Positions 1 to 64,000 of a stretch of 64,000 nucleotides of DNA are shown here, one piece after another; within the stretch, counting starts at the first letter, position 1, and every line of letters starts with the position of its first letter. Source of the stretch: a virus. Location of the stretch: the IMG/VR virus record IMGVR_UViG_3300023109_000007, positions 32,001-96,000 of that record, one strand, 5' to 3'. The notes under the pieces were generated by a model. It did not search any database, was not told the DNA's origin, and saw only the letters and a list, made by a program, of their open reading frames with translations. Position numbers and translations under genes: made by a program.

Positions 1-892
1 ATATATCACCTAAGAATTCTTTTTCTATATGTATACTAATACCACTATACGCACACTTGCTTGGCAATTCTTCCATTGGTAAGTTGCATTGTAGTAAATC
101 AAATTTATTAAATAGCCCTTTAGTACGATCAAAGAATTTAAAGTTTAACATGTCCGTATGCACTTTGCAGTCAGTTGGATTGTTTACTACCATAGGCAAA
201 CTTCTAAACACTAAATCACTCCATTGATCTAATTTAATTTGTGTAAAGCCTTCAAAGTTTGTTGGCATAAGTTTTTCGGGCCAAGCGTCAGAACCTAAAA
301 ATTCGTATGTAAAGTCTTTGGTTGTTTTACCAGTATCTACACTGTTAACAAATAAACGTTCCTCAACTTCTGTTCTAAACAATATTGTATCGCTACTCAG
401 TAAACTTTTGCGCAATGTTTCTTCATCAGTTATTACAACACCTTTATCACGTAGTTCTTTAAATGCATTTTGTTCTTTATGTACAGTAAGCATTAAAGGC
501 ATTGTCTTACAATTAAGAAACTTTGCTGCTACACACCTATTGGTTCCGGGATGAACCATATATGTTCCATCGTCCATATGATTTACTGCCTTGACACTAT
601 TCTTCCATCCGGTCTGACAATAGCTTTGTACTAACCAAAGTATTTTTTCAAAATGATGTACAACTATGTTTTCACCGCCCATTGGTGTAATTAATGCTTT
701 AACTGAAAAATCTTCAACTACACTTTTTGCAATACTCTTATCACCATGCGGATTTTCTAACAGCCAATCATGTAATCTATCTTCGTCAAACTTTAGCCAC
801 CAACGTAATGTCTCCATTGGTGCTTCAAATAATATTACAACGTGGTCATCAAACCAATCTTTATCAAAGAAATCTTTACCTTGAGTAGACAT
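1..892 (-). CDS. Hypothetical protein with possible ParB/Sulfiredoxin-like domain (runs off the window start)
   Basis: Not in the ORF track. My translation from ATG at 892 (MSTQGKDFFDKDWFDDHVV...) stays open to base 1. It contains YMVHPGTNRCVAAKFLNCKTMPL, resembling the ParB/Srx GxxR-xxA motif. Confidence 0.6.
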   Translation of the reverse strand, partial: MSTQGKDFFDKDWFDDHVVILFEAPMETLRWWLKFDEDRLHDWLLENPHGDKSIAKSVVEDFSVKALITPMGGENIVVHHFEKILWLVQSYCQTGWKNSVKAVNHMDDGTYMVHPGTNRCVAAKFLNCKTMPLMLTVHKEQNAFKELRDKGVVITDEETLRKSLLSSDTILFRTEVEERLFVNSVDTGKTTKDFTYEFLGSDAWPEKLMPTNFEGFTQIKLDQWSDLVFRSLPMVVNNPTDCKVHTDMLNFKFFDRTKGLFNKFDLLQCNLPMEELPSKCAYSGISIHIEKEFLGDI

Positions 893-893
893 A

Positions 894-2009
894 TTACTCT
901 CCTAATAATAGTGTGTTTAGTTCAGGAAATACTTGTGCAAAATTTTCTTCCCTGTGTTTATCTAATATATGCGTATATTTAAAGAAACTATCAATTGCTC
1001 CGTTGCAATTAGACATTTGATCTGCAAATGGTTTGAATTTATCATTGCCAAGTTTATCTTTAATTACTTGATGTGCATGTTGAGGTATTGCTTGCACATT
1101 ATAGTGCTTAGGCCCATGTAGTGCGTTTAAGAACAACCGGTCTTCAGGAAGACCAAGTGTGTTAAACCATTGTTGAAATTCTGGCAAATATAATATATTA
1201 AAAATATTTACAGTGTGGCAAATACTTGTGTGCAAGAACGGTTGTTCATTTGCAAAACGCAGATTACTTTCAGCTTCTTTCCAAACTGCTGGATGACGTT
1301 GGTATTCAAACTGTTTGCCTGTGCCGTCAATACTAAACATAAGTTCAACCCATTTAAATTCTTTCCAAAGATCTAACATTTTTTGTGTGGGCTTTATTGT
1401 AGTATTAGTATTATAGTGTAAACTAATTTTATGTGCATGACCTCTTTCTACACACTTTTCTAATAATTCAAAATGTTTCTTAATTAATAAAGGTTCACCG
1501 CCTGTGAAATCTAGCCATTCAATATACTCAATTACTCTTTCAAGGTCACGCCAAATAGGACTATTATCTTCTATCCAGTAACTTTTAAGGTTAGGATTAA
1601 GAACTTCTCCGTATAATAATTTTTCATCTTCGGCCCATTTGAAACTGCTAAAGCTGCTACATATTCTGCACTTTAAATTACACACTGTTCCTAGCTTTAG
1701 ATCATAATAGATAGGCGGACCTAGTTTTCCAATCCTATGAAACATATGTTCAAAGCGTTCATTATCTGCTTGACGTTTACTACGTATACCCTGCGATTCG
1801 TTTTTCCAACATTGGTTACAACCAGCAGGTTTCTTTCCTGCTAAGAAATCTTTGCGCAATGTTTTCATTTCTTCACTAGACCAGATTTTGCTTAGACCGT
1901 CTGTGCCAAAGTGTCCTACAGCTGGTCCTTCATATAAGCAACAAGGCTTTGCATTGCCTACTGCATCAGCTTCAATATGTATCCAAGGATTTATACAAAT
2001 ATCACTCAA
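894..2009 (-). CDS. Radical SAM protein with N-terminal twitch/SPASM-like Cys domain
   Basis: CxxxCxxC motif CNLKCRIC, GGEP motif, and N-terminal CINPW..PCC..C-x2-C (GCNQCW). Confidence 0.9.
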   Translation of the reverse strand: MSDICINPWIHIEADAVGNAKPCCLYEGPAVGHFGTDGLSKIWSSEEMKTLRKDFLAGKKPAGCNQCWKNESQGIRSKRQADNERFEHMFHRIGKLGPPIYYDLKLGTVCNLKCRICSSFSSFKWAEDEKLLYGEVLNPNLKSYWIEDNSPIWRDLERVIEYIEWLDFTGGEPLLIKKHFELLEKCVERGHAHKISLHYNTNTTIKPTQKMLDLWKEFKWVELMFSIDGTGKQFEYQRHPAVWKEAESNLRFANEQPFLHTSICHTVNIFNILYLPEFQQWFNTLGLPEDRLFLNALHGPKHYNVQAIPQHAHQVIKDKLGNDKFKPFADQMSNCNGAIDSFFKYTHILDKHREENFAQVFPELNTLLLGE

Positions 2010-2703
2010 TTGCGCTCCTAACCATAGGGTATATATATTCGTCTGCTACAAGTTTGTGTCCTTGAGGTGATATATGATAACCATTGTCAATGTAATGATT
2101 ATTATCTAAAAAGTTGTGTACACTATCTTGATGTACCGGTACTGGTAGTACTTTTTCTACATCTATAGGCGTTGGTACCCACGGAAAGAATATAATCTTG
2201 TCACCAAAGTTTTCTATATAAGATTTAAGCATATCTAGTTGACACATTAATTGTTCGGTAGCCAATGTACTAAATGTATGATTTTCGTATAAGAATTTTG
2301 TAGTAGTGTCAATATCACTTTTCTTACTTAAACTATTAGAGTATTCACCTACAGTAATCTTGTGTGTCTTTTCTTCTGTTATTCCCCAAAGGCGTGTATG
2401 CTTGCCTTCTCGTGTCCATACTGGTTGTTCTAGATTGTCATGAAATCGGTTGTCTAGAAAATTTTTCTTACCACTAATAGATATTTGCATTCTATCAAAT
2501 GTAGTTAACTGAAACAAAACAACTTTTGGTTTATACTTTTGGTAAAGTCTATATGCTGAGTATACTGCATACGCATTGTCTATGCCGGCATGTCCGCCAT
2601 TTATAACTGTTGTTCCGCACTTGTCTTGTAGATAAGCCGAAAAAGTTTCATTTGATTCTACACCAGTACCAAACGTCCAGCTGCATCCAATAGTAAGTAT
2701 CAT
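2002..2703 (-). CDS. SGNH/GDSL-like hydrolase or acyltransferase
   Basis: N-terminal GCSWTFG (block I) and C-terminal DNGYH (block V-like D..H), followed by GHKLVA. Confidence 0.7.
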   Translation of the reverse strand: MILTIGCSWTFGTGVESNETFSAYLQDKCGTTVINGGHAGIDNAYAVYSAYRLYQKYKPKVVLFQLTTFDRMQISISGKKNFLDNRFHDNLEQPVWTREGKHTRLWGITEEKTHKITVGEYSNSLSKKSDIDTTTKFLYENHTFSTLATEQLMCQLDMLKSYIENFGDKIIFFPWVPTPIDVEKVLPVPVHQDSVHNFLDNNHYIDNGYHISPQGHKLVADEYIYPMVRSAIE

Positions 2704-3890
2704 TTTACCAAGTCCTGTAATTCAGGAAATGTTTCTGCAAAATTTTCATTCCTAATTATGTCTACCATTTCTATGTTTTTCTTAAACTCTGGTATTAGAT
2801 GAGATGTATCTGCATCATTCATAAATTTTGCAACTGATAAGAATCCACGCTCAACTCTTTCTTCGCCCCATCTCTTACACTTTTCTGCCATATCTATATA
2901 TTTTTTAGTTAATTCTTTTTTCATGCTTGCAGGTAGTATTTGTAAACTTAGATGCTCAGGATGATGGACAATGTTAATATGAAAGTCTCTTGGGTGTCCT
3001 ATAAAGTTATCTTCTAATGCCCATTCGTAGAAATCTGTCATATGAAATGCATTTTGTACACTAACTGTAAAGTTAACAAAAAAGTTTATATCAGGTGCTT
3101 TTTGTATTATTGCTTTTCTATTAGCAACAATCTTATTCCAGTCAGTACCTTTACGTATATATTCTGCTCTTGCGCCGTAGCCATCTATACTTGCTCCTAC
3201 ATGTACGTTATCAAATCTAGGCCAAATGTCAAGAACATCAAGTTTTTTGTATCTTAACTGGCTAAGATTAGTATTATAACGAATGATAGTATCGTACTTT
3301 TGCATTTCATCTAGTTTATTTAAGATACGGTAATGTTCTTCCATTAGTAATGGCTCGCCGCCAGCAAAATAAATATCTTCTACTTTATCAAATAACGGTT
3401 CTATTTGATTCCACATGTTAATATTTTTACCTGGGTCAGGTAAGTCATTAGGTAATTGACCCCACATCTTTTTTTGATCTTCGTACCAACCTGTACTTAA
3501 CTGTGGACCGCAACTTCTGCAACGCATATTACATATATTAGAAAATCTAAAGTCCCAGTAGTGTATACTTAAATCATCTAAACTTCCGTCAGCATTTGTT
3601 GTTTGTAATAAATCCATATGATGCGAAAAAGTTTCATTCATATGTGTACGCAAACTTGTTCCGCCATTTGACTCATTAATAAAGCAGCGTTTACAACTTG
3701 CTGGTTGTTCATTGTTAAGAAACTGTGTACGCAACTTTTTCATATCATTGCCATTCCAAATTTCAGCAAGAGTATTTTGATTTAAATTACCAACTGAATC
3801 TTCCATAGCTGTTAAGCAACAAGGATATACATCGTTGTTAGGCCATGTATGTAAATGTATCCACGGTGATATGCATTTGTTGTCAGTCAT
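2700..3890 (-). CDS. Radical SAM protein with N-terminal twitch domain
   Basis: CNMRCRSC, FAGGEP, N-terminal CISPW..PCC..CKRC. Confidence 0.9.
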   Translation of the reverse strand: MTDNKCISPWIHLHTWPNNDVYPCCLTAMEDSVGNLNQNTLAEIWNGNDMKKLRTQFLNNEQPASCKRCFINESNGGTSLRTHMNETFSHHMDLLQTTNADGSLDDLSIHYWDFRFSNICNMRCRSCGPQLSTGWYEDQKKMWGQLPNDLPDPGKNINMWNQIEPLFDKVEDIYFAGGEPLLMEEHYRILNKLDEMQKYDTIIRYNTNLSQLRYKKLDVLDIWPRFDNVHVGASIDGYGARAEYIRKGTDWNKIVANRKAIIQKAPDINFFVNFTVSVQNAFHMTDFYEWALEDNFIGHPRDFHINIVHHPEHLSLQILPASMKKELTKKYIDMAEKCKRWGEERVERGFLSVAKFMNDADTSHLIPEFKKNIEMVDIIRNENFAETFPELQDLVK

Positions 3891-5328
3891 ATGTTGCTAG
3901 AGGCTCATCAATATTTTTTGGATCTGGTTTTAGTATCCAACCTTCTTTTTCTGCAAGTTCCATAATACTTGCATCAGTGTCTGGAATACTTTCAACCCAG
4001 TCTGTTAGTATTTTAGGAAATACACTTAGGCTTTTGTTCCTACGTACATCATATTGCTGATAGAAAGTTTTAAAGTCACGCCACAACGTAGCAGGGTTAC
4101 TTGTACGTCTATGCGGAGCATCTACTGTAACTAAGTAATCTATCAAACGTTCAATACTTGCCTTTTCAAACTCGTGCCATAATTCTTTGTCTTTGTTTGC
4201 TGCATACCAAGTAGATAAATTTTTGTGGAGTTCATCTTTAATATGGTTAGGTAAAGCAAGTGGTGACTGAAAGCTAGGAAATCTCAAAAGGTTAACACTT
4301 ACACTTGGCCATTTACTTCCTGTTGTTTCTTTCAATTCATATATTTGATCTAAGAAATCTGTAATACTAAACAAGCATAAACTATTAATAGTCATCATTA
4401 CATGTAGATTTGCATTTGCTTCTGACAATATACGCTTTACATTGTTTAACCATTGTTCATAAACTAGCCCGTCACGTATATATTCTGCTTGAGCACCTAC
4501 AGCTTCACAACTTGTATAAATTTCAAAGTTCTTAATACCATGCGACTTTTGTATAAGTTTATCTATTATATCATTCTTAGCAATTAGATTACTATTAATT
4601 GCAAAACGCATCTTGCTATTTTGTGCTTCAAACCAATCAAACAATTTCCAAGTGTTATGGCTCATTAAAGGCTCGCCGCCTGTAATGCGTAGTTCTTCTA
4701 AACTACTGCTAAGTCCGTTTTCCCACCATTTCCAAAATGCTTGAATGTAAGGATTATCGTCATCATCTTTGTAAGGTTGTGTCCAACTGCCGTCTTGTCT
4801 AAATGCACCAGCACCATCACTTACTAAGTTTGTGTACTCGCCATTCTTTTTAATATCTTTAGCCCATGTGGTTGAGAAACTTGCATTACAATAACTACAT
4901 GCTAAGTTACACGTTCTGTCAAACGCAATTTCAAAAGTTTTGAGGTGAACATTTTCTGTGTAGTTCATATCATATGCACGTTGTAATTCGTCGTCATCAT
5001 AGATAATAGTTTTAAAGACTCTGTCACTAACAGCATCTTTTTTCATATCTTCCATTTTCCAACAATACTCACATTCAGCAGGTCGTTGTCCAACTTGCAT
5101 CTGCTTACGCATTTCCTTTTTGTGCTTTGTGTTGTGTATAGCAGTAAAGTCTGCTTCAACTTCTTCAAGCGGTATTTTGTGTGCTGGCGGGTGATGACAA
5201 CTTGTAGTAGTGCCGCTACCTAACCATGTAGTTGCATTATACCATTTAGCACCACAGAAGCTAGGACTTTTAGCGTTAATAACTCTGTCTCTATACTCTG
5301 TTAAACTTTCGTCGGGTTTCTTAGGCAT
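3883..5328 (-). CDS. Radical SAM protein with N-terminal twitch-like domain
   Basis: CNLACSYC, ITGGEP, N-terminal FCGAKW..SCHHP..ECEYCW. Confidence 0.9.
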   Translation of the reverse strand: MPKKPDESLTEYRDRVINAKSPSFCGAKWYNATTWLGSGTTTSCHHPPAHKIPLEEVEADFTAIHNTKHKKEMRKQMQVGQRPAECEYCWKMEDMKKDAVSDRVFKTIIYDDDELQRAYDMNYTENVHLKTFEIAFDRTCNLACSYCNASFSTTWAKDIKKNGEYTNLVSDGAGAFRQDGSWTQPYKDDDDNPYIQAFWKWWENGLSSSLEELRITGGEPLMSHNTWKLFDWFEAQNSKMRFAINSNLIAKNDIIDKLIQKSHGIKNFEIYTSCEAVGAQAEYIRDGLVYEQWLNNVKRILSEANANLHVMMTINSLCLFSITDFLDQIYELKETTGSKWPSVSVNLLRFPSFQSPLALPNHIKDELHKNLSTWYAANKDKELWHEFEKASIERLIDYLVTVDAPHRRTSNPATLWRDFKTFYQQYDVRRNKSLSVFPKILTDWVESIPDTDASIMELAEKEGWILKPDPKNIDEPLATYD

Positions 5329-6694
5329 TCCAGTCCTCTAATATTTCTCTATATTCAGGAAACACTTTCCTAAAGTTTTTTCTTCTACGTTTATCGTATG
5401 CTTGTATGTATCTTACAAAATCCTGTCTATGTTCAATAGCTGGCTCAGAATTACGTAAATAATCACAGAACCTTTTTATTTGATCCCACTCTTCTAAATA
5501 AAGTCTAGCAAACTTATCTGGGCTATGATACTTTAACCAACTTTCACAGGTAGATTCAATTGCACTTGCATATAGTTCTCTATCCTCAGTATCTAAGAGT
5601 GTGCATTGTAAATGCGGTGGCCACCGCATAATGTTTATGCTTAGAGGTATCCTATTATATTCAAACGCTTTGTTATACTTTTTTCTAAAGTCCATTACCA
5701 CGTTAATAAATTTCTCAAATGTTGGCAATGCTAATATGTTTATAGTTGTCATCATTGCTACTGAACTGTCAGTTTGGTCTAATACTTGTTCTACGTTTGT
5801 TATCCATTGTGCATAGTCTAACCCATCACGCGAGTATTCTGCTTGCTCACCAATACTTTCTAAACTTGTGTACACATCTATTTTTTTGACTTTACCTTTT
5901 AGTTTGTTAATTGACTCTATCAACTTTGTTATTAGTTTATCAGGAACACACAAGTTTGTGTTTATTGCTATTTCTAAATTAGGCTGTGGATTTTCTACTA
6001 GCATGTCTAGAAGTTTCCATGTTTCTTTACTCATTGTAGGTTCGCCGCCAGTAATACGCAACACCTTTAAATGAGGTAACGCATCAGGAAACCATTTCCA
6101 AAAAGCCTTAACGTAAGGATTTACTTCACTGTTAAGGTAAGGAAACTTTTGTGTCTTTTTGAGATAACTTAGATCATGTGATCCGTGCTTTGTAGGATAA
6201 GATCCATTTTGCTGTATATCTTCCATCCACTTACTGCTAATTTCAGGTGAACAGTATGAACATGCAAAGTTACATGCATTAGAAAAACTTACTTCTAAGT
6301 AACTTGGATATGTATTTTCATTAGGATTTGATTTTGCAATTTCATCAAATCTATCCCATGCCCAATAGTCGGCTGTCTTATAGTGTCTGTCACTAAAGTA
6401 ATTTTTATCTAAGTCTTCTATGTTCCAACAGTAATCACACTCTTTTGGACGTTCTCCGTTCAGCATCATTTCACGCTGTTTCTTTTTGTGTTTACTATTG
6501 TGCAGTGCATGTGGATTACCCATTATTTCACTAATAGGTATCTTATGAGGAGCAGGATGGTGACAACTATGATTATATCCGTTTTGCAAGTATAATGTAG
6601 TTTGTAACCACTTAGCTGTACAGAAACTACAACTTACAGAATTTATCTGTTTCCGTTTCTGCTCAAGTAATTCGATGCGCTTTTCATTACTCAT
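5321..6694 (-). CDS. Radical SAM protein with N-terminal twitch-like domain (paralog of 3883..5328)
   Basis: CNFACSYC, ITGGEP, FCTAKW..SCHHP..ECDYCW. Confidence 0.9.
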   Translation of the reverse strand: MSNEKRIELLEQKRKQINSVSCSFCTAKWLQTTLYLQNGYNHSCHHPAPHKIPISEIMGNPHALHNSKHKKKQREMMLNGERPKECDYCWNIEDLDKNYFSDRHYKTADYWAWDRFDEIAKSNPNENTYPSYLEVSFSNACNFACSYCSPEISSKWMEDIQQNGSYPTKHGSHDLSYLKKTQKFPYLNSEVNPYVKAFWKWFPDALPHLKVLRITGGEPTMSKETWKLLDMLVENPQPNLEIAINTNLCVPDKLITKLIESINKLKGKVKKIDVYTSLESIGEQAEYSRDGLDYAQWITNVEQVLDQTDSSVAMMTTINILALPTFEKFINVVMDFRKKYNKAFEYNRIPLSINIMRWPPHLQCTLLDTEDRELYASAIESTCESWLKYHSPDKFARLYLEEWDQIKRFCDYLRNSEPAIEHRQDFVRYIQAYDKRRRKNFRKVFPEYREILEDWNA

Positions 6695-7617
6695 TCAGGA
6701 TCAATCACAAACTGTTGCTTTGGGTTTCTACTTGGGTTTTGGTATACCGTCTTAAAGAACTTGCTCTGTTGAGCGTCTAAGGGCTCAACAGCAATAGGAA
6801 TATTTAATTCTTTTATTAATTTAGTTCCGAGTTCTGTAGAATAATACTCAATGTCTTCTTGTACTAATTTACCTTTTTCTTCCCACATAGCGTTTAGATA
6901 TTCAAAGTCACGCACTTGTACATAATCCCAGTCAGTACACATTGTTTGGTACAGCCCTTCTCTAGCACCGTATATAGCCCAAGCACCGTTTCGTACATCA
7001 GAACCTAGCATTAACCAAATCCATAATCTATGCAAATTCTTCCAATGACCTTTTAGAAATTGTTCTTGTGTAGGCTTTACACCTTGATCTAGTGCCATCT
7101 TAACACCTTCTCTAAATCCTGCACGCCATGCTTGTTGTGGTGTTTCGTTATTATATACATAACTGTAACAACTATTTTGTTGTATATACTTTAAGTCCCA
7201 ACAAAAGTCTACTTGTGCATGTGGATTGTCTGGATCTGCATTTTCGTGTGTTTTCATATCTAATACATACTGCTTTGGCCAACACTTTAGTCCGCCATTA
7301 CCATACATAAGTCCATTAATAACATTTTTGCCGCACCAACTAATTACACTATGTTCCAAATCGGCGTGGGCGTCAAAGTCAATTTCTTGTACAAGGAACT
7401 CTGGGTTAATTTGATTGTCACCATCAACTGTAATAAATCTGTCAGTTTCACTTAATTTTGCACATGCTTTGTGTGCAGCGTCACTACCTTTTACTCCATG
7501 TACACGTTTAGCCCAAGGAATCTTACTACACAAGTCCGCATAGTTCTTTTCAGCGTTAGGCTCGTCATAAGACAAATAGATTATATCATAATCAATAACT
7601 TTAAATTTATTACTCAT
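6691..7617 (-). CDS. Putative GT-A fold glycosyltransferase
   Basis: AHKACA..FITVDGDN (DxD after a hydrophobic strand), YGNGG and AWRAGFRE motifs typical of phage GT-like proteins. Confidence 0.6.
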   Translation of the reverse strand: MSNKFKVIDYDIIYLSYDEPNAEKNYADLCSKIPWAKRVHGVKGSDAAHKACAKLSETDRFITVDGDNQINPEFLVQEIDFDAHADLEHSVISWCGKNVINGLMYGNGGLKCWPKQYVLDMKTHENADPDNPHAQVDFCWDLKYIQQNSCYSYVYNNETPQQAWRAGFREGVKMALDQGVKPTQEQFLKGHWKNLHRLWIWLMLGSDVRNGAWAIYGAREGLYQTMCTDWDYVQVRDFEYLNAMWEEKGKLVQEDIEYYSTELGTKLIKELNIPIAVEPLDAQQSKFFKTVYQNPSRNPKQQFVIDPE

Positions 7618-8227
7618 TAATTACCTCATGCTTATATGTTTCAAAATACTTTGCAGTATAAACGCTTACAACATTATTTTTAAATTCAAACTTTGATTCA
7701 AATGGAAAATTAAATTCATCTGTTTTAATTAAATCATTTACTGAAAGACGTAATGACCTTAATAGAATATTAGGATCGTACTTTGCTGTAATACTAAAGA
7801 ATATATTACTATTAATATTTACTGCTTCTGAATTCAAAAATTCACGCAAAGACTTACTTACTTTAATTGTCCAACTTTGTTTAATATTATCTTGGAAAAT
7901 AATTAAATCACAATCACCGTCAACAAACATAGGCACTTCATAAAGTGTATTATATACGTGATCATTTTCAGTTTCTAGGTCGCCTCTTTCTCTAAGTGTG
8001 TATTCTTTAAGGCCAATGTCAAAAACAACTTTGTATTCATTCATTGTCTTTGTGCCAGACATGATCTCTGTTATACTATTTGCATCTACTTCAATATAAG
8101 AATTGTCATCGTTACCTTTTTTGCCTACTCTAATAAGCTCTCCAGTATCTGTGTCAAATTCTACAAAAGTTTTTGTTGGTACTTGTAGCCCTTGAATCAT
8201 ATCTAAGAATGTATTTGTTTCAGACAT
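7610..8227 (-). CDS. Hypothetical protein
   Basis: 205-aa ORF translationally coupled within the operon; no motif recognised. Confidence 0.7.
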   Translation of the reverse strand: MSETNTFLDMIQGLQVPTKTFVEFDTDTGELIRVGKKGNDDNSYIEVDANSITEIMSGTKTMNEYKVVFDIGLKEYTLRERGDLETENDHVYNTLYEVPMFVDGDCDLIIFQDNIKQSWTIKVSKSLREFLNSEAVNINSNIFFSITAKYDPNILLRSLRLSVNDLIKTDEFNFPFESKFEFKNNVVSVYTAKYFETYKHEVINE

Positions 8228-9065
8228 CTAATAACTCCTCGTATCTCTTTATAACAGCGCCTTCTATAAAGTCTTTTTCTGTGTAATGTAAAATACCTGT
8301 TTGTATGTGATTACCTAACTTTAAATTACAATCTTTATCCATATAAACACTGATTCTGTTTTGCCATTTGTTTATTGCTTCGTGCCAATCTTGTATTCTT
8401 GGCTTCATATGTGTAAAACTTGGAAACTTTACTCTTGTATTCGTAATTTCAGAGTCACAATCTAAAATCTTAGATACAATAGCTGCACTTACATCAATAC
8501 TACAACGCTTAGGATAATGTTCTTTAACATATTGCCCGTAGAATAATTCCCAATTATTAACTACAAGTTCTAACCAAGTATAAAACTTATGAGAAAACTC
8601 ACATTTCTTAAAGTAATGCAATCCTGAGTACAAGTTAGGCAATTCATTTGCAGTAAATGCTTTGCGATAATAATCACTAGTAACTAAATCACCTCTATAC
8701 GTGTAAACATTACTTACAAAGTACATTTCATAGTTTTCTAAAAACTTTACCCATGAGTCAATATCTTGCAACACTAACATATCTGTATCTAACACCAACG
8801 TTCTTGTATAAGGAGATACATGATATATTTTCCAGCGATTTGATATTTTCCAATTTTCTTTTTCTGCACTGTCAGTCCATGGTATTTCAATAATGTTATC
8901 AAAAAATCTTTGATACTGTGCAGGTACTTCGTCATTAGTGATAAGACTAACAGGAATACCAGGATTAGTTTTTGCAATACTCATTGCTGTAACACATGCT
9001 TGCTGAACATAGTCGTCAACATCATTATTTTGCGCAAGCATTACAATACCAAAATTATCTTCCAT
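8220..9065 (-). CDS. Putative glycosyltransferase (GT8-like)
   Basis: SPYTRTLVLDTDMLV (DxD) and a C-terminal HY motif. Start moved to ATG 9065 because an AGGAG RBS lies at 9073-9077. Confidence 0.7.
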   Translation of the reverse strand: MEDNFGIVMLAQNNDVDDYVQQACVTAMSIAKTNPGIPVSLITNDEVPAQYQRFFDNIIEIPWTDSAEKENWKISNRWKIYHVSPYTRTLVLDTDMLVLQDIDSWVKFLENYEMYFVSNVYTYRGDLVTSDYYRKAFTANELPNLYSGLHYFKKCEFSHKFYTWLELVVNNWELFYGQYVKEHYPKRCSIDVSAAIVSKILDCDSEITNTRVKFPSFTHMKPRIQDWHEAINKWQNRISVYMDKDCNLKLGNHIQTGILHYTEKDFIEGAVIKRYEELLDV

Positions 9066-9912
9066 TGGATGTCTCCTTGTCAATTTGTCTTACAAGACTA
9101 AATTTATTCATTACGTGAATACTTTGTCCTCTAGTTCGAAGTGCTGTGTATTCTCCTATATGTTTTTCTTTTTCAACTAAGAAAAGCATGTTGTCATTAT
9201 CTAAATCCCACAATATATCTTTATCTAAAGTGTACAATAGTTTTCCAGGCAAAGGTGTTACAAAGCCACCTTGCTGAAATCCATTCATCATGTGTATTGC
9301 TATACTAAATGCAAAGTCATTTCTAAACATTTTGCTAGGTATTTGATAAACTCTTCTGTAGTGATCATATTCGTCTTGTATATGTGCAACTAAATCAAAA
9401 AATCTTTCGTTAATACTTGTTTTTTTGAAGTATACAACAGTAGCCCAATAAAAATCTACACTACTATCACTTACATACTTAAATTCTCTTGGATTTCTAA
9501 TGTTAGATATGTCTATGCTATCTCGATATATTGAAAAGTCATTTACACTACCAAATACATTTTTAAGTAAAGAGTTAGACACTACATAATCAGTGTCCAT
9601 AAGTATTGTTTCATCATACGGAGAGAATCTGTATGCATTAAATCTATCTAAATTTTTGAAATGCGCACGTTGGCTACTCATTGCGCCATCGTTGAATGTT
9701 CTGCCGTTGTCTTTAATCCAAGGTTCAATTGGAATAACCTGATCAAATACTGCTGTATCAAATTCACGTTCTAAATAATGGATAGAATCTGTTACTAGAG
9801 TCGTTGGCACGCCTAAGTATTGCTTTACACGTTTAGCTAAGAAATATGCTTGTTTGATATAATCAATTTGATCATTATTTCTAGCAAATAATAGTACGCC
9901 TTTGCTACTCAT
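9055..9912 (-). CDS. Putative glycosyltransferase (GT8-like), paralog of the adjacent gene
   Basis: SPYDETILMDTDYVV (DxD), RNDFAFSIA and HVMNK motifs. Confidence 0.7.
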   Translation of the reverse strand: MSSKGVLLFARNNDQIDYIKQAYFLAKRVKQYLGVPTTLVTDSIHYLEREFDTAVFDQVIPIEPWIKDNGRTFNDGAMSSQRAHFKNLDRFNAYRFSPYDETILMDTDYVVSNSLLKNVFGSVNDFSIYRDSIDISNIRNPREFKYVSDSSVDFYWATVVYFKKTSINERFFDLVAHIQDEYDHYRRVYQIPSKMFRNDFAFSIAIHMMNGFQQGGFVTPLPGKLLYTLDKDILWDLDNDNMLFLVEKEKHIGEYTALRTRGQSIHVMNKFSLVRQIDKETSNGR

Positions 9913-10255
9913 AGTCTACTAAATTTTCCACTGACCTATTTGACTTTATTTTTTCATATTCTGCAAAATAATTATTTGAAGCAGTAAAGTAAACATCTAA
10001 AATGTCGTCATAGAATGATTCTAAACTTAGAATGTTTGTAGGTATATCGTTGTCATCTGTAAGCACTGCTTCTTCAAGACCCTTTTCAACTAATAGACCT
10101 ACAAATGTAATCAGTTCTTTAGTAACAGAAAATTGACATCCGTTTGTATAGTACAATAAATCTTCAAAATATTTTTCTTTAAGTAATCTTTTTTGGTTAT
10201 TCATAGTAACCATGAAGTTACTAAAGTCCAATGCTTTTTCTAGACGTTCATCCAT
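9905..10255 (-). CDS. Hypothetical protein, first gene of the modification operon
   Basis: ORF with GGAG RBS near 10262-10265 ahead of ATG 10255 (MDERLEKAL...). Confidence 0.7.
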   Translation of the reverse strand: MDERLEKALDFSNFMVTMNNQKRLLKEKYFEDLLYYTNGCQFSVTKELITFVGLLVEKGLEEAVLTDDNDIPTNILSLESFYDDILDVYFTASNNYFAEYEKIKSNRSVENLVDYE

Positions 10256-10278
10256 AAGGCTCTCCAAGTTATTATAAT

Positions 10279-10307
10279 AGTATATAATACTTTTTGGATT
10301 TTGTCAA
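10279..10307 (-). promoter_or_regulatory. Sigma70-type (early) promoter
   Basis: Minus-strand TTGACA (10307-10302), 17 nt spacer, TATACT (10284-10279) in the intergenic gap. Confidence 0.8.
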
Positions 10308-10318
10308 GAAGAACCTGA

Positions 10319-11530
10319 CTAGATAGTTTGTAAAATTGTACCTGTTACAGGTGAAATATCAACAGTAGTATAATCTACTTCATCTATTGTAAATGTACCA
10401 GATGGACGGAATAGTTGAACACTAGAATTTAATGTTCCAGTAACATCTTCGTCAATATCAAAGAATGGTGCTTGTGATGGAGGGCTATCAAGATCTTGGA
10501 AACGTACTCTAAATCTTATTTCAGTGTTGCTTATTTCTCTTACATAGATATCCCAGTCATTATCTACATAATCACTACCTGAATAATTAGCAAGTAAAGT
10601 GTACCCTGCACTAAGACCTATATAATTGCCTTTATTAGCTTGTATTGTTGCAGAACCTGATGTTGTTGTTGCTGATCTGCCAAAAGTAACTATCCCAGCT
10701 GTGGATAATAACGAGCGCCAGTCATTTGTCTTTAGTCCTGAACCACCAGTTATACTAGAAAATATTCTAATCTCGCCGCCAGCATTAAAAAATCCTTGAC
10801 GTTCGTTTGCGTTTTGCCAGTTTACACTAAACTCGTGTGTAAGTGTGCCGTTCCAATTTGTAAATCTTTGTCTTGATATTGTAGAACCTGTACCGTCACG
10901 TAGATCATCTAAATCGTACTGTCCAGTTCCTTGGGCAAATAAGTTTGCTTCAATTTGTGTCATTAAAGATTCTAATTGTCCAAGTATAGTGTCGTCAACT
11001 ATATCAACTTGTGCTGTCGGAGTAAAGTCTGAAAGAGGATTAGTACCTGTTTGATGTACTCTAGCTGCCATAATATCAAGGTAAAGATTAAACCATTGTG
11101 TCGCTGTTATTCTATCACCTTGTACTTCACGTAATCTATGAGTACCTACTGTTCCGCTTACAGCAACAAGAAGTTTAGAGCTGTTATTAATTGCAGCCGT
11201 AGTATGTAATGTAAATGTATTTGCACTTACTCGATTTACATAATAGTAGTCTTCGTTATTAAGGCTGTATATATCTTGATTGCCTTGATTATCATATAAC
11301 ACTAAATCTCCGTCTACAAATCCGTGACCATTTATTGTTATAACACTAGAATTACTTATAGAACTTGCTACAGCCCAGTTTACATTTCTGTAATTGAGAG
11401 CAGTTGCATTTCCGCTTCTAACAGGTTGTGCATATCCTGTTGTACTAGATGACAATAGTGGATTGCCATAAACTGCGGCAATTCTATCTTGCAAATTATT
11501 AAATCTTGTTGCTAGTACTGATGTAGGCAT
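10319..11530 (-). CDS. Virion structural / tail fibre-associated protein
   Basis: Paralog of 11571..12500 (RFNNLQ.RIAA, FFNAGG.IR, KT.DWR) with an extra ~100-aa beta domain; lies downstream of a late promoter. Confidence 0.65.
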   Translation of the reverse strand: MPTSVLATRFNNLQDRIAAVYGNPLLSSSTTGYAQPVRSGNATALNYRNVNWAVASSISNSSVITINGHGFVDGDLVLYDNQGNQDIYSLNNEDYYYVNRVSANTFTLHTTAAINNSSKLLVAVSGTVGTHRLREVQGDRITATQWFNLYLDIMAARVHQTGTNPLSDFTPTAQVDIVDDTILGQLESLMTQIEANLFAQGTGQYDLDDLRDGTGSTISRQRFTNWNGTLTHEFSVNWQNANERQGFFNAGGEIRIFSSITGGSGLKTNDWRSLLSTAGIVTFGRSATTTSGSATIQANKGNYIGLSAGYTLLANYSGSDYVDNDWDIYVREISNTEIRFRVRFQDLDSPPSQAPFFDIDEDVTGTLNSSVQLFRPSGTFTIDEVDYTTVDISPVTGTILQTI

Positions 11531-11557
11531 GAGAGCTCCGTAACTGTATCACATAAC

Positions 11558-11565
11558 TATTTATG
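11558..11565 (-). promoter_or_regulatory. T4-type late promoter
   Basis: CATAAATA on the minus strand just upstream of ATG 11530 (T4 gp55 consensus is TATAAATA). Confidence 0.6.
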
Positions 11566-11570
11566 CGTAG

Positions 11571-12500
11571 TTAAAGTATGATAGAATTAAAGAGATTCGG
11601 TGCTTCTACTTCAACGCTTGGGCCTGTTGCTCGGTATACTTGTATAATACTTTTTAATATTCCGTCAACACTTTCATCAACGCCGCCAACAATACCGCCT
11701 GGAGGTACTGGTAATATAGGACTATCACCAGTGTCTTCGTCTCTATATGATATTAAAAACTTAATTACACTGCTATTTTGCTTTTTAGCAGCAATAGTAT
11801 ATCTGTTTTCAGCATATGCTGCATTTACGTCACTACCTACTTTTTGGTAAATTAGTTGGTATGTTGTAGTTAAATCATAAAATCCAACACCATATGCTTG
11901 TCCAGATCCTGAAGATGCTGTAGTATTATATTTAAACTGTACTGTGCCTGCATTGTTAAGAATTACACGCCAGTCATCTGTCTTTAATTCTGAGCCACCT
12001 GATAATGTACTGTAGAAACGTAATTGTCCGCCACTATTAAAGAAGTGCCTTGCTCCATCTGCATTTTCAAATGTTACTTCAACTTCGTGTTGTAAATTGC
12101 CACTCCAACCTGTTTCTCTTGTGCTAGTTACACCTGCTGTTAAACTTGCTTGTGAATCATTGATCTGAAATCTGTCAGCTTCAATGTTTAGCATTAAACT
12201 TTCAAAAGCACTTACTGCTTTATCTACATAAGGCGAAGTATCATCGTCAATAATTAAATCTGCAACATTTATTGATTGTATTTGAGTAGGAACTATACCT
12301 GTCTGATGGGTTCTTGCTCTACTCATATCTAAGTACAACCCTTGCATATCGGCTGCTGTAACTGTTGCACTTGCAAGTGCTTGATCACTTGCTAGTGTTT
12401 GGCCGTAACCGTCGGAACTACTACCATTACCTTGTATTGCTGCAATACGAGATTGTAAGTTGTTGAACCTTGCTGCTGTAATTAGATCACCGACTGCCAT
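11571..12500 (-). CDS. Virion structural / tail fibre-associated protein
   Basis: In the tail module; paralogous to 10319..11530. Confidence 0.65.
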   Translation of the reverse strand: MAVGDLITAARFNNLQSRIAAIQGNGSSSDGYGQTLASDQALASATVTAADMQGLYLDMSRARTHQTGIVPTQIQSINVADLIIDDDTSPYVDKAVSAFESLMLNIEADRFQINDSQASLTAGVTSTRETGWSGNLQHEVEVTFENADGARHFFNSGGQLRFYSTLSGGSELKTDDWRVILNNAGTVQFKYNTTASSGSGQAYGVGFYDLTTTYQLIYQKVGSDVNAAYAENRYTIAAKKQNSSVIKFLISYRDEDTGDSPILPVPPGGIVGGVDESVDGILKSIIQVYRATGPSVEVEAPNLFNSIIL

Positions 12501-12509
12501 AACTTTTCC

Positions 12510-14009
12510 TTATACTTTAAGTACGCATTCTACTAGTTTTTCACCTTCGTCACTATTGCTTTCTAATGCAATACCAACTAACGCTGTTGCTGCAATAGTT
12601 GAACAAACACCATCTTCCCAAGCATACACAGGTTGTCCTTTTGAAACTGGTCCAGATACTCTTACTGGAACACGCCCTTTAAGACCAATTGCTTGACCGT
12701 CTGCTTCACTGTTCATTAAGTATGCTGGTTTTTCTGAAATAACACCTATACACATATTACTTGCACTTGCTGCTTTTGTTTCGGCTTCTCCGCCTACTGC
12801 CATTGCTGTACCTACTGGATATTCTTCGTCAGTTGTATACTTTTCTGCAAGGTCAGCATATTGTGCTTCAGTTGCTCTACCTTCAAATGTTACTGCTCTA
12901 AGTTTGTTGTCTGATGTTCTTATAGCTATTGTACCGTTTGGCGCCGCTGCCGGACTTTGTGCTGAACTTGCAGAAATATAATTTCCACCTTCGCCTCTAA
13001 GTGTATCAGCTTTTGTTGCTACTCCTACAAAACTTGTTGCATAAACATTTGCCCATCGTAGTGATTCACTACCAAGGTTCTTTGTATTATCTACAGCTGG
13101 AACCATTCCATCTGATACTATTGAAAGAACATGCTGTGTTGTACTTGTACCATCATTTACTTTGAAAGCAATTTTACTATTTGCGCCAACAGTATGTTCT
13201 ATAATACCTGAGCCTTGCAACGAACCTGCCGCTGTTTCAACACGAATTTTTAGATCTAAACTGTCGCCTACTGCAATTCCGTTGTCTTTTTGGAAATTAA
13301 CTTCTTCAGTAAATACTGTAGCCGAGCCTGGTGCTGCAATAACATATTGACTTGCGTCAACACCGCCTAATTTCAATGCGTTTGTAGATGTTCCCCAAAA
13401 TCTGTGATCACCTGTTGTTATGCCAGTGTCAGGGGTATTGACAAGCGTGATGCCTTTTTTGATTTTGGAAAATCCTGAAATTGGATTTGAATCTGAAAGT
13501 TGAAATGCTGTAGCACTATGTATTGTAATTACTTCGTCGGAAATAATACCTTCAATAATTGTATGTGGCCCACCAACAGTATCAAGAATTTGACGACTAC
13601 GCATTTGGGTAACACCTTCGCCTGCATTCTGTGGTCCAATTAATACAAAGTTTGTGCCATCAAACACATATAGTTGTTTGTTTGATACGTCCCACCAAAA
13701 GTCACCTTGTGTTAGTCCTGTTGGTTGTGCTGCTTCAACTTCTGAGCCACCTGTTGTACGCCATTTATTTCCATCGTAAAACTTTAATTTGTTAATAGTA
13801 CTATCGTACCAAAGCTGCCCGCTAATTGCACGTGGTGGAGGATTAGCTCCACTAAAGTTTTCTAACAAAAACAACATGTTTTCGTTTTGAATTTCACCAT
13901 ATCCTGCATAGTTTTTGCCGATGAATTTTAGATCAGTTGTTGTATCAACTGTACCATCTTCAACTATTGTTAGGATAGTGTTATTATATCTATCTATTTG
14001 ATAAGCCAT
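12510..14009 (-). CDS. Tail fibre with C-terminal intramolecular chaperone-like (autocleavage) domain
   Basis: Shared N-terminal anchor (GKNYAGYGE..NEN..LLENF..GQLWYD). C-terminal ADLAEKY...GVISEKPAYLMN...GRVPVRV resembles IMC/peptidase G2-like domains. Confidence 0.7.
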   Translation of the reverse strand: MAYQIDRYNNTILTIVEDGTVDTTTDLKFIGKNYAGYGEIQNENMLFLLENFSGANPPPRAISGQLWYDSTINKLKFYDGNKWRTTGGSEVEAAQPTGLTQGDFWWDVSNKQLYVFDGTNFVLIGPQNAGEGVTQMRSRQILDTVGGPHTIIEGIISDEVITIHSATAFQLSDSNPISGFSKIKKGITLVNTPDTGITTGDHRFWGTSTNALKLGGVDASQYVIAAPGSATVFTEEVNFQKDNGIAVGDSLDLKIRVETAAGSLQGSGIIEHTVGANSKIAFKVNDGTSTTQHVLSIVSDGMVPAVDNTKNLGSESLRWANVYATSFVGVATKADTLRGEGGNYISASSAQSPAAAPNGTIAIRTSDNKLRAVTFEGRATEAQYADLAEKYTTDEEYPVGTAMAVGGEAETKAASASNMCIGVISEKPAYLMNSEADGQAIGLKGRVPVRVSGPVSKGQPVYAWEDGVCSTIAATALVGIALESNSDEGEKLVECVLKV

Positions 14010-14033
14010 TTGTTACCCCTAATGCTTTAATAT

Positions 14034-14041
14034 TATTTATC
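14034..14041 (-). promoter_or_regulatory. T4-type late promoter
   Basis: GATAAATA on the minus strand upstream of ATG 14009. Confidence 0.55.
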
Positions 14042-14048
14042 GTAATTT

Positions 14049-16115
14049 TTATATTCCTGGATCAAGGTTTACAACTGTGAGTGGATCCCAAGTGTTTACC
14101 CCGCCAGCTTCAACACAAGTGTAGCGTTTTAACCCTCGGCTAATTGTAATACTAACTGTACCACTAGCAGGGAAAAATGCAACGTCTTGCATTACTGATT
14201 CGTTTTGTGTTCCGTTGCTGTCAACAGCAACAAATGATATGTTTTTAACTGCATCAACATCAATGTTTTCAGCAGTAGATGCTGCCGCTGTAGTTGTTGA
14301 AATAAATGCAAATGATCCAGCAATCTTTTTAGCTGATGGAAACATTGCTTCTAAATGATTGCATATATCACTATCATCTAATCCAGTAATATCTAAACTA
14401 AACACAATTGGCTGTGTTTCTATTTCATAGTCTACATAACCTTTAGTTGCAACTGTGTCATCTGTATCTTCTATCGATTCGTCATTTTGTGCAATTGCTC
14501 TGTTTTTAGATATCGGAGTTGCTACTCCTGTAATCTTTGCCTTTGATGCTTGATTAATTCTACCTGGATCTGTTGCTGGATTAGGATTTGGTATATCAAC
14601 ACCCATTGAAGTTGGATATTTAAATGATTCCGGACTACTAAAGAAATTGTAGTTAGGTTCATTTGTACCAGGTCCTGAAACAACAAATCCTGGATTGCTT
14701 AATAACATAGTACCGTAACTATCAACTCTTAGACTTTGTCCGTTTGATGTAATTGTATTACCATTTAAATTTAAATTATCAACATTTAGGTATTGTAGTG
14801 TACCAATTCTAATTAGCCCTTCAGCAAATCTAATATCATTTTCTAATCTGTCTGCACTAAGTTTGTCTGCACCGTTAATTTTATATGACTTACCAGTAAC
14901 TAAATCAAAGTGTTCTGTGCTTGTCCATGCATCAGTTGCTGACTTCCAAGTAAGTGATTTATTTGATGTTTCAGCAAGTAATATTAGGCCGCCATCGTCC
15001 ATCTGTGCATCTGGAAGCGGCGCACTATCTTCGCCTCTACCTAGTTCAATATTTTTGTCTTCTACACGCAGTGTACTCACATCAACAATAGTCGAATCAC
15101 CTCTTACTGTAAGACTGCCTTCAATAATAACATCCTTAGGAGTATTTGCATATATTGCATCACTTCCGCCAATATGTAACATTGCTTCTGGGTTACTATT
15201 AAATATACCAACTCTATTATTTCTAGAGTCAATATATATTGAATCAACTGTTAAGTCTAACGAACTACTTTTTGTTCTTAATGTTAAATCACTATCTGTA
15301 ACTTGGTTTTCAATAAAGTAGTTTCCGCCTAATATTTTGTGCGCTACGTTCGGAGCAGTACCTAAGATTAAACCACCTTGATTGTTAATTGTAATTGTAC
15401 CTTGAGCAACAGCATCAACATCTGAAGGAAGGAACTGTTCAACTGTACGTACATCACCATCAGCTGTAAGCAAAGCGTTTGACGAAGTAGCTGTTCCGTG
15501 GAATTTAAAGTTTGTTTGGTCAACAACATTAAAGCCTTCTTTGATAATACCATTTGGATTATCTACTGTTACTAACTGAGCAATACGTTGTGAATACTGT
15601 GGAGTAAATTCAAGATTACTAAACACTCCAACTAATTCACTTGCAACAAATAATTTTGCTACAGGACGTGAACGAGACTGTTCATCAATAATTGTATCAA
15701 TTCTAAATCCACTTTCACCTTGTAGTGAACTATATTGTGGACCAGCTAGTGTTAAGTCTGTGCCGTCATAGAAATATAATTGGTTATTTAGGTTATCAAT
15801 CCATAAGTCGCCAGCAACCATTGTAGGTGCTGTAGCTTGTACAAACGGACCACCTGATGCTTTCCAAACTGTACCGTCATAAACTTTTAATCTTTGCTCA
15901 GCTGTATCCCACCAAAGTTGTCCGTCTAATGGATTTGTAGGTGCTGCTGTATTAGCAAAATTTTCTAACATCTTAATAAAGTTTTCGTTAATAAATTCAC
16001 CAAAACCTTCGTAGTTTCTTCCGACCAGTATTAAATTTGTGGACTGATTATCAATCTGTCCGTCAATTAAGTCTACTAGTAATGTGCCGTCGGTTTTATT
16101 TAATTTATAACTCAT
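14049..16115 (-). CDS. Tail fibre / baseplate-attached structural protein
   Basis: Same N-terminal anchor (GRNYEGFGE..NENF..LENF..GQLWWD) and beta-rich fibre repeats. Confidence 0.7.
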   Translation of the reverse strand: MSYKLNKTDGTLLVDLIDGQIDNQSTNLILVGRNYEGFGEFINENFIKMLENFANTAAPTNPLDGQLWWDTAEQRLKVYDGTVWKASGGPFVQATAPTMVAGDLWIDNLNNQLYFYDGTDLTLAGPQYSSLQGESGFRIDTIIDEQSRSRPVAKLFVASELVGVFSNLEFTPQYSQRIAQLVTVDNPNGIIKEGFNVVDQTNFKFHGTATSSNALLTADGDVRTVEQFLPSDVDAVAQGTITINNQGGLILGTAPNVAHKILGGNYFIENQVTDSDLTLRTKSSSLDLTVDSIYIDSRNNRVGIFNSNPEAMLHIGGSDAIYANTPKDVIIEGSLTVRGDSTIVDVSTLRVEDKNIELGRGEDSAPLPDAQMDDGGLILLAETSNKSLTWKSATDAWTSTEHFDLVTGKSYKINGADKLSADRLENDIRFAEGLIRIGTLQYLNVDNLNLNGNTITSNGQSLRVDSYGTMLLSNPGFVVSGPGTNEPNYNFFSSPESFKYPTSMGVDIPNPNPATDPGRINQASKAKITGVATPISKNRAIAQNDESIEDTDDTVATKGYVDYEIETQPIVFSLDITGLDDSDICNHLEAMFPSAKKIAGSFAFISTTTAAASTAENIDVDAVKNISFVAVDSNGTQNESVMQDVAFFPASGTVSITISRGLKRYTCVEAGGVNTWDPLTVVNLDPGI

Positions 16116-16120
16116 CTTTA

Positions 16121-18196
16121 TTATCCAGTATATATAATGTAATTGATTGCCAAATATGGATTCATTGTATCAATTGGTGTACCTAATGTACCTGTTGTTT
16201 TAACGCCGCCACTTGACGGTAATGCTTGTCCTGCTAGTGTACCTGTAGGAGCATCATATTGAATAGCCTGGTCATCGTCTGGTACACCTGCATTATCACG
16301 TACCGCATAATACTGCGCATTGTCTGCGCCGCGCATATCATGTTCGTGTTCTGGTAAGTTGTCAATACCTACTGTAATAGTTTCACTACCTGCTGAGTTA
16401 CCAATTGCTTGCGCACCTGTACCAGTAACTCTACCTGCTGACGGAACGTCTCCCATATTATCAAGTCCTAGTGGGAATCTACCTCTAAAGTCTGGCAATG
16501 CAAAAAGATTAACACCGCTATCTGATAATTGATCAGGATCTTTAAAGTTAAATCCTATTGACAGGAATAATTCACTAAATTCTGATTTTCTAATTTCTTG
16601 ACCATTACAAAATAACCATCCTGTCGGAAGTGCTGATCCACCAAACGGTACAATTGTACCTGCTGGAATAAGTGGAATAGTTTTTAAGAAATTTTGCTTA
16701 CTAATTCTATATAAGCCTTGTGCATCACCTGATGTTTTGTTAATAAGAATTTCATCGCCGGGGCTTCCGTTTGCTAAACTTTCTTTATTACTAATAAACG
16801 AATTACTAATTGAAGTTACAAACGTTTTTGTGCCTTCGCCAGTTTTGCCATCAAATGCAAAACTTGTAGCACTTACATCTCCAGACATTGCAAATTGTGT
16901 AGCACTTGAAAGTCTATCTGCTGATCCTGCTTTACCTGATACTGTACCTGAAACATTACCTTGTAAATTACCAAAGAAATTGTTTGAATATATTTGATCA
17001 TATCTATTTAGGTTATTACCTACAATGCGTGTTCCGTTACCGTCAGGTATAATGTTTCCTGTAGACAAAATTCCGCCAATATCAAGGTTTGCGCCTACAT
17101 ATGCATTTAACGCAACTCCCAATCCGCCTTTTGTAATAATACTACCTGTACCAATACTTGAAGAATTAGTTGTACTTTCAACTTTTAACTTACCTGTATT
17201 TTCTATATCGCCAGGAGTACTTGCAATTTGTATGTTTCCTCTAACATCTAATGCTTCGTCCGGAGCAGTATTATTAATGCCTACAAAACCGTCGCTGTCA
17301 ATACGCACTACAGTATTTGTTTCTGCGCCAGAACGCACTCTAATATCAATGTTTGATCCTGAAGTATTGTGCTGAATAATTCCAGCTTCGCCTTCAACTT
17401 GTAAACTTAACTGTCCGCCTTCACCAATTTGTATACCTTGGTTACTTTTAATTCTCATTTGGCTATCTGTTGTACTTGGAGCATCACCTCTTAAGAAGTT
17501 GTTTGCACTAACTGTTTCAATACCGTTTGCTACCAAAGGACTGTTTGTTACTTTAAGAGCTGCTGCTTTTGACGACAGTCCTATAAATTGATAGTCATCT
17601 GTTTGATTTGGGTTTGCTAAGTTAATACCCTTTGATACACTATCAAAACCAAATATCTGTGTTTTTAAACTAAATGCAGAGTCGCTTATAATAGCAACTG
17701 TTGTATCTCTAATATCAATTTTTAAGACTGTGTAGTCTATATTATCCTGACCTACTAGTGTTACAGGTGTTGCTCCTGTTACAAGACCATCAGAGTAACT
17801 TGGACCAACTAATATCCAGTTAGAACCTGTATACAAGTATAGTTGTTGGTTATCAATATCAACCCAAAGGTCACCTGCATTTGAATTACTAGCAGCAGGT
17901 TCAGCTGTACTTTTCTTTAAGCCAGAAGCTGAAATCCATAATGTTCCGTCATAAATTTTTAGCTGATCAACACCTTCTGTTGTATCATACCAAAGCTGTC
18001 CTTCTACTGGTCTATCAGGTGCTGTGTTATTTGCAAAATTTTCTAGTAATCTTAACAAGTCTTCAGCAATTGCTGCGCCGTAGTTTGTTGTAAATCTTCC
18101 TGGCAGTTGTAAAGAAGTATCTTGGTTAATCGTGTTGTCTTCAACCGATATAACACCTTTGTTTGCTTCGTCTGTGTATCTTACCGTATATGCCAT
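16121..18196 (-). CDS. Short tail fibre-like protein with phage tail collar domain
   Basis: PAGTIVPFGG..PTGWLFCNGQ..FALPDFRGRFPLG collar motif, HEH metal motif, terminal PYLAINYII, plus the shared N-terminal anchor. Confidence 0.8.
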   Translation of the reverse strand: MAYTVRYTDEANKGVISVEDNTINQDTSLQLPGRFTTNYGAAIAEDLLRLLENFANNTAPDRPVEGQLWYDTTEGVDQLKIYDGTLWISASGLKKSTAEPAASNSNAGDLWVDIDNQQLYLYTGSNWILVGPSYSDGLVTGATPVTLVGQDNIDYTVLKIDIRDTTVAIISDSAFSLKTQIFGFDSVSKGINLANPNQTDDYQFIGLSSKAAALKVTNSPLVANGIETVSANNFLRGDAPSTTDSQMRIKSNQGIQIGEGGQLSLQVEGEAGIIQHNTSGSNIDIRVRSGAETNTVVRIDSDGFVGINNTAPDEALDVRGNIQIASTPGDIENTGKLKVESTTNSSSIGTGSIITKGGLGVALNAYVGANLDIGGILSTGNIIPDGNGTRIVGNNLNRYDQIYSNNFFGNLQGNVSGTVSGKAGSADRLSSATQFAMSGDVSATSFAFDGKTGEGTKTFVTSISNSFISNKESLANGSPGDEILINKTSGDAQGLYRISKQNFLKTIPLIPAGTIVPFGGSALPTGWLFCNGQEIRKSEFSELFLSIGFNFKDPDQLSDSGVNLFALPDFRGRFPLGLDNMGDVPSAGRVTGTGAQAIGNSAGSETITVGIDNLPEHEHDMRGADNAQYYAVRDNAGVPDDDQAIQYDAPTGTLAGQALPSSGGVKTTGTLGTPIDTMNPYLAINYIIYTG

Positions 18197-18206
18197 TTAA
18201 TGCTCC

Positions 18207-18812
18207 TTATACACCTGACAAGCTCTGAATTCTAACTGTATAATCAATTTGAATTAATCTGTTTAAAGATTTTTGTACTGGGTGGAAAATAACGTGTGTC
18301 AAAAGTCTACCCGAGCCACTAGTGTCATAACTACGTAATCCTAGTTCGTCAAATATATAATTGTTAGTTAAGTCATTAGCTGTATCAAATGCATCTTGTC
18401 CATTAGGCTCACCATAATCAAGTAAACAACTTACAATTACATCTGTATAATTTGTTCCGCTAACATGTCTTGTTTCTAATTTATTTCTAGCAGGGTCTGT
18501 ATTGTTAACTGACCTATCGTCTACTACCTTTGTGTATGTTTGGTTATATAGACTTGCATTTGTGCCTGTACTATTTGGAGTCAAATAAGTAATAATGCCT
18601 GTAGGATCTACACTAGTACCACCGTTACCAAAACTCATTTCATACACAAAACCTTCACCTGCATTAGTAATACTTTCAGCAAGTGCTATACTCATATTTT
18701 CGTAATGAATAGCATTACGCTTGTCCACAATAACTTTGCCTGATTCTGGATCAGATATTTTAATGTGTCCCTGTAATAGTACACCGTTTTGTTCGTTTAT
18801 ATTATCAGTCAT
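18207..18812 (-). CDS. Baseplate structural protein
   Basis: FDELGL and HPVQKSLNRLIQIDYTVRI motifs. Start moved to ATG 18812, which has an upstream AGGA and the late promoter AATAAATA at 18839-18832. Confidence 0.6.
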   Translation of the reverse strand: MTDNINEQNGVLLQGHIKISDPESGKVIVDKRNAIHYENMSIALAESITNAGEGFVYEMSFGNGGTSVDPTGIITYLTPNSTGTNASLYNQTYTKVVDDRSVNNTDPARNKLETRHVSGTNYTDVIVSCLLDYGEPNGQDAFDTANDLTNNYIFDELGLRSYDTSGSGRLLTHVIFHPVQKSLNRLIQIDYTVRIQSLSGV

Positions 18813-18834
18813 TTTTTTGTTTCCTACAATGTAT

Positions 18835-21800
18835 TTATTCAATAAAGTTTATGCTGCCACTACGCAAGAAATTAGCAATATTATTATCACTATTAGCTAG
18901 TGATGTGTCCGGATCATTCCAAACTTTGCCCTGTTTTCTTATTATATGTACCTGTACGTTAGCAGGTGGAATATAATTTCCGTAAATTCCTGTGTCAGGA
19001 TCAGCTATATTTAATGTTAGTATGTTCCCAACTACGCTAAATTCTGGCGGTAATATAATGTCGCCTTCGTTACTATCTAATGCAGTAGCCGGATTGAAAG
19101 ATAATTGAGATGTTTTTCTCAATCTACGTCCTTGATAAAATACTTCAAAAAATTCTACTGCACTAACTTCTAAGTCATGTGCTGCATTATACACTTGTGC
19201 ATTGTTGTCTGGATCAAAGTCTAAATCAATAACTTTAGTTGACCCGTCGGTTGTATGTATTCTTGTAATAGTTTCATCTTTGTATGGTATTGACTTGTTT
19301 GGACCTTGGTCATATACTGAAGTACCGCTTGTAATTGATTCATTTACACTTGTACCCAGTGTTCCTCTGCGCAATTGACGTAAAGTGTTATCTTCTTTAA
19401 CAAGATATTCTATACGTTCTTTATTAATCCAAATTATGCCAGGTATATTTTTGCCTTTGTTTGGTTCGGGTAATGTACTACCGTCAGCTACTTCAATCCT
19501 TAAATCATAATAATTTAAGTTTTGTGTAAGTGTTGTAGTTGCTTGATCGATACGCTTAAAGTGTGTTCTGTTTAGCATGTCCTTAAACTGCCTATATGCA
19601 AATCGCTCTGTAGCAATTGGAGCAGAGAAACTTAATACATCAATAACATCATCTGGATTTAGTTTTTGCTCTATTCTAACTTTTGTTCTGTCATCAGTAA
19701 CATGATAATCTAAACTAGGTATTAGCAATTCTCCGTTTACACTTATCCAAACATATTGTGCATCTATTACAGGTTTGCGTAATAGAATTTCACCTGTTGT
19801 TAGTCTATGATATGTAGAATACTCTTTAGATCCTGCTGTAAGTAAACTTCTAGCAGCAACTTCATAATTTATACGCTCAGAATTTAGTATATCATGGTTA
19901 GTAAATGTAATTAATTCTATACTAACATCATATCCTGGTGTATCTACAAATGTAATAACATTGTTTGTTATTGTGTACTCACCGTCACCTACAATATAAA
20001 CTTCTAGTATATCACCTGGTTTTCCAACTCCAGGTTGTAATTCAATAATACTGTTACTACTATCAAATACCCATTGATTAGGGAAAGTAATTGCTTTGCC
20101 GTTAATAAATGGTTTAACATTGTTTTCAACATTCGAAATACTACCGCCTGGTTTTTGGAATAATTCTAATTGATATTGACGTTGTCTATCTTGTGGAATT
20201 GTAAATTCTGCATTATAACCCGGATTCAATACTTTATTGCCTACTTTTACAAGCATCTTGTATTCTAATGGTGTTTGATATAATGGTGTAGAAGGTAATG
20301 TAAACGATACTGTGCTGCCATCACCTATTAGACTTGATCTTGCCATTTGACTTACATTAATAATAGTGTCATCTGCAAATATTACATAATCAATTAATGC
20401 ACCTGTGCTAGGTTCAGATTCAAAACGTATTACAGTATTGCCGCCAAAGTTTGGAAAACTGTCATCAGCTTCTATTAGAATTATATCTTGCTTTATGCCA
20501 TTTATTGTAACATATGCTGACATACTTTCTTGGTGCTTAACAGCAGTTAAATAATCAGCTGTGTCGCCTGTTGCAACAAAACGTCCTGTATCGAGTACAT
20601 TTTGTTGTCCAGTTCCTACTGCAACAACACTTAATACTTGATTAACTGCTAAGTTTGCACTATCAAGTACTAATTTATTATTTGTCCAATCAATAGTATA
20701 TTCACTTGGGCTTAACAATGTATTATCAAGTTTTACAAGAATAGAATCAACACTTGCTGGAATAATCTTAAGATCAAACTCAGTATCGTTAGCACCCAAC
20801 ACAAATGTTTGTGCATATATCATGCCTTGACCGCCAGTTTCTCTTTCGTATACTTGTATGTCTAAACTATCAATTAACTGTCCTGGAACTAACTCTTCTG
20901 TACCTTTTGATGTTGTTGGGGTAACAAATCCATCACCGTCTATAATAATTTCTTCTGCTGCAATACCTTTTGCAGTTGAATATGCTAAGTCGCCGCCGCT
21001 TAATGCAGTGTCAAAGCTAAGATCATCTGGTTCAAAACTTCCGTCACTAGTTTCTTTTCTTATAATGATACTATCACCATCTTTTACAGTAATACCTAGT
21101 TCATCTAACTCAATTATATCAGTAGTACCATCGCCGATAAGTGTTTCTATCCATGGTCCGTCGTATGTTGTATCTGAACTATCAGGACTAGCACCATCTA
21201 TTCTTGTATATTCTGTTTCGCCAAGAAGTCTTACATAAACATTGTAGTTAGTTGCTGCTTCTAATGGCTGTCCTAGCTTTATACTAATAGTAGATCCATC
21301 AAATATAAACACTTCATCTTCAAATGTATTAATATATGAGTCCCAAGTTGTTGAGTACCAAGAATCACTATCCCATCCACTTGGACCAGTAAATTCAAAA
21401 CTACGTACCTGAACACCACCATAATCAATGCCGTCCATTAATTGGTTAAGTTCTTTACCTAACATTCCTGAAGTAGGATTATAGAAAAAGTTTACTCTAT
21501 CTTGTGCATGTAACATGTCAACACTTTTTTCGTATTCGACAGTTATTACTGCTAAGTTACTAGGTGGTGTAGTGAAGTCAATTACGCCTTGTAATCTTGT
21601 ATACGACTTATCATTATTTTCTTTATTGTAATATGTATATTCACTTCTTAATGCTTCTTCACCATCTACGCTAATTTTAACTTTTGTAGAATTATTTGCA
21701 ATTGGCCATTCTAAGTTATATGATGTCTTGAATCCTGTTCCAGCAAATGTTTCTGCAGTATCAAGATCCATTATATACATACTGCCTGACGTTCTGTCAA

Positions 21801-24800
21801 ACTTAACTTTCATTAATGCAGTTCTAATTAAACTATTACCAATTATTACACTTGCACTAGCTTCAATACCGCCTGATGCTTGCGAACCTTGTATTGTAAT
21901 AGTTGGAGCAGATATATAGCCACTTCCTGGATTAGTAACTTCAATTTTAGTAATTGCGCCACGTCCAAGGTATGCTTGTGCTGTTGCACCAGAACCGCCA
22001 CCACCTTCAATTATTATTTTAGGTGTAAATGTATACTTACTTCCTGGATTAGCAATTTCAATTGATGTAATTTCATATCCAACATTATCAGTAAAGTCCT
22101 TGCGAGGAAATTCATTAAGTTTAGTATTATTAGAAACTACAACATCATCAACTACCTTTATAATTGGAACTGTTATCTTTTTAGAAACAGTATCATAATA
22201 TGCAGGAACATCAAAATCACTAATTTTACTATTTGACTCGTCAATTGCTTCATAGTTACTTACGAATTCTCGTATAGATGTTTTAAATGGTTTTGCTTCT
22301 TTGATATATGCTTCATAACTAGGTAATGTATCGTTATTAAATGTAATATCCTGCTGTAGAACTCCTAAGTTATGTTTTGCCTTTACAAAACTTGTCTTAA
22401 ATGCCCAGTCAACATATAGTTGCTCAGAAAATACATAACGTAAACTTGCAAACCATAAGTTGTTGTATTCAATTTCTAATTCATCAACAAATATATTATC
22501 TCTAATAGTGTTTAGAATAATTCTTAATTCTTGTACAGGCTGATTATCATAGAAATAACTGTCGAAACTTCTTACATCATAACCTAAACTATTGTTTAAT
22601 AAATCATAAAGTGAATTATCAAAGATAATAGTACCGCTTTGTCTACCAATTGTTTCATAATTTATTGTAAAGTCTTCTGTATCTTCGTTTGCAACTTTTC
22701 TAAGTAACAGCCAACCGCCTGTTCCTACAGAACTAATCTTAACAATATCGCCAATTTTGTTTTCCAAGCCGTAAAGTTCATATGTTCCTTGTAGACTATA
22801 ATCAATATCAGTAAATTCATTATATCCGTTAGCATACCAATCTGCGTATGACCAAAATAAAGACGTATCAAATTCTTGTACACGTTTTCTAAACCATTCT
22901 TTAGAAGAATTATCCCAATCATATATTGACCACTTACCATATACAGTCGAATCTGTAATTACAAGTACTGATAATTTTCTAACAAGTAATCGTGTTGCAT
23001 TAGTGTAATTTTCACCTTGATTAATAACTTCTACACTAGTAACTTGACCTAAATTATTGATAAACGTTTGTATTTCTGCACCAGTACCTTGTCCTACTAT
23101 CTCTACTGTAGGACCTTTTCTAATAGTATCAGTCTCAGGATTAAAGTTAATATCTTTATATCCTCTTCCTGGCTCTGTAATTTCAACTGATCTAATTGCA
23201 CCGTTTGAAATAACTGGTGTAAGCTGTGCTTGTACAATTTTACTTGTACCTATAAACCGCAATTCTTCAACTGTGTCAATTTCAAAGTCATATAAATTTG
23301 TAAATTTGCTTGGTATTGACTGTGAAGATGTTAATGGCGATAAATCAAAATCATCAACAATTAGTTTTTCTGCTAATACTAAGTTTACTCTTTCAATAAC
23401 TTGCTTTAGTGCTTCAGTTTTGTTTACAAACATACCTTGACGGGGACTAAATCTGTTACCATACTTTAATTTAACTGGTAAATTAGGATCAGGTACTTGA
23501 CGCATTTGAGCATCATAACCAACTAAGCTATCAAACCACTTTTGTTCAATTTCTGGATTTAGTTTGCTTGTTTCTAAACCGTCACTCATAATTTGATACT
23601 GTGTATGAACGTTTTGCTCTCTATCATTATTAGCAAGCCATCTAACATTTAGTACAATATCTTTATCATTTAATAAACTGTCACAGTTATGAACAATAAA
23701 TCTGTCTTGTGCTAATAGTGCTACATGCTTATAACCATTTCCTGCAGGATTTTGTATTAAATTTCCTATATCTAGGACTGATAGCTTTCTATTCGTTGAA
23801 TTTTTCGGAACATCTGTTTTACGTGTTACCCAAAAGTAGAACTTACTACCAAAAGTCTGTGTTGCCGAATCATAATTAACAACTTGTGTATACTGTGCAT
23901 CTGAATAAACTGTTTGGCCTGTTATGCCTGCTTGATATCCAATCTCAGTTTCACTTAATTCGTCCCACTTAGCTGGTGAATAATCACTTTCTACCCATTC
24001 GTGTACTGAAACTACGTAGTCTGGCATCAATTTATTGAAGTTGTTTTTTTGGAATGTTATATCACCTTGGTAAGCATTTATAAATTTACTTAAACTAATA
24101 TCATACCATACACTACCAACATAGTTTGCGCCCCATGGATCACCTTCATCAAACATTCCTTCAAGTGGAGTAACATTATAACGTGCCGGATCATAAGGTA
24201 CTTTGTAATCAATTTCTTGTTCGGCAGGACCGGGCAGTTTGCCCTGTATAATGTCAACATAATCTAAATCTAGTACCTTTTGATTAGTACGTTTGTTGTA
24301 TAGGAACATTCCTTCTATTAATTTGATATCAACTGTATCTACTGGACTACGTATTATGTTCCAAGCCGACTTGTTAAATGGTTTTCTATAGTCAATTATT
24401 TCGCCTTGGTAAGTATCTTTCTCTATTCTTGGCATACCAACATATGTATGATTGTCATTTATAACAAGTACTTCGCCAAATGTTTGTGTTTCGCCTGTGT
24501 AGTTGAATCTTTCTGCAAATACAAAACTATCATTTAAGTTTTCAAATACATATACAACTCCGCTATTAACCAATACGTTATTAAACGTTGTAAATCCTGA
24601 ATCATATGTAGTTGTTGGTTCAGTATTACCTACTATCGTTCCATCAAATGTAGTTGGCGATGTAATGTCACCATTTTTGCTTGTAATTACAATTTCATTT
24701 TTAGAAAAGTCAATGTTAAATCCAAATAATTCTGACTGTTCGTTATTTGGACTTATCAGTGTTTGAGAAAGTTCAAACACACCTGCTGCATTTTCTTTGT

Positions 24801-27800
24801 ATACTAGTACTCGACCTTGATCAATATTAATACTATCATTATACGGTTCGCTTACTGCAAAGAATTTACCGTCATCACTAACTGCAATATCATGATATAT
24901 ACCGTCTTTGGTTAATGTATCTTCAAGCATTTGCTTAAACATATATTTTGTACCGTCTAATTTATAAATGCCAATTGTAGCAATAGTATCATCAACTGTA
25001 AAGTTAGTAATATAGATTCCTTCAGCATACTCGTCAAGTGCTAAGTATTCCCAAGTACTATCAGCTGTATCAGCTGCTAGAGTTGCATCACGCACAGTTT
25101 CATCATCAAACAATGTTGAACTGATTCTAAATGTTGTGTCGCTTAGAATACTATGAACATAATATGTTTGGTTTTCAGCTAGTGGGGACTGGGCAGCAGC
25201 ATTGGATGAATCAAGTTCATTTGGTATTCTAACTCTAACTGGCATACCAATATAAAGCCATGCTGTTGAATCAATTGTAATAGTATCAGCATCAGTATCA
25301 ATTGACTCTACTTTAGCTTCAACTGAATGTTCATTTAATACTACTAATAGTTTTCCGTCTTTGCTTAGATCAAAACTCTTTGCAAATTGTGTCAACGGCC
25401 ATTTAGATTCAAATAACATTTGTGATTCGTATAATGTGTTATTAGTTTCTGTTGGTAAGTAACCTAAATAATCTTCGCCACCTGTAACTATTTCCCAATC
25501 GTTAGTGCTAAATGGCTGTGTGCCATCTACTTTAGTTTTTGCTTTATAAAGTTTTAGTGTACTATCGTCATCTGGATCAGCATATTTTACAAGTTCTCCT
25601 GGTGCATAATCTAGTACAGGATCGTTTTGGAATAATCCTCTATAATCATCGTCCTTGCCGTATCTCCAACTTATTCTATTCCAGTAAGTAGTATTTCCTA
25701 TGTCAATTACAGGTTCAAGTTGAGGTACATCTCTTTTTGCTTCATAAAACTCTCCTTGATACTCAACTATTACACCTTGTTCAAATGTATTAAGGGGTCC
25801 CCATTCGCCAAAATAGTTATCGGCTTTGTCAACAGGTACTCCGTGTTTAATAATTTCAAGTTGTCCGGTTCCTGATGTACTAGAAACAAGCAATGTATAA
25901 TCTAAGCCTGATTGTACTAGTTTAAGTTTTGTACCGTACCCTCTATTATCACTAGCTCTTTCACTAACAAAACTATCTACGTATCTAAATCCTGAAGTGC
26001 CATTAAATTTAAAGATACTTATTGTACCTTCATTAACATTCTGTACTTGACCAAATTCGTCAACTGGTATACTATAAACTTGTGTATAATCTCTATTAAA
26101 TGCATCTGGGTAGTTTGCAGGAACTTGTGCTCCTTGTTGAGCTACTGCATCATAGAACCAATATTCTTCGTCTACAATTTTGCTGTACTGCCAACTTGGA
26201 TCTTCAGCAACTGGTGGTAATGATACTAATGGTAAATTACCGTCAGTATTTTCAAAGACCATTAATCCGCCAATTTCATTACCACCCATAGCAACATCTT
26301 GAAGCACACTATCAATTTTGCCCATTACTCTTCCAGGCTGTCCTGGGAATAACGTAGCATCAGGTTCTCTACGAATTTCATATCTACCAATATTGTTTAA
26401 CTGTGACCAGTCGCCTGATATATTTTTAAGATAAACTCTTACTTTGTTAAAGTCTCTTTGATAAAATACAACTTCAGCTCGGCTTGTAGTTCTAGTACTT
26501 AAACTTAGTCCGCCAAAACCATCAAACGGTGTTTGTACATCTGTAACAATCGAGCCAACTAACGGTTCATATGGTAAATCATTTTGGAATTCTGTAAATT
26601 CAAAATCAATAAATCCATCCCAAATATCTGTTATTGTATGTTTTTTATTTAATTGTTCAAAAGTAAAGCCTGCAGAAGCAACATCAATAACATAGTTGTC
26701 AAGGTCATATAATTGTAATCTAACTTTAACATTGTTTCCTGTATCAGGATCTATTAATATATTTCCATTTATATCAGTAATTTTATTTTGATACTCGCTA
26801 CTCATTCTTACTACAAATTTATCTGTAGCAAATGTAGTAGGAGTAGCTAAGTTTCCATTGTCACCTAAATATGTAAGGTTAATAATTTGTCCAGCTTGCT
26901 GCTGTTGACCTGTATAACTTCCTATACTACTAATTAAATTTTGTAAGTTAAAGTATTCAAAAATATTTCTATTATCACTTTGTCGCTTAACATCATTATA
27001 TATTAAACCTGTACCAATTTCAATCCATGTAGAACCATTTTCATAAACTTTACTTACTGTTTTTTCAGCATCCGAATAAACATTAACTAACCAAAAGCCA
27101 GATAGTCCGTCAATTACATTATCTGCAAGTATATTATATGTTCCCATTATGTCAGCATCATTTACATATAAATCACCAAATGCATCAAACACACCGTTGA
27201 CATTAGTTAGGTACATTACAACACTATCGTCTTGTGTTTCGATGTAATAAACTTCGCCGCTACCTGTTGGAGTAGTAACTGAATTTCCTATCTGTGGTAA
27301 TATTGTAAACGTATCAACATATATTACTAAGTCAACTTTTTGTACAATAGTATGAGTATCACTAATATCTTCATATGTAAGTGTTCCGCTATCGCCGTCC
27401 CAAGGTAATGTTAAATCTAAAGTAGGGTTACTTCTAGAAAATCTGTTCCAAGTAAGGCTTACACTGTCGCCCGGCTCTGTTGCAAGATATGCTGTCTTCG
27501 GAGCTCTAATTAAGAAGTGATCAGTTGGTTTATCAATAAGACCAGGATTACCAGTAAGTAGTAAACTGATTAAACTACTATCAGCATCATCTTGACTTGC
27601 AATATCTGTATAACTGTTAAATGTATTAAATTCAACACTAGGTTGCTGAGGTATAATAGTTCTATTAGCTTTGTATAAGCCTTCTCTAAACGAAATTACA
27701 TCATTTTTATTATATTCTTGTGTCGGTACAAAATCACCTTGAAATCTTGTTCTTATTTCTGCTGCGTCTGGAGTACCTACTGCTAAGAAATTGCCGTCTG

Positions 27801-30800
27801 GTGAAATTGCTATATCACTACCAAAGTTAATATCACGCTGTGTTATAACAAAACTATCAAAAATACCATTATTACCTAATGATGTTTCAATTGTTCCGTT
27901 GACTGAAATCAAGTTAGCACCTTCTACATTTAGCTGTCCTCGGACATTTTCTAAATAAACTGTGTTACCAGATGTTGTTTGTGATATAGTAGCTGTGCAA
28001 TTTCCTTGTTTAAATTTGTGTCCTGCAACTACATTTACTGACTGTGATAATGTAAGCACTGCATCGTTAACTCTAATATTATCTGGTGGTAAAATAGTCT
28101 GTGTTAATACTAAGTTATTAGTTTCTACTGATCTTCTATAGTAATGAACTTTGCCATCGTTGTCATCAGATGCAGATACCATTAAGTTTCTATTGTCGTC
28201 ACTAACTGAAAGAGCTACACCGTATTTTTGAAAGTTATCTGTAGAAGTTGCAGGATTAAAAATAACCTGTTGTTCTACATAATTCTCAGTATTTTGAATT
28301 ACACTCCAACTCTTATCTAATTTGTCAATCCAAACTTTTTGGTTTTCATCTTTATAACTTTCGATAAGAGTATTCAACTCATTTATATCTTTTACTCGTA
28401 CACTTCTAAATCTAGCAACCAGATAGTTTACATTTTCTATTGCTGATACTACAACTCCGTCTGGTAATTGTAGCACCATTGTGTCTACACTTACTTCTGA
28501 AACATACAAAAAGTTTAGAAGATTTGATGATGCTGCGCCATATATACCAACTACATCACCTTTCTTTATATCGCCGCCTACAAATTTTGTAGTATTAACT
28601 CTAACAAAAGGAGTTGTAGATCCAGTAATTTCGTCAGCACCTTCGTCTTCTGGTGTTATGCTAGTAATGTTGTAAGGTGTATCAACTAACTGGTACACAT
28701 TCCAATCATAATCAAAACTAATATTATCATCAGTTACCCAAACATAATCGCCAACAGTAATTTGCGGAGTTTGAATTTTAAGTAGATCATCTTTAATTCT
28801 AACTCTAAACTTTATATCTTCAGTTCTAACATAACCAGCTGACTGAATATATTCTTTTACATCATCAATTTTAGGAAATACTTTTGATTGATATTCAGAA
28901 TCTCTTGAATATACTTCGTATGGCTGTATTTCAATTGCTGTATCGCTTCTTGTAGGATTCTTAATATCTACTAGTTCAATTGGCTGAGGAGTAATTCTAA
29001 ATTTAGATTCGTCTAAAATAAAGTCTACATCTTTATACTTAGAAGTAGCACCGTATTGTCCTAATTGTACAGCCCATTCTTCAAAGAACTCTAAACTATC
29101 TTTTTCAGCATAATTTAAAGCATCAAATAATTTGCTAAGTGCATTAACAGTACCTTTGTCCTGTATCATACCTTGATAAAATTTATATTGACTTACGTCA
29201 TCATTTATAATATTAGCAAGATAATTTCTTGGTTGATAACCTATAAGATGTTGTGCAAGTTTTTGTTGCTCAATATCAAAGTTATCACTATCGAGATCAT
29301 AAAAGTCTGCAAATTGATTAATTTTATAATCAAAGTTTACCATTAATTGGGACTCAGGCTTTTCTGCAAGTTTTTGCCAACTAGATGTTTGGAACAACTC
29401 ACTTCCTGGAATGTTTACTAATGCTACATAATAAAACTCTTTATACTTTACAACATCGCCAATTACGTAATCTTTGTAACTATCCCATACAGTGATATTT
29501 GTGTCATCGTAAATAAACCCTGGAACATCCATTCCGCCAGCCCATTCGTCACTTCTGTATCCTATAACTTTAATACGTTCTTGCCTATAACCAGTTGCTG
29601 GATGGAAGATTGTATCTCCAAACTGTGTTGTATTATCTAGCAAACATACATGCTCTTTTTGTACTAACGGTAGTTGTGCTTGATATATGCCTTGTTCGGT
29701 ATTCTTAAGAACCATTCCAAAACTATTTTGTTGTCTAATAGTATGGTCAAAATCTTTATTAATTTGGCGAGCATCTGCATCTAATATACTATAAGGATAA
29801 AAGTTATCAAATATATTATCAACTACTGCATAATCTTTCTTAAACTGTAATACATTTGCTGCTGGACTTAAACTGATTGCTGTGCCTGCTGCCCAGTTTT
29901 GTGTTGTCCAGAATAAAAATTCTTTACATGAGTATGTCCAGTCATCAACATCGTCTGTATTAGCATTAAAGGTATCAAAAACAAAACCTTGATCTTGTAA
30001 GTATTTTCCGTATCCTAGAAGAAAATCTACAACATCTTGACTTGTTCTAAGTTGTGTTCCGTAATTTAATTTTTTTATTTTTTTACTAAATGTTTTTCTA
30101 ATAATTGCACGTTTGCCGCCTTCAACTGGAACTTCCGGTATTGAAACTAAATTATCAGTTGTAAATACTGTTGTACTTTCAAATCCTGTTGTTACTCTAT
30201 AATAACGGCCTGCATTTTCTATAACAGCACCTTCTGTAAATCTTCTATTAGGTGTCCAAGATTCAAAAGTTTCACTAATGCCGCCGATAATAATTGTTCT
30301 ATCTACTGTAGACTCAATATAAGGGTAATATGAAAAGTAAGGAGTATCAAATGCATATCCTCTTACAATAAATCCGCCGGATTGTTTTTCAATTGTTACA
30401 CCACTATATATTTGGTTTTCTAAAGGTGAACTTGTATTAAATATTATTTGGTAATTTTCTTCTGGAACAAAAACATTACCTTGATTATATGGTGTTCGTG
30501 AATCTAATATTAACTTAAATTTAGACTTATCAGTAAATCCGCCGATCTTAAATCCAAGTTGATTTGTTAGTGTTGTTAATTCATCTTTATATTCTTGGTA
30601 TATTGAACTTACGTTAGCACTTATATAACTGTATAGATAATTAATTAATCCGCTTGTTATAACTCTTTCAGTACCATTATAAGAGTTAGGAAATTGTATG
30701 TCTGCTAATGTAATAAATTTACCTGTAGTAGAATAAACATGTTGTCCTGCAAGGTTTGGAGTAATTCTAGAAAGATCAAAACATCTACCAAACAGCTCGT

Positions 30801-33800
30801 TAGGTTTATTTAGAACTAATCCAGATATAATAGCAAACGGATATTCACTACTACGTCTCCAAGCATTTTCAACAGGCGATACATCACCAAATTTAAACTT
30901 GTTTCTTGTATTTCTTGAAACATAATTTTTTGCAAAGTTTGCTTTCAAGGGTGAAACTATTTTACCATCAGAACCAACTGGGATATGCTTTAATAAATTA
31001 GGACGAGCATATCTTACATCGCGCCTAGTATTAGCAGGGTCTTTAATTAGTCCTTCTGAAATGTCTTCCCAAAGAATTAAGTTATCTCCTGTATACGGAG
31101 CCTTGCCATATGTATCTTCCCACCAAGTAGGTTTCACTGTAATACCAAGCATTTCCCAAGGATGTGTATGCGGACGATCAGTGTCGTATGCTTTTCTATA
31201 TACGCCGCGCCAAAAACCTGGAAGTTCTTCACCATTAGGAGCATTCATATAAGAGTAATTAAACGTTAATTGATTACCTCTATCGTAGAAAGAGTTATCT
31301 GTATAATCTGCATCGACTAACTGTTGCCATTCAACAAAACTGCTTAGTAATGAACCATTAAAGTCATCATACTTAATACCAGTGCTTCTATAATATCCAG
31401 GAATATAGTCGTGTATATTAAATATTTCTTGATTGTACTCAAACTTAATATTATTAAAGATTCTTTTTTCAAGTTCTAATAACAAGTTATCTCTATAATC
31501 ATCAAATGCAATAACTATAGATCCGTCATGTCCTTGTATAACTTTAGTTTCTTCTTGATAAGTGTCGTCTACAAAAATAGCTGGTTCATATTTTGGATAT
31601 AATCCTAACTTAGTAGGTGTTGCTGGAATAAAGGATCCGTCAGTTGATTCCCATTCAACTATTTCAATCTCATCGCCAACATTTTGTTCTGCTATGATTA
31701 GTACAAACCCTTCAGTACTAAAGCTATAGTCAATGCCATTAGTTAGTAATGAACCATTTAAGTATACTTGTACAGATTTACTAGACAAAGCTGAAGCATC
31801 AAATGCTGATGTTAATTGATAAAAAGGATTTCTTGAATCAAGTACAGAGTTTCTAATAACATTGTTTGCTCCAGTAGGAACCATATCACTAAAGTAATAC
31901 GGCATATTAGGAGTTTTATCTTTGTTTAATTCTTTTAATATTAAGTCAACATGTGTCCTTATTGGACCATCGTAACCTAATGTTTCTGCTGTTTGTAGAA
32001 ATACTCTTTTGAATTTTGCATAATCATTTTTTGATTGCTTTAAAGATTTTACAATGTTAAAGTTTTTATTAGTTATATGATATCCTGCTAGATTCATAGG
32101 AGCAGTATGCTTTACAAATCTTTTACCGTATCTATTAACATTTTTTATATCACGTAAATTGCTCGGACCTGGATATATGCCTGAAAACGCATTTATATCT
32201 TCTACCATAGAATCTACATGATCAATAACTTCGCCTAATGTAAACTGAGTTATATCATCGTTGCTTGGGTTTCTTTCTAAATTAATCGGAAAATCGTAAT
32301 GTCCGTTTTCATTTTTATCAGCTGTTGTTTTTACCCTTAATTCTAACACATCGTTTTCTAGTAAGTCTGTTAGAAAACGTACAAATACTCGGCCATTAAT
32401 TCTGTCTAATTCATAATCTAAAAAATTACTCTTTAATTGTTTGTTAACATAAACTGCAACACGCAAGTCAGTAACATTTACTGCATTATCTACAACGTCT
32501 ACTTCAAAGTTATTCTGTTGATCTATTGTAGATACATATTGTCTAATAATTTTCTGTACCATTTTAGTAGGAGTTGATTCCCAACTATTTTGGTAACTAT
32601 ATTCTTTATTATTATTATATTTTTTGAGGAATGCTGTATCAGTCTTTACAGTATAAAAGCCAGCAGCATCTTGATAAACAAATGTATCAGTAAGAAGATT
32701 AAAGTTAAATAATATATCTCCTGAATTTTCAATTGATTGATATTCTAATGGAAATCCTAGCTCACTATCTGCTGTTCCTTCACCTTGTGCATAACTGAAT
32801 AATTTAGTACCTGCAAAATTACTTGCTTCATATGTTGTAGTATCTGAATAACTTACTTCGTTTGCATCAAACAAATCAAACGTTGGATTTATGTTTACTC
32901 CGGCTTTTGCTTGTGATGCTTTCCATTGCAAATTGTCATAGTAAAATAAACTACCTGCAAATTCAACACCTTGTGTAATAAGCACTGTCTGTAAATCTTG
33001 AGGTATAGCGTCAGCTGTTTCGATTAAAGTTATTTGGCGTCTATTATTAGTTGTTATAAACTTTACTTCATAAATTTTTCCGTTAACAAGTATATCAGTA
33101 TCGGCTGCAAATAGTACACGCATGCCTTCTGCTAATGCAACACCATCAACACTATAACCTAATGATCCTTCAATTATTGAAAATACATCTGTTGTATAGT
33201 TGTCAATTAAGTCAATATCTTTTTTAGCAAATACTCCGCTATTGTGTAACTTTAATCCTGGTTCAAATTCAATAATAGGTCTTTTTGCTCTAGCACTTTG
33301 ATCTATATTACTTGGTTGATTATTTCTTAATGCTGCATAATCAATAACATCTTTGTGGAACCATCTATTGTATCTTGCCCAAGGATTTTTATCAGGAGCA
33401 GCTCTGTTTATAATAATGTAATCTTTAGTACCTGCATAACTGCTTTGGTTTGCAAAAGGTAATCTATCAAATCCTTCGCTATCAAACAAGACAGCTTTTT
33501 CGGAAGCATAAGCAGCAGGAATAATTAAGTCTTTATCTCTAACTAATGTTATTTGGCTTCCGACTCCTTCAACATAATATGTTCCTTCACTATATGTATT
33601 TGGAGTAACTTTTCCTAAGAATTCAACTTTAAGACCATTTGTAAATTTAACACCATTAGAACTTGTGTATTCTTTTTTGCCAATAATTTCTGCATCTATA
33701 TTAATTGCTGTATTTTCTTCAATATCAAAAATTCTTACTTGGCCGCTAGTATTCAAATCATTCTTACTAATATAGAATAAGAAGTCAGGAGCATTTAACG

Positions 33801-34719
33801 GAATAGTAAATTCTATTACTCCGCTTTCAATATATACATTTGCAATTTCTGTACCTTCTTCATCAAATCTAGATATTCCATTAGGATATAATTCACTAAT
33901 GTTTTCGTCATCTCCGATTTCAATACCGCCTTCACGTGGCTGTACAATAAATTCTCCAAGATCATATGACTCGCCAAATAATGTAGCATCAAATAATCCT
34001 TCTCCTCTAACACCTTCTCTTGTTGCTGTTATTACAGAATTGCCAGGTGTAAATGATCTTGATACTGCAAATGCCATTGGGTGGCCTGGTGTATCAATTT
34101 CAAACCTATATGTTTGACCTCTATATAATACAAGATTTGGGTTAGCAGTTAGTCCGTCTGGAGTAAACAAAAATGCAGTATCTTCTCCGGCAGTAGTTAA
34201 GCCTACTGAGTATGTACTTGTGACTGATTGAGATTGTCCTAACACTTCAACTGTTTGTGGACCAGTTGGTAACCAATAGTATTCTCTAAAGTTTACAAAT
34301 TTATCCCAATCAATATGTGGGTTCCACGGATGATAATCTTGGGCATAAGTTTCTGAATGATTAGTAGTGTTGCCGCCAAATACACCTATTTGGTTTGTAA
34401 TATCATTATAATCTTTGTAAAAATTAACAGTACCTAATTCGTCCTTTTGAACTATAGCTGGTTCAAATTGATAGTCTGTTCTTTGCTTAGATACGTCAGG
34501 AACATAATTATCTCCCGGTACAAATGCTTTTGCTGTTGTTCTTCCATAATAAGATGTAAGTTTTTCAGCTACGCCAGGTTGTATTAACTGATCTAAAGTT
34601 GCTTGTAAAAAGTTTACGTTTGCTGTTGTTCTAAAGTAACGAGGTAATAAATCTGAGCTACGTCTTTTTTCACCGCCTTCGCCCGGTAGTGGTTTATCGT
34701 TTTGATTATCTATAGCCAT
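18835..34719 (-). CDS. Giant (5294 aa) baseplate wedge / adhesin-like structural protein
   Basis: Single 15.9 kb ORF directly after gp6. N-terminus LLPRYFRT..FL is baseplate-wedge-like; carries FG-GAP-like propeller repeats, CBM5/12-like repeats and 'ITSIEIANPGSxY' repeats. Confidence 0.75.
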   Translation of the reverse strand: MAIDNQNDKPLPGEGGEKRRSSDLLPRYFRTTANVNFLQATLDQLIQPGVAEKLTSYYGRTTAKAFVPGDNYVPDVSKQRTDYQFEPAIVQKDELGTVNFYKDYNDITNQIGVFGGNTTNHSETYAQDYHPWNPHIDWDKFVNFREYYWLPTGPQTVEVLGQSQSVTSTYSVGLTTAGEDTAFLFTPDGLTANPNLVLYRGQTYRFEIDTPGHPMAFAVSRSFTPGNSVITATREGVRGEGLFDATLFGESYDLGEFIVQPREGGIEIGDDENISELYPNGISRFDEEGTEIANVYIESGVIEFTIPLNAPDFLFYISKNDLNTSGQVRIFDIEENTAINIDAEIIGKKEYTSSNGVKFTNGLKVEFLGKVTPNTYSEGTYYVEGVGSQITLVRDKDLIIPAAYASEKAVLFDSEGFDRLPFANQSSYAGTKDYIIINRAAPDKNPWARYNRWFHKDVIDYAALRNNQPSNIDQSARAKRPIIEFEPGLKLHNSGVFAKKDIDLIDNYTTDVFSIIEGSLGYSVDGVALAEGMRVLFAADTDILVNGKIYEVKFITTNNRRQITLIETADAIPQDLQTVLITQGVEFAGSLFYYDNLQWKASQAKAGVNINPTFDLFDANEVSYSDTTTYEASNFAGTKLFSYAQGEGTADSELGFPLEYQSIENSGDILFNFNLLTDTFVYQDAAGFYTVKTDTAFLKKYNNNKEYSYQNSWESTPTKMVQKIIRQYVSTIDQQNNFEVDVVDNAVNVTDLRVAVYVNKQLKSNFLDYELDRINGRVFVRFLTDLLENDVLELRVKTTADKNENGHYDFPINLERNPSNDDITQFTLGEVIDHVDSMVEDINAFSGIYPGPSNLRDIKNVNRYGKRFVKHTAPMNLAGYHITNKNFNIVKSLKQSKNDYAKFKRVFLQTAETLGYDGPIRTHVDLILKELNKDKTPNMPYYFSDMVPTGANNVIRNSVLDSRNPFYQLTSAFDASALSSKSVQVYLNGSLLTNGIDYSFSTEGFVLIIAEQNVGDEIEIVEWESTDGSFIPATPTKLGLYPKYEPAIFVDDTYQEETKVIQGHDGSIVIAFDDYRDNLLLELEKRIFNNIKFEYNQEIFNIHDYIPGYYRSTGIKYDDFNGSLLSSFVEWQQLVDADYTDNSFYDRGNQLTFNYSYMNAPNGEELPGFWRGVYRKAYDTDRPHTHPWEMLGITVKPTWWEDTYGKAPYTGDNLILWEDISEGLIKDPANTRRDVRYARPNLLKHIPVGSDGKIVSPLKANFAKNYVSRNTRNKFKFGDVSPVENAWRRSSEYPFAIISGLVLNKPNELFGRCFDLSRITPNLAGQHVYSTTGKFITLADIQFPNSYNGTERVITSGLINYLYSYISANVSSIYQEYKDELTTLTNQLGFKIGGFTDKSKFKLILDSRTPYNQGNVFVPEENYQIIFNTSSPLENQIYSGVTIEKQSGGFIVRGYAFDTPYFSYYPYIESTVDRTIIIGGISETFESWTPNRRFTEGAVIENAGRYYRVTTGFESTTVFTTDNLVSIPEVPVEGGKRAIIRKTFSKKIKKLNYGTQLRTSQDVVDFLLGYGKYLQDQGFVFDTFNANTDDVDDWTYSCKEFLFWTTQNWAAGTAISLSPAANVLQFKKDYAVVDNIFDNFYPYSILDADARQINKDFDHTIRQQNSFGMVLKNTEQGIYQAQLPLVQKEHVCLLDNTTQFGDTIFHPATGYRQERIKVIGYRSDEWAGGMDVPGFIYDDTNITVWDSYKDYVIGDVVKYKEFYYVALVNIPGSELFQTSSWQKLAEKPESQLMVNFDYKINQFADFYDLDSDNFDIEQQKLAQHLIGYQPRNYLANIINDDVSQYKFYQGMIQDKGTVNALSKLFDALNYAEKDSLEFFEEWAVQLGQYGATSKYKDVDFILDESKFRITPQPIELVDIKNPTRSDTAIEIQPYEVYSRDSEYQSKVFPKIDDVKEYIQSAGYVRTEDIKFRVRIKDDLLKIQTPQITVGDYVWVTDDNISFDYDWNVYQLVDTPYNITSITPEDEGADEITGSTTPFVRVNTTKFVGGDIKKGDVVGIYGAASSNLLNFLYVSEVSVDTMVLQLPDGVVVSAIENVNYLVARFRSVRVKDINELNTLIESYKDENQKVWIDKLDKSWSVIQNTENYVEQQVIFNPATSTDNFQKYGVALSVSDDNRNLMVSASDDNDGKVHYYRRSVETNNLVLTQTILPPDNIRVNDAVLTLSQSVNVVAGHKFKQGNCTATISQTTSGNTVYLENVRGQLNVEGANLISVNGTIETSLGNNGIFDSFVITQRDINFGSDIAISPDGNFLAVGTPDAAEIRTRFQGDFVPTQEYNKNDVISFREGLYKANRTIIPQQPSVEFNTFNSYTDIASQDDADSSLISLLLTGNPGLIDKPTDHFLIRAPKTAYLATEPGDSVSLTWNRFSRSNPTLDLTLPWDGDSGTLTYEDISDTHTIVQKVDLVIYVDTFTILPQIGNSVTTPTGSGEVYYIETQDDSVVMYLTNVNGVFDAFGDLYVNDADIMGTYNILADNVIDGLSGFWLVNVYSDAEKTVSKVYENGSTWIEIGTGLIYNDVKRQSDNRNIFEYFNLQNLISSIGSYTGQQQQAGQIINLTYLGDNGNLATPTTFATDKFVVRMSSEYQNKITDINGNILIDPDTGNNVKVRLQLYDLDNYVIDVASAGFTFEQLNKKHTITDIWDGFIDFEFTEFQNDLPYEPLVGSIVTDVQTPFDGFGGLSLSTRTTSRAEVVFYQRDFNKVRVYLKNISGDWSQLNNIGRYEIRREPDATLFPGQPGRVMGKIDSVLQDVAMGGNEIGGLMVFENTDGNLPLVSLPPVAEDPSWQYSKIVDEEYWFYDAVAQQGAQVPANYPDAFNRDYTQVYSIPVDEFGQVQNVNEGTISIFKFNGTSGFRYVDSFVSERASDNRGYGTKLKLVQSGLDYTLLVSSTSGTGQLEIIKHGVPVDKADNYFGEWGPLNTFEQGVIVEYQGEFYEAKRDVPQLEPVIDIGNTTYWNRISWRYGKDDDYRGLFQNDPVLDYAPGELVKYADPDDDSTLKLYKAKTKVDGTQPFSTNDWEIVTGGEDYLGYLPTETNNTLYESQMLFESKWPLTQFAKSFDLSKDGKLLVVLNEHSVEAKVESIDTDADTITIDSTAWLYIGMPVRVRIPNELDSSNAAAQSPLAENQTYYVHSILSDTTFRISSTLFDDETVRDATLAADTADSTWEYLALDEYAEGIYITNFTVDDTIATIGIYKLDGTKYMFKQMLEDTLTKDGIYHDIAVSDDGKFFAVSEPYNDSINIDQGRVLVYKENAAGVFELSQTLISPNNEQSELFGFNIDFSKNEIVITSKNGDITSPTTFDGTIVGNTEPTTTYDSGFTTFNNVLVNSGVVYVFENLNDSFVFAERFNYTGETQTFGEVLVINDNHTYVGMPRIEKDTYQGEIIDYRKPFNKSAWNIIRSPVDTVDIKLIEGMFLYNKRTNQKVLDLDYVDIIQGKLPGPAEQEIDYKVPYDPARYNVTPLEGMFDEGDPWGANYVGSVWYDISLSKFINAYQGDITFQKNNFNKLMPDYVVSVHEWVESDYSPAKWDELSETEIGYQAGITGQTVYSDAQYTQVVNYDSATQTFGSKFYFWVTRKTDVPKNSTNRKLSVLDIGNLIQNPAGNGYKHVALLAQDRFIVHNCDSLLNDKDIVLNVRWLANNDREQNVHTQYQIMSDGLETSKLNPEIEQKWFDSLVGYDAQMRQVPDPNLPVKLKYGNRFSPRQGMFVNKTEALKQVIERVNLVLAEKLIVDDFDLSPLTSSQSIPSKFTNLYDFEIDTVEELRFIGTSKIVQAQLTPVISNGAIRSVEITEPGRGYKDINFNPETDTIRKGPTVEIVGQGTGAEIQTFINNLGQVTSVEVINQGENYTNATRLLVRKLSVLVITDSTVYGKWSIYDWDNSSKEWFRKRVQEFDTSLFWSYADWYANGYNEFTDIDYSLQGTYELYGLENKIGDIVKISSVGTGGWLLLRKVANEDTEDFTINYETIGRQSGTIIFDNSLYDLLNNSLGYDVRSFDSYFYDNQPVQELRIILNTIRDNIFVDELEIEYNNLWFASLRYVFSEQLYVDWAFKTSFVKAKHNLGVLQQDITFNNDTLPSYEAYIKEAKPFKTSIREFVSNYEAIDESNSKISDFDVPAYYDTVSKKITVPIIKVVDDVVVSNNTKLNEFPRKDFTDNVGYEITSIEIANPGSKYTFTPKIIIEGGGGSGATAQAYLGRGAITKIEVTNPGSGYISAPTITIQGSQASGGIEASASVIIGNSLIRTALMKVKFDRTSGSMYIMDLDTAETFAGTGFKTSYNLEWPIANNSTKVKISVDGEEALRSEYTYYNKENNDKSYTRLQGVIDFTTPPSNLAVITVEYEKSVDMLHAQDRVNFFYNPTSGMLGKELNQLMDGIDYGGVQVRSFEFTGPSGWDSDSWYSTTWDSYINTFEDEVFIFDGSTISIKLGQPLEAATNYNVYVRLLGETEYTRIDGASPDSSDTTYDGPWIETLIGDGTTDIIELDELGITVKDGDSIIIRKETSDGSFEPDDLSFDTALSGGDLAYSTAKGIAAEEIIIDGDGFVTPTTSKGTEELVPGQLIDSLDIQVYERETGGQGMIYAQTFVLGANDTEFDLKIIPASVDSILVKLDNTLLSPSEYTIDWTNNKLVLDSANLAVNQVLSVVAVGTGQQNVLDTGRFVATGDTADYLTAVKHQESMSAYVTINGIKQDIILIEADDSFPNFGGNTVIRFESEPSTGALIDYVIFADDTIINVSQMARSSLIGDGSTVSFTLPSTPLYQTPLEYKMLVKVGNKVLNPGYNAEFTIPQDRQRQYQLELFQKPGGSISNVENNVKPFINGKAITFPNQWVFDSSNSIIELQPGVGKPGDILEVYIVGDGEYTITNNVITFVDTPGYDVSIELITFTNHDILNSERINYEVAARSLLTAGSKEYSTYHRLTTGEILLRKPVIDAQYVWISVNGELLIPSLDYHVTDDRTKVRIEQKLNPDDVIDVLSFSAPIATERFAYRQFKDMLNRTHFKRIDQATTTLTQNLNYYDLRIEVADGSTLPEPNKGKNIPGIIWINKERIEYLVKEDNTLRQLRRGTLGTSVNESITSGTSVYDQGPNKSIPYKDETITRIHTTDGSTKVIDLDFDPDNNAQVYNAAHDLEVSAVEFFEVFYQGRRLRKTSQLSFNPATALDSNEGDIILPPEFSVVGNILTLNIADPDTGIYGNYIPPANVQVHIIRKQGKVWNDPDTSLANSDNNIANFLRSGSINFIE

Positions 34720-37700
34720 TAGTAACTATAACCTCCGCTTGAAGAACTTCCCGAAGAACTACTAGAGCTACTTGAAGAAGAACTTGAACTGCTAACATTT
34801 GCTACATTACTACTACTTCTTGTGCTTAATACAGGAGCACTTTGTACCCCTACTACTTCTGCTGGTGTAGACGTAACAATTTTTCCAGACGACTGTAATT
34901 TAGAAGAAGTAATTTCGTCAATTACATCAATATCTTTTACTGTTGCGCCATTTATAAATATTTCATCGTTTTCTGAATTAATTTGGAATAGGCTTCCAAA
35001 TGATTGATCTGCTTGTTCTGGAACAATAAGAAAACTTACTAAATCAGGACTCATAAAATTCATTACATAAGAACTAAGTTCTTGAAAATAAAATGTGTCT
35101 CCAAAGTCCCAATTTTCTGTGCTAAAGAATCTATTAATTAAAGCAACTATACGTGATTTAATATCATTGTCATTTAGTACAAGATCAGGATTCTTTACAA
35201 CTTTAAATTTAACTTGCAAGTCAGGCATTGCTTTTGATCCAAATAATACTTTGTACTTAACAGGGTGATATATTATTTCATCACTTATTGATTTAATTGC
35301 ATTTAACTCTTTTCCATAAAGTCTAAATAATTCATCACTGCTAGGTGGCTTTGGTTTCATTGGCATTTCGCCTGAAAGATAAAGTCTAAACTGTGTATCA
35401 TAATTTCTACTTAATACATGAGTATCAATAATATTACTTAAACTTGGATCTATTCTATTTTCAGAATCAGCTACATGTAGGTAGTTAAACTTCAACGAGT
35501 TTCTACCAATATATGCTCTATAATTTGAAATTGTAGTTAAACTATTTGCAGTTGAATTATACTGTTTAAATACAGCTTCTTCAACTAGATAAAATATCTT
35601 TCCGTTGTTATTACTAATACGCTCTACTGCTGCTTCGTTTGTTACTTGTATAATATCTGCATTAGTATTATCAAAATATTTAAAGTCTTCAACACCATCA
35701 GACGTAGTATATAATTTTTGGTATATGTACTCATTAGCATTAACTATTTCTTCAAATATTTCAGGGTCATCAAATATGCCATCATTGTTTGAATCATAAA
35801 ATGTTACTTCTAATTTTCTAGTATCTCTGTATCCTGCTGGATCTCTAAATTCTTTAGCTGCACTCCATGTATAATCTTTATTAAACGGAACTCCAGAACC
35901 ATCAGGTTTTGAATTAATAGACAAAACATCTATTTTGTCTTTAAGAACTTTACCTGTCCTCGGATTAAAGACTTTATTTGCTTGATCAAAATAAAACTTT
36001 AGTTCGTCAGCACTTTCAAAAACATATCTTAAATTTCTGTAAGTTATTGTATATGTTTCACCATTTGTTTTGAAGTAAAGCAACCAACTAGAATCTAGTT
36101 GCTGTCCACTAACATCGCCTGTTTTACCTGTACTAAAGTCAGCTGTTGTATTAATGTTATCAGCTGTAATTAATTTCCAACGTCTTGCAATATCGTCATA
36201 TCTAATAGCATAATCGTTGTAAGCAAATGTTTGGTCAATAATCTGTGTCTTAAGGTCATCTAATAATACCGAAGACAATTTAGGTTTAATTTGTGTCAAT
36301 ATTGGTTTGATATTTGCATCGCCGTTTGAAACAGGTAATATTTCATTTAGAATAATATTTCCTATGTTGTTTGTTGTACCAGTACCGTCACCTGTAACAC
36401 TTACAACCTTTACCCATCTATATAAAGATGCGTTTGGATGATCAGCTGGTCCAGGCATTATAATATTTTCTGCATCGTCCATAAAGTGATAACCTTCTGG
36501 TGCAGCAAATCTTAACATCGATCCTGCTTCAATTAATCTTAAACTATTACTTGTAAATGCTCCAACTTTATATGATACTGCATCTTGGTCAATAAAGTTA
36601 CCTGTGTCAGCATTAGTTGACGTAGATGTTGACGACCATCGTGCATTTAAATCAGTAACAATAATTTTTGGATATTTTGCCCAATAAAAGTTTTTCATAT
36701 TAGTGCTAGTTAACAATCCTTGTATAGTATTATAAATTACACCTTCAACATCACTTTGTGTTACAAAACTAAAGTTATTCTTTTCGTCAAATTTTTGCTG
36801 GTACAAAATACCATCTGTTCCAAATAAATTTGTATTACTGTATTTTCCTGTAGTATCCTTTAAATCTAAATATCTGCTTATTCCGCTGCTAACTCTATTA
36901 ACTGATCTTGTCTTAATAATATCTTGGCTTACACCCAATGGTGCAACATTATAGTCTTCGCCTGTAATCATTCGATTTTGAGTATAATACGTTGCAGGAG
37001 CATTTGATTTTATGCTTTCATTTGACTCACTTTGTGTAGCATTATTAACAGCATACTTAAGACTCATTGTTATAGTAAGTTTTTCGTTAGTATTTTTTCT
37101 ACTAATGTAAGGTATAGAAATAGTAATATTTGACATACCTGCAGGATTAACAGAAAGATTTCTGTTAGCACTTGTTCTATAATATGTTCTAAAGTTGCCA
37201 GCTGGAAGATTGCCAAATACACCGTCACTAAACACTAGATTAATTCTATCACTAACTCTTGTAGCAACTGTAAATACGTTTCTAATATTTTTAGACAAAC
37301 TATTATAGATAATATTGTTACCTTCAACAGCAGCTAGTTTTGACCAAAGTTCGTTTTCAAATCCATTTGAATCAATGCTGTATAACCAGACATCACTGTT
37401 GTTTATGTTTGTTACATCAATAGCAATATTTTGATTAGGCGTTGGATTTTCAACAAAAAATTCTCCAGACTTTAGTGTTCCTTGTCTAAAGTGCATAAAG
37501 AAACCTGTATTAGAACTGCCAGCGCCTCTGCCGTCATCTCTAAATAGAAACGCAGGATTATTTCCTGGTAACGGTGGTTCTTCTAATATTTCTCCGTCTT
37601 GAATATCTGTACTTACTGCTTCAAATGCTACAGTAGTTCCTTCAACAGTTTTTGTAAACTTAAATCTTGGAATATCTGTGTTTAAAGAATTTAATCTGTA

Positions 37701-38258
37701 CTGCTCTGTAGATATGCCTGATACTTGTTCATTCTTTAGAGGTGTACCTACGCCGTTATTTGCAGGCAATGCTGCATTAAGTATTTTTGTAAATTGCTCA
37801 AACCAAGAGCTGCTACTAGCATCGTTCCAATTGACTGTAATACCAGCTAAATTTGTTCCTGAACTATCAATAAGTGTTTCAGTAGTTTTTATGCTATCAA
37901 ACTTTAATAGCCCTGATGCTGCTTGATTTCTTTTAGGATTATAAGAAATTAGTCTTGCTAAACGTAATATGCTTTCTCTACGTTCTGCTGTTTCAAGAAA
38001 GTTTTCTCTAGCATTTAAATCTGTTCTAAATGACAGATTTTGGCCGAGGAAAGCTATCATGTCAATTAGTGCTAAGAATTCACTAGATTCAATATAATCG
38101 TTAAAGTCTTCTGGATAATTTTGGCGCAGATAATTAATTAAAGTTCTGCGTAGGCTATCAAAATCATAACTTTGAAAATCAGCATTCCTGTATGATTGGT
38201 ATATGCGTTTCCAGTCTTCTGTTACTAACAGTCGATTTTGTCTATCTGTTGATGACAT
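34719..38258 (-). CDS. gp6: Baseplate wedge subunit, T4 gp6-like
   Basis: DFDSLR..LINYL..DFNDYIESS..LIDMIAF..ENFLETAERRESILRLA..YNPKR and APATYYTQNRMITGEDY motifs. Confidence 0.85.
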   Translation of the reverse strand: MSSTDRQNRLLVTEDWKRIYQSYRNADFQSYDFDSLRRTLINYLRQNYPEDFNDYIESSEFLALIDMIAFLGQNLSFRTDLNARENFLETAERRESILRLARLISYNPKRNQAASGLLKFDSIKTTETLIDSSGTNLAGITVNWNDASSSSWFEQFTKILNAALPANNGVGTPLKNEQVSGISTEQYRLNSLNTDIPRFKFTKTVEGTTVAFEAVSTDIQDGEILEEPPLPGNNPAFLFRDDGRGAGSSNTGFFMHFRQGTLKSGEFFVENPTPNQNIAIDVTNINNSDVWLYSIDSNGFENELWSKLAAVEGNNIIYNSLSKNIRNVFTVATRVSDRINLVFSDGVFGNLPAGNFRTYYRTSANRNLSVNPAGMSNITISIPYISRKNTNEKLTITMSLKYAVNNATQSESNESIKSNAPATYYTQNRMITGEDYNVAPLGVSQDIIKTRSVNRVSSGISRYLDLKDTTGKYSNTNLFGTDGILYQQKFDEKNNFSFVTQSDVEGVIYNTIQGLLTSTNMKNFYWAKYPKIIVTDLNARWSSTSTSTNADTGNFIDQDAVSYKVGAFTSNSLRLIEAGSMLRFAAPEGYHFMDDAENIIMPGPADHPNASLYRWVKVVSVTGDGTGTTNNIGNIILNEILPVSNGDANIKPILTQIKPKLSSVLLDDLKTQIIDQTFAYNDYAIRYDDIARRWKLITADNINTTADFSTGKTGDVSGQQLDSSWLLYFKTNGETYTITYRNLRYVFESADELKFYFDQANKVFNPRTGKVLKDKIDVLSINSKPDGSGVPFNKDYTWSAAKEFRDPAGYRDTRKLEVTFYDSNNDGIFDDPEIFEEIVNANEYIYQKLYTTSDGVEDFKYFDNTNADIIQVTNEAAVERISNNNGKIFYLVEEAVFKQYNSTANSLTTISNYRAYIGRNSLKFNYLHVADSENRIDPSLSNIIDTHVLSRNYDTQFRLYLSGEMPMKPKPPSSDELFRLYGKELNAIKSISDEIIYHPVKYKVLFGSKAMPDLQVKFKVVKNPDLVLNDNDIKSRIVALINRFFSTENWDFGDTFYFQELSSYVMNFMSPDLVSFLIVPEQADQSFGSLFQINSENDEIFINGATVKDIDVIDEITSSKLQSSGKIVTSTPAEVVGVQSAPVLSTRSSSNVANVSSSSSSSSSSSSSSGSSSSGGYSY

Positions 38259-38310
38259 TGGCAATTCCTCATTTGTTGTAGTATTTAGCGTTAGAGATTA
38301 ACTACTACTA

Positions 38311-38754
38311 TTATATCAGGCCGGCAGCCTGATCAAACTTAAATCGCAATGTTTCGGATATATCGAAAGCTATATATGTTAAATCTGCTTCAATTTGAAG
38401 ACCAAACTCATACGGAGTAACAGTGATAGTGTTAACTCCTACTCTAGGATCATAGTTTATAATTTCTGTAACGTTTTGAATTACTGCTTCTTTAACATCG
38501 TCAGTAAACGGTTCAAATAATATGTCCCAAATAATTGTACCAAATTCAGGATCTGATAATTTTTCGCCTTGTCTAATATGAAAGTGATTTATAATATCTT
38601 GTTTAATAATATCTAAATCGTATAATGCATAAGAATCTTTACTAATATCAACTGTTGAAAATCCTCTATAAGACCTTCCTTGCTTAGTATCCGTGGCTCG
38701 TGCAGCATTTTTTACTGTAACTCTTTTGTATAAATTCTTTTCAATAGTACTCAT
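38311..38754 (-). CDS. gp25: Baseplate wedge / sheath initiator, gp25-like
   Basis: GEKLSDPEFGTIIWDILFEP..I.NYDPRV, the GPW/gp25 signature. Confidence 0.9.
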   Translation of the reverse strand: MSTIEKNLYKRVTVKNAARATDTKQGRSYRGFSTVDISKDSYALYDLDIIKQDIINHFHIRQGEKLSDPEFGTIIWDILFEPFTDDVKEAVIQNVTEIINYDPRVGVNTITVTPYEFGLQIEADLTYIAFDISETLRFKFDQAAGLI

Positions 38755-38766
38755 AACGTATTTACC

Positions 38767-41217
38767 TTAAACTGTTGCTGTGTTTCCTGATCCACCGACT
38801 GACCTTGCACCAAGTACATAGTACTCATCTGGCTTTGTACCATATGCGTCAGCTTGTCCACGCTGTCCATTTCTCCAGTTCTTCATTGCAGCAGCACCTA
38901 ATAAATGTGCGCCTGCTAACATGCCTGCCTTTTTATCGTTTGCATCGCCGGAACGTATGCCGCCGTTGTTTGTTAGATATATGTAGTTTTTATTTGTATA
39001 TGCTATCATTGCTTTTTCTTGGCAATTACCAACATTTGTTAACCAATCTTGTTTGTTGTTAACGCCATCTTTGCCTGTCCAAGCAGCTGGATTATTAAGT
39101 GTTCTGTTATTACCACTAGAACCTAAAATAATATATCCTGCTTCTTGACACGCTAATGATCCAAATTGATACTTACCTGAGTAGCCAATAGTATTAACAA
39201 CATCATATTTGTTGCCGCTTTCACGCTGTCCAATTGCACTCATATAATTTGCAGTTTCACTTCTACTAAATCCTGTAATTGTTCCAGGAACTTCAGAAGC
39301 AGATAAAACAGGAGCAGCTAATGTTCCTGGCTGTTGAAGAGCAGAATCAAGTGTTCTGTCAACTGTTGGATCTAACGGATCGCCTCCTGCTGATAAACTA
39401 AATCCTCCTGCACTACTGTTTGAGAAACTTGATATCGCAGGGTTAAGAGATGAAACTTGCTGGTTTGTATTTTTTCTAAATGTATCAGGTGTCTGAGCCG
39501 GTCTGCCGTCTATTAGTTGTCCAACTTGCTCTCTATCAGTTTCTTCTAATTTAAATGATTGCGGATTTTGATTTTCATGATGCGGCCAAGGTTCGTGCTG
39601 CGGAGATCTTGCTAGAATACTTTGGTACGTTCCTGGAACACTAACACCCGGAGTAATTTGAGGTAATGAAATTAAAGGCAGTCTTACAACTGGTTCAGGA
39701 GTTTCTGCTGGACCTGCTGCGCTTGCGCTACCGGACAATCCACTATTCCAATGTACTTCTCCTGCATCCCCTGAAAGTATACCCGGAGCTGCTAAACTAA
39801 TATTAGATCCTGATGATACTAACGTACTTGATGCTGAAGTAATATTAACATTTGCTCCTGCTTGTAGATTCATAGCTGCTGTTGAAATAACATTTACAGC
39901 AGCATCAGAATCTATATTAGTTGCACCTGCTGATTTAATATTAACAGCAGCACCTGCTTCTGCTTTGATTGCTGAACCAACAAGCAATTGATGACTAGCA
40001 CCAACAGTTATTTTAGATTCTGTACCTACGTCTAAATTAAAGGCATGCTTAGATTCAATTTGTACTCTGCCAGCTTCATTTCCACGTCCATCTTTATTTG
40101 CAAAGTTTGCATATCTAGCACTTGCTTTCATATTGATGTTTCTACCCGCTTCTACATTAAAGTCTCTAAATGCAGTAAAGTTTAAATCATTTTCACTGTT
40201 AACACTAATACTATCTTGACTATGAATATCTATTTTACCATCACTAGTAATTTCTATCCATGCAGTTCCACGTGAGTTAGCAATATAAATTAAATCTTCT
40301 GAATTGTGTAGTAAAATTTGATGACCAGTACGTGTCCTAAATCTTAATAATTCGTTGTGTGGTATAGTTTCGTCGCCGCCTGCTTCACCTGCTTCTAAAC
40401 TAGCATAGAAAGGCGGTGCTTCTTCTGCATGTCCTTTCCTAAGTAACTTATCGTCACCGTCATCCATAACAATACTAGAACCGCCTAAGCGGCTTGCATA
40501 GTAATTTGTTTTATTTTGTTCTGAACCTGTGTCAAGTGTAGGTGCTCCAGGACGTTTATCTGTTGGGCCTGGTGTTGACATACCAAAAACTCCGCTAGGA
40601 ACTTCTCTTCTAGCACTTGTAGTTGTAGTACCTCGTGTTTCGTCTGATATTAATCCTTGAATTTGTAAAATTTGACTAAAGTCTTTGTTGTAAGGTTTTA
40701 CAAATCTAGTTGGATCTTTACCAGTACCTGTTTCAGTTTTCTTGTTATATTCGCCTACTGGTAATTTAATACCTTGTAAATCTTGAGGAGTATTAGGAGT
40801 AGTTAAGTCAGTACTTGCTCTTCCGTCAGGAACCATAAAGTTCATATTTTCGTCTTGAATACACCCTATCCAATAAGCATAGTTTGTATTATCTTCTACA
40901 AACATAACTAGAACTTTTGTTCCAACATCTGGCGGAACAGCCCAAAAGCCATAGCTTTTTTGTGTATATTCATAGCCGTCGTTTGCTGTTGTACCCATTG
41001 ACGGAGTAACCCCATAAAATGGACTTAGATATTTACATGTTACAAGTTGGCCAGTTCGTTCAGGATTGTTACCAGAACCATTCTTAAGAAGTTCAACTTC
41101 TAATGTTCCCATATTATAAGGATCAAGATGATTAACAATAATTGCTTCATATGGGCCACCTGCTTTTGGCGGACCAGCACTATTGACTGTTCTTGATAAC
41201 GTATTTGGCCTAGACAT
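38767..41217 (-). CDS. gp5: Central spike gp5-like protein (OB fold, beta-helix) with C-terminal lysozyme-like domain
   Basis: DP..G.L.V, PPDVGTKVLVMF and RTRTGHQI motifs; 8-residue beta-helix repeats; C-terminal IGQRESG..GKYQFG..AGAHLLG. Confidence 0.75.
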   Translation of the reverse strand: MSRPNTLSRTVNSAGPPKAGGPYEAIIVNHLDPYNMGTLEVELLKNGSGNNPERTGQLVTCKYLSPFYGVTPSMGTTANDGYEYTQKSYGFWAVPPDVGTKVLVMFVEDNTNYAYWIGCIQDENMNFMVPDGRASTDLTTPNTPQDLQGIKLPVGEYNKKTETGTGKDPTRFVKPYNKDFSQILQIQGLISDETRGTTTTSARREVPSGVFGMSTPGPTDKRPGAPTLDTGSEQNKTNYYASRLGGSSIVMDDGDDKLLRKGHAEEAPPFYASLEAGEAGGDETIPHNELLRFRTRTGHQILLHNSEDLIYIANSRGTAWIEITSDGKIDIHSQDSISVNSENDLNFTAFRDFNVEAGRNINMKASARYANFANKDGRGNEAGRVQIESKHAFNLDVGTESKITVGASHQLLVGSAIKAEAGAAVNIKSAGATNIDSDAAVNVISTAAMNLQAGANVNITSASSTLVSSGSNISLAAPGILSGDAGEVHWNSGLSGSASAAGPAETPEPVVRLPLISLPQITPGVSVPGTYQSILARSPQHEPWPHHENQNPQSFKLEETDREQVGQLIDGRPAQTPDTFRKNTNQQVSSLNPAISSFSNSSAGGFSLSAGGDPLDPTVDRTLDSALQQPGTLAAPVLSASEVPGTITGFSRSETANYMSAIGQRESGNKYDVVNTIGYSGKYQFGSLACQEAGYIILGSSGNNRTLNNPAAWTGKDGVNNKQDWLTNVGNCQEKAMIAYTNKNYIYLTNNGGIRSGDANDKKAGMLAGAHLLGAAAMKNWRNGQRGQADAYGTKPDEYYVLGARSVGGSGNTATV

Positions 41218-41241
41218 TAATGTACTCCATTAAATTGTTCC

Positions 41242-41952
41242 TTAAGACGGTCCTGAAGAACCACTGTACTGTTCAAAAGGTTCACCATTTTGCTGATGTG
41301 TCAATTTGTATTGTCTGTCCCATTCAGCTCTCTGTTCTCTTTCCTGCGGATCAGTCGGTCTTGGATCTACAGCTTCAAACGCCGGAGCATTTTGATGCTC
41401 CGCAGTACTATGTGTATTAGATCCGCATTCTTTACACGCAGCAAGATTTCCTTGTGGAGTATTTACTCCTGCACCAGTACTCCCTAGTCCACGTTGTGAT
41501 CCTAGTTGTGCAGCAGCATTGGATAATGTAAATACTTTTTGTCCAGTACGATAATCATATCTATTATCTAAAGGATCTGTTGGTAAGTATGGTCTATTAG
41601 GCACTGTTTGTATTCCGCCACTAGATCCTCGTGCAGTTAAATTGCTAGGTAATTGTGATGCAGCAGCAGTTGCAGGCGAAACTGTAGATAATGATGTTAC
41701 ATCAGGACCTGCGCCTCCAAAAGGATCTAATTGAGCAGCTATATTAGTAACATCAGGCAACCCTGGAACATCTGGTATTTGAAGTTTTCCTCTTGGGTCA
41801 AATGAGTCTGGTGTTAAATTTGCTATTTCAGTTGCCTTAGCAGCAATTTTTCGTGTTGTTGCTTCTAATCTTGCTTTTTGAGTTTCGATAATAGTGCCAA
41901 CAGGACCTGCGGCTATATAATCTCCTTTTTTTAAGAAATTGTTAATTGCCAT
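41242..41952 (-). CDS. Hypothetical protein in the baseplate module
   Basis: 236-aa ORF coupled to the upstream gene; low complexity, with CKECG..H near the C-terminus. Confidence 0.55.
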   Translation of the reverse strand: MAINNFLKKGDYIAAGPVGTIIETQKARLEATTRKIAAKATEIANLTPDSFDPRGKLQIPDVPGLPDVTNIAAQLDPFGGAGPDVTSLSTVSPATAAASQLPSNLTARGSSGGIQTVPNRPYLPTDPLDNRYDYRTGQKVFTLSNAAAQLGSQRGLGSTGAGVNTPQGNLAACKECGSNTHSTAEHQNAPAFEAVDPRPTDPQEREQRAEWDRQYKLTHQQNGEPFEQYSGSSGPS

Positions 41953-44900
41953 TATTGCGCTCCGCCTGTTCTAGCTTGAGGTGTTTCGGTAGCAGGTAGA
42001 GACGTTGCACCACCAGAAGGAATTACTCCTCTGCGTAGACCTTGAAGTGATCCACCTTCGTTTGATGCAGCTGAGAAATGCATAGCATCTTTGCTTTTTC
42101 CTGTCCAGGCTCCGCCCCAACCCATTCCGTATTTGTTTGCTAATGCAACCATTTCACTACCTGTGCCGCCTGCTGGCATGTCTGTTATATAGTTTGGACC
42201 AAATGGGTTTTCACGAGGGTTAATATCAATAGCAATGCCGCCGGAGTGCCAACTCAGTGTTGACGTGTCGCCAATATATCTATAATTATAGCCGCCAATG
42301 CTGTATATTTCATACCCGTAGACATTTTCTAATTCGTCAATCATTGCTTGAAACTGCGGTGCTAGTGATGCTGCTACTTGTGTTGATTTGCCTTTCTTAC
42401 TAGTTGTAATAGTTGCAAGTTGTCCCCCGCTTCCAGCTGGACTACCGGCTGGTGCTGTACTGTTTGTCGCACCTGGCCCAGTTCCGCCGCTTGTTGTTGG
42501 AGAATTTGCATTTGTTAGTGTACGGTTTTGTTGGTTGCCTACTGGGCCGCCTGGTCCTGCGTATTGTCCCGCTGCCATTCTATCAGCTGCACGAGGATCC
42601 ATATTATTTGTAGCACCTTCTGTTATTGCTTCAGACTGACCTGTTGCTTCATCATTTTGGCCGCGACGTCTAATCATTTTTAAATTAGTCTTGAATTGAC
42701 CTTTACTGAATGTATTTGTAACTTCATTTACTTGGAATAGTCCACTAAACGGCTTTACTATAGTGCTAAATTGCATCAGTCCGCCTTCGGCATAATCTGT
42801 AGGAGTTCTAAAGTTTACAACAATTAATACTTCTTCGTTTTGGTAGTCCATGCCGCCATCAGCATTTGTATTACGCTTTACTCCACTTGCTGGTGCATTG
42901 TAATTTCCCATTCCGCTTGTTGGAATATAGAAAGGATCTCCCCAAATTTCCATTTCAGCTTGTACCATATCAGTATCACCATTAATTAATGTGTTATGAA
43001 ATGCTTCAGCAATTGCACGTTTTGTACCCGATGATGCAGTTGTAGCTATTCCGTTTGGTACAGGTGATTTGCCATCGCTGTTTCTAACAGGAGCTTTTGG
43101 TTCTGCTAAGCCGCCACCGCCGGCTGGACCAATGCCAGGAGGTGCTACAACCGTTCCAGGAGGTGGTGTATTTGCAACAACTTCACTTCCGGCGCCTGAT
43201 CTAATTGGTAAATTAAACTGTCCTAAATCTGCATACAAGTTTTGATAGAACGCTCCTTTAAATTCAATTGCAAAATCTAATACATCTTCATTTTTTCCTG
43301 TGTAGAAATAGTTGTATTCTTTTACTGCGTTTGCCTTTAATTCTTCTGTACTAGAAGGTGTTCTACCAGGTCCCATAAATTTAGCCTCGTCTGCTAAAAA
43401 AGGAACAACACTATATACATACACTTTTGCTTTAGTACCGTTTGTTAATTCGCTTGCTATATTTTCAGTATCAAAAACCATTGTTTCAACTTTGAACCAT
43501 GTTTTAAACCCATTTTCAGCAGGAGTTTCTGCAAGTGATTTTCCGTATTCACTACTAATAATAACATCTTCTATAATACCAACAATATTTGTACCTTGTA
43601 CATACTGCCCTGTTCTTTCAAGATCTTGTTGTGCTACTGCTTGTCGATTCATATATCTTATTGGCCCGTCATCATACATTGCATCAACATGACTTCCCAT
43701 TGGTCTAGTGCCACCTTCATTTGTATCATTAGTTAGAATAGCCCTACCAATTTCATTTACGTGAGTTTCTGAAAAATTCTTTAATGTTTCATAAACATTA
43801 GCCCCACCCGCGGCTTCTACTGCACTTGTAGCACCTTGCTTGTCATCAGGAAACATAATAATATATCTATCTTCTTGAGGAGAAACATTAGCATCTTCAC
43901 GTGTTTCATTTCTAGCGTTTAGTACATTTGTTAAACTGCGTTCGCCTCTTTGTAAATATTCATCAACAGCATTACCACTAATTGATACATCTGTTGGTAC
44001 TTGTGCAATTTCATCAACAAGTGCTTGTTCATTGTAAGGAATTGCTTCAACTGAATATCTACTACCTTGTCCGTCAACTTGAAATTCAACATTAGTTAGT
44101 TTTATCGGAACGTATTTTGTTGTAACGTTTTGTTCTTGTTTATTTGGCATTGGAGCACTATTTTCATCAAACCCCAAAAACTGTATTCTCAATATATACG
44201 GTGCTTCGATATAATTTGCATGATTTGCTTGTACTGCTGCTACCTGCATAGCTTCTAAAAACTGTCCCATACTATATGGTTCTAGTACTGTAAATGCAAT
44301 ATTTGTACCCATTGCAACACCAGTTTTAGAATTTGGAGCAATAAGTGCATCCATTTCTAAGTCTTCTAAATAATACTCTCCGGTAGTATTGTAGTTTACT
44401 TCGCCAAATGTAGTAACTCTTTCCGTAAGTGCGCCGCCGCCGGTTTGGCAAATTACATTAGATAACCCACGAGACCTAAATCCACTTTCGGGTGTGTTTA
44501 CTTCAGCACTGGTTATACAAGCTAATGTAATTCTGTAATTATATGCAGCGTATGATCTTAAAGGATTTTTTAATCTACCATTAGCATCAGTTGCTATAGC
44601 TGTGTTAGATCTATCAGTTCTACCACCTGAGCCTATTGATGCTAGTCCAAAAAACGCTCCTCCTAAGTCGCCGCTGAATAGACTTGTTGCTGAATTTAAG
44701 AGGCCACCTATTGATCCGCCTGCTACTTTTGCTATAGCACTGTTAATAACATTTTCACCAATGCCGCCAGCTAATCCGCCAGGCAATACTTTGATAGCAT
44801 TACTCATTGATTCAAAATCTTTGACTAGAGGTATCTTTCCAAGAAGGCCCATTTCAAAATCTTGCATACCGGCTCGCTGAATACTTTCTAACTTTCTAGT

Positions 44901-45095
44901 AAAATTATCTGTTATGCCTTGTACGTTTCCTGGTAGTCCTGATATACCAGATATTGCGCCGCGTAAATCTTTGTTAAATCCGCCAAAATTGACTTTAGAT
45001 AGTTGATTTTGTGCCGCCGTTAAATTTTTATTAAAGTTTCCAAGGGAGCCGGCTGCTCCTGAAATATTTGAAGATATGAAACTGCCAAAACCCAT
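41952..45095 (-). CDS. Baseplate hub (gp27-like) fused to a C-terminal M15 Zn peptidase
   Basis: Hub motifs (EPYS..F, GDPFYI, FSGLFQVNEV.NTFSKGQF.T.L) and position upstream of gp5. C-terminal SWHSGGIAIDIN...WGG.W...DAMHF is the peptidase M15 signature. Confidence 0.75.
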   Translation of the reverse strand: MGFGSFISSNISGAAGSLGNFNKNLTAAQNQLSKVNFGGFNKDLRGAISGISGLPGNVQGITDNFTRKLESIQRAGMQDFEMGLLGKIPLVKDFESMSNAIKVLPGGLAGGIGENVINSAIAKVAGGSIGGLLNSATSLFSGDLGGAFFGLASIGSGGRTDRSNTAIATDANGRLKNPLRSYAAYNYRITLACITSAEVNTPESGFRSRGLSNVICQTGGGALTERVTTFGEVNYNTTGEYYLEDLEMDALIAPNSKTGVAMGTNIAFTVLEPYSMGQFLEAMQVAAVQANHANYIEAPYILRIQFLGFDENSAPMPNKQEQNVTTKYVPIKLTNVEFQVDGQGSRYSVEAIPYNEQALVDEIAQVPTDVSISGNAVDEYLQRGERSLTNVLNARNETREDANVSPQEDRYIIMFPDDKQGATSAVEAAGGANVYETLKNFSETHVNEIGRAILTNDTNEGGTRPMGSHVDAMYDDGPIRYMNRQAVAQQDLERTGQYVQGTNIVGIIEDVIISSEYGKSLAETPAENGFKTWFKVETMVFDTENIASELTNGTKAKVYVYSVVPFLADEAKFMGPGRTPSSTEELKANAVKEYNYFYTGKNEDVLDFAIEFKGAFYQNLYADLGQFNLPIRSGAGSEVVANTPPPGTVVAPPGIGPAGGGGLAEPKAPVRNSDGKSPVPNGIATTASSGTKRAIAEAFHNTLINGDTDMVQAEMEIWGDPFYIPTSGMGNYNAPASGVKRNTNADGGMDYQNEEVLIVVNFRTPTDYAEGGLMQFSTIVKPFSGLFQVNEVTNTFSKGQFKTNLKMIRRRGQNDEATGQSEAITEGATNNMDPRAADRMAAGQYAGPGGPVGNQQNRTLTNANSPTTSGGTGPGATNSTAPAGSPAGSGGQLATITTSKKGKSTQVAASLAPQFQAMIDELENVYGYEIYSIGGYNYRYIGDTSTLSWHSGGIAIDINPRENPFGPNYITDMPAGGTGSEMVALANKYGMGWGGAWTGKSKDAMHFSAASNEGGSLQGLRRGVIPSGGATSLPATETPQARTGGAQ

Positions 45096-45096
45096 A

Positions 45097-45387
45097 TTAA
45101 GCTCCTATCAATGTTTTCATATTAGTTTCTTTAGGCAACCGTATTTGTGTTCCTGCAGAAAAATCGTATATTGGATCTTTTATTATGTCCATATTACGCT
45201 GTGCAAATATCCACCATAGATCCTTTGTACCGTATAAATCATATGCTAATAGATCTGGCCGATTATGATAATTAGGTGTAATTTCAAATATTACGTCATC
45301 ATCTTCAGCTGGGATTGGTATAATCTTTAATATATCTAAGTAACCTGATCTTGTTATACCTGTTTTTGCATAGGGGTTCATACTCAT
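45097..45387 (-). CDS. Baseplate wedge LysM-like protein (gp53/TailX-like)
   Basis: RPDLLAYDLYG..LWWIFA..N...DP..DF..G..I..P. Confidence 0.8.
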   Translation of the reverse strand: MSMNPYAKTGITRSGYLDILKIIPIPAEDDDVIFEITPNYHNRPDLLAYDLYGTKDLWWIFAQRNMDIIKDPIYDFSAGTQIRLPKETNMKTLIGA

Positions 45388-46370
45388 TAGATAAATCCTT
45401 CTGTGCCACTGGCCGCATAATCGCCGTTCGCAAACTTCTGTAGATTAAATGTAGATTGTGTTGTTCTACTGTACTGTGGTAATAGTGTTACTGTAATTGT
45501 AGATTGTACAGGAACATAGTTATCTTGGTTTTCTAAATTAACTTTTATATAATCTACTTCTGCAGGTAAATCGGTTGTAAAGTTACTTACAACTACAGGT
45601 ATGTTATTAAGAACATGTCTGCCATATCCGTTTAGTCTAGCAACCAAAGGTGGATTACCACTGTATGCTCCGTCGCCATAGAACATTTTAGTCATTGTTC
45701 TAAGATAATGTAACACAGCAATCCAGTATACGGCATCAGCTGACGATTCGCTATAAAATTCACCTGTAATTGTTATTGCATCTACTTGACTGTTTTCATA
45801 TGCATTATAAGGATAGTTTACATGAGTTGGATGTATTTGACTATAACTTGCTGTATTACCAAATAATATTGTAGGTGTAAACGGAAAAACTAGTTTGCCG
45901 CCACTGTTTTTAAATGGGTTAAATAAAGCACTGTCAGTAATAGCTTGAGGTATAGATAAACTAACTCTCCAATCATTTGATTCAGGATCAATTCCGCCAG
46001 CTGACACACTTTGACTTATTAGTTGAGCCTGTGCCGAATTAGCAGAAATTGGGTTAGCGCCAGGTGGAGGACCGCCTGCTGCTCCCATTCTGCTTCTAGT
46101 TCCAAAACCCCGTGTAAAGGTACCTTTGAGAGCGTTAAAGTCAGCTGTTGCACCTTTGGCAAGATTAAGTAAATCTGATCCTTGAGATACTAAGCCTTTT
46201 AAGCCACCAATTGACGGTTTACTAGCAAAGTTTCCGATAGCACCTTGTAAGCCACTAACTCCGCCAAAAGCTGCGGTAGCATTTGATTTTAGATTATTAA
46301 ATGTACTCTGAGCGTTCTTTACAGAGCTTGCCATTGATGATAATTGATTAAATCCGCTAAAAAGTCCCAT
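45387..46370 (-). CDS. Baseplate tail-tube cap/initiator (gp48/gp54-like)
   Basis: FPFTPTI, ITITGEF, GNPPLV.RL.GYG and VP.QS.ITVTL.P tube-like fold motifs; first gene of the late baseplate operon. Confidence 0.6.
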   Translation of the reverse strand: MGLFSGFNQLSSMASSVKNAQSTFNNLKSNATAAFGGVSGLQGAIGNFASKPSIGGLKGLVSQGSDLLNLAKGATADFNALKGTFTRGFGTRSRMGAAGGPPPGANPISANSAQAQLISQSVSAGGIDPESNDWRVSLSIPQAITDSALFNPFKNSGGKLVFPFTPTILFGNTASYSQIHPTHVNYPYNAYENSQVDAITITGEFYSESSADAVYWIAVLHYLRTMTKMFYGDGAYSGNPPLVARLNGYGRHVLNNIPVVVSNFTTDLPAEVDYIKVNLENQDNYVPVQSTITVTLLPQYSRTTQSTFNLQKFANGDYAASGTEGFI

Positions 46371-46391
46371 ATTTCTTTATCTCCTACATAG

Positions 46392-46399
46392 TATTTAGT
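46392..46399 (-). promoter_or_regulatory. Late promoter for the baseplate operon
   Basis: ACTAAATA on the minus strand upstream of the AGGAG RBS of 46370. Confidence 0.55.
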
Positions 46400-46427
46400 T
46401 GACAAATTTAACTACGTATATTATAAT
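46399..46427 (+). promoter_or_regulatory. Consensus sigma70 promoter for gp55
   Basis: TTGACA (46399-46404), 17 nt, TATAAT (46422-46427). Confidence 0.9.
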
Positions 46428-46456
46428 AGTATATATACTATAAGCCTGGAGCAAAA

Positions 46457-47284
46457 ATGAGAAAAAAGAACTACCTTAATAATAAGGACATTTTAAAAGA
46501 AATACACAAATCTAAGAATACATATAACAGTTACGTAGAAGAAGATTACGGACAGTTTGATATTATTTTATTAGATGTTGACAAAGTTAATATTAGAACT
46601 ATTGCAGAAGCAAAACGCAACAAAGCAAAACGTCTAAGCACAGCTGACTACGAAGCACGTAAGATGGCCGGACAAAAAGTTAAACAAGCAGAGTGCGAAG
46701 TTGATTATAGAAAAATTACAAAAGAAGAACTAATTTTTCGTGTCATGACATTTGATCATATTCCAGAAGAACCCGGAAGAAAAAAGAATCCGAAGACTAT
46801 AGCAGACACAAAAACTAAATTAAACTTTCCTCCATTTAAACATTATAAGTTTACAGATGACGGCGAATTAGTATGTGTAGGAAAAAGTCATTGGGAAGGT
46901 GGAATGGAAAACGGTTGCTTTAGTAAATCACATGGTAAGGCAACAAACAATCTAGCTATGATGTGGATGAAACTTTGTGATAGATACGCAACAAGAGGCA
47001 ATGTACGTGGTTACACTTACAATGACGAAATGCGTGGTCAAGCAATCTTGCAGTTAGCACAGATTGGCTTACAGTTTGACGAGTCAAAATCACAAAATCC
47101 GTTTGCTTACTATACTGCGGCTGTAACTAATAGTTTTGTACGTGTTATTAATATTGAAAAACGCAATCAAAATATTAGAGACGATATTCTTGAAATGAAT
47201 GACTTGAATCCAAGTTATACAAGACAACATGCAGGCGAATGGGAAGCTTCCCTAAAAAGACAAAAAGAACTTTCAAAAAAGTAG
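46457..47284 (+). CDS. gp55: Late-transcription sigma factor, gp55-like
   Basis: N-terminal NYLNNKD and GYTYNDEM..A......FDESKSQNPFAYYT motifs; lies beside gp47/gp46 as in T4-like phages. Confidence 0.85.
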   Translation: MRKKNYLNNKDILKEIHKSKNTYNSYVEEDYGQFDIILLDVDKVNIRTIAEAKRNKAKRLSTADYEARKMAGQKVKQAECEVDYRKITKEELIFRVMTFDHIPEEPGRKKNPKTIADTKTKLNFPPFKHYKFTDDGELVCVGKSHWEGGMENGCFSKSHGKATNNLAMMWMKLCDRYATRGNVRGYTYNDEMRGQAILQLAQIGLQFDESKSQNPFAYYTAAVTNSFVRVINIEKRNQNIRDDILEMNDLNPSYTRQHAGEWEASLKRQKELSKK

Positions 47285-47313
47285 TTGACAAGTGTACATT
47301 TTTGTTATATAAT
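47285..47313 (+). promoter_or_regulatory. Consensus sigma70 promoter for the gp47-gp46 operon
   Basis: TTGACA (47285-47290), 17 nt, TATAAT (47308-47313). Confidence 0.9.
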
Positions 47314-47343
47314 ATAACAAGTAGATAACCCGGAGACTATATT

Positions 47344-48351
47344 TTGTTTAAGAAAGCAGCAGTTTTTACTGACATACACTTTGGCCTTAAAAGTAATAGC
47401 CGAACGCATAACTCAGACTGTGAAGAATTCATTGATTGGTTTATTGTTAATGCAAAAGAAAAAGGTTGCGAAACCTGCATTTTTTGCGGCGATTGGCATC
47501 ACAACAGAAATTCACTTAATCTTACTACTATGGATGCAACAATTCGTAGTATGGAAAAGTTAGGCAAAGCATTTGATAAAGTTTTGATGTTTGTAGGAAA
47601 TCATGATTTATATTACAAAGACAAACGTGATGTAAGTTCTACTGAGTTTGCTAGGCATATACCTGGTATTACAGTAGTTGACAAGATACTAGTCGAAGAT
47701 GACGTTGCTCTTGTTCCATGGTTAGTTGGTGATGAATGGAAAAAAGTAGGAAAAATTAAAGCCAAGTATTTGTTTGGTCATTTTGAACTACCTAGCTTCT
47801 ATATGAATGCCATGGTGCAGATGCCTGATCACGGAGACTTAAAGGCTGAACATTTTGTTAATCAAGAATATGTGTTTTCAGGACACTTTCACAAACGTCA
47901 AAAGCAGGGTAAAGTACATTACTTAGGTAATGCATTTCCGCACAACTATGCAGATGCATGGGACGATGATCGCGGAATGATGGTACTAGAACACGGGGGC
48001 GAACCCGAGTACATTAACTGGGAAGCCTGTCCAAAATACAGAACAATAAAACTTTCTAAACTAATTGATGACACTGACAAACTTATTAAAGATAAGATGT
48101 ATTTGCGTGTTACACTAGACTTACCAATTAGTTATGAAGAAGCTAACTTTATTAAAGAAACTTATATTAGCAATTACGGTGTTCGTGAACTAACACTTAT
48201 ACCGCAAAAGCAGATGGAAGAAATTAGTACAGATTTAGATATTGCACAATTTGAAAGTGTTGATCAAATTGTAGCAAGTGAAATAGCAGAACTAGATACT
48301 GCCAACTACAATAAGAACACTCTCTTACAAATATATAATGGTTTAGAATGA
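47344..48351 (+). CDS. gp47: Recombination endonuclease subunit (Mre11/SbcD-like)
   Basis: DIHFG, GDWHH, GNHD and GHFH metallophosphoesterase motifs; TTG start with GGAG RBS. Confidence 0.92.
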   Translation: MFKKAAVFTDIHFGLKSNSRTHNSDCEEFIDWFIVNAKEKGCETCIFCGDWHHNRNSLNLTTMDATIRSMEKLGKAFDKVLMFVGNHDLYYKDKRDVSSTEFARHIPGITVVDKILVEDDVALVPWLVGDEWKKVGKIKAKYLFGHFELPSFYMNAMVQMPDHGDLKAEHFVNQEYVFSGHFHKRQKQGKVHYLGNAFPHNYADAWDDDRGMMVLEHGGEPEYINWEACPKYRTIKLSKLIDDTDKLIKDKMYLRVTLDLPISYEEANFIKETYISNYGVRELTLIPQKQMEEISTDLDIAQFESVDQIVASEIAELDTANYNKNTLLQIYNGLE

Positions 48352-50120
48352 TACGAATTAAAGATTTAACAGTTAAAAACTTCATGAGTGTGGGCAATCA
48401 AACCCAGGCTGTAGATTTTAATCGAGAACAATTAACACTAGTACTTGGTGAAAATTTAGACCAAGGTGGTGATGATACTGGATCAAGAAACGGTACAGGC
48501 AAAACTACAATAATTAATGCACTAAGTTATGCATTATATGGTACTGCCTTAACTAATATTAAACGAAATAATCTTATAAACAAGACTAATTCTAAAGGTA
48601 TGTTAGTTACACTTCATTTTGAAAAGAATGGTGTTGATTATAGAATTGAACGAGGTAGATCACCTAACATTCTAAAGTTCTACATTAACGAACAAGAACA
48701 AGAAATGATTGACGAGTCGCAAGGTGATAGCCGAAAAACACAAGAGTCAATCCACGAATTGCTAGGTATGAGTCATGATATGTTTAAGCACATTGTTGCA
48801 CTAAACACATACTCTGAGCCGTTCTTATCTATGAGAGCTAATGACCAACGTGCAATCATCGAACAGTTACTTGGTATTACTATACTAACTGAAAAAGCAG
48901 ATAGACTTAAAGAAAGTGTTAAACAAACTAAAGATAGTATTACAACTGAAACTTTAAAGATAGAAGCTATACAAACAGCTAACAGTAAGATTGAAGGGAC
49001 AATTTCTAGTTTACAAAGAACACAGCGGGCGTGGCTTTCTAAGAAATCACAAGACGTTGAAAAACTAACCTTAGGAATTGACGAATTAGAACATGTAAAC
49101 ATTGACATTGAACTAGAATCGCATGAAAAACTATCAAATTGGACTGATCATAACAATGCTATTTTGGCTCTTAAAAAAGAACTTAGTACTTTGGAACCGG
49201 CACTACAACGTGCTGATAAGAGTGTAACAAAACTTGTTAAAGATGTCGCAGATTTAGAAGATGCTACGTGTTATACATGTGGACAAGAGCTACATGCAGA
49301 CAAAAAAGCAGAAATTGCAGAACGTAAAGAAAAAGAATTAGATGATGCAAAAGCATATGCACTAGAAATTACTACTAAAGTAAAAGACGTTATGCTTGCT
49401 TTGGATAAAATAGGTGACATTAATGGTAAGCCTACTACATTCTATGAAACTGCTAAAGAAGCATATGAGCATAGACAAAATGTTGATAGTTTAAGGACTG
49501 CACTTGTTTCAAAACAAAATGAAACTGATCCTTATCAAACGCAGATTGACGAATTAAACAACAGTGCTATACAAGAAATCAATTGGGACGAAATTAACGT
49601 ATTAACAGATTATAAAGAACATCAAGAATTTTTGTTAAAGTTACTAACAAACAAAGATAGCTTTATTCGTAAGAAAATTATTGATCAAAATTTAGCATAC
49701 TTAAATAATCGGTTGTCTTATTATTTAGACAAACTAGGATTGCCTCATCAGGTTGTGTTTTTAAATGATTTAAATGTTGAAATTACACAATTAGGACAAG
49801 ATTTAGACTTTGATAATTTATCAAGAGGAGAGCGTAATAGACTTATACTCGGCTTGTCGTTTGCATTTAGAGATGTTTGGGAGAGTTTATATCAAGGCGT
49901 AAACTTGTTGTTTATTGACGAACTTATTGACAGTGGTATGGATGCTGCCGGTGTTGAAAATTCATTAAGCATCTTAAAGAAAATGGGTAGAGAACGTGAA
50001 AAGAACATTTATCTTATTTCGCACAAAGACGAACTAATTGGTCGTGTTAATCATGTTCTAAAAGTTATCAAAGAAAATGGATTTACAAATTATGAAAATG
50101 ATATTGAAGTTGTAGAATAA
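48348..50120 (+). CDS. gp46: Recombination ATPase subunit (Rad50/SbcC-like)
   Basis: KNFMSVGN, Walker A NGTGKTT, Zn hook CYTC, signature LSRGE, Walker B FIDE and ISH. Confidence 0.93.
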   Translation: MIRIKDLTVKNFMSVGNQTQAVDFNREQLTLVLGENLDQGGDDTGSRNGTGKTTIINALSYALYGTALTNIKRNNLINKTNSKGMLVTLHFEKNGVDYRIERGRSPNILKFYINEQEQEMIDESQGDSRKTQESIHELLGMSHDMFKHIVALNTYSEPFLSMRANDQRAIIEQLLGITILTEKADRLKESVKQTKDSITTETLKIEAIQTANSKIEGTISSLQRTQRAWLSKKSQDVEKLTLGIDELEHVNIDIELESHEKLSNWTDHNNAILALKKELSTLEPALQRADKSVTKLVKDVADLEDATCYTCGQELHADKKAEIAERKEKELDDAKAYALEITTKVKDVMLALDKIGDINGKPTTFYETAKEAYEHRQNVDSLRTALVSKQNETDPYQTQIDELNNSAIQEINWDEINVLTDYKEHQEFLLKLLTNKDSFIRKKIIDQNLAYLNNRLSYYLDKLGLPHQVVFLNDLNVEITQLGQDLDFDNLSRGERNRLILGLSFAFRDVWESLYQGVNLLFIDELIDSGMDAAGVENSLSILKKMGREREKNIYLISHKDELIGRVNHVLKVIKENGFTNYENDIEVVE

Positions 50121-50311
50121 TGGATGATACACAAGATAAATTAGCTCAAGCATATTTAGAATACTTTCGAGCAAACGAGCTGTTTGAAACACGGAATAGT
50201 GTACGTACACACAGGTATGTAAGAAAATGTTTAAGAGATATTAGATCACTTGCAAAAGACAGAATGGAAGAAATACACGTAAAGTATTTGGATAAGAAAA
50301 ATAATGTTTAA
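50120..50311 (+). CDS. Small basic helical protein (possibly Hc1/histone-H1-like DNA-binding family)
   Basis: 63 aa, translationally coupled; RYVRKCLRDIRSLAKDRMEEI resembles the R.RK.L..I..L.K..R.EI pattern. Confidence 0.5.
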   Translation: MDDTQDKLAQAYLEYFRANELFETRNSVRTHRYVRKCLRDIRSLAKDRMEEIHVKYLDKKNNV

Positions 50312-51023
50312 TATTTGGAAAAAGAAAGAAAAATTACACATAGATTGCTTTACTAATTTTGGTGGTATTACTAAACTTTTTCCAATAGAATCTAGTTCTG
50401 CTTTCATGCCTGAATGGTTTAAAAAGTTGCCTACAACAGCACAAACTGATACTGGCGGTAATGTAGGAACTGTAAAATTATGTCCTGGAATAACTGATAC
50501 ATTAAAGGCCGGTATTGTTATTCCTGTTTGGTGTGATATGTTTGTAGATCATGCAAACGGAGTTGTTAAAACTGAGCCAGAAGAAATGGCAGACGGACAT
50601 CCAAGTTGGCAATGGGGGAATCATTCATTGTTTAAAGGTTATCATCATTTAAAGATTTCATCACCTTGGCGATTTAGAGAAAAAACAGGTGCAAAATTTA
50701 TGATGACTAATTCTTTTTGGAATGATCCTCAAACTAATTATTTTGTTCCAAATGGTATTTTAGATTTCAAATATCAAACTACAACTAATATTAATATTTG
50801 GATACCGAAAAATAAATTTGGAGGTAGCGGAAAATTTTTACTCGAAGCAGGAAATCCGCTAGTACAAATAATTCCATTAGAGGATAAAGAAATTGTAATT
50901 CATATGCAAGAAGTTGGTGATGATGTATTTTACGGAGACGAATTAGATTATATCTTTACACAAAAAGGCATGTATTATAAGAGAAAAAACATTTTGTCCA
51001 AACGAGAAGGCAAAAAGACTTAG
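50304..51023 (+). CDS. Conserved phage hypothetical protein (possible dUTPase-like beta fold)
   Basis: PEWFKKL..T.K.CPGI.D..G...P.W.D, KI.SPW, G.LD and AG.PL.QIIP pattern, common in aquatic phages. Confidence 0.55.
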   Translation: MFNIWKKKEKLHIDCFTNFGGITKLFPIESSSAFMPEWFKKLPTTAQTDTGGNVGTVKLCPGITDTLKAGIVIPVWCDMFVDHANGVVKTEPEEMADGHPSWQWGNHSLFKGYHHLKISSPWRFREKTGAKFMMTNSFWNDPQTNYFVPNGILDFKYQTTTNINIWIPKNKFGGSGKFLLEAGNPLVQIIPLEDKEIVIHMQEVGDDVFYGDELDYIFTQKGMYYKRKNILSKREGKKT

Positions 51024-51040
51024 GCACACATATATACTGG

Positions 51041-51490
51041 ATGCAGTGGACATTTGAAGGTAAAATAATAGACGAAATACCAGAAGAGTACGAAGGCTTT
51101 GTTTATCTTATTACAAATATCACTACAGGACAAAAATACATAGGCAAGAAACTAGCAAAATTTAAAACTACTAAGCCACCGCTTAAAGGCAGAAAAAATA
51201 AACGACGAGGCTATAAAGAAAGCGACTGGAGAACATACTACGGTAGTTCAGACAGACTAAACGCAGACGTAGCATCAATAGGCTCAGATAAGTTTACAAG
51301 AGAAATATTATACCTATGTAAAGGTAGGGGCGAAATGTCCTACATAGAGGCAAGAGAACAGTTTGATAGGCGAGTACTTGAAACTGATGATTACTATAAC
51401 GGTATCATCAATGTTAGAGTAGGCGGTTCAGACAAACTCAAACAGGCATTGCTAGAACAAAACATCAAGGCAAAACAATCTAACACATAA
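51041..51490 (+). CDS. Standalone GIY-YIG family nuclease
   Basis: GFVYLITN...KYIGKK (GIY-YIG), YYGSS, conserved E (YIEAREQ) and YYN. Only 149 aa, with no extra DNA-binding tail. Confidence 0.85.
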   Translation: MQWTFEGKIIDEIPEEYEGFVYLITNITTGQKYIGKKLAKFKTTKPPLKGRKNKRRGYKESDWRTYYGSSDRLNADVASIGSDKFTREILYLCKGRGEMSYIEAREQFDRRVLETDDYYNGIINVRVGGSDKLKQALLEQNIKAKQSNT

Positions 51491-51870
51491 GGTTGGCGGG
51501 CCAGATTAATTTACCGCTGTGGAAAAAGCTCTCGTATAGAAGCACACGTAACACGTTGAGTCGCGTCTGGTAATAAGGCGTTGGATTGACGTAGATTGAA
51601 TGTTAGCAATTGAAAAACACAACACAGTACATAAAAACCCTTTAGCACTAGGAACGAAGCGAGGGAATAGTGTTACATATAATGTACATTGTATATTATA
51701 AGCAACATAATGTCGACGTAGGTTGGGAAAGGTCAGAGCCCATTGTACTTTGTGTATAAACAATTACCTACTTCCAATGTCTTGGCTGGTGCAGACTCAC
51801 ATGAAGCGCATTTTGAGATTAGATGGGACCGTAACAGGTTCCGTCTGACTGAAACAATCTACATGAAACT
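51491..51870 (+). ncRNA. Candidate large structured non-coding RNA (unassigned family)
   Basis: The longest non-coding gap in a tightly packed genome. It has many stems needing G-U pairs on the + strand, an 8-bp long-range helix (51591-51598/51855-51862) and a loop-distal pairing (51731-51737/51844-51850). Confidence 0.65.
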
Positions 51871-51874
51871 TAAA

Positions 51875-51984
51875 CATTATTACATTCGTAATAATGCATT
51901 TGTATCATATTCATTACTTCTATCAACAAACGAAGTATGTAGTTTGAGCGTTAAGCGAAAACAAATATCTACGAAGTAGATATT
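51875..51984. repeat. Cluster of short inverted repeats / hairpins
   Basis: CATTATTAC-ATTC-GTAATAATG (51875-51896); TACTTC..GAAGTA (51915-51937); GTTT-GA-GC-GTTAA-GC-GA-AAAC (51942-51962); AATATCTAC-GAA-GTAGATATT (51964-51984). Confidence 0.8.
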
Positions 51985-51996
51985 GAAACTATATAA

Positions 51997-52004
51997 TATA
52001 AATA
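51997..52004 (+). promoter_or_regulatory. T4-type late promoter
   Basis: Exact TATAAATA, 25 nt upstream of ATG 52030. Confidence 0.8.
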
Positions 52005-52029
52005 CATTAACTATTAAGGATTCTTCTAG

Positions 52030-52572
52030 ATGAAAATTGATGAAATTGAAAAACTTGATGAAGTGCCTGCAGGTATGCTAGGACAAGCTGGTAAAAAGCT
52101 TGGAGCAAAAGTATTAAACAAAATACCAGGTGGTGCTGCTAAATCAAAAGCTGCTAATATGGCTGCACAAGCTGACTTGGGAGATACTGCAAATAATTTA
52201 CATAAAGAATTTAATGCTCACCTTGGGTCTAAACAACTAACAATGGCACAAGCAACTGGAGAAGAATTAGTTGCTTTTCTAAAAACAAAGAATCACAAGA
52301 CTGCTGCTAGAATACCTTCTGGTGTATTACAAAAACAGCAACTTGATGCAGTACTAATGGCAGTTGCAAAAGAAGCAACGGCAGCACAAGCTGCTGCTCC
52401 GGCTGCAAATGCACCAGTAGATGCTAACAAAGATGGTATAGATGACAATACAGGAAAGCCAATCAAAGCTGCTCCTGCGGCTGGTGCAAAACCTAAAATA
52501 CCAGCAGACATTATGGCACAACTACAAAAACTTAGTCTTGAGCAAAAACAACAGTTGGCAGAGCTACTATGA
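52030..52572 (+). CDS. Putative head-internal virion protein
   Basis: Late promoter; N-terminal MKIDEIEKLDE, like a capsid-targeting/gp21-cleaved leader; Ala/Lys-rich. Confidence 0.5.
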   Translation: MKIDEIEKLDEVPAGMLGQAGKKLGAKVLNKIPGGAAKSKAANMAAQADLGDTANNLHKEFNAHLGSKQLTMAQATGEELVAFLKTKNHKTAARIPSGVLQKQQLDAVLMAVAKEATAAQAAAPAANAPVDANKDGIDDNTGKPIKAAPAAGAKPKIPADIMAQLQKLSLEQKQQLAELL

Positions 52573-54146
52573 AACTAAATGAAGTAACATTATTTGAAAA
52601 CAAATCACATCGTATACTGCAAGAAGGTTGGCAAGATCTAACTGAAGCACAAAAGTTGTATCAGTCTAGATGGGAAAGAGAACTTTGGCCATTATTAGAA
52701 CAGTATGTACAATTATGTGAAAATAAGTTAACTCCAGACGAAATACAAAAAGTATTTACAAGTGCAGAACAAGTGCAAAATGCACTAGGAAAAAATACTA
52801 ACGCTTTAGGCAAAGCAGGTAACGCAGCAAAAGCTGCTGCAAAACTACCAATTGATTTAGCTAAAAAAATTGATGCTAAAATTACCGAATTAGGCAGAGC
52901 TGCTCAAAATGCTGAAGCAGTAGTAAATGCAGATGCAAAATTTGAAAAACTAAAAGCTGATATTATGAAATCTAAGCCTGACAACAAAGTTGTTAAAGGC
53001 ATAACGGCTGTAAGCGATTGGGCAAAAGAGAATCCTGGTAAAGCAAGTATTGCTGTAGGTATCTTAACAACCATTGCTGCATTTGCAGGCGGTCCTGCAG
53101 GCGGTTTAGCAGCAGGTATGATATTAAGATCAACAAAAGAGCTATTGCAAGGTGAAAAACTTTCAACAGCAATTGGCAAATCAGTTAAAACAGCAGCCTA
53201 TGGTGCTATTGCTGGCTGGGCGTTGCAAGGAATTGGTGAATGGTTTGAAGGTTTACGTTATGATGCTGTACCTTTTGAACAATCAGAAGGGCTTGTAACA
53301 CTAGAAATTGGATTTAAAGACAATATTAGTTGGCCTGGATTTGAATCTACTCGAGAAATAGGTAGTATGGTGCTTCCAGAAAGTCAATTATCTGAATTTA
53401 CACAACTACTTGATCAAATGAAAGCAGCAACAGCAGTTGTTAATCCAACAACTGATCCTGGAGCATTAAATGCCTTTGATGAACTTTGGAAATTTACAAA
53501 AGAATTTGATACACAAGAATTTATTGCCAATATGAATCTAAATAACGAAATTGCTCAAATGGTTGCTGCTGAAAACGATGCATTCCTACAAAGCATGAAA
53601 GTTATTAATGACGGATTAGCATCAATTGCACAAGGTAGTATTACTGCAAAAGGCGAAAACACTCCAGTTAAAGTAGGTAGTGAAGAATATACTGCAAAAG
53701 ACACTGCAAAAGCTGAATCTTTAGATATGAACGACAGATTTGCTCAGTATTTGAAAGAAAGACAAGTAGACGAAGCACCATTTGGCGATATGATCAAAAA
53801 AGGTGCTAAAGCAGCCGGCGGAGCCATTGCAAAAGGTGCTAAAGCAGTAGGTGCTAAAGCAAAAGAAGTTGGAAAAGAGCTAGGAAGTATTGCTACAGCT
53901 AAAAAACTAAATGCAATGTGGGTAAAGGCAGGAAAACCAATGGATGTAGGAAGTATTGTTAACATATTGCAGCAAGGCGGTGTGCAAGACAAAACTATTT
54001 CTACAATTGCTAAACAATCTAACGTTGCATTGCCAATACCTAAGGATGCTAATGCAGTTGATCCTAAGATGCAAGCATTAGCTGACCAAATTAAACAATT
54101 AGGTGTGGCTCAAACTGTTAAAGCAATGCTAACACAGCAAGTATAA
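52569..54146 (+). CDS. Putative head-internal/ejected virion protein with a hydrophobic segment
   Basis: MKLNEVTLFE leader, Gly/Ala hydrophobic stretch ASIAVGILTTIAAFAGGPAGGLAAGMIL; co-transcribed from the late promoter. Confidence 0.5.
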   Translation: MKLNEVTLFENKSHRILQEGWQDLTEAQKLYQSRWERELWPLLEQYVQLCENKLTPDEIQKVFTSAEQVQNALGKNTNALGKAGNAAKAAAKLPIDLAKKIDAKITELGRAAQNAEAVVNADAKFEKLKADIMKSKPDNKVVKGITAVSDWAKENPGKASIAVGILTTIAAFAGGPAGGLAAGMILRSTKELLQGEKLSTAIGKSVKTAAYGAIAGWALQGIGEWFEGLRYDAVPFEQSEGLVTLEIGFKDNISWPGFESTREIGSMVLPESQLSEFTQLLDQMKAATAVVNPTTDPGALNAFDELWKFTKEFDTQEFIANMNLNNEIAQMVAAENDAFLQSMKVINDGLASIAQGSITAKGENTPVKVGSEEYTAKDTAKAESLDMNDRFAQYLKERQVDEAPFGDMIKKGAKAAGGAIAKGAKAVGAKAKEVGKELGSIATAKKLNAMWVKAGKPMDVGSIVNILQQGGVQDKTISTIAKQSNVALPIPKDANAVDPKMQALADQIKQLGVAQTVKAMLTQQV

Positions 54147-54359
54147 TTAAAAATAAGGTAAACCAGACTTTTTAGTAACTTCTATGTTCTCTTTTACTAT
54201 AGAAGCAATAATTTCTCTGTCTTCATAACACAAACCAAACACTTCGTCAGTTGTAACTCCGCCACGCATTGCCCAAGCCATTTTAAATAGTTCTGATTTG
54301 AGGGCTTTTTGTTCATTTTCTAACGTTTTGGCTTCTTCTAGGATCTCGTCAAGCCCCAT
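54147..54359 (-). CDS. Tail/baseplate chaperone C-terminal extension (gpT/gp51-like), probably reached by -1 frameshift
   Basis: In the -1 frame of the upstream gene and open from the slippery site. W.MRGGVT.DE...L..EDR.I resembles tail-chaperone extension segments. Confidence 0.7.
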   Translation of the reverse strand: MGLDEILEEAKTLENEQKALKSELFKMAWAMRGGVTTDEVFGLCYEDREIIASIVKENIEVTKKSGLPYF

Positions 54360-54386
54360 TGACAGGATCCTTATGCGAAAAAATTT
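54340..54386 (-). other. Programmed -1 ribosomal frameshift signal
   Basis: A AAT TTT TTC slippery run (54386-54377), 5-nt spacer, then hairpin AGGATCCTGTCAA-TGGGGC-TTGACGAGATCCT (54371-54340). Confidence 0.75.
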
Positions 54387-55234
54387 GATTGATCGAATGT
54401 TATAGGTATTTCAAAAGTTTCAGGTGCACCTTCTTCAATTTCTTCTAAAGTACTTTCAACTTTCATTGGTTCAATATTAAATTTTACTTTTTGTGTTTCC
54501 AAATGATCTAAAATATCATTAAAGAACTCTTTATCTGCATTGTCAATAAATTCTTGTATATGTAAGGGGTTATCTACAACTTGATCTTCAACTTCAATAC
54601 TCTTAATACTTGTTGCTAACATGTTTACAGTCATTTGTGTGAGTTTTGCAAATGCTACATTAAACTTTTCAATCTTATCTTCATCTGGTATGTCATCATC
54701 ATTAACAATTCTAAAGATTCTTTGCTCTTCAAACGTTTTCATAGCATTACGTGTGAATTCTTTATAAGTTAACGGTGCTAAATTTACTACCATATCGCCA
54801 ACTTGAATACGATCATCAAAATGAGTGTTGGTTATCTTATTCAACATCTGTCTAAGATCCATATTATAATCACGTTCGCTTGTTGTATTAGGCGTAGTGT
54901 ACGAAATCTGCATATGTTCACCGTATGTAGCAATACGTATAGCAATTAATATAGCATCTAAGTCTACACTAGGCATTCCCCAAGCGTTTTTTATATTTGG
55001 AATACAACTTTGTATTACATCAACTGTACTTTGTCCGTTTAATAACGCATCTGGTGTTTTCATAGCTAATTCATCTTTAGCTGTCATAGCAAATACTGGC
55101 AATTCTCCAGTTTCGGTCATTTCAATTGCACCGTCTGGGTAGTATTTTCCTCTACTTGGTAAATCTAAATAAACTTTAGGCTGTCGATAGAACTTCTTTA
55201 AAGGGTTTGCACCGGGTGCAGTAATTTCTGGCAT
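54371..55234 (-). CDS. Baseplate hub / tail assembly chaperone, gp26-like
   Basis: LPSRGKYY, MTAKDEL..KTPDALLNG and D.DAILIAIRIATYG motifs; adjacent to the tape measure gene. Confidence 0.7.
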   Translation of the reverse strand: MPEITAPGANPLKKFYRQPKVYLDLPSRGKYYPDGAIEMTETGELPVFAMTAKDELAMKTPDALLNGQSTVDVIQSCIPNIKNAWGMPSVDLDAILIAIRIATYGEHMQISYTTPNTTSERDYNMDLRQMLNKITNTHFDDRIQVGDMVVNLAPLTYKEFTRNAMKTFEEQRIFRIVNDDDIPDEDKIEKFNVAFAKLTQMTVNMLATSIKSIEVEDQVVDNPLHIQEFIDNADKEFFNDILDHLETQKVKFNIEPMKVESTLEEIEEGAPETFEIPITFDQSNFFA

Positions 55235-55245
55235 GAGCGTCTCCG

Positions 55246-55285
55246 TATAAATACATTATATAAATATGTATCGTTATTATTTATG
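55246..55285. promoter_or_regulatory. Overlapping divergent late promoters
   Basis: TATAAATA at 55246-55253 and 55259-55266 (+); CATAAATA at 55285-55278 (-). Confidence 0.7.
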
Positions 55286-55311
55286 TGCGCACTTAACTGG
55301 ACTTTTGATAA

Positions 55312-58300
55312 TTGGCTGAACAAACTGTAGAAATTGAAAACGTAGGCGGGGTTGGCGTTGCAAGCGAAGTTACTCTTGAAAGAGTAGCCAAAGCTGTGGA
55401 GAAAATGTCTGGAATCAAGAGCAAAGGCCAGGCAGTTGAAAACAAACTACGTGAATTACATAACAAAGCACAACAAAGTGGTGTTAAAGTTGTTAAAGAT
55501 AGCACAAAGGCATTAGATAAAAATACAGAAGCAGTTGATTCTTCAACAACTGCATTTAATTCTGCTGCTAAGGGTGCATTAGGGCTTGCAGCTAAAGGTT
55601 TTGGTACATTATTAGGTAGTGCAATAGGATTATCTAAAGAACTTTTAAACGGCGGCAACCGAGTAACAGATTTTGCTCAACATATTCCTTTAGTAGGCAG
55701 TCATTTAGCAATACTTACAGGATTTATGGATAATACTGTAAATCAATTTAGAAGTTTAACTGCTGTAGGTGTTGATTTCGGCGGAAGTTTGTTTGAAGTA
55801 CAAAATATGGCTGCAAAAAGCGGACTAAGTCTTGACACATTTTCTTCTGTAATTCGAAATAATAGTCAAGACTTAGCATTATTGGGTGGTAACGCAAGAT
55901 TAGGTGCAATAAGATTTACAGAGATTAGCAGACAACTACAAAGCAAATTTGGACCACAGTTTAGTGCATTAGGTATGACAATGGAAGAAACAGCAGAGTA
56001 TACTGCTGACTATATCAAATTACAAACTAGACTCGGCCGAAGTCAGCAAATGAGTGATACTCAACTAGCTCAAGGTACAGCGTCATATACGATGCAATTA
56101 GATAGACTTGCTAAACTTACAGGTAAACAACGAGATGAAATTGCTGCTAGTTTAGAAAAAGAAAGTCTAGATGCACGTATGCAAGCAGTAATGTCTACAA
56201 TGAGCGACACTGCTCAAAAAAATCTTCTAGGTGTAACAACCATACTTGAAGCAGCAAGTCCTAAAACTGCAGAAGCTATTAGAGAGATGGTTGCAACTAA
56301 CGGAGTTCCTATAAGTGATTTTGCTAAGGACTTAATGCGTACAACTCCCGAGTTGCGAGCGCTGACAATCGGACTTAGAAATGAGACCGTTACACAAGAA
56401 GAATTTATAGAAGGTATGAACGCAGCTATTGAGTCTAGTCACAATCTTTCAGACGAACTGATATTAAGCTATGGAACACAAGCTGCCTTAGGTAGTTCAG
56501 TTGGTAGTGCAGCACTTGAATTAAGAACTCTAGGTAAACTTGCAACAGAGTCAGCAGATGCAACAGAAGCCCAAAAAGAAGCAGCAGATAGAAACGCTGC
56601 AGGACTTCTTGATTTCGAAAGACGAATTACAGAAGTAAGAAATAAAATTAAAGTTGCATTAATAGATAGCGGAATATTTGGATTGCTAGAGACAAGTATA
56701 GACAAAGTTATAAGTTACTTTACAAGTGAAGAAGGCATGAAAGCTGTAGAAGATACAATTAAATCAATGGCAGCAGGTATAAAAGAATTTGTAGACTTAG
56801 TTCAAGACAAAGGATTGTTTGGAGCAATAGGCGAAAAAATGGGAGATGCATTAAAGGCAGCTCTTACTAGTCCAGCAGTACTTACAGCAGTAGGCGGAGC
56901 ATTTGCATTACTATTAGGCGGCGCAGCAATTAAAAGTGCAGTTACTGGAGCAATAGGCGGATTGTTCAGTGGCGGCGGTGGCGGCGGTGGCGGCGGTGGC
57001 AAAGGTCGAGGCCGAGGTGGCGGCGTTGGTAAAGGTGCAGGCGCAGCAGTTGGAAACTTTGTTGGATCAATGGGCGCCGGTGTAATGAAAGGTGCTGCTA
57101 CAGGACTAGCAGCATTTGCTAATCCACAAATATTGGTTGGTGCTGGTATACTTGGCGGTGCAATTACTGCTGTTGGTGCAGGTATAGCAGGTGCAGCATG
57201 GTTGTTAGGTAAATCATTACCTACGTTTGTTGATGGATTAAAATCATTTGAAGAAATAGACGGTACAGCATTATCAACAGCAGCGACTGGTATGCTAGAC
57301 CTAAGTCTTGGAATGGCAGCGTTTGGTGCTGGAACAGCAGTAGCCGGACTTGGAACAATGGTAGGCGGTATTACTGAAGGCATAGGAAAACTATTTGGTG
57401 CTGATGATCCGTTAACTAAACTAAAAACATTTAGTGACACAAAAATAGATGCAGCACAAGTAAAGTCTAATGCAGAAGCAATGAAAGACTTTAGTGATGC
57501 AATGGGTGCAGCAGCAAGCGCACCAGGTGAGTCAATAACAAAAGCAATAGGTAGTTCAATTGCAGGATTCTTTGGAGCTGAAGGCGGTATACCTTATGAC
57601 CAAATAAAAGAATTTGAAAAACATAGCTTTGACGCAGCAAAAATAAAATTAAATTCAGAAGCACTAGTTGCGTTTACAGATGCTTTAGCAACTTCTAAAA
57701 AAGGAGAAGCTGTTGCAGGCGCAAGCGCAGCAGTTGGAGCAATTGGTAATGCAATTGCAGGATTCTTTGGCGGCGAAAGTGGTATACCGTATGATAAAAT
57801 AGCAGAATTTGAAACACATACTTTTGATACAGTAAAAATAAAGGCAAATGCCGAAGCAATGGTAGCATTCAACGAAGCTCTAACTTCTAGTGCAAGTGCA
57901 AGCCAAGAAAGCGGCATAAAGAGTGCTGTAGGAGCAATTGGTAGTGCTATTTCAAGTTTCTTTGGCGGATCAACGCCATTTGAAAAAGTAAAAGAATTTG
58001 GTGACTTAGCAATAAACGCTACTGGCGTACAAGCAAATGCTGAAGCAATGGGATCTTTTGCTACAGCAATGACAGCATTTTCTGGTTCTGGTATTGAAAA
58101 TGTTTCTATTCCTAAAGCACTAGTTGATCGAATGGAAGATATGGCAGCAATTACAGGAACTGGATTCAAAACTACAGCAGACGGCTTAACAGCATTAACC
58201 GCAGTACCTGGACTAGCAGCTACAATAACATCACTTAATTCACTTGACGCAACTGACGTTCTAACGTATAATGAAGCTATGAAAGATTTAGTTGAAGTAT

Positions 58301-58545
58301 TAAGAGAATTAAATACCGAACTTGCTAAAGATAATAAAGTTGGTTTTGGTACTGGAACTAATGCAGGAGATGTTGTTAGTAAATTAGATTCAATCGGCGG
58401 ATCCAGCTCAGGAAGCAATCAAGCACTAAATCAGTTAAATAGTACTATGCAGCAAGTATTAACTGTATTAGAAGAAACATACGTATTAGAAGAAAAACAA
58501 AATACAAATATCAAAGGACTAAACGGAAATTTAATCCGAGGTTAA
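55312..58545 (+). CDS. Tail tape measure protein
   Basis: 1077-aa Ala/Gly-rich helical protein with hydrophobic segments and ~60-aa internal repeats, next to a frameshifting chaperone; TTG start. Confidence 0.7.
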   Translation: MAEQTVEIENVGGVGVASEVTLERVAKAVEKMSGIKSKGQAVENKLRELHNKAQQSGVKVVKDSTKALDKNTEAVDSSTTAFNSAAKGALGLAAKGFGTLLGSAIGLSKELLNGGNRVTDFAQHIPLVGSHLAILTGFMDNTVNQFRSLTAVGVDFGGSLFEVQNMAAKSGLSLDTFSSVIRNNSQDLALLGGNARLGAIRFTEISRQLQSKFGPQFSALGMTMEETAEYTADYIKLQTRLGRSQQMSDTQLAQGTASYTMQLDRLAKLTGKQRDEIAASLEKESLDARMQAVMSTMSDTAQKNLLGVTTILEAASPKTAEAIREMVATNGVPISDFAKDLMRTTPELRALTIGLRNETVTQEEFIEGMNAAIESSHNLSDELILSYGTQAALGSSVGSAALELRTLGKLATESADATEAQKEAADRNAAGLLDFERRITEVRNKIKVALIDSGIFGLLETSIDKVISYFTSEEGMKAVEDTIKSMAAGIKEFVDLVQDKGLFGAIGEKMGDALKAALTSPAVLTAVGGAFALLLGGAAIKSAVTGAIGGLFSGGGGGGGGGGKGRGRGGGVGKGAGAAVGNFVGSMGAGVMKGAATGLAAFANPQILVGAGILGGAITAVGAGIAGAAWLLGKSLPTFVDGLKSFEEIDGTALSTAATGMLDLSLGMAAFGAGTAVAGLGTMVGGITEGIGKLFGADDPLTKLKTFSDTKIDAAQVKSNAEAMKDFSDAMGAAASAPGESITKAIGSSIAGFFGAEGGIPYDQIKEFEKHSFDAAKIKLNSEALVAFTDALATSKKGEAVAGASAAVGAIGNAIAGFFGGESGIPYDKIAEFETHTFDTVKIKANAEAMVAFNEALTSSASASQESGIKSAVGAIGSAISSFFGGSTPFEKVKEFGDLAINATGVQANAEAMGSFATAMTAFSGSGIENVSIPKALVDRMEDMAAITGTGFKTTADGLTALTAVPGLAATITSLNSLDATDVLTYNEAMKDLVEVLRELNTELAKDNKVGFGTGTNAGDVVSKLDSIGGSSSGSNQALNQLNSTMQQVLTVLEETYVLEEKQNTNIKGLNGNLIRG

Positions 58546-58556
58546 TGGAGTCATAA

Positions 58557-60314
58557 ATGAGTTGGAAAAAACATTTTACACCTGTCGCAACTGGTGACAA
58601 TATGGGAGGAAGTTATAGCCCTCTCGGGGGTGCGTCCAACGGAAGCAATCCAGGTCCTGCACGTACTAACTATTCAAGTTACTTGCCAGATGTATATGTA
58701 GGAACTCCAAACAGAGTTGAGCGTTATGGTCAGTACAACACAATGGATCAAGATTCAGAAGTTAATGCTGCACTTGATATACTTGCTGAATTTTGTACTC
58801 AAGAAAATAAACAAAATAGAACTCCGTTTATAATGGACTTCAAACAACAAGCTACTAATTCAGAAGTTACTATTATACAACAGTACTTGCTTCAATGGTG
58901 CAAGCTACAAAACTTTGATACTAAGATGTTCCGTACAATGAGAAATATTTTTAAGTATGGAGATGCATTTTTTATTAGAGACCCAGAAACCAAACGCTGG
59001 TTCTATGTTGATCCTGCTAACGTAACAAAAATTATTGTGAATGAATCAGAAGGCAAAGAACCTGAACAGTATGTTATTAAGAACTTTAATTTAAATTTTA
59101 AAGATGCAGTAGCAACAACTCCACACACCACAGGCGGAAACATAAGTGGCGGCGGCGCAGGTTCTTATCACCCGCAAGGCAATGCTAGAGGAATGGTAGG
59201 TCAACCGCAATCAAGTTTTACTGCAAGTAGATTTACAGAAGAAGACGGCGAAATAACTGTTGATGCAAAACATATGGTTCATCTAAGTTTGTCAGAAGGG
59301 TTAGATCAAAACTTTCCTTTTGGTAACAGTTTACTTGAAACTATTTTTAAAGTTTACAAACAAAAAGAATTACTTGAAGATGCAATTATTATCTATCGAG
59401 TACAACGTGCGCCAGAGCGCAGAGTATTCTACGTTGATGTGGGCAACATGCCTTCACACCTTGCTATGCAATTTGTTGAGCGTGTTAAAACGGAAATACA
59501 TCAAAGACGTATCCCATCGGCGACAGGAGGCGGCACTAACGTCATAGACAGTTCTTATAATCCTCTGTCAATTAACGAAGATTACTTTTTCCCACAAACT
59601 GCTGAAGGACGTGGATCTAAAGTTGAAACACTACCAGGCGGTACTAACTTAGGAGAGATTGATGACCTTAGATATTTTACTAATAAGCTCGTACGCGGTT
59701 TACGAATCCCTAGTTCATACCTACCTACCGGCGCTGACGATTCATCTGCGCAGTACAATGATGGACGAGTCGGCACTGCATACATACAAGAATTAAGATT
59801 TAATACTTACTGTGAGCGTTTACAAAATCTTGTATCTGAAGATTTTGATTTAGAATTTAAGCGTTACATATTGGAAAAGGGTGTAAACATTGACACAGCA
59901 ATGTTTGATCTAAGATTCCAACCACCACAAAACTTTGCAGCATATAGACAAAGTGAAATTGATAATGCACGTATTCCTACATTTACACAAATGAGTGCAA
60001 TACCTTACGTTTCAAATAGATTTGCAATGAAACGTTTCTTAGGAATGTCAGACGAGGAGTTAGCAGAAAACGAACGCTTGTGGCGAGAAGAAAATGATGA
60101 AGCAATTGACCAGCCACCTACTGATGCAGGAACTGAACTAAGAAGTGCAGGAATTACAGGAGCAGGTATGGAAGCAGACTTAGGTGCAGCAGAAGATGAA
60201 TTAGACACTGGCGAAGCACCGATTGATGGCGGTGCTGGCGCAGGACCAGAAACTGTTACAGCTGATCCAATTGGTGGAACAGGCAATGACGCAACAACTG
60301 ACCAAACTGTATAA
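58557..60314 (+). CDS. gp20: Portal vertex protein
   Basis: LLEDAIIIYRVQRAPERRVFYVDVGNMP, EDYFFP...GRGSKVETLPGG.NLGEIDD..YF..KL...L.IP.S. Confidence 0.95.
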   Translation: MSWKKHFTPVATGDNMGGSYSPLGGASNGSNPGPARTNYSSYLPDVYVGTPNRVERYGQYNTMDQDSEVNAALDILAEFCTQENKQNRTPFIMDFKQQATNSEVTIIQQYLLQWCKLQNFDTKMFRTMRNIFKYGDAFFIRDPETKRWFYVDPANVTKIIVNESEGKEPEQYVIKNFNLNFKDAVATTPHTTGGNISGGGAGSYHPQGNARGMVGQPQSSFTASRFTEEDGEITVDAKHMVHLSLSEGLDQNFPFGNSLLETIFKVYKQKELLEDAIIIYRVQRAPERRVFYVDVGNMPSHLAMQFVERVKTEIHQRRIPSATGGGTNVIDSSYNPLSINEDYFFPQTAEGRGSKVETLPGGTNLGEIDDLRYFTNKLVRGLRIPSSYLPTGADDSSAQYNDGRVGTAYIQELRFNTYCERLQNLVSEDFDLEFKRYILEKGVNIDTAMFDLRFQPPQNFAAYRQSEIDNARIPTFTQMSAIPYVSNRFAMKRFLGMSDEELAENERLWREENDEAIDQPPTDAGTELRSAGITGAGMEADLGAAEDELDTGEAPIDGGAGAGPETVTADPIGGTGNDATTDQTV

Positions 60315-60317
60315 ATA
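60310..60317 (+). promoter_or_regulatory. T4-type late promoter
   Basis: Exact TATAAATA overlapping the portal stop codon. Confidence 0.7.
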
Positions 60318-60322
60318 CTAAC

Positions 60323-60571
60323 ATGATACTTCGAGAACTATTTTATTTTGATAAAGAAACAATTGATCCGGTAGACGATAAGTCTTATGAGCCGGAAAAT
60401 GATTCATCACCTGTTAAAAAAGATGACACTCGCAAGACTAGACTTACATTACGCCAAATCAATCGGGTTCGCAAAGCAAACGAATTACATACAGAACAAT
60501 CAAAGAATGATCTATTCTTTGTTAGACAAATGTATGGCATTGCTTCTAATGCTGAAGCCGGTGGGGTTTAA
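60323..60571 (+). CDS. Small head-module protein
   Basis: 82 aa between portal and core genes; MILRELF leader and RKTRLTLRQINRVRK. Confidence 0.6.
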   Translation: MILRELFYFDKETIDPVDDKSYEPENDSSPVKKDDTRKTRLTLRQINRVRKANELHTEQSKNDLFFVRQMYGIASNAEAGGV

Positions 60572-61329
60572 TGGGTAAATTAGATAAGTCACAATACACA
60601 AAAGAGCAATGGAAAAAAATTAAAGCAGAACGCAACGCTGCAAAAGCACGTTCACGAGCTGCTAAAGAAGTAGCAAAGAGAAATGCATTAATAGAAGCAT
60701 GTGCTAAAAAGATTTCCAAAAGAATAAAAGATTCTAAATGTGCATTTGTATTAGGCAATGGCGCAAGTAGAAAAGAAATAGATTTACATCTATTAAAAAG
60801 TGCAGGATGTGTATACGGTTGTAATGCACTGTACAGAGAGTTCGAACCTGATTATCTAGTTGCTGTCGATACTAAAATGATTATTGAATTGCATAAAGCA
60901 GGGTATCAAAGAACTCACGAAGTTTGGACCAACCCAAACAAAGCGTATACTAATTATCACGGATTTAATTTTTTTCAACCTAGCAAAGGCTGGAGCAGTG
61001 GACCAACAGCATTATGGTTATCAAGTCAACATGACAACGAAGTAATTTATATACTAGGCTTTGATTATAAAGGCCATGAAGACGGTAAACGCTTTAACAA
61101 TATATACGCAGACACATTCAATTATAAAAAGAGTAACGATAGTGCAACATATTTTGGAAATTGGATGCGTCAAACTACTACTGTTATTAAAGAAAATCCT
61201 AAAAAAAGATATATAAGAGTAATAGAAGAAGAAGGATTTATTCCGCAAGATTTAAAAATCCTTCCTAATTTAGAACACATTTTTGTCAAGGATTTATTAA
61301 AAATTCTTCAAGATCCTGATATTCTATAA
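60571..61329 (+). CDS. DUF115/Maf (MptE-like) or GT29-like sugar-transfer protein
   Basis: AFVLGNGASR..YGCNALYR..PDYLVAVD..SSGPTAL..IYILGFD motif series. Confidence 0.6.
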   Translation: MGKLDKSQYTKEQWKKIKAERNAAKARSRAAKEVAKRNALIEACAKKISKRIKDSKCAFVLGNGASRKEIDLHLLKSAGCVYGCNALYREFEPDYLVAVDTKMIIELHKAGYQRTHEVWTNPNKAYTNYHGFNFFQPSKGWSSGPTALWLSSQHDNEVIYILGFDYKGHEDGKRFNNIYADTFNYKKSNDSATYFGNWMRQTTTVIKENPKKRYIRVIEEEGFIPQDLKILPNLEHIFVKDLLKILQDPDIL

Positions 61330-61435
61330 AAACGAGTCGTTTTGAGCCTATTTCTACGTACTTTTCTGTATAAAGAGTAAATATATTATGACAGCCCACG
61401 CCCTCGAGGCGTACATACATTTATAGGAGATGAAA

Positions 61436-62416
61436 ATGGCAGATCGCAGCAAATTTGAAGAAATGCTCGAGCGTCTTATCAATGAAGATAAGGATGGCGC
61501 AGAAGAGCTATTCCACGAGATTGTAGTAGAAAAATCACGTGATATATACAACAACCTACTAGAAGATGAATCAGAAGTAGACGAGTCAGATGACGAAGTC
61601 GAAGAAGCTACTGATGAAGAAGTAGATGAGTCAGATGAAGATCTAGACGAAGCATCAGACGAAGAAGTTGATGAGTCAGACGAAGAAGTCGAAGAAGGTT
61701 TTGACCTTGACGAGTTCGAAGTAGAAGCTGACCCAATGGACGCAATGATGGGTGGTGACGCAGGCGACGACATGGAAATGGACATTGACATGGACGGCGG
61801 CGACGAAGAAGGCGACGACGAAGGTGATGAAGGCGATGTTGAAGATCGTGTAGAAGACCTAGAAGATGCGCTAGATGACCTAAAAGCAGAATTTGAAAAA
61901 ATGATGGCTGGTGACGACGAAGGCGACGACATGGATGACATGGGCGACGACGAAGGCGAAGAAGAGCCAGAAGAAGCATTTGCATTTGAAGCAAGCGACG
62001 AAGAAGTCGACGAAGCTGCTGATGAAGAAGTAGAAGAAACAACTGATGAAGAAGTAGACGAAGCAGAAGAAGAAACTGAAGAGTCAGAAAAATCAGCTGG
62101 TGAACAAATGCGCGAATACGTAGAAAAAGTAAGCGCAACAATGGGTGACAATGGTGTTAACAACAAGTCAGCACACGCAAGCCCAAATCACATGGGAGAC
62201 GGTACCTCAGCTAACATTCTAAATGGCGGCGAAGATAACGGTGGCGGTGACCATGCTGGTCTAGCAGATATTAATGCTAAAGAAGATGACGCAGGCAACA
62301 TTAACAAGCCAGGCGGAAAAGCATCTAAAGCAGGAAAATCACAGCCAGGCCACGGGGCTGAGAAAAAAGGTAAGCCCGAAGCAGCAGCTGATAAGAAATC
62401 ATCTATCGGCAGCTAA
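61436..62416 (+). CDS. Highly acidic prohead core protein (gp67/gp68-like role)
   Basis: Very D/E-rich with EVDE/VEE repeats, between portal and protease. AGGAG at 61425-61429 favours ATG 61436. Confidence 0.7.
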   Translation: MADRSKFEEMLERLINEDKDGAEELFHEIVVEKSRDIYNNLLEDESEVDESDDEVEEATDEEVDESDEDLDEASDEEVDESDEEVEEGFDLDEFEVEADPMDAMMGGDAGDDMEMDIDMDGGDEEGDDEGDEGDVEDRVEDLEDALDDLKAEFEKMMAGDDEGDDMDDMGDDEGEEEPEEAFAFEASDEEVDEAADEEVEETTDEEVDEAEEETEESEKSAGEQMREYVEKVSATMGDNGVNNKSAHASPNHMGDGTSANILNGGEDNGGGDHAGLADINAKEDDAGNINKPGGKASKAGKSQPGHGAEKKGKPEAAADKKSSIGS

Positions 62417-62434
62417 TAGAGTAAGGAACTTAAA

Positions 62435-63058
62435 ATGATGAACTTACGAGAGCATTTGACATTCGACGCAGCTAGAATGGTCGTTGAATCTGCTAATGAA
62501 GGGAAAGACCTTTATATGAAAGGTATTATGATACAGGGCGGTGTGCGTAATGCAAACCAACGTGTATATCCTGTAAATGAAATTGGCAGGGCTGTCAAAA
62601 CCCTCAATGATCAAATAACGAACGGATTTAGTGTTCTTGGCGAAGTTGATCATCCAGAAGGCCTTAACATTAACCTAGACCGTGTTAGTCATATGATATC
62701 CGAAACTTGGATGGACGATGCAAACGGTTACGGTAAACTTAAAATTTTACCAACTCCAATGGGACAACTAGTAAAGACAATGCTTGAAAGCGGCGTCAAA
62801 CTAGGTGTCTCATCTAGGGGCTCTGGTAACGTTTCTGAAGACGGCAGTAACACCGTTTCAGATTTTGAAATTATCACTGTGGACGTTGTGGCTCAGCCTA
62901 GCGCCCCTGGTGCATATCCTACACCAATTTACGAACATCTAATGAATACACGTGGCGGATATCAGGCATATGAATTAGCGCAGGCAACTAAACACGACGA
63001 CAAGGCACAAAAGTATCTAAAGGAATCACTGATCAATATGATCAGTAAACTCCAATAA
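62435..63058 (+). CDS. gp21: Prohead protease
   Basis: N.N.RVYP, LGEVDHP, RVSH, TPMG, GVSSRGSG and D.VAQPSAP.AY motifs. Confidence 0.95.
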   Translation: MMNLREHLTFDAARMVVESANEGKDLYMKGIMIQGGVRNANQRVYPVNEIGRAVKTLNDQITNGFSVLGEVDHPEGLNINLDRVSHMISETWMDDANGYGKLKILPTPMGQLVKTMLESGVKLGVSSRGSGNVSEDGSNTVSDFEIITVDVVAQPSAPGAYPTPIYEHLMNTRGGYQAYELAQATKHDDKAQKYLKESLINMISKLQ

Positions 63059-63072
63059 ATTAGGAGAACGTA

Positions 63073-64000
63073 ATGATAGATGCACTGAAACACCTCTTTG
63101 AAAACGATGTAGTTTCCCAAGAGATCAGGGCTCAAATCGAGGAAGCATGGGAAGCAAAGATTCGCGAAAATAAATTAGCTGCTACAGCTGATTTACGTGA
63201 AGAATTTGCTCAGAAGTACGAACATGACAAATCTACAATGGTTGAAGCTATTGATAGTATGTTATCTGAAAAACTTGCTGAGGAAATTCAAGAATTTGCT
63301 GAAGATCGCAAACAACTCGCAGAAGCAAAAGCAAAATATGCTGTTGCAATGCGTGAAAATGCAGATCTTCTAAAAGATTTTGTTGTAGGTCAACTACAAG
63401 GCGAAATCAAAGAACTACATGCAGACAAAGCAGCAATGCAAGAAAACTACGCAAAACTCGAAGAGTTCGTAGTCGAGTCCCTATCAAATGAAATTGCAGA
63501 ATTTTATGAAGACAAAAAAGACTTAGCTGAAACAAAAGTACGTTTAGTACGTGAAGCTAAGACACACTTTGCTAAAGTCAAAAAGAACTTTATCGAAAGA
63601 AGTGCTACAGCAGTTTCTGAAATGGTTGGTAAATCACTTAAAGGTGAAATGGCAACTCTTAAAGAAGATATTGAAGCAGCACGTAGAAACGACTTTGGTC
63701 GTAAAATATTTGAAGCATTTGCAAACGAATATAGCATTTCACATTTAAATGAAAAAGGTGAAACTGCGAAGCTAATGAAAGTTGTTGAATTGAAAAATAA
63801 ACAACTATCAGAAGCAAAAGCATTTGCTACAAAAGCTAAAACACTTGCAGAAAAAACAAGCAAAGAGAAATCACGCTTAGTTGAAGCTGCAAAGCGTGAA
63901 AAAATTATGAACGATTTGATTTCGCCACTAGGCAAAGATCAAAGAGAGATTATGACAGACTTACTGGAATCTGTACAAACTGATCGTTTACGTAAACAGT
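63073..64000 (+). CDS. gp22: Prohead core scaffolding protein (runs off the window end)
   Basis: Not in the ORF track. AGGAG RBS then ATG 63073 (MIDALKHLFENDVVSQEIRAQIEEAWEAK...); open E/K/A coiled coil to the window end, right after gp21. Confidence 0.8.
   Translation, partial: MIDALKHLFENDVVSQEIRAQIEEAWEAKIRENKLAATADLREEFAQKYEHDKSTMVEAIDSMLSEKLAEEIQEFAEDRKQLAEAKAKYAVAMRENADLLKDFVVGQLQGEIKELHADKAAMQENYAKLEEFVVESLSNEIAEFYEDKKDLAETKVRLVREAKTHFAKVKKNFIERSATAVSEMVGKSLKGEMATLKEDIEAARRNDFGRKIFEAFANEYSISHLNEKGETAKLMKVVELKNKQLSEAKAFATKAKTLAEKTSKEKSRLVEAAKREKIMNDLISPLGKDQREIMTDLLESVQTDRLRKQ

Follow-up and report, generated by a model that had tools for sequence, protein, structure and literature searches.

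The window analyzed here, the whole stretch of 64,000 nucleotides at positions 32,001 to 96,000 of the IMG/VR record IMGVR_UViG_3300023109_000007, derives from an uncultured marine T4-like phage, and the RNA that concerns us lies in a gene-free stretch 3' of a small GIY-YIG gene. The features of the locus are as follows.

51041..51490, + strand: gene for a 149-aa GIY-YIG protein, catalytic domain only (SegE type), PF19835 (E 1e-35), phrog_447/7363
51491..51870, + strand: conserved RNA core, 68-86% nucleotide identity in relatives (alignments A1 and A2; pair counts)
51799..51805, + strand: box 1, ACATGAA, in a hairpin loop, the same word as box 2
51861..51867, + strand: box 2, ACATGAA, at the 3' edge of the conserved core, the same word as box 1
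51875-83/51888-96, + strand: hairpin A, with many compensatory stem variants
51915-20/51932-37, + strand: hairpin B
51942-49/51955-62, + strand: hairpin C, with tandem G.A
51965-72/51976-83, + strand: hairpin D, with many compensatory stem variants
51997..52004, + strand: TATAAATA, T4-type late-promoter-like motif, read from the sequence, preceding the next gene (52030)

The GIY-YIG catalytic domain was confirmed with PF19835 (E 1e-35, residues 3-123), and the 137.7-kb record contains the gene only once. The 5' end of the RNA adjoins or overlaps the stop codon of this gene, the RNA starting at the codon or a few bases 5' of it; the ~12 nt upstream of 51491 (..ACACATAAGG) are likewise conserved both in the T4-like group and in a second phage group, namely five contigs of another phage type that carry the RNA (L119, L127 and L203-L205). 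At its other end the RNA of 51491-51870 probably extends to about 51984 (~380-500 bases overall), and the four hairpins at 51875..51983 probably belong to the same transcript as the core. Related GAGCG..GCGAAA and ACGAAG motifs are also found 3' of the RNA in the second phage group. The TATAAATA motif, a candidate promoter of the T4 late type, likely marks the end of the RNA element.

The segment 51491-51870 (+) is a conserved, multi-helix, doubly pseudoknotted RNA. The original prediction had described a large structured + strand phage ncRNA in a stretch without a credible ORF; the sequence itself matches that description, a conserved ORF is absent among the relatives, and support comes from its conservation and covariation, from G-U pairs specific to one strand and from the absence of an Rfam match. 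The + strand folds at -105.1 kcal/mol (z -2.70), with 2 of 100 shuffles equally good, while the - strand folds no better than its shuffles (z -0.55, 25 of 100 as good). With the 13-helix model, 97.2% of 3162 cells are paired among 47 relatives, against 33.5-39.8% with slid partners. Two-sided changes occur in 24 of 69 pairs in these relatives (shuffled mean 14.8, reached by none of 500 shuffles), and doubly changed cells number 171 versus 48.5 in shuffles; one of the five measures, the count of further pair types, was not above shuffles (52 versus 50.2, with 125 of 500 shuffles as high). In the covarying helices G-U combinations (385) far exceed A-C combinations (32), which identifies the + strand as the RNA. 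Contigs from four RNA-library runs (four studies) extend over both the GIY-YIG gene and the RNA, across the stop codon, which we count as weak support because DNA can occur in such libraries; this cover consists of contigs only and leaves out 50900-51025 and about 51992-52033. The large structured RNA is thus encoded by an independent gene on the + strand and has at least 13 helices and two pseudoknots. Its unpaired junctions are conserved and its peripheral hairpins variable or optional, as is typical of RNAs that adopt a defined three-dimensional fold. The helices, tested on 47 relatives in alignment A2, are listed below.

51495-51499/51514-51518, + strand: H1, hairpin; 100% of cells paired, one pair varying between G-U and A-U, four invariant
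51519-51521/51545-51547, + strand: H2, with an A-rich internal loop; two-sided changes in 1/3 pairs
51528-51533/51539-51543, + strand: H2a; two-sided changes in 5/5 pairs
51553-51559/51586-51592, + strand: H3, closing a lineage-variable module; two-sided changes in 3/7 pairs, in 12-14 sequences each
51594-51598/51607-51611, + strand: H4, hairpin with loop NNTGTTRG; one pair two-sided (13 sequences), three one-sided
51622..51631, + strand: 5' strand of the long-range H5, partner 51744-51755; inner pairs two-sided in 5/5
51638-51642/51661-51665, + strand: H6, hairpin with the invariant loop AGGAACGAAGC; two-sided changes in 3/7 pairs
51666..51708, + strand: variable peripheral hairpin, optional in relatives
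51718-51723/51766-51771, + strand: He, GTAGGT/ACCTAC; two-sided changes in 2/6 pairs; encloses Hh and the 3' strand of H5
51724-27/51739-42, + strand: Hh, TGGG/CCCA; invariant
51789-51792/51806-51809, + strand: H7, hairpin displaying box 1; 3/4 pairs two-sided, 83.7% of cells paired, with many gaps
51822-51830/51837-51845, + strand: H8, hairpin; 99.8% of cells paired, one pair two-sided, four one-sided
51731-51735/51846-51850, + strand: H9, GGTCA/TGACT; 99.6% of cells compatible, one-sided G-U/G-C changes only

Seven of the nine pairings drawn by eye in the original prediction hold. The hairpins at H1 and H8 were kept at the coordinates listed, and CCCTT/GAGGG (H6) and GTAGGT/ACCTAC (He), the latter with its invariant inner TGGG/CCCA, proved to carry two-sided changes. 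Of the nested stems proposed at H3, the outer helix stands, while the inner hairpin falls in the variable module; the hairpin at 51678-51700 is present in this phage, its place in relatives being empty or occupied by short GNRA-capped stems. A tentatively suggested GGAA/TTCC pairing is invariant among the 47 relatives. The long-range pairing GTAGATTG/CAATCTAC was rejected, because changes in its 5' arm are unanswered at 51855-51862 and this arm is taken by the covarying 51586-51592 together with 51594-51598/51607-51611, without compensation. The helices of 51519-51547, 51594-51611 and 51789-51809 had been overlooked, and so had the repeated word and the best-supported long-range helix, 51627-51631/51744-51748. 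In an alignment-free test of H5, strands paired with their own partner at -10.9 kcal/mol versus -7.7 kcal/mol with foreign ones (94 distinct strand pairs). H5 crosses He and so forms pseudoknot 1, and the loop pairing proposed earlier at H9 is a plausible pseudoknot 2; H9 and Hh are without two-sided changes among the 47 relatives. At H7, constrained folds gave a stem enclosing box 1 in 90 of 122 sequences and none in the other 32.

The RNA family is uncatalogued in Rfam, in agreement with the earlier statement that it could be assigned to no known family: none of the 4227 covariance models of Rfam 15 matched anywhere in the window at the gathering score. At E<=10 the region 50900-52150 returned only three junk matches (E 2.5-8) and 51470-51640 none, and at E<=1 there were none in four related loci (L119, L127, L090 and L104). 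Polynucleobacter-1 (RF01718), compared with the 5' third, had no match at E<=10 in 51470-51640 or 50900-52150 and appeared in none of the records of five divergent relatives. ARAGORN placed no tRNA or tmRNA gene in the window. Cultured phages gave no match to the RNA, and six pattern hits in prokaryote genomes are ascribed to chance, since none of the six carries another core motif. The core is found in more than 119 viral contigs, and relatives of the neighboring nuclease gene in 595 stretches. The family is abundant in uncultured marine phages and absent from cultured phages and Rfam.

Large RNAs of complex fold are rarely encountered, and the examples solved to date are ribozymes, guide scaffolds or self-assembling cages. 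The RNA resembles GOLLD and ROOL (RF01998, RF03087) in its length of several hundred nucleotides, its many helices, pseudoknots and conserved junctions and its phage carriers, and differs from them in that no covariance model matches and no tRNA neighborhood exists here. To our knowledge, the twin-box feature discussed below has not been described for GOLLD or ROOL. A table of PMC2864571 lists the Polynucleobacter-1 RNA motif RF01718, and PMC10690425 reports more than ten thousand structured RNA candidates from viruses; we did not find the present RNA described in the literature, although the supplements of both papers may list the motif.

The most peculiar property of the RNA is the pair of identical boxes. 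Box 1 equals box 2 at all seven positions in 119 of 122 distinct relatives, although 11 variants of the word exist, and otherwise close relatives differ by parallel single changes in both boxes. One contig of the second phage group (L119) has an entirely different word of 10 nt, also present twice. Box 1 lies in a loop of 12-13 nt and box 2 in an unpaired tail, at a spacing of 51-68 nt, and their fixed flanks are ACUC versus AUCU; a single G-rich strand from outside could pair with both flanks, so that a third-party partner would fit equally well. G+C averages 24.8% over the 60 nt 3' of box 2, whereas the core has 42.8% and the loci 37.0% (117 sequences). Twin words that evolve in step point to a pairing partner. 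From -780 to +560 there is no column that co-varies with the boxes, and the RNA contains no segment complementary to them in cis. A third site recurring in 129 loci (1.08 Mb) was not found, nor any positional cluster; in the same DNA, 31 reverse-complement copies of the box were counted versus about 66 expected per strand. A third copy of the box is likewise missing at the left edge of the GIY-YIG gene. The phage's own record has seven TTCATGT sites, of which four continue with AG and one extends to a 12-nt complement of box 2 plus flank; we discount them because each falls within a gene on the opposite strand or at its start. The boxes offer a direct experimental handle.

We hypothesize a combined explanation, with a probability of roughly 0.4, in which an independent RNA gene stands beside a Seg-type nuclease that is not its obligate partner and the two boxes are coupled directly through an R-loop. 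The boxes are identical rather than complementary and no third site co-varies with them, so the template DNA of box 2 is the simplest partner. We estimate a chance of about one in three that the box-1 loop re-pairs with this template DNA and holds an R-loop. The RNA loop of box 1 would pair with the template strand of box 2 just as the polymerase enters the A+T-rich tract, the folded transcript would thereby be tethered to its own DNA, and the tether could nucleate a persistent R-loop, serving as a replication pre-primer or fixing the 3' end of the RNA. An upstream segment able to pair with downstream template DNA does exist here as a property of the sequence. The hairpins 3' of box 2 keep compensatory changes of the RNA type, which suggests that the transcript continues and folds there instead of staying hybridized. 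If true, the R-loop would add a new kind of element for replication or transcript anchoring in phages.

A precedent is offered by RNA II of plasmid ColE1, which has a G-rich upstream loop of the same sequence as a downstream stretch. Masukata and Tomizawa reportedly found in 1990 that this upstream loop base-pairs close to the origin with the template DNA. The phage RNA is likewise a long folded non-coding transcript, and its twin boxes would permit such loop-template pairing. There is no sequence or Rfam similarity between the two, the boxes here are 51-68 nt and not hundreds of nucleotides apart, and the carriers are phages and not plasmids. RNA II is a folded transcript of roughly 550 nt whose structure decides on the formation of the persistent hybrid (PMC5043065).

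The foremost alternative, which we regard as unlikely, is a trans-acting reader or sponge RNA whose two identical single-stranded seeds pair with an RNA or DNA outside it, of the host or the phage, so that two copies are bound or one target is held in two alternative states. The exposure of box 1 in its 12-13-nt loop and of box 2 in the unpaired tail would suit such seeds, as would the lack of a cis partner and the fixed flanks, in which CUC and UCU could both pair with GGG of a common partner. However, three parties would need three matched changes per event, and yet 11 variants are found among close relatives; moreover, the 137.7-kb record, which is about 36% complete, holds no candidate partner and in particular no GGG-flanked complement of the box.

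The position of the RNA behind a nuclease gene suggests a guide or scaffold of the GIY-YIG enzyme, with boxes that specify a DNA site in the manner of the omega-RNAs of IscB and TnpB. The RNA begins at the nuclease stop codon and follows in all 51 GIY-YIG loci that have at least 480 nt downstream. Conversely, 106 of 119 pattern hits of the RNA have the gene upstream and 11 are too short to tell, and among these hits no RNA without the nuclease gene was seen in the T4-like group. The GIY-YIG protein (86-94% amino acid identity) is better conserved than SbcC (72-90%), and it consists of the catalytic domain without a DNA-binding domain. Against this, L119 and L127 carry the RNA with no GIY-YIG or SbcC gene on the fetched DNA (>6 kb upstream) and with terminase genes downstream; the nuclease search covered these two contigs, and in the region of the RNA L203-L205 have nearly the same sequence as L127. 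No such RNA follows the GIY-YIG homologues of the Melnitz and B3 phages. The link of the RNA to GIY-YIG genes in general, implied by the original prediction, is contradicted from both sides, and the obligate co-occurrence of RNA and nuclease that marks an omega-RNA was not found. The boxes are internal and do not form a variable terminal guide; they do vary (11 variants), and no target was found in the phage's own record and the 129 loci. We know of no RNA-guided GIY-YIG enzyme. A guide function is hence quite improbable; if true, it would mean a new class of RNA-directed nuclease.

Since the RNA occurs without the nuclease gene in the second phage group, the nuclease looks like a neighbor and not a proven partner, and we infer that the gene encodes a free-standing homing endonuclease of the Seg type and not an obligate partner of the RNA. 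A functional link between the two may exist in the T4-like group. Free-standing examples in T4 are SegB, which sits among the tRNA genes, and MobA, associated with the gene 60 insert. The gene is present in 80 of 80 syntenic loci, in a search seeded with the gene itself, and is better conserved than its flanks. As with Seg-type genes, a conserved stretch coding for RNA directly adjoins a small GIY-YIG gene (PF19835), the two together making an island that is better conserved than the surrounding DNA; the differences are that the protein is the catalytic domain alone, that the RNA is not a tRNA and that no empty site was found at the locus.

Improbable to the same degree is a self-processing ribozyme, degenerate group-I-like or lariat-capping-like, for which the boxes would be two substrate sites recognized alike. 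H5 and He cross with H6 and the variable hairpin between them, in an arrangement that resembles the P3/P7 pseudoknot around a P4-P6 domain in topology only, and GNRA-capped peripheral stems, A-rich junctions and the adjoining homing endonuclease gene add to the resemblance to group I introns. However, no Rfam model matches even at E up to 10, and at the place of P8 all 47 sequences have only about 10 unpaired nt (51756-51765). The RNA interrupts no reading frame, as the GIY-YIG ORF ends where it starts and no frame resumes after 51870, and exons are lacking; a fixed terminal G is also lacking, 51865 being G here and A in several lineages. A spliced form was not seen: the joints in the four RNA runs are module swaps and not excisions, and a hypothetical excision junction was matched in at least 116 metagenome stretches, with the RNA core upstream in none among the matches listed.

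There is a slim chance that the boxes are a programmable address by which the RNA selects a DNA or RNA site for its own catalysis or for a recruited nuclease, which in T4-like phages would be the adjoining GIY-YIG enzyme with its missing domain; if true, this would be the first RNA-guided GIY-YIG homing system. Slimmer still is the prospect of a cis-acting switch, in which both boxes would compete for one complementary segment after hairpin A and thus control read-through or processing. In several lineages, box 2 can indeed pair with a YTTCATA-like stretch 3' of hairpin A, e.g., as AUGAAG/CUUCAU in L030 and AUAAAG/CUUUAU in L056. However, with 10 box classes, own boxes showed no excess complementarity to their own downstream 60 nt over foreign boxes and the matrix had no diagonal, the proposed partner leaves box positions 1-3 uncovered, and the positions given by RNAduplex are inconsistent. 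A signal at the DNA level only (origin iterons, a packaging site or single-strand hairpins), without a functional RNA, could draw on the repeated short words (the boxes, ACGAAG) and on a site that adjoins DNA-metabolism genes and, in the second phage group, lies shortly ahead of the terminase genes, but it is very improbable, because DNA hairpins would be strand-symmetric, whereas G-U exceeds A-C by 385 to 32 and only the + strand beats its shuffles.

Two smaller observations concern the boxes. Those of the T4-like group all keep U-R-A at positions 4-6, a stop-codon-like triplet; a role in translational bypass or tagging was considered and dropped, since no conserved ORF covers either box and ARAGORN detects no tmRNA. 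A direct repeat of 10 nt, AAACAATCTA, at 51473-51482 and 51852-51861 is shared by the window with no more than a minority of lineages; we take it as a coincidence, since few lineages have it and it varies with synonymous sites of the GIY-YIG gene.

The RNA that follows the GIY-YIG nuclease gene of this uncultured T4-like phage (core at window positions 51491-51870, + strand) is genuine, abundant, uncatalogued and structured, and the decisive evidence that it exceeds chance is the comparison with relatives. The window is part of a 137.7-kb source record. Only short ORFs, none of them kept among relatives, occur in the 539 bases at window positions 51491-52029, and the setting is as follows:

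47344-48351, + strand, gp47/SbcD-like gene, upstream of the RNA
48348-50120, + strand, gp46/SbcC-like gene, followed by two small genes and then the GIY-YIG gene
51041-51490, + strand, GIY-YIG gene, 149 aa (Pfam PF19835, E 1e-35)
51997-52004, TATAAATA motif, read from the sequence, ahead of the next gene at 52030

The TATAAATA motif resembles the T4-type late-promoter consensus, and the two genes 3' of the element (52030-54146), encoding an alanine- and lysine-rich protein of 180 aa and one of 525 aa, matched no Pfam or PHROG family.

When viral contigs were searched with the GIY-YIG protein, at least 597 stretches matched and at least 595 encoded a relative; in the best 80, which were retained, an SbcC gene always lies upstream, and identity to the proteins of the window is 86-94% for GIY and 72-90% for SbcC. 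The downstream 180-aa gene is only 30-47% identical among these 80 loci, where detectable at all. The nuclease and RNA form an island of conservation, a pattern that homing or strong selection would produce. The non-coding stretch is present, at 68-86% identity, in all 51 loci that reach at least 480 nt beyond the GIY stop. The remaining 29 contigs (among loci L005-L078) end 21-339 nt past that stop, within variable modules of the RNA, where assemblies seem to break owing to alternative modules in the population. Scanning for a pattern of the invariant core yielded at least 119 viral stretches. The original observation of a large structured RNA after the nuclease gene was largely right, and its failure to assign the RNA to a known family agrees with the lack of any Rfam match. 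No tRNA or tmRNA was detected, the RNA is absent from all 50,697 phage records searched, and six matches in 185,579 prokaryote genomes were dismissed as chance.

The + strand of the core folds at -105.1 kcal/mol (z -2.70; 2 of 100 shuffles equally good), against z -0.55 for the - strand. For an alignment of 47 distinct sequences (A2), RNAalifold, a column-pair scan and inspection gave 13 helices, in which 97.2% of 3162 cells form standard pairs, compared with 33.5-39.8% after a shift of the partners by 1-3 columns. Two-sided changes occur in 24 of 69 pairs (shuffled mean 14.8, reached by none of 500 shuffles), with 171 doubly changed cells versus 48.5 and a covariation score of 0.218 versus 0.125 in shuffles; further pair types show no excess (52 versus 50.2, with 125 of 500 shuffles equally high). 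The strongest helix is long-range, 51627-51631/51744-51748, with two-sided change in all five pairs; its outer half is poorly aligned and 81% paired, and in an alignment-free comparison of 94 distinct strand pairs the own partner gave -10.9 kcal/mol versus -7.7 for foreign ones. It crosses the GTAGGT/ACCTAC helix (51718-51723/51766-51771), which had been proposed by eye and now shows two-sided change in two pairs, and a real pseudoknot results. A second, plausible pseudoknot, between loop GGTCA (51731-51735) and TGACT (51846-51850), is compatible in 99.6% of cells, with one-sided changes only. The hairpin at 51678-51700 exists in the window and is optional, since relatives lack it or carry short GNRA-capped stems. 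The pairing 51591-51598/51855-51862, thought to close a domain of about 270 nt, has to be given up: its 5' arm takes part in two local helices that covary, and changes in the pairing go uncompensated.

The RNA bears an unusual signature, open to testing: the word ACATGAA, which stands once in the loop of hairpin H7 (box 1, 51799-51805) and a second time at the 3' edge of the core (box 2, 51861-51867). In the 122 of 124 distinct sequences that could be scored, the boxes match at all seven positions in 119 and differ at position 7 in three; there are 11 variants of the word, and the two boxes lie 51-68 nt apart. Changes are parallel in both boxes (A to G in L080, G to A in L056, two changes in the L044 clade), and their flanks are fixed and unlike each other, ACUC 5' of box 1 and AUCU 5' of box 2. 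Positions 4-6 read U-R-A (UGA or UAA) in all T4-like variants, after ACA, ACG, GCA or GUA, a rule from which the boxes ACAGAAA and TCATCAA of a second phage group (L119, L127, L203-L205) depart; L119 has an unrelated 10-nt word, likewise in two copies. A form with the inter-box stretch removed was not found among the RNA-run contigs and metagenome matches listed.

The folded RNA thus displays a word in a loop and carries a second copy further downstream, followed by an A+T-rich tract (24.8% G+C versus 42.8% in the core). Two identical sites could interact directly only if one of them met the other's complement, and the template DNA strand would be the sole complement always available. We put at about one in three the chance that box 1 pairs with the template strand of box 2. 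Such pairing would hold the transcript on its DNA and could nucleate a lasting R-loop, for use in replication priming or in control of the 3' end; with only two sites needing to match, eleven variants among close relatives would be easier to reach. In ColE1, pairing of an RNA II loop with the template tethers the transcript and seeds a persistent R-loop, which the proposed tether resembles. A review describes the folded pre-primer of ColE1 RNA II and its persistent hybrid (PMC5043065). An outside partner recognizing both boxes is rather unlikely. No complementary partner changing together with the boxes was found in the aligned 1.3 kb, within the RNA itself, in the 60 nt downstream, among 129 loci or in the source record.

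That the RNA guides the nuclease is quite improbable. A GIY gene lies upstream in 106 of the 119 core-pattern matches listed, and 11 are cut at most 350 nt from the contig end; the other two, L119 and L127 of the second group, extend more than 6 kb upstream without GIY or SbcC, with a small ORF 5' of the RNA and terminase genes 3'; in L119 an HNH gene lies 1.4 kb from the RNA. Conversely, no RNA of this kind follows the GIY homologues of the Melnitz phages (69% identity) or of Synechococcus phage B3 (50%), and the RNA is therefore a module independent of the nuclease. Within the T4-like group the combination of gene and RNA is constant, which would suit a homing endonuclease gene that has settled next to a conserved RNA gene and is also compatible with cooperation between the two. 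We give little weight to a ribozyme. A cis switch is very unlikely, as a by-eye partner candidate within 60 nt downstream failed a class-by-class test and was rejected. A signal acting as DNA only is hardly credible; G-U outnumber A-C combinations in the model helices by 385 to 32, so the RNA is the + strand, and together with the covariation this bears out the cautious reading first made.

Four hairpins (A-D) follow the core at 51875-51983. Compensatory stem variants are numerous in A and D, and related motifs (GAGCG..GCGAAA, ACGAAG loops) likewise lie 3' of the RNA in the second group, so that the transcript probably extends to about 51984. At the other end, some 12 nt 5' of 51491 are conserved in both groups. 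The GIY stop TAA reads AAA in 3 of 46 relatives (L022, L050, L052; window 51488-51496), where the frame stops two codons on at a TAG formed by a G-to-A variant within helix H1 (GGTTAG), and the gene end therefore overlaps the RNA start. Part of the stretch occurs in 20 public runs, six of them recorded as RNA; contigs at least 85% alike in four RNA-library runs from four studies span the GIY gene and RNA and bridge the stop codon, and joints in the RNA-run contigs are module replacements. As these are contigs, and the libraries may contain DNA, they are only a hint of expression. By eye, a near-consensus TTGACA-N17-TATAAT promoter stands ahead of the small ORF and the RNA in L127, some 270 nt before the RNA, suggesting that in the second group the host polymerase transcribes them early.

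ACGAAG is another repeated word: it is found in the invariant loop of hairpin H6 (51650-51660) and within or beside the loops of hairpins B and D (51930-51936, 51971-51977), with three to four copies in L119, and may be a repeated protein-binding motif. Elsewhere in the window, the structural gene block holds one ORF of 5294 aa (18835-34719, - strand), unusually large among T4-like phage proteins, followed by an ORF of 1181 aa (34719-38264).
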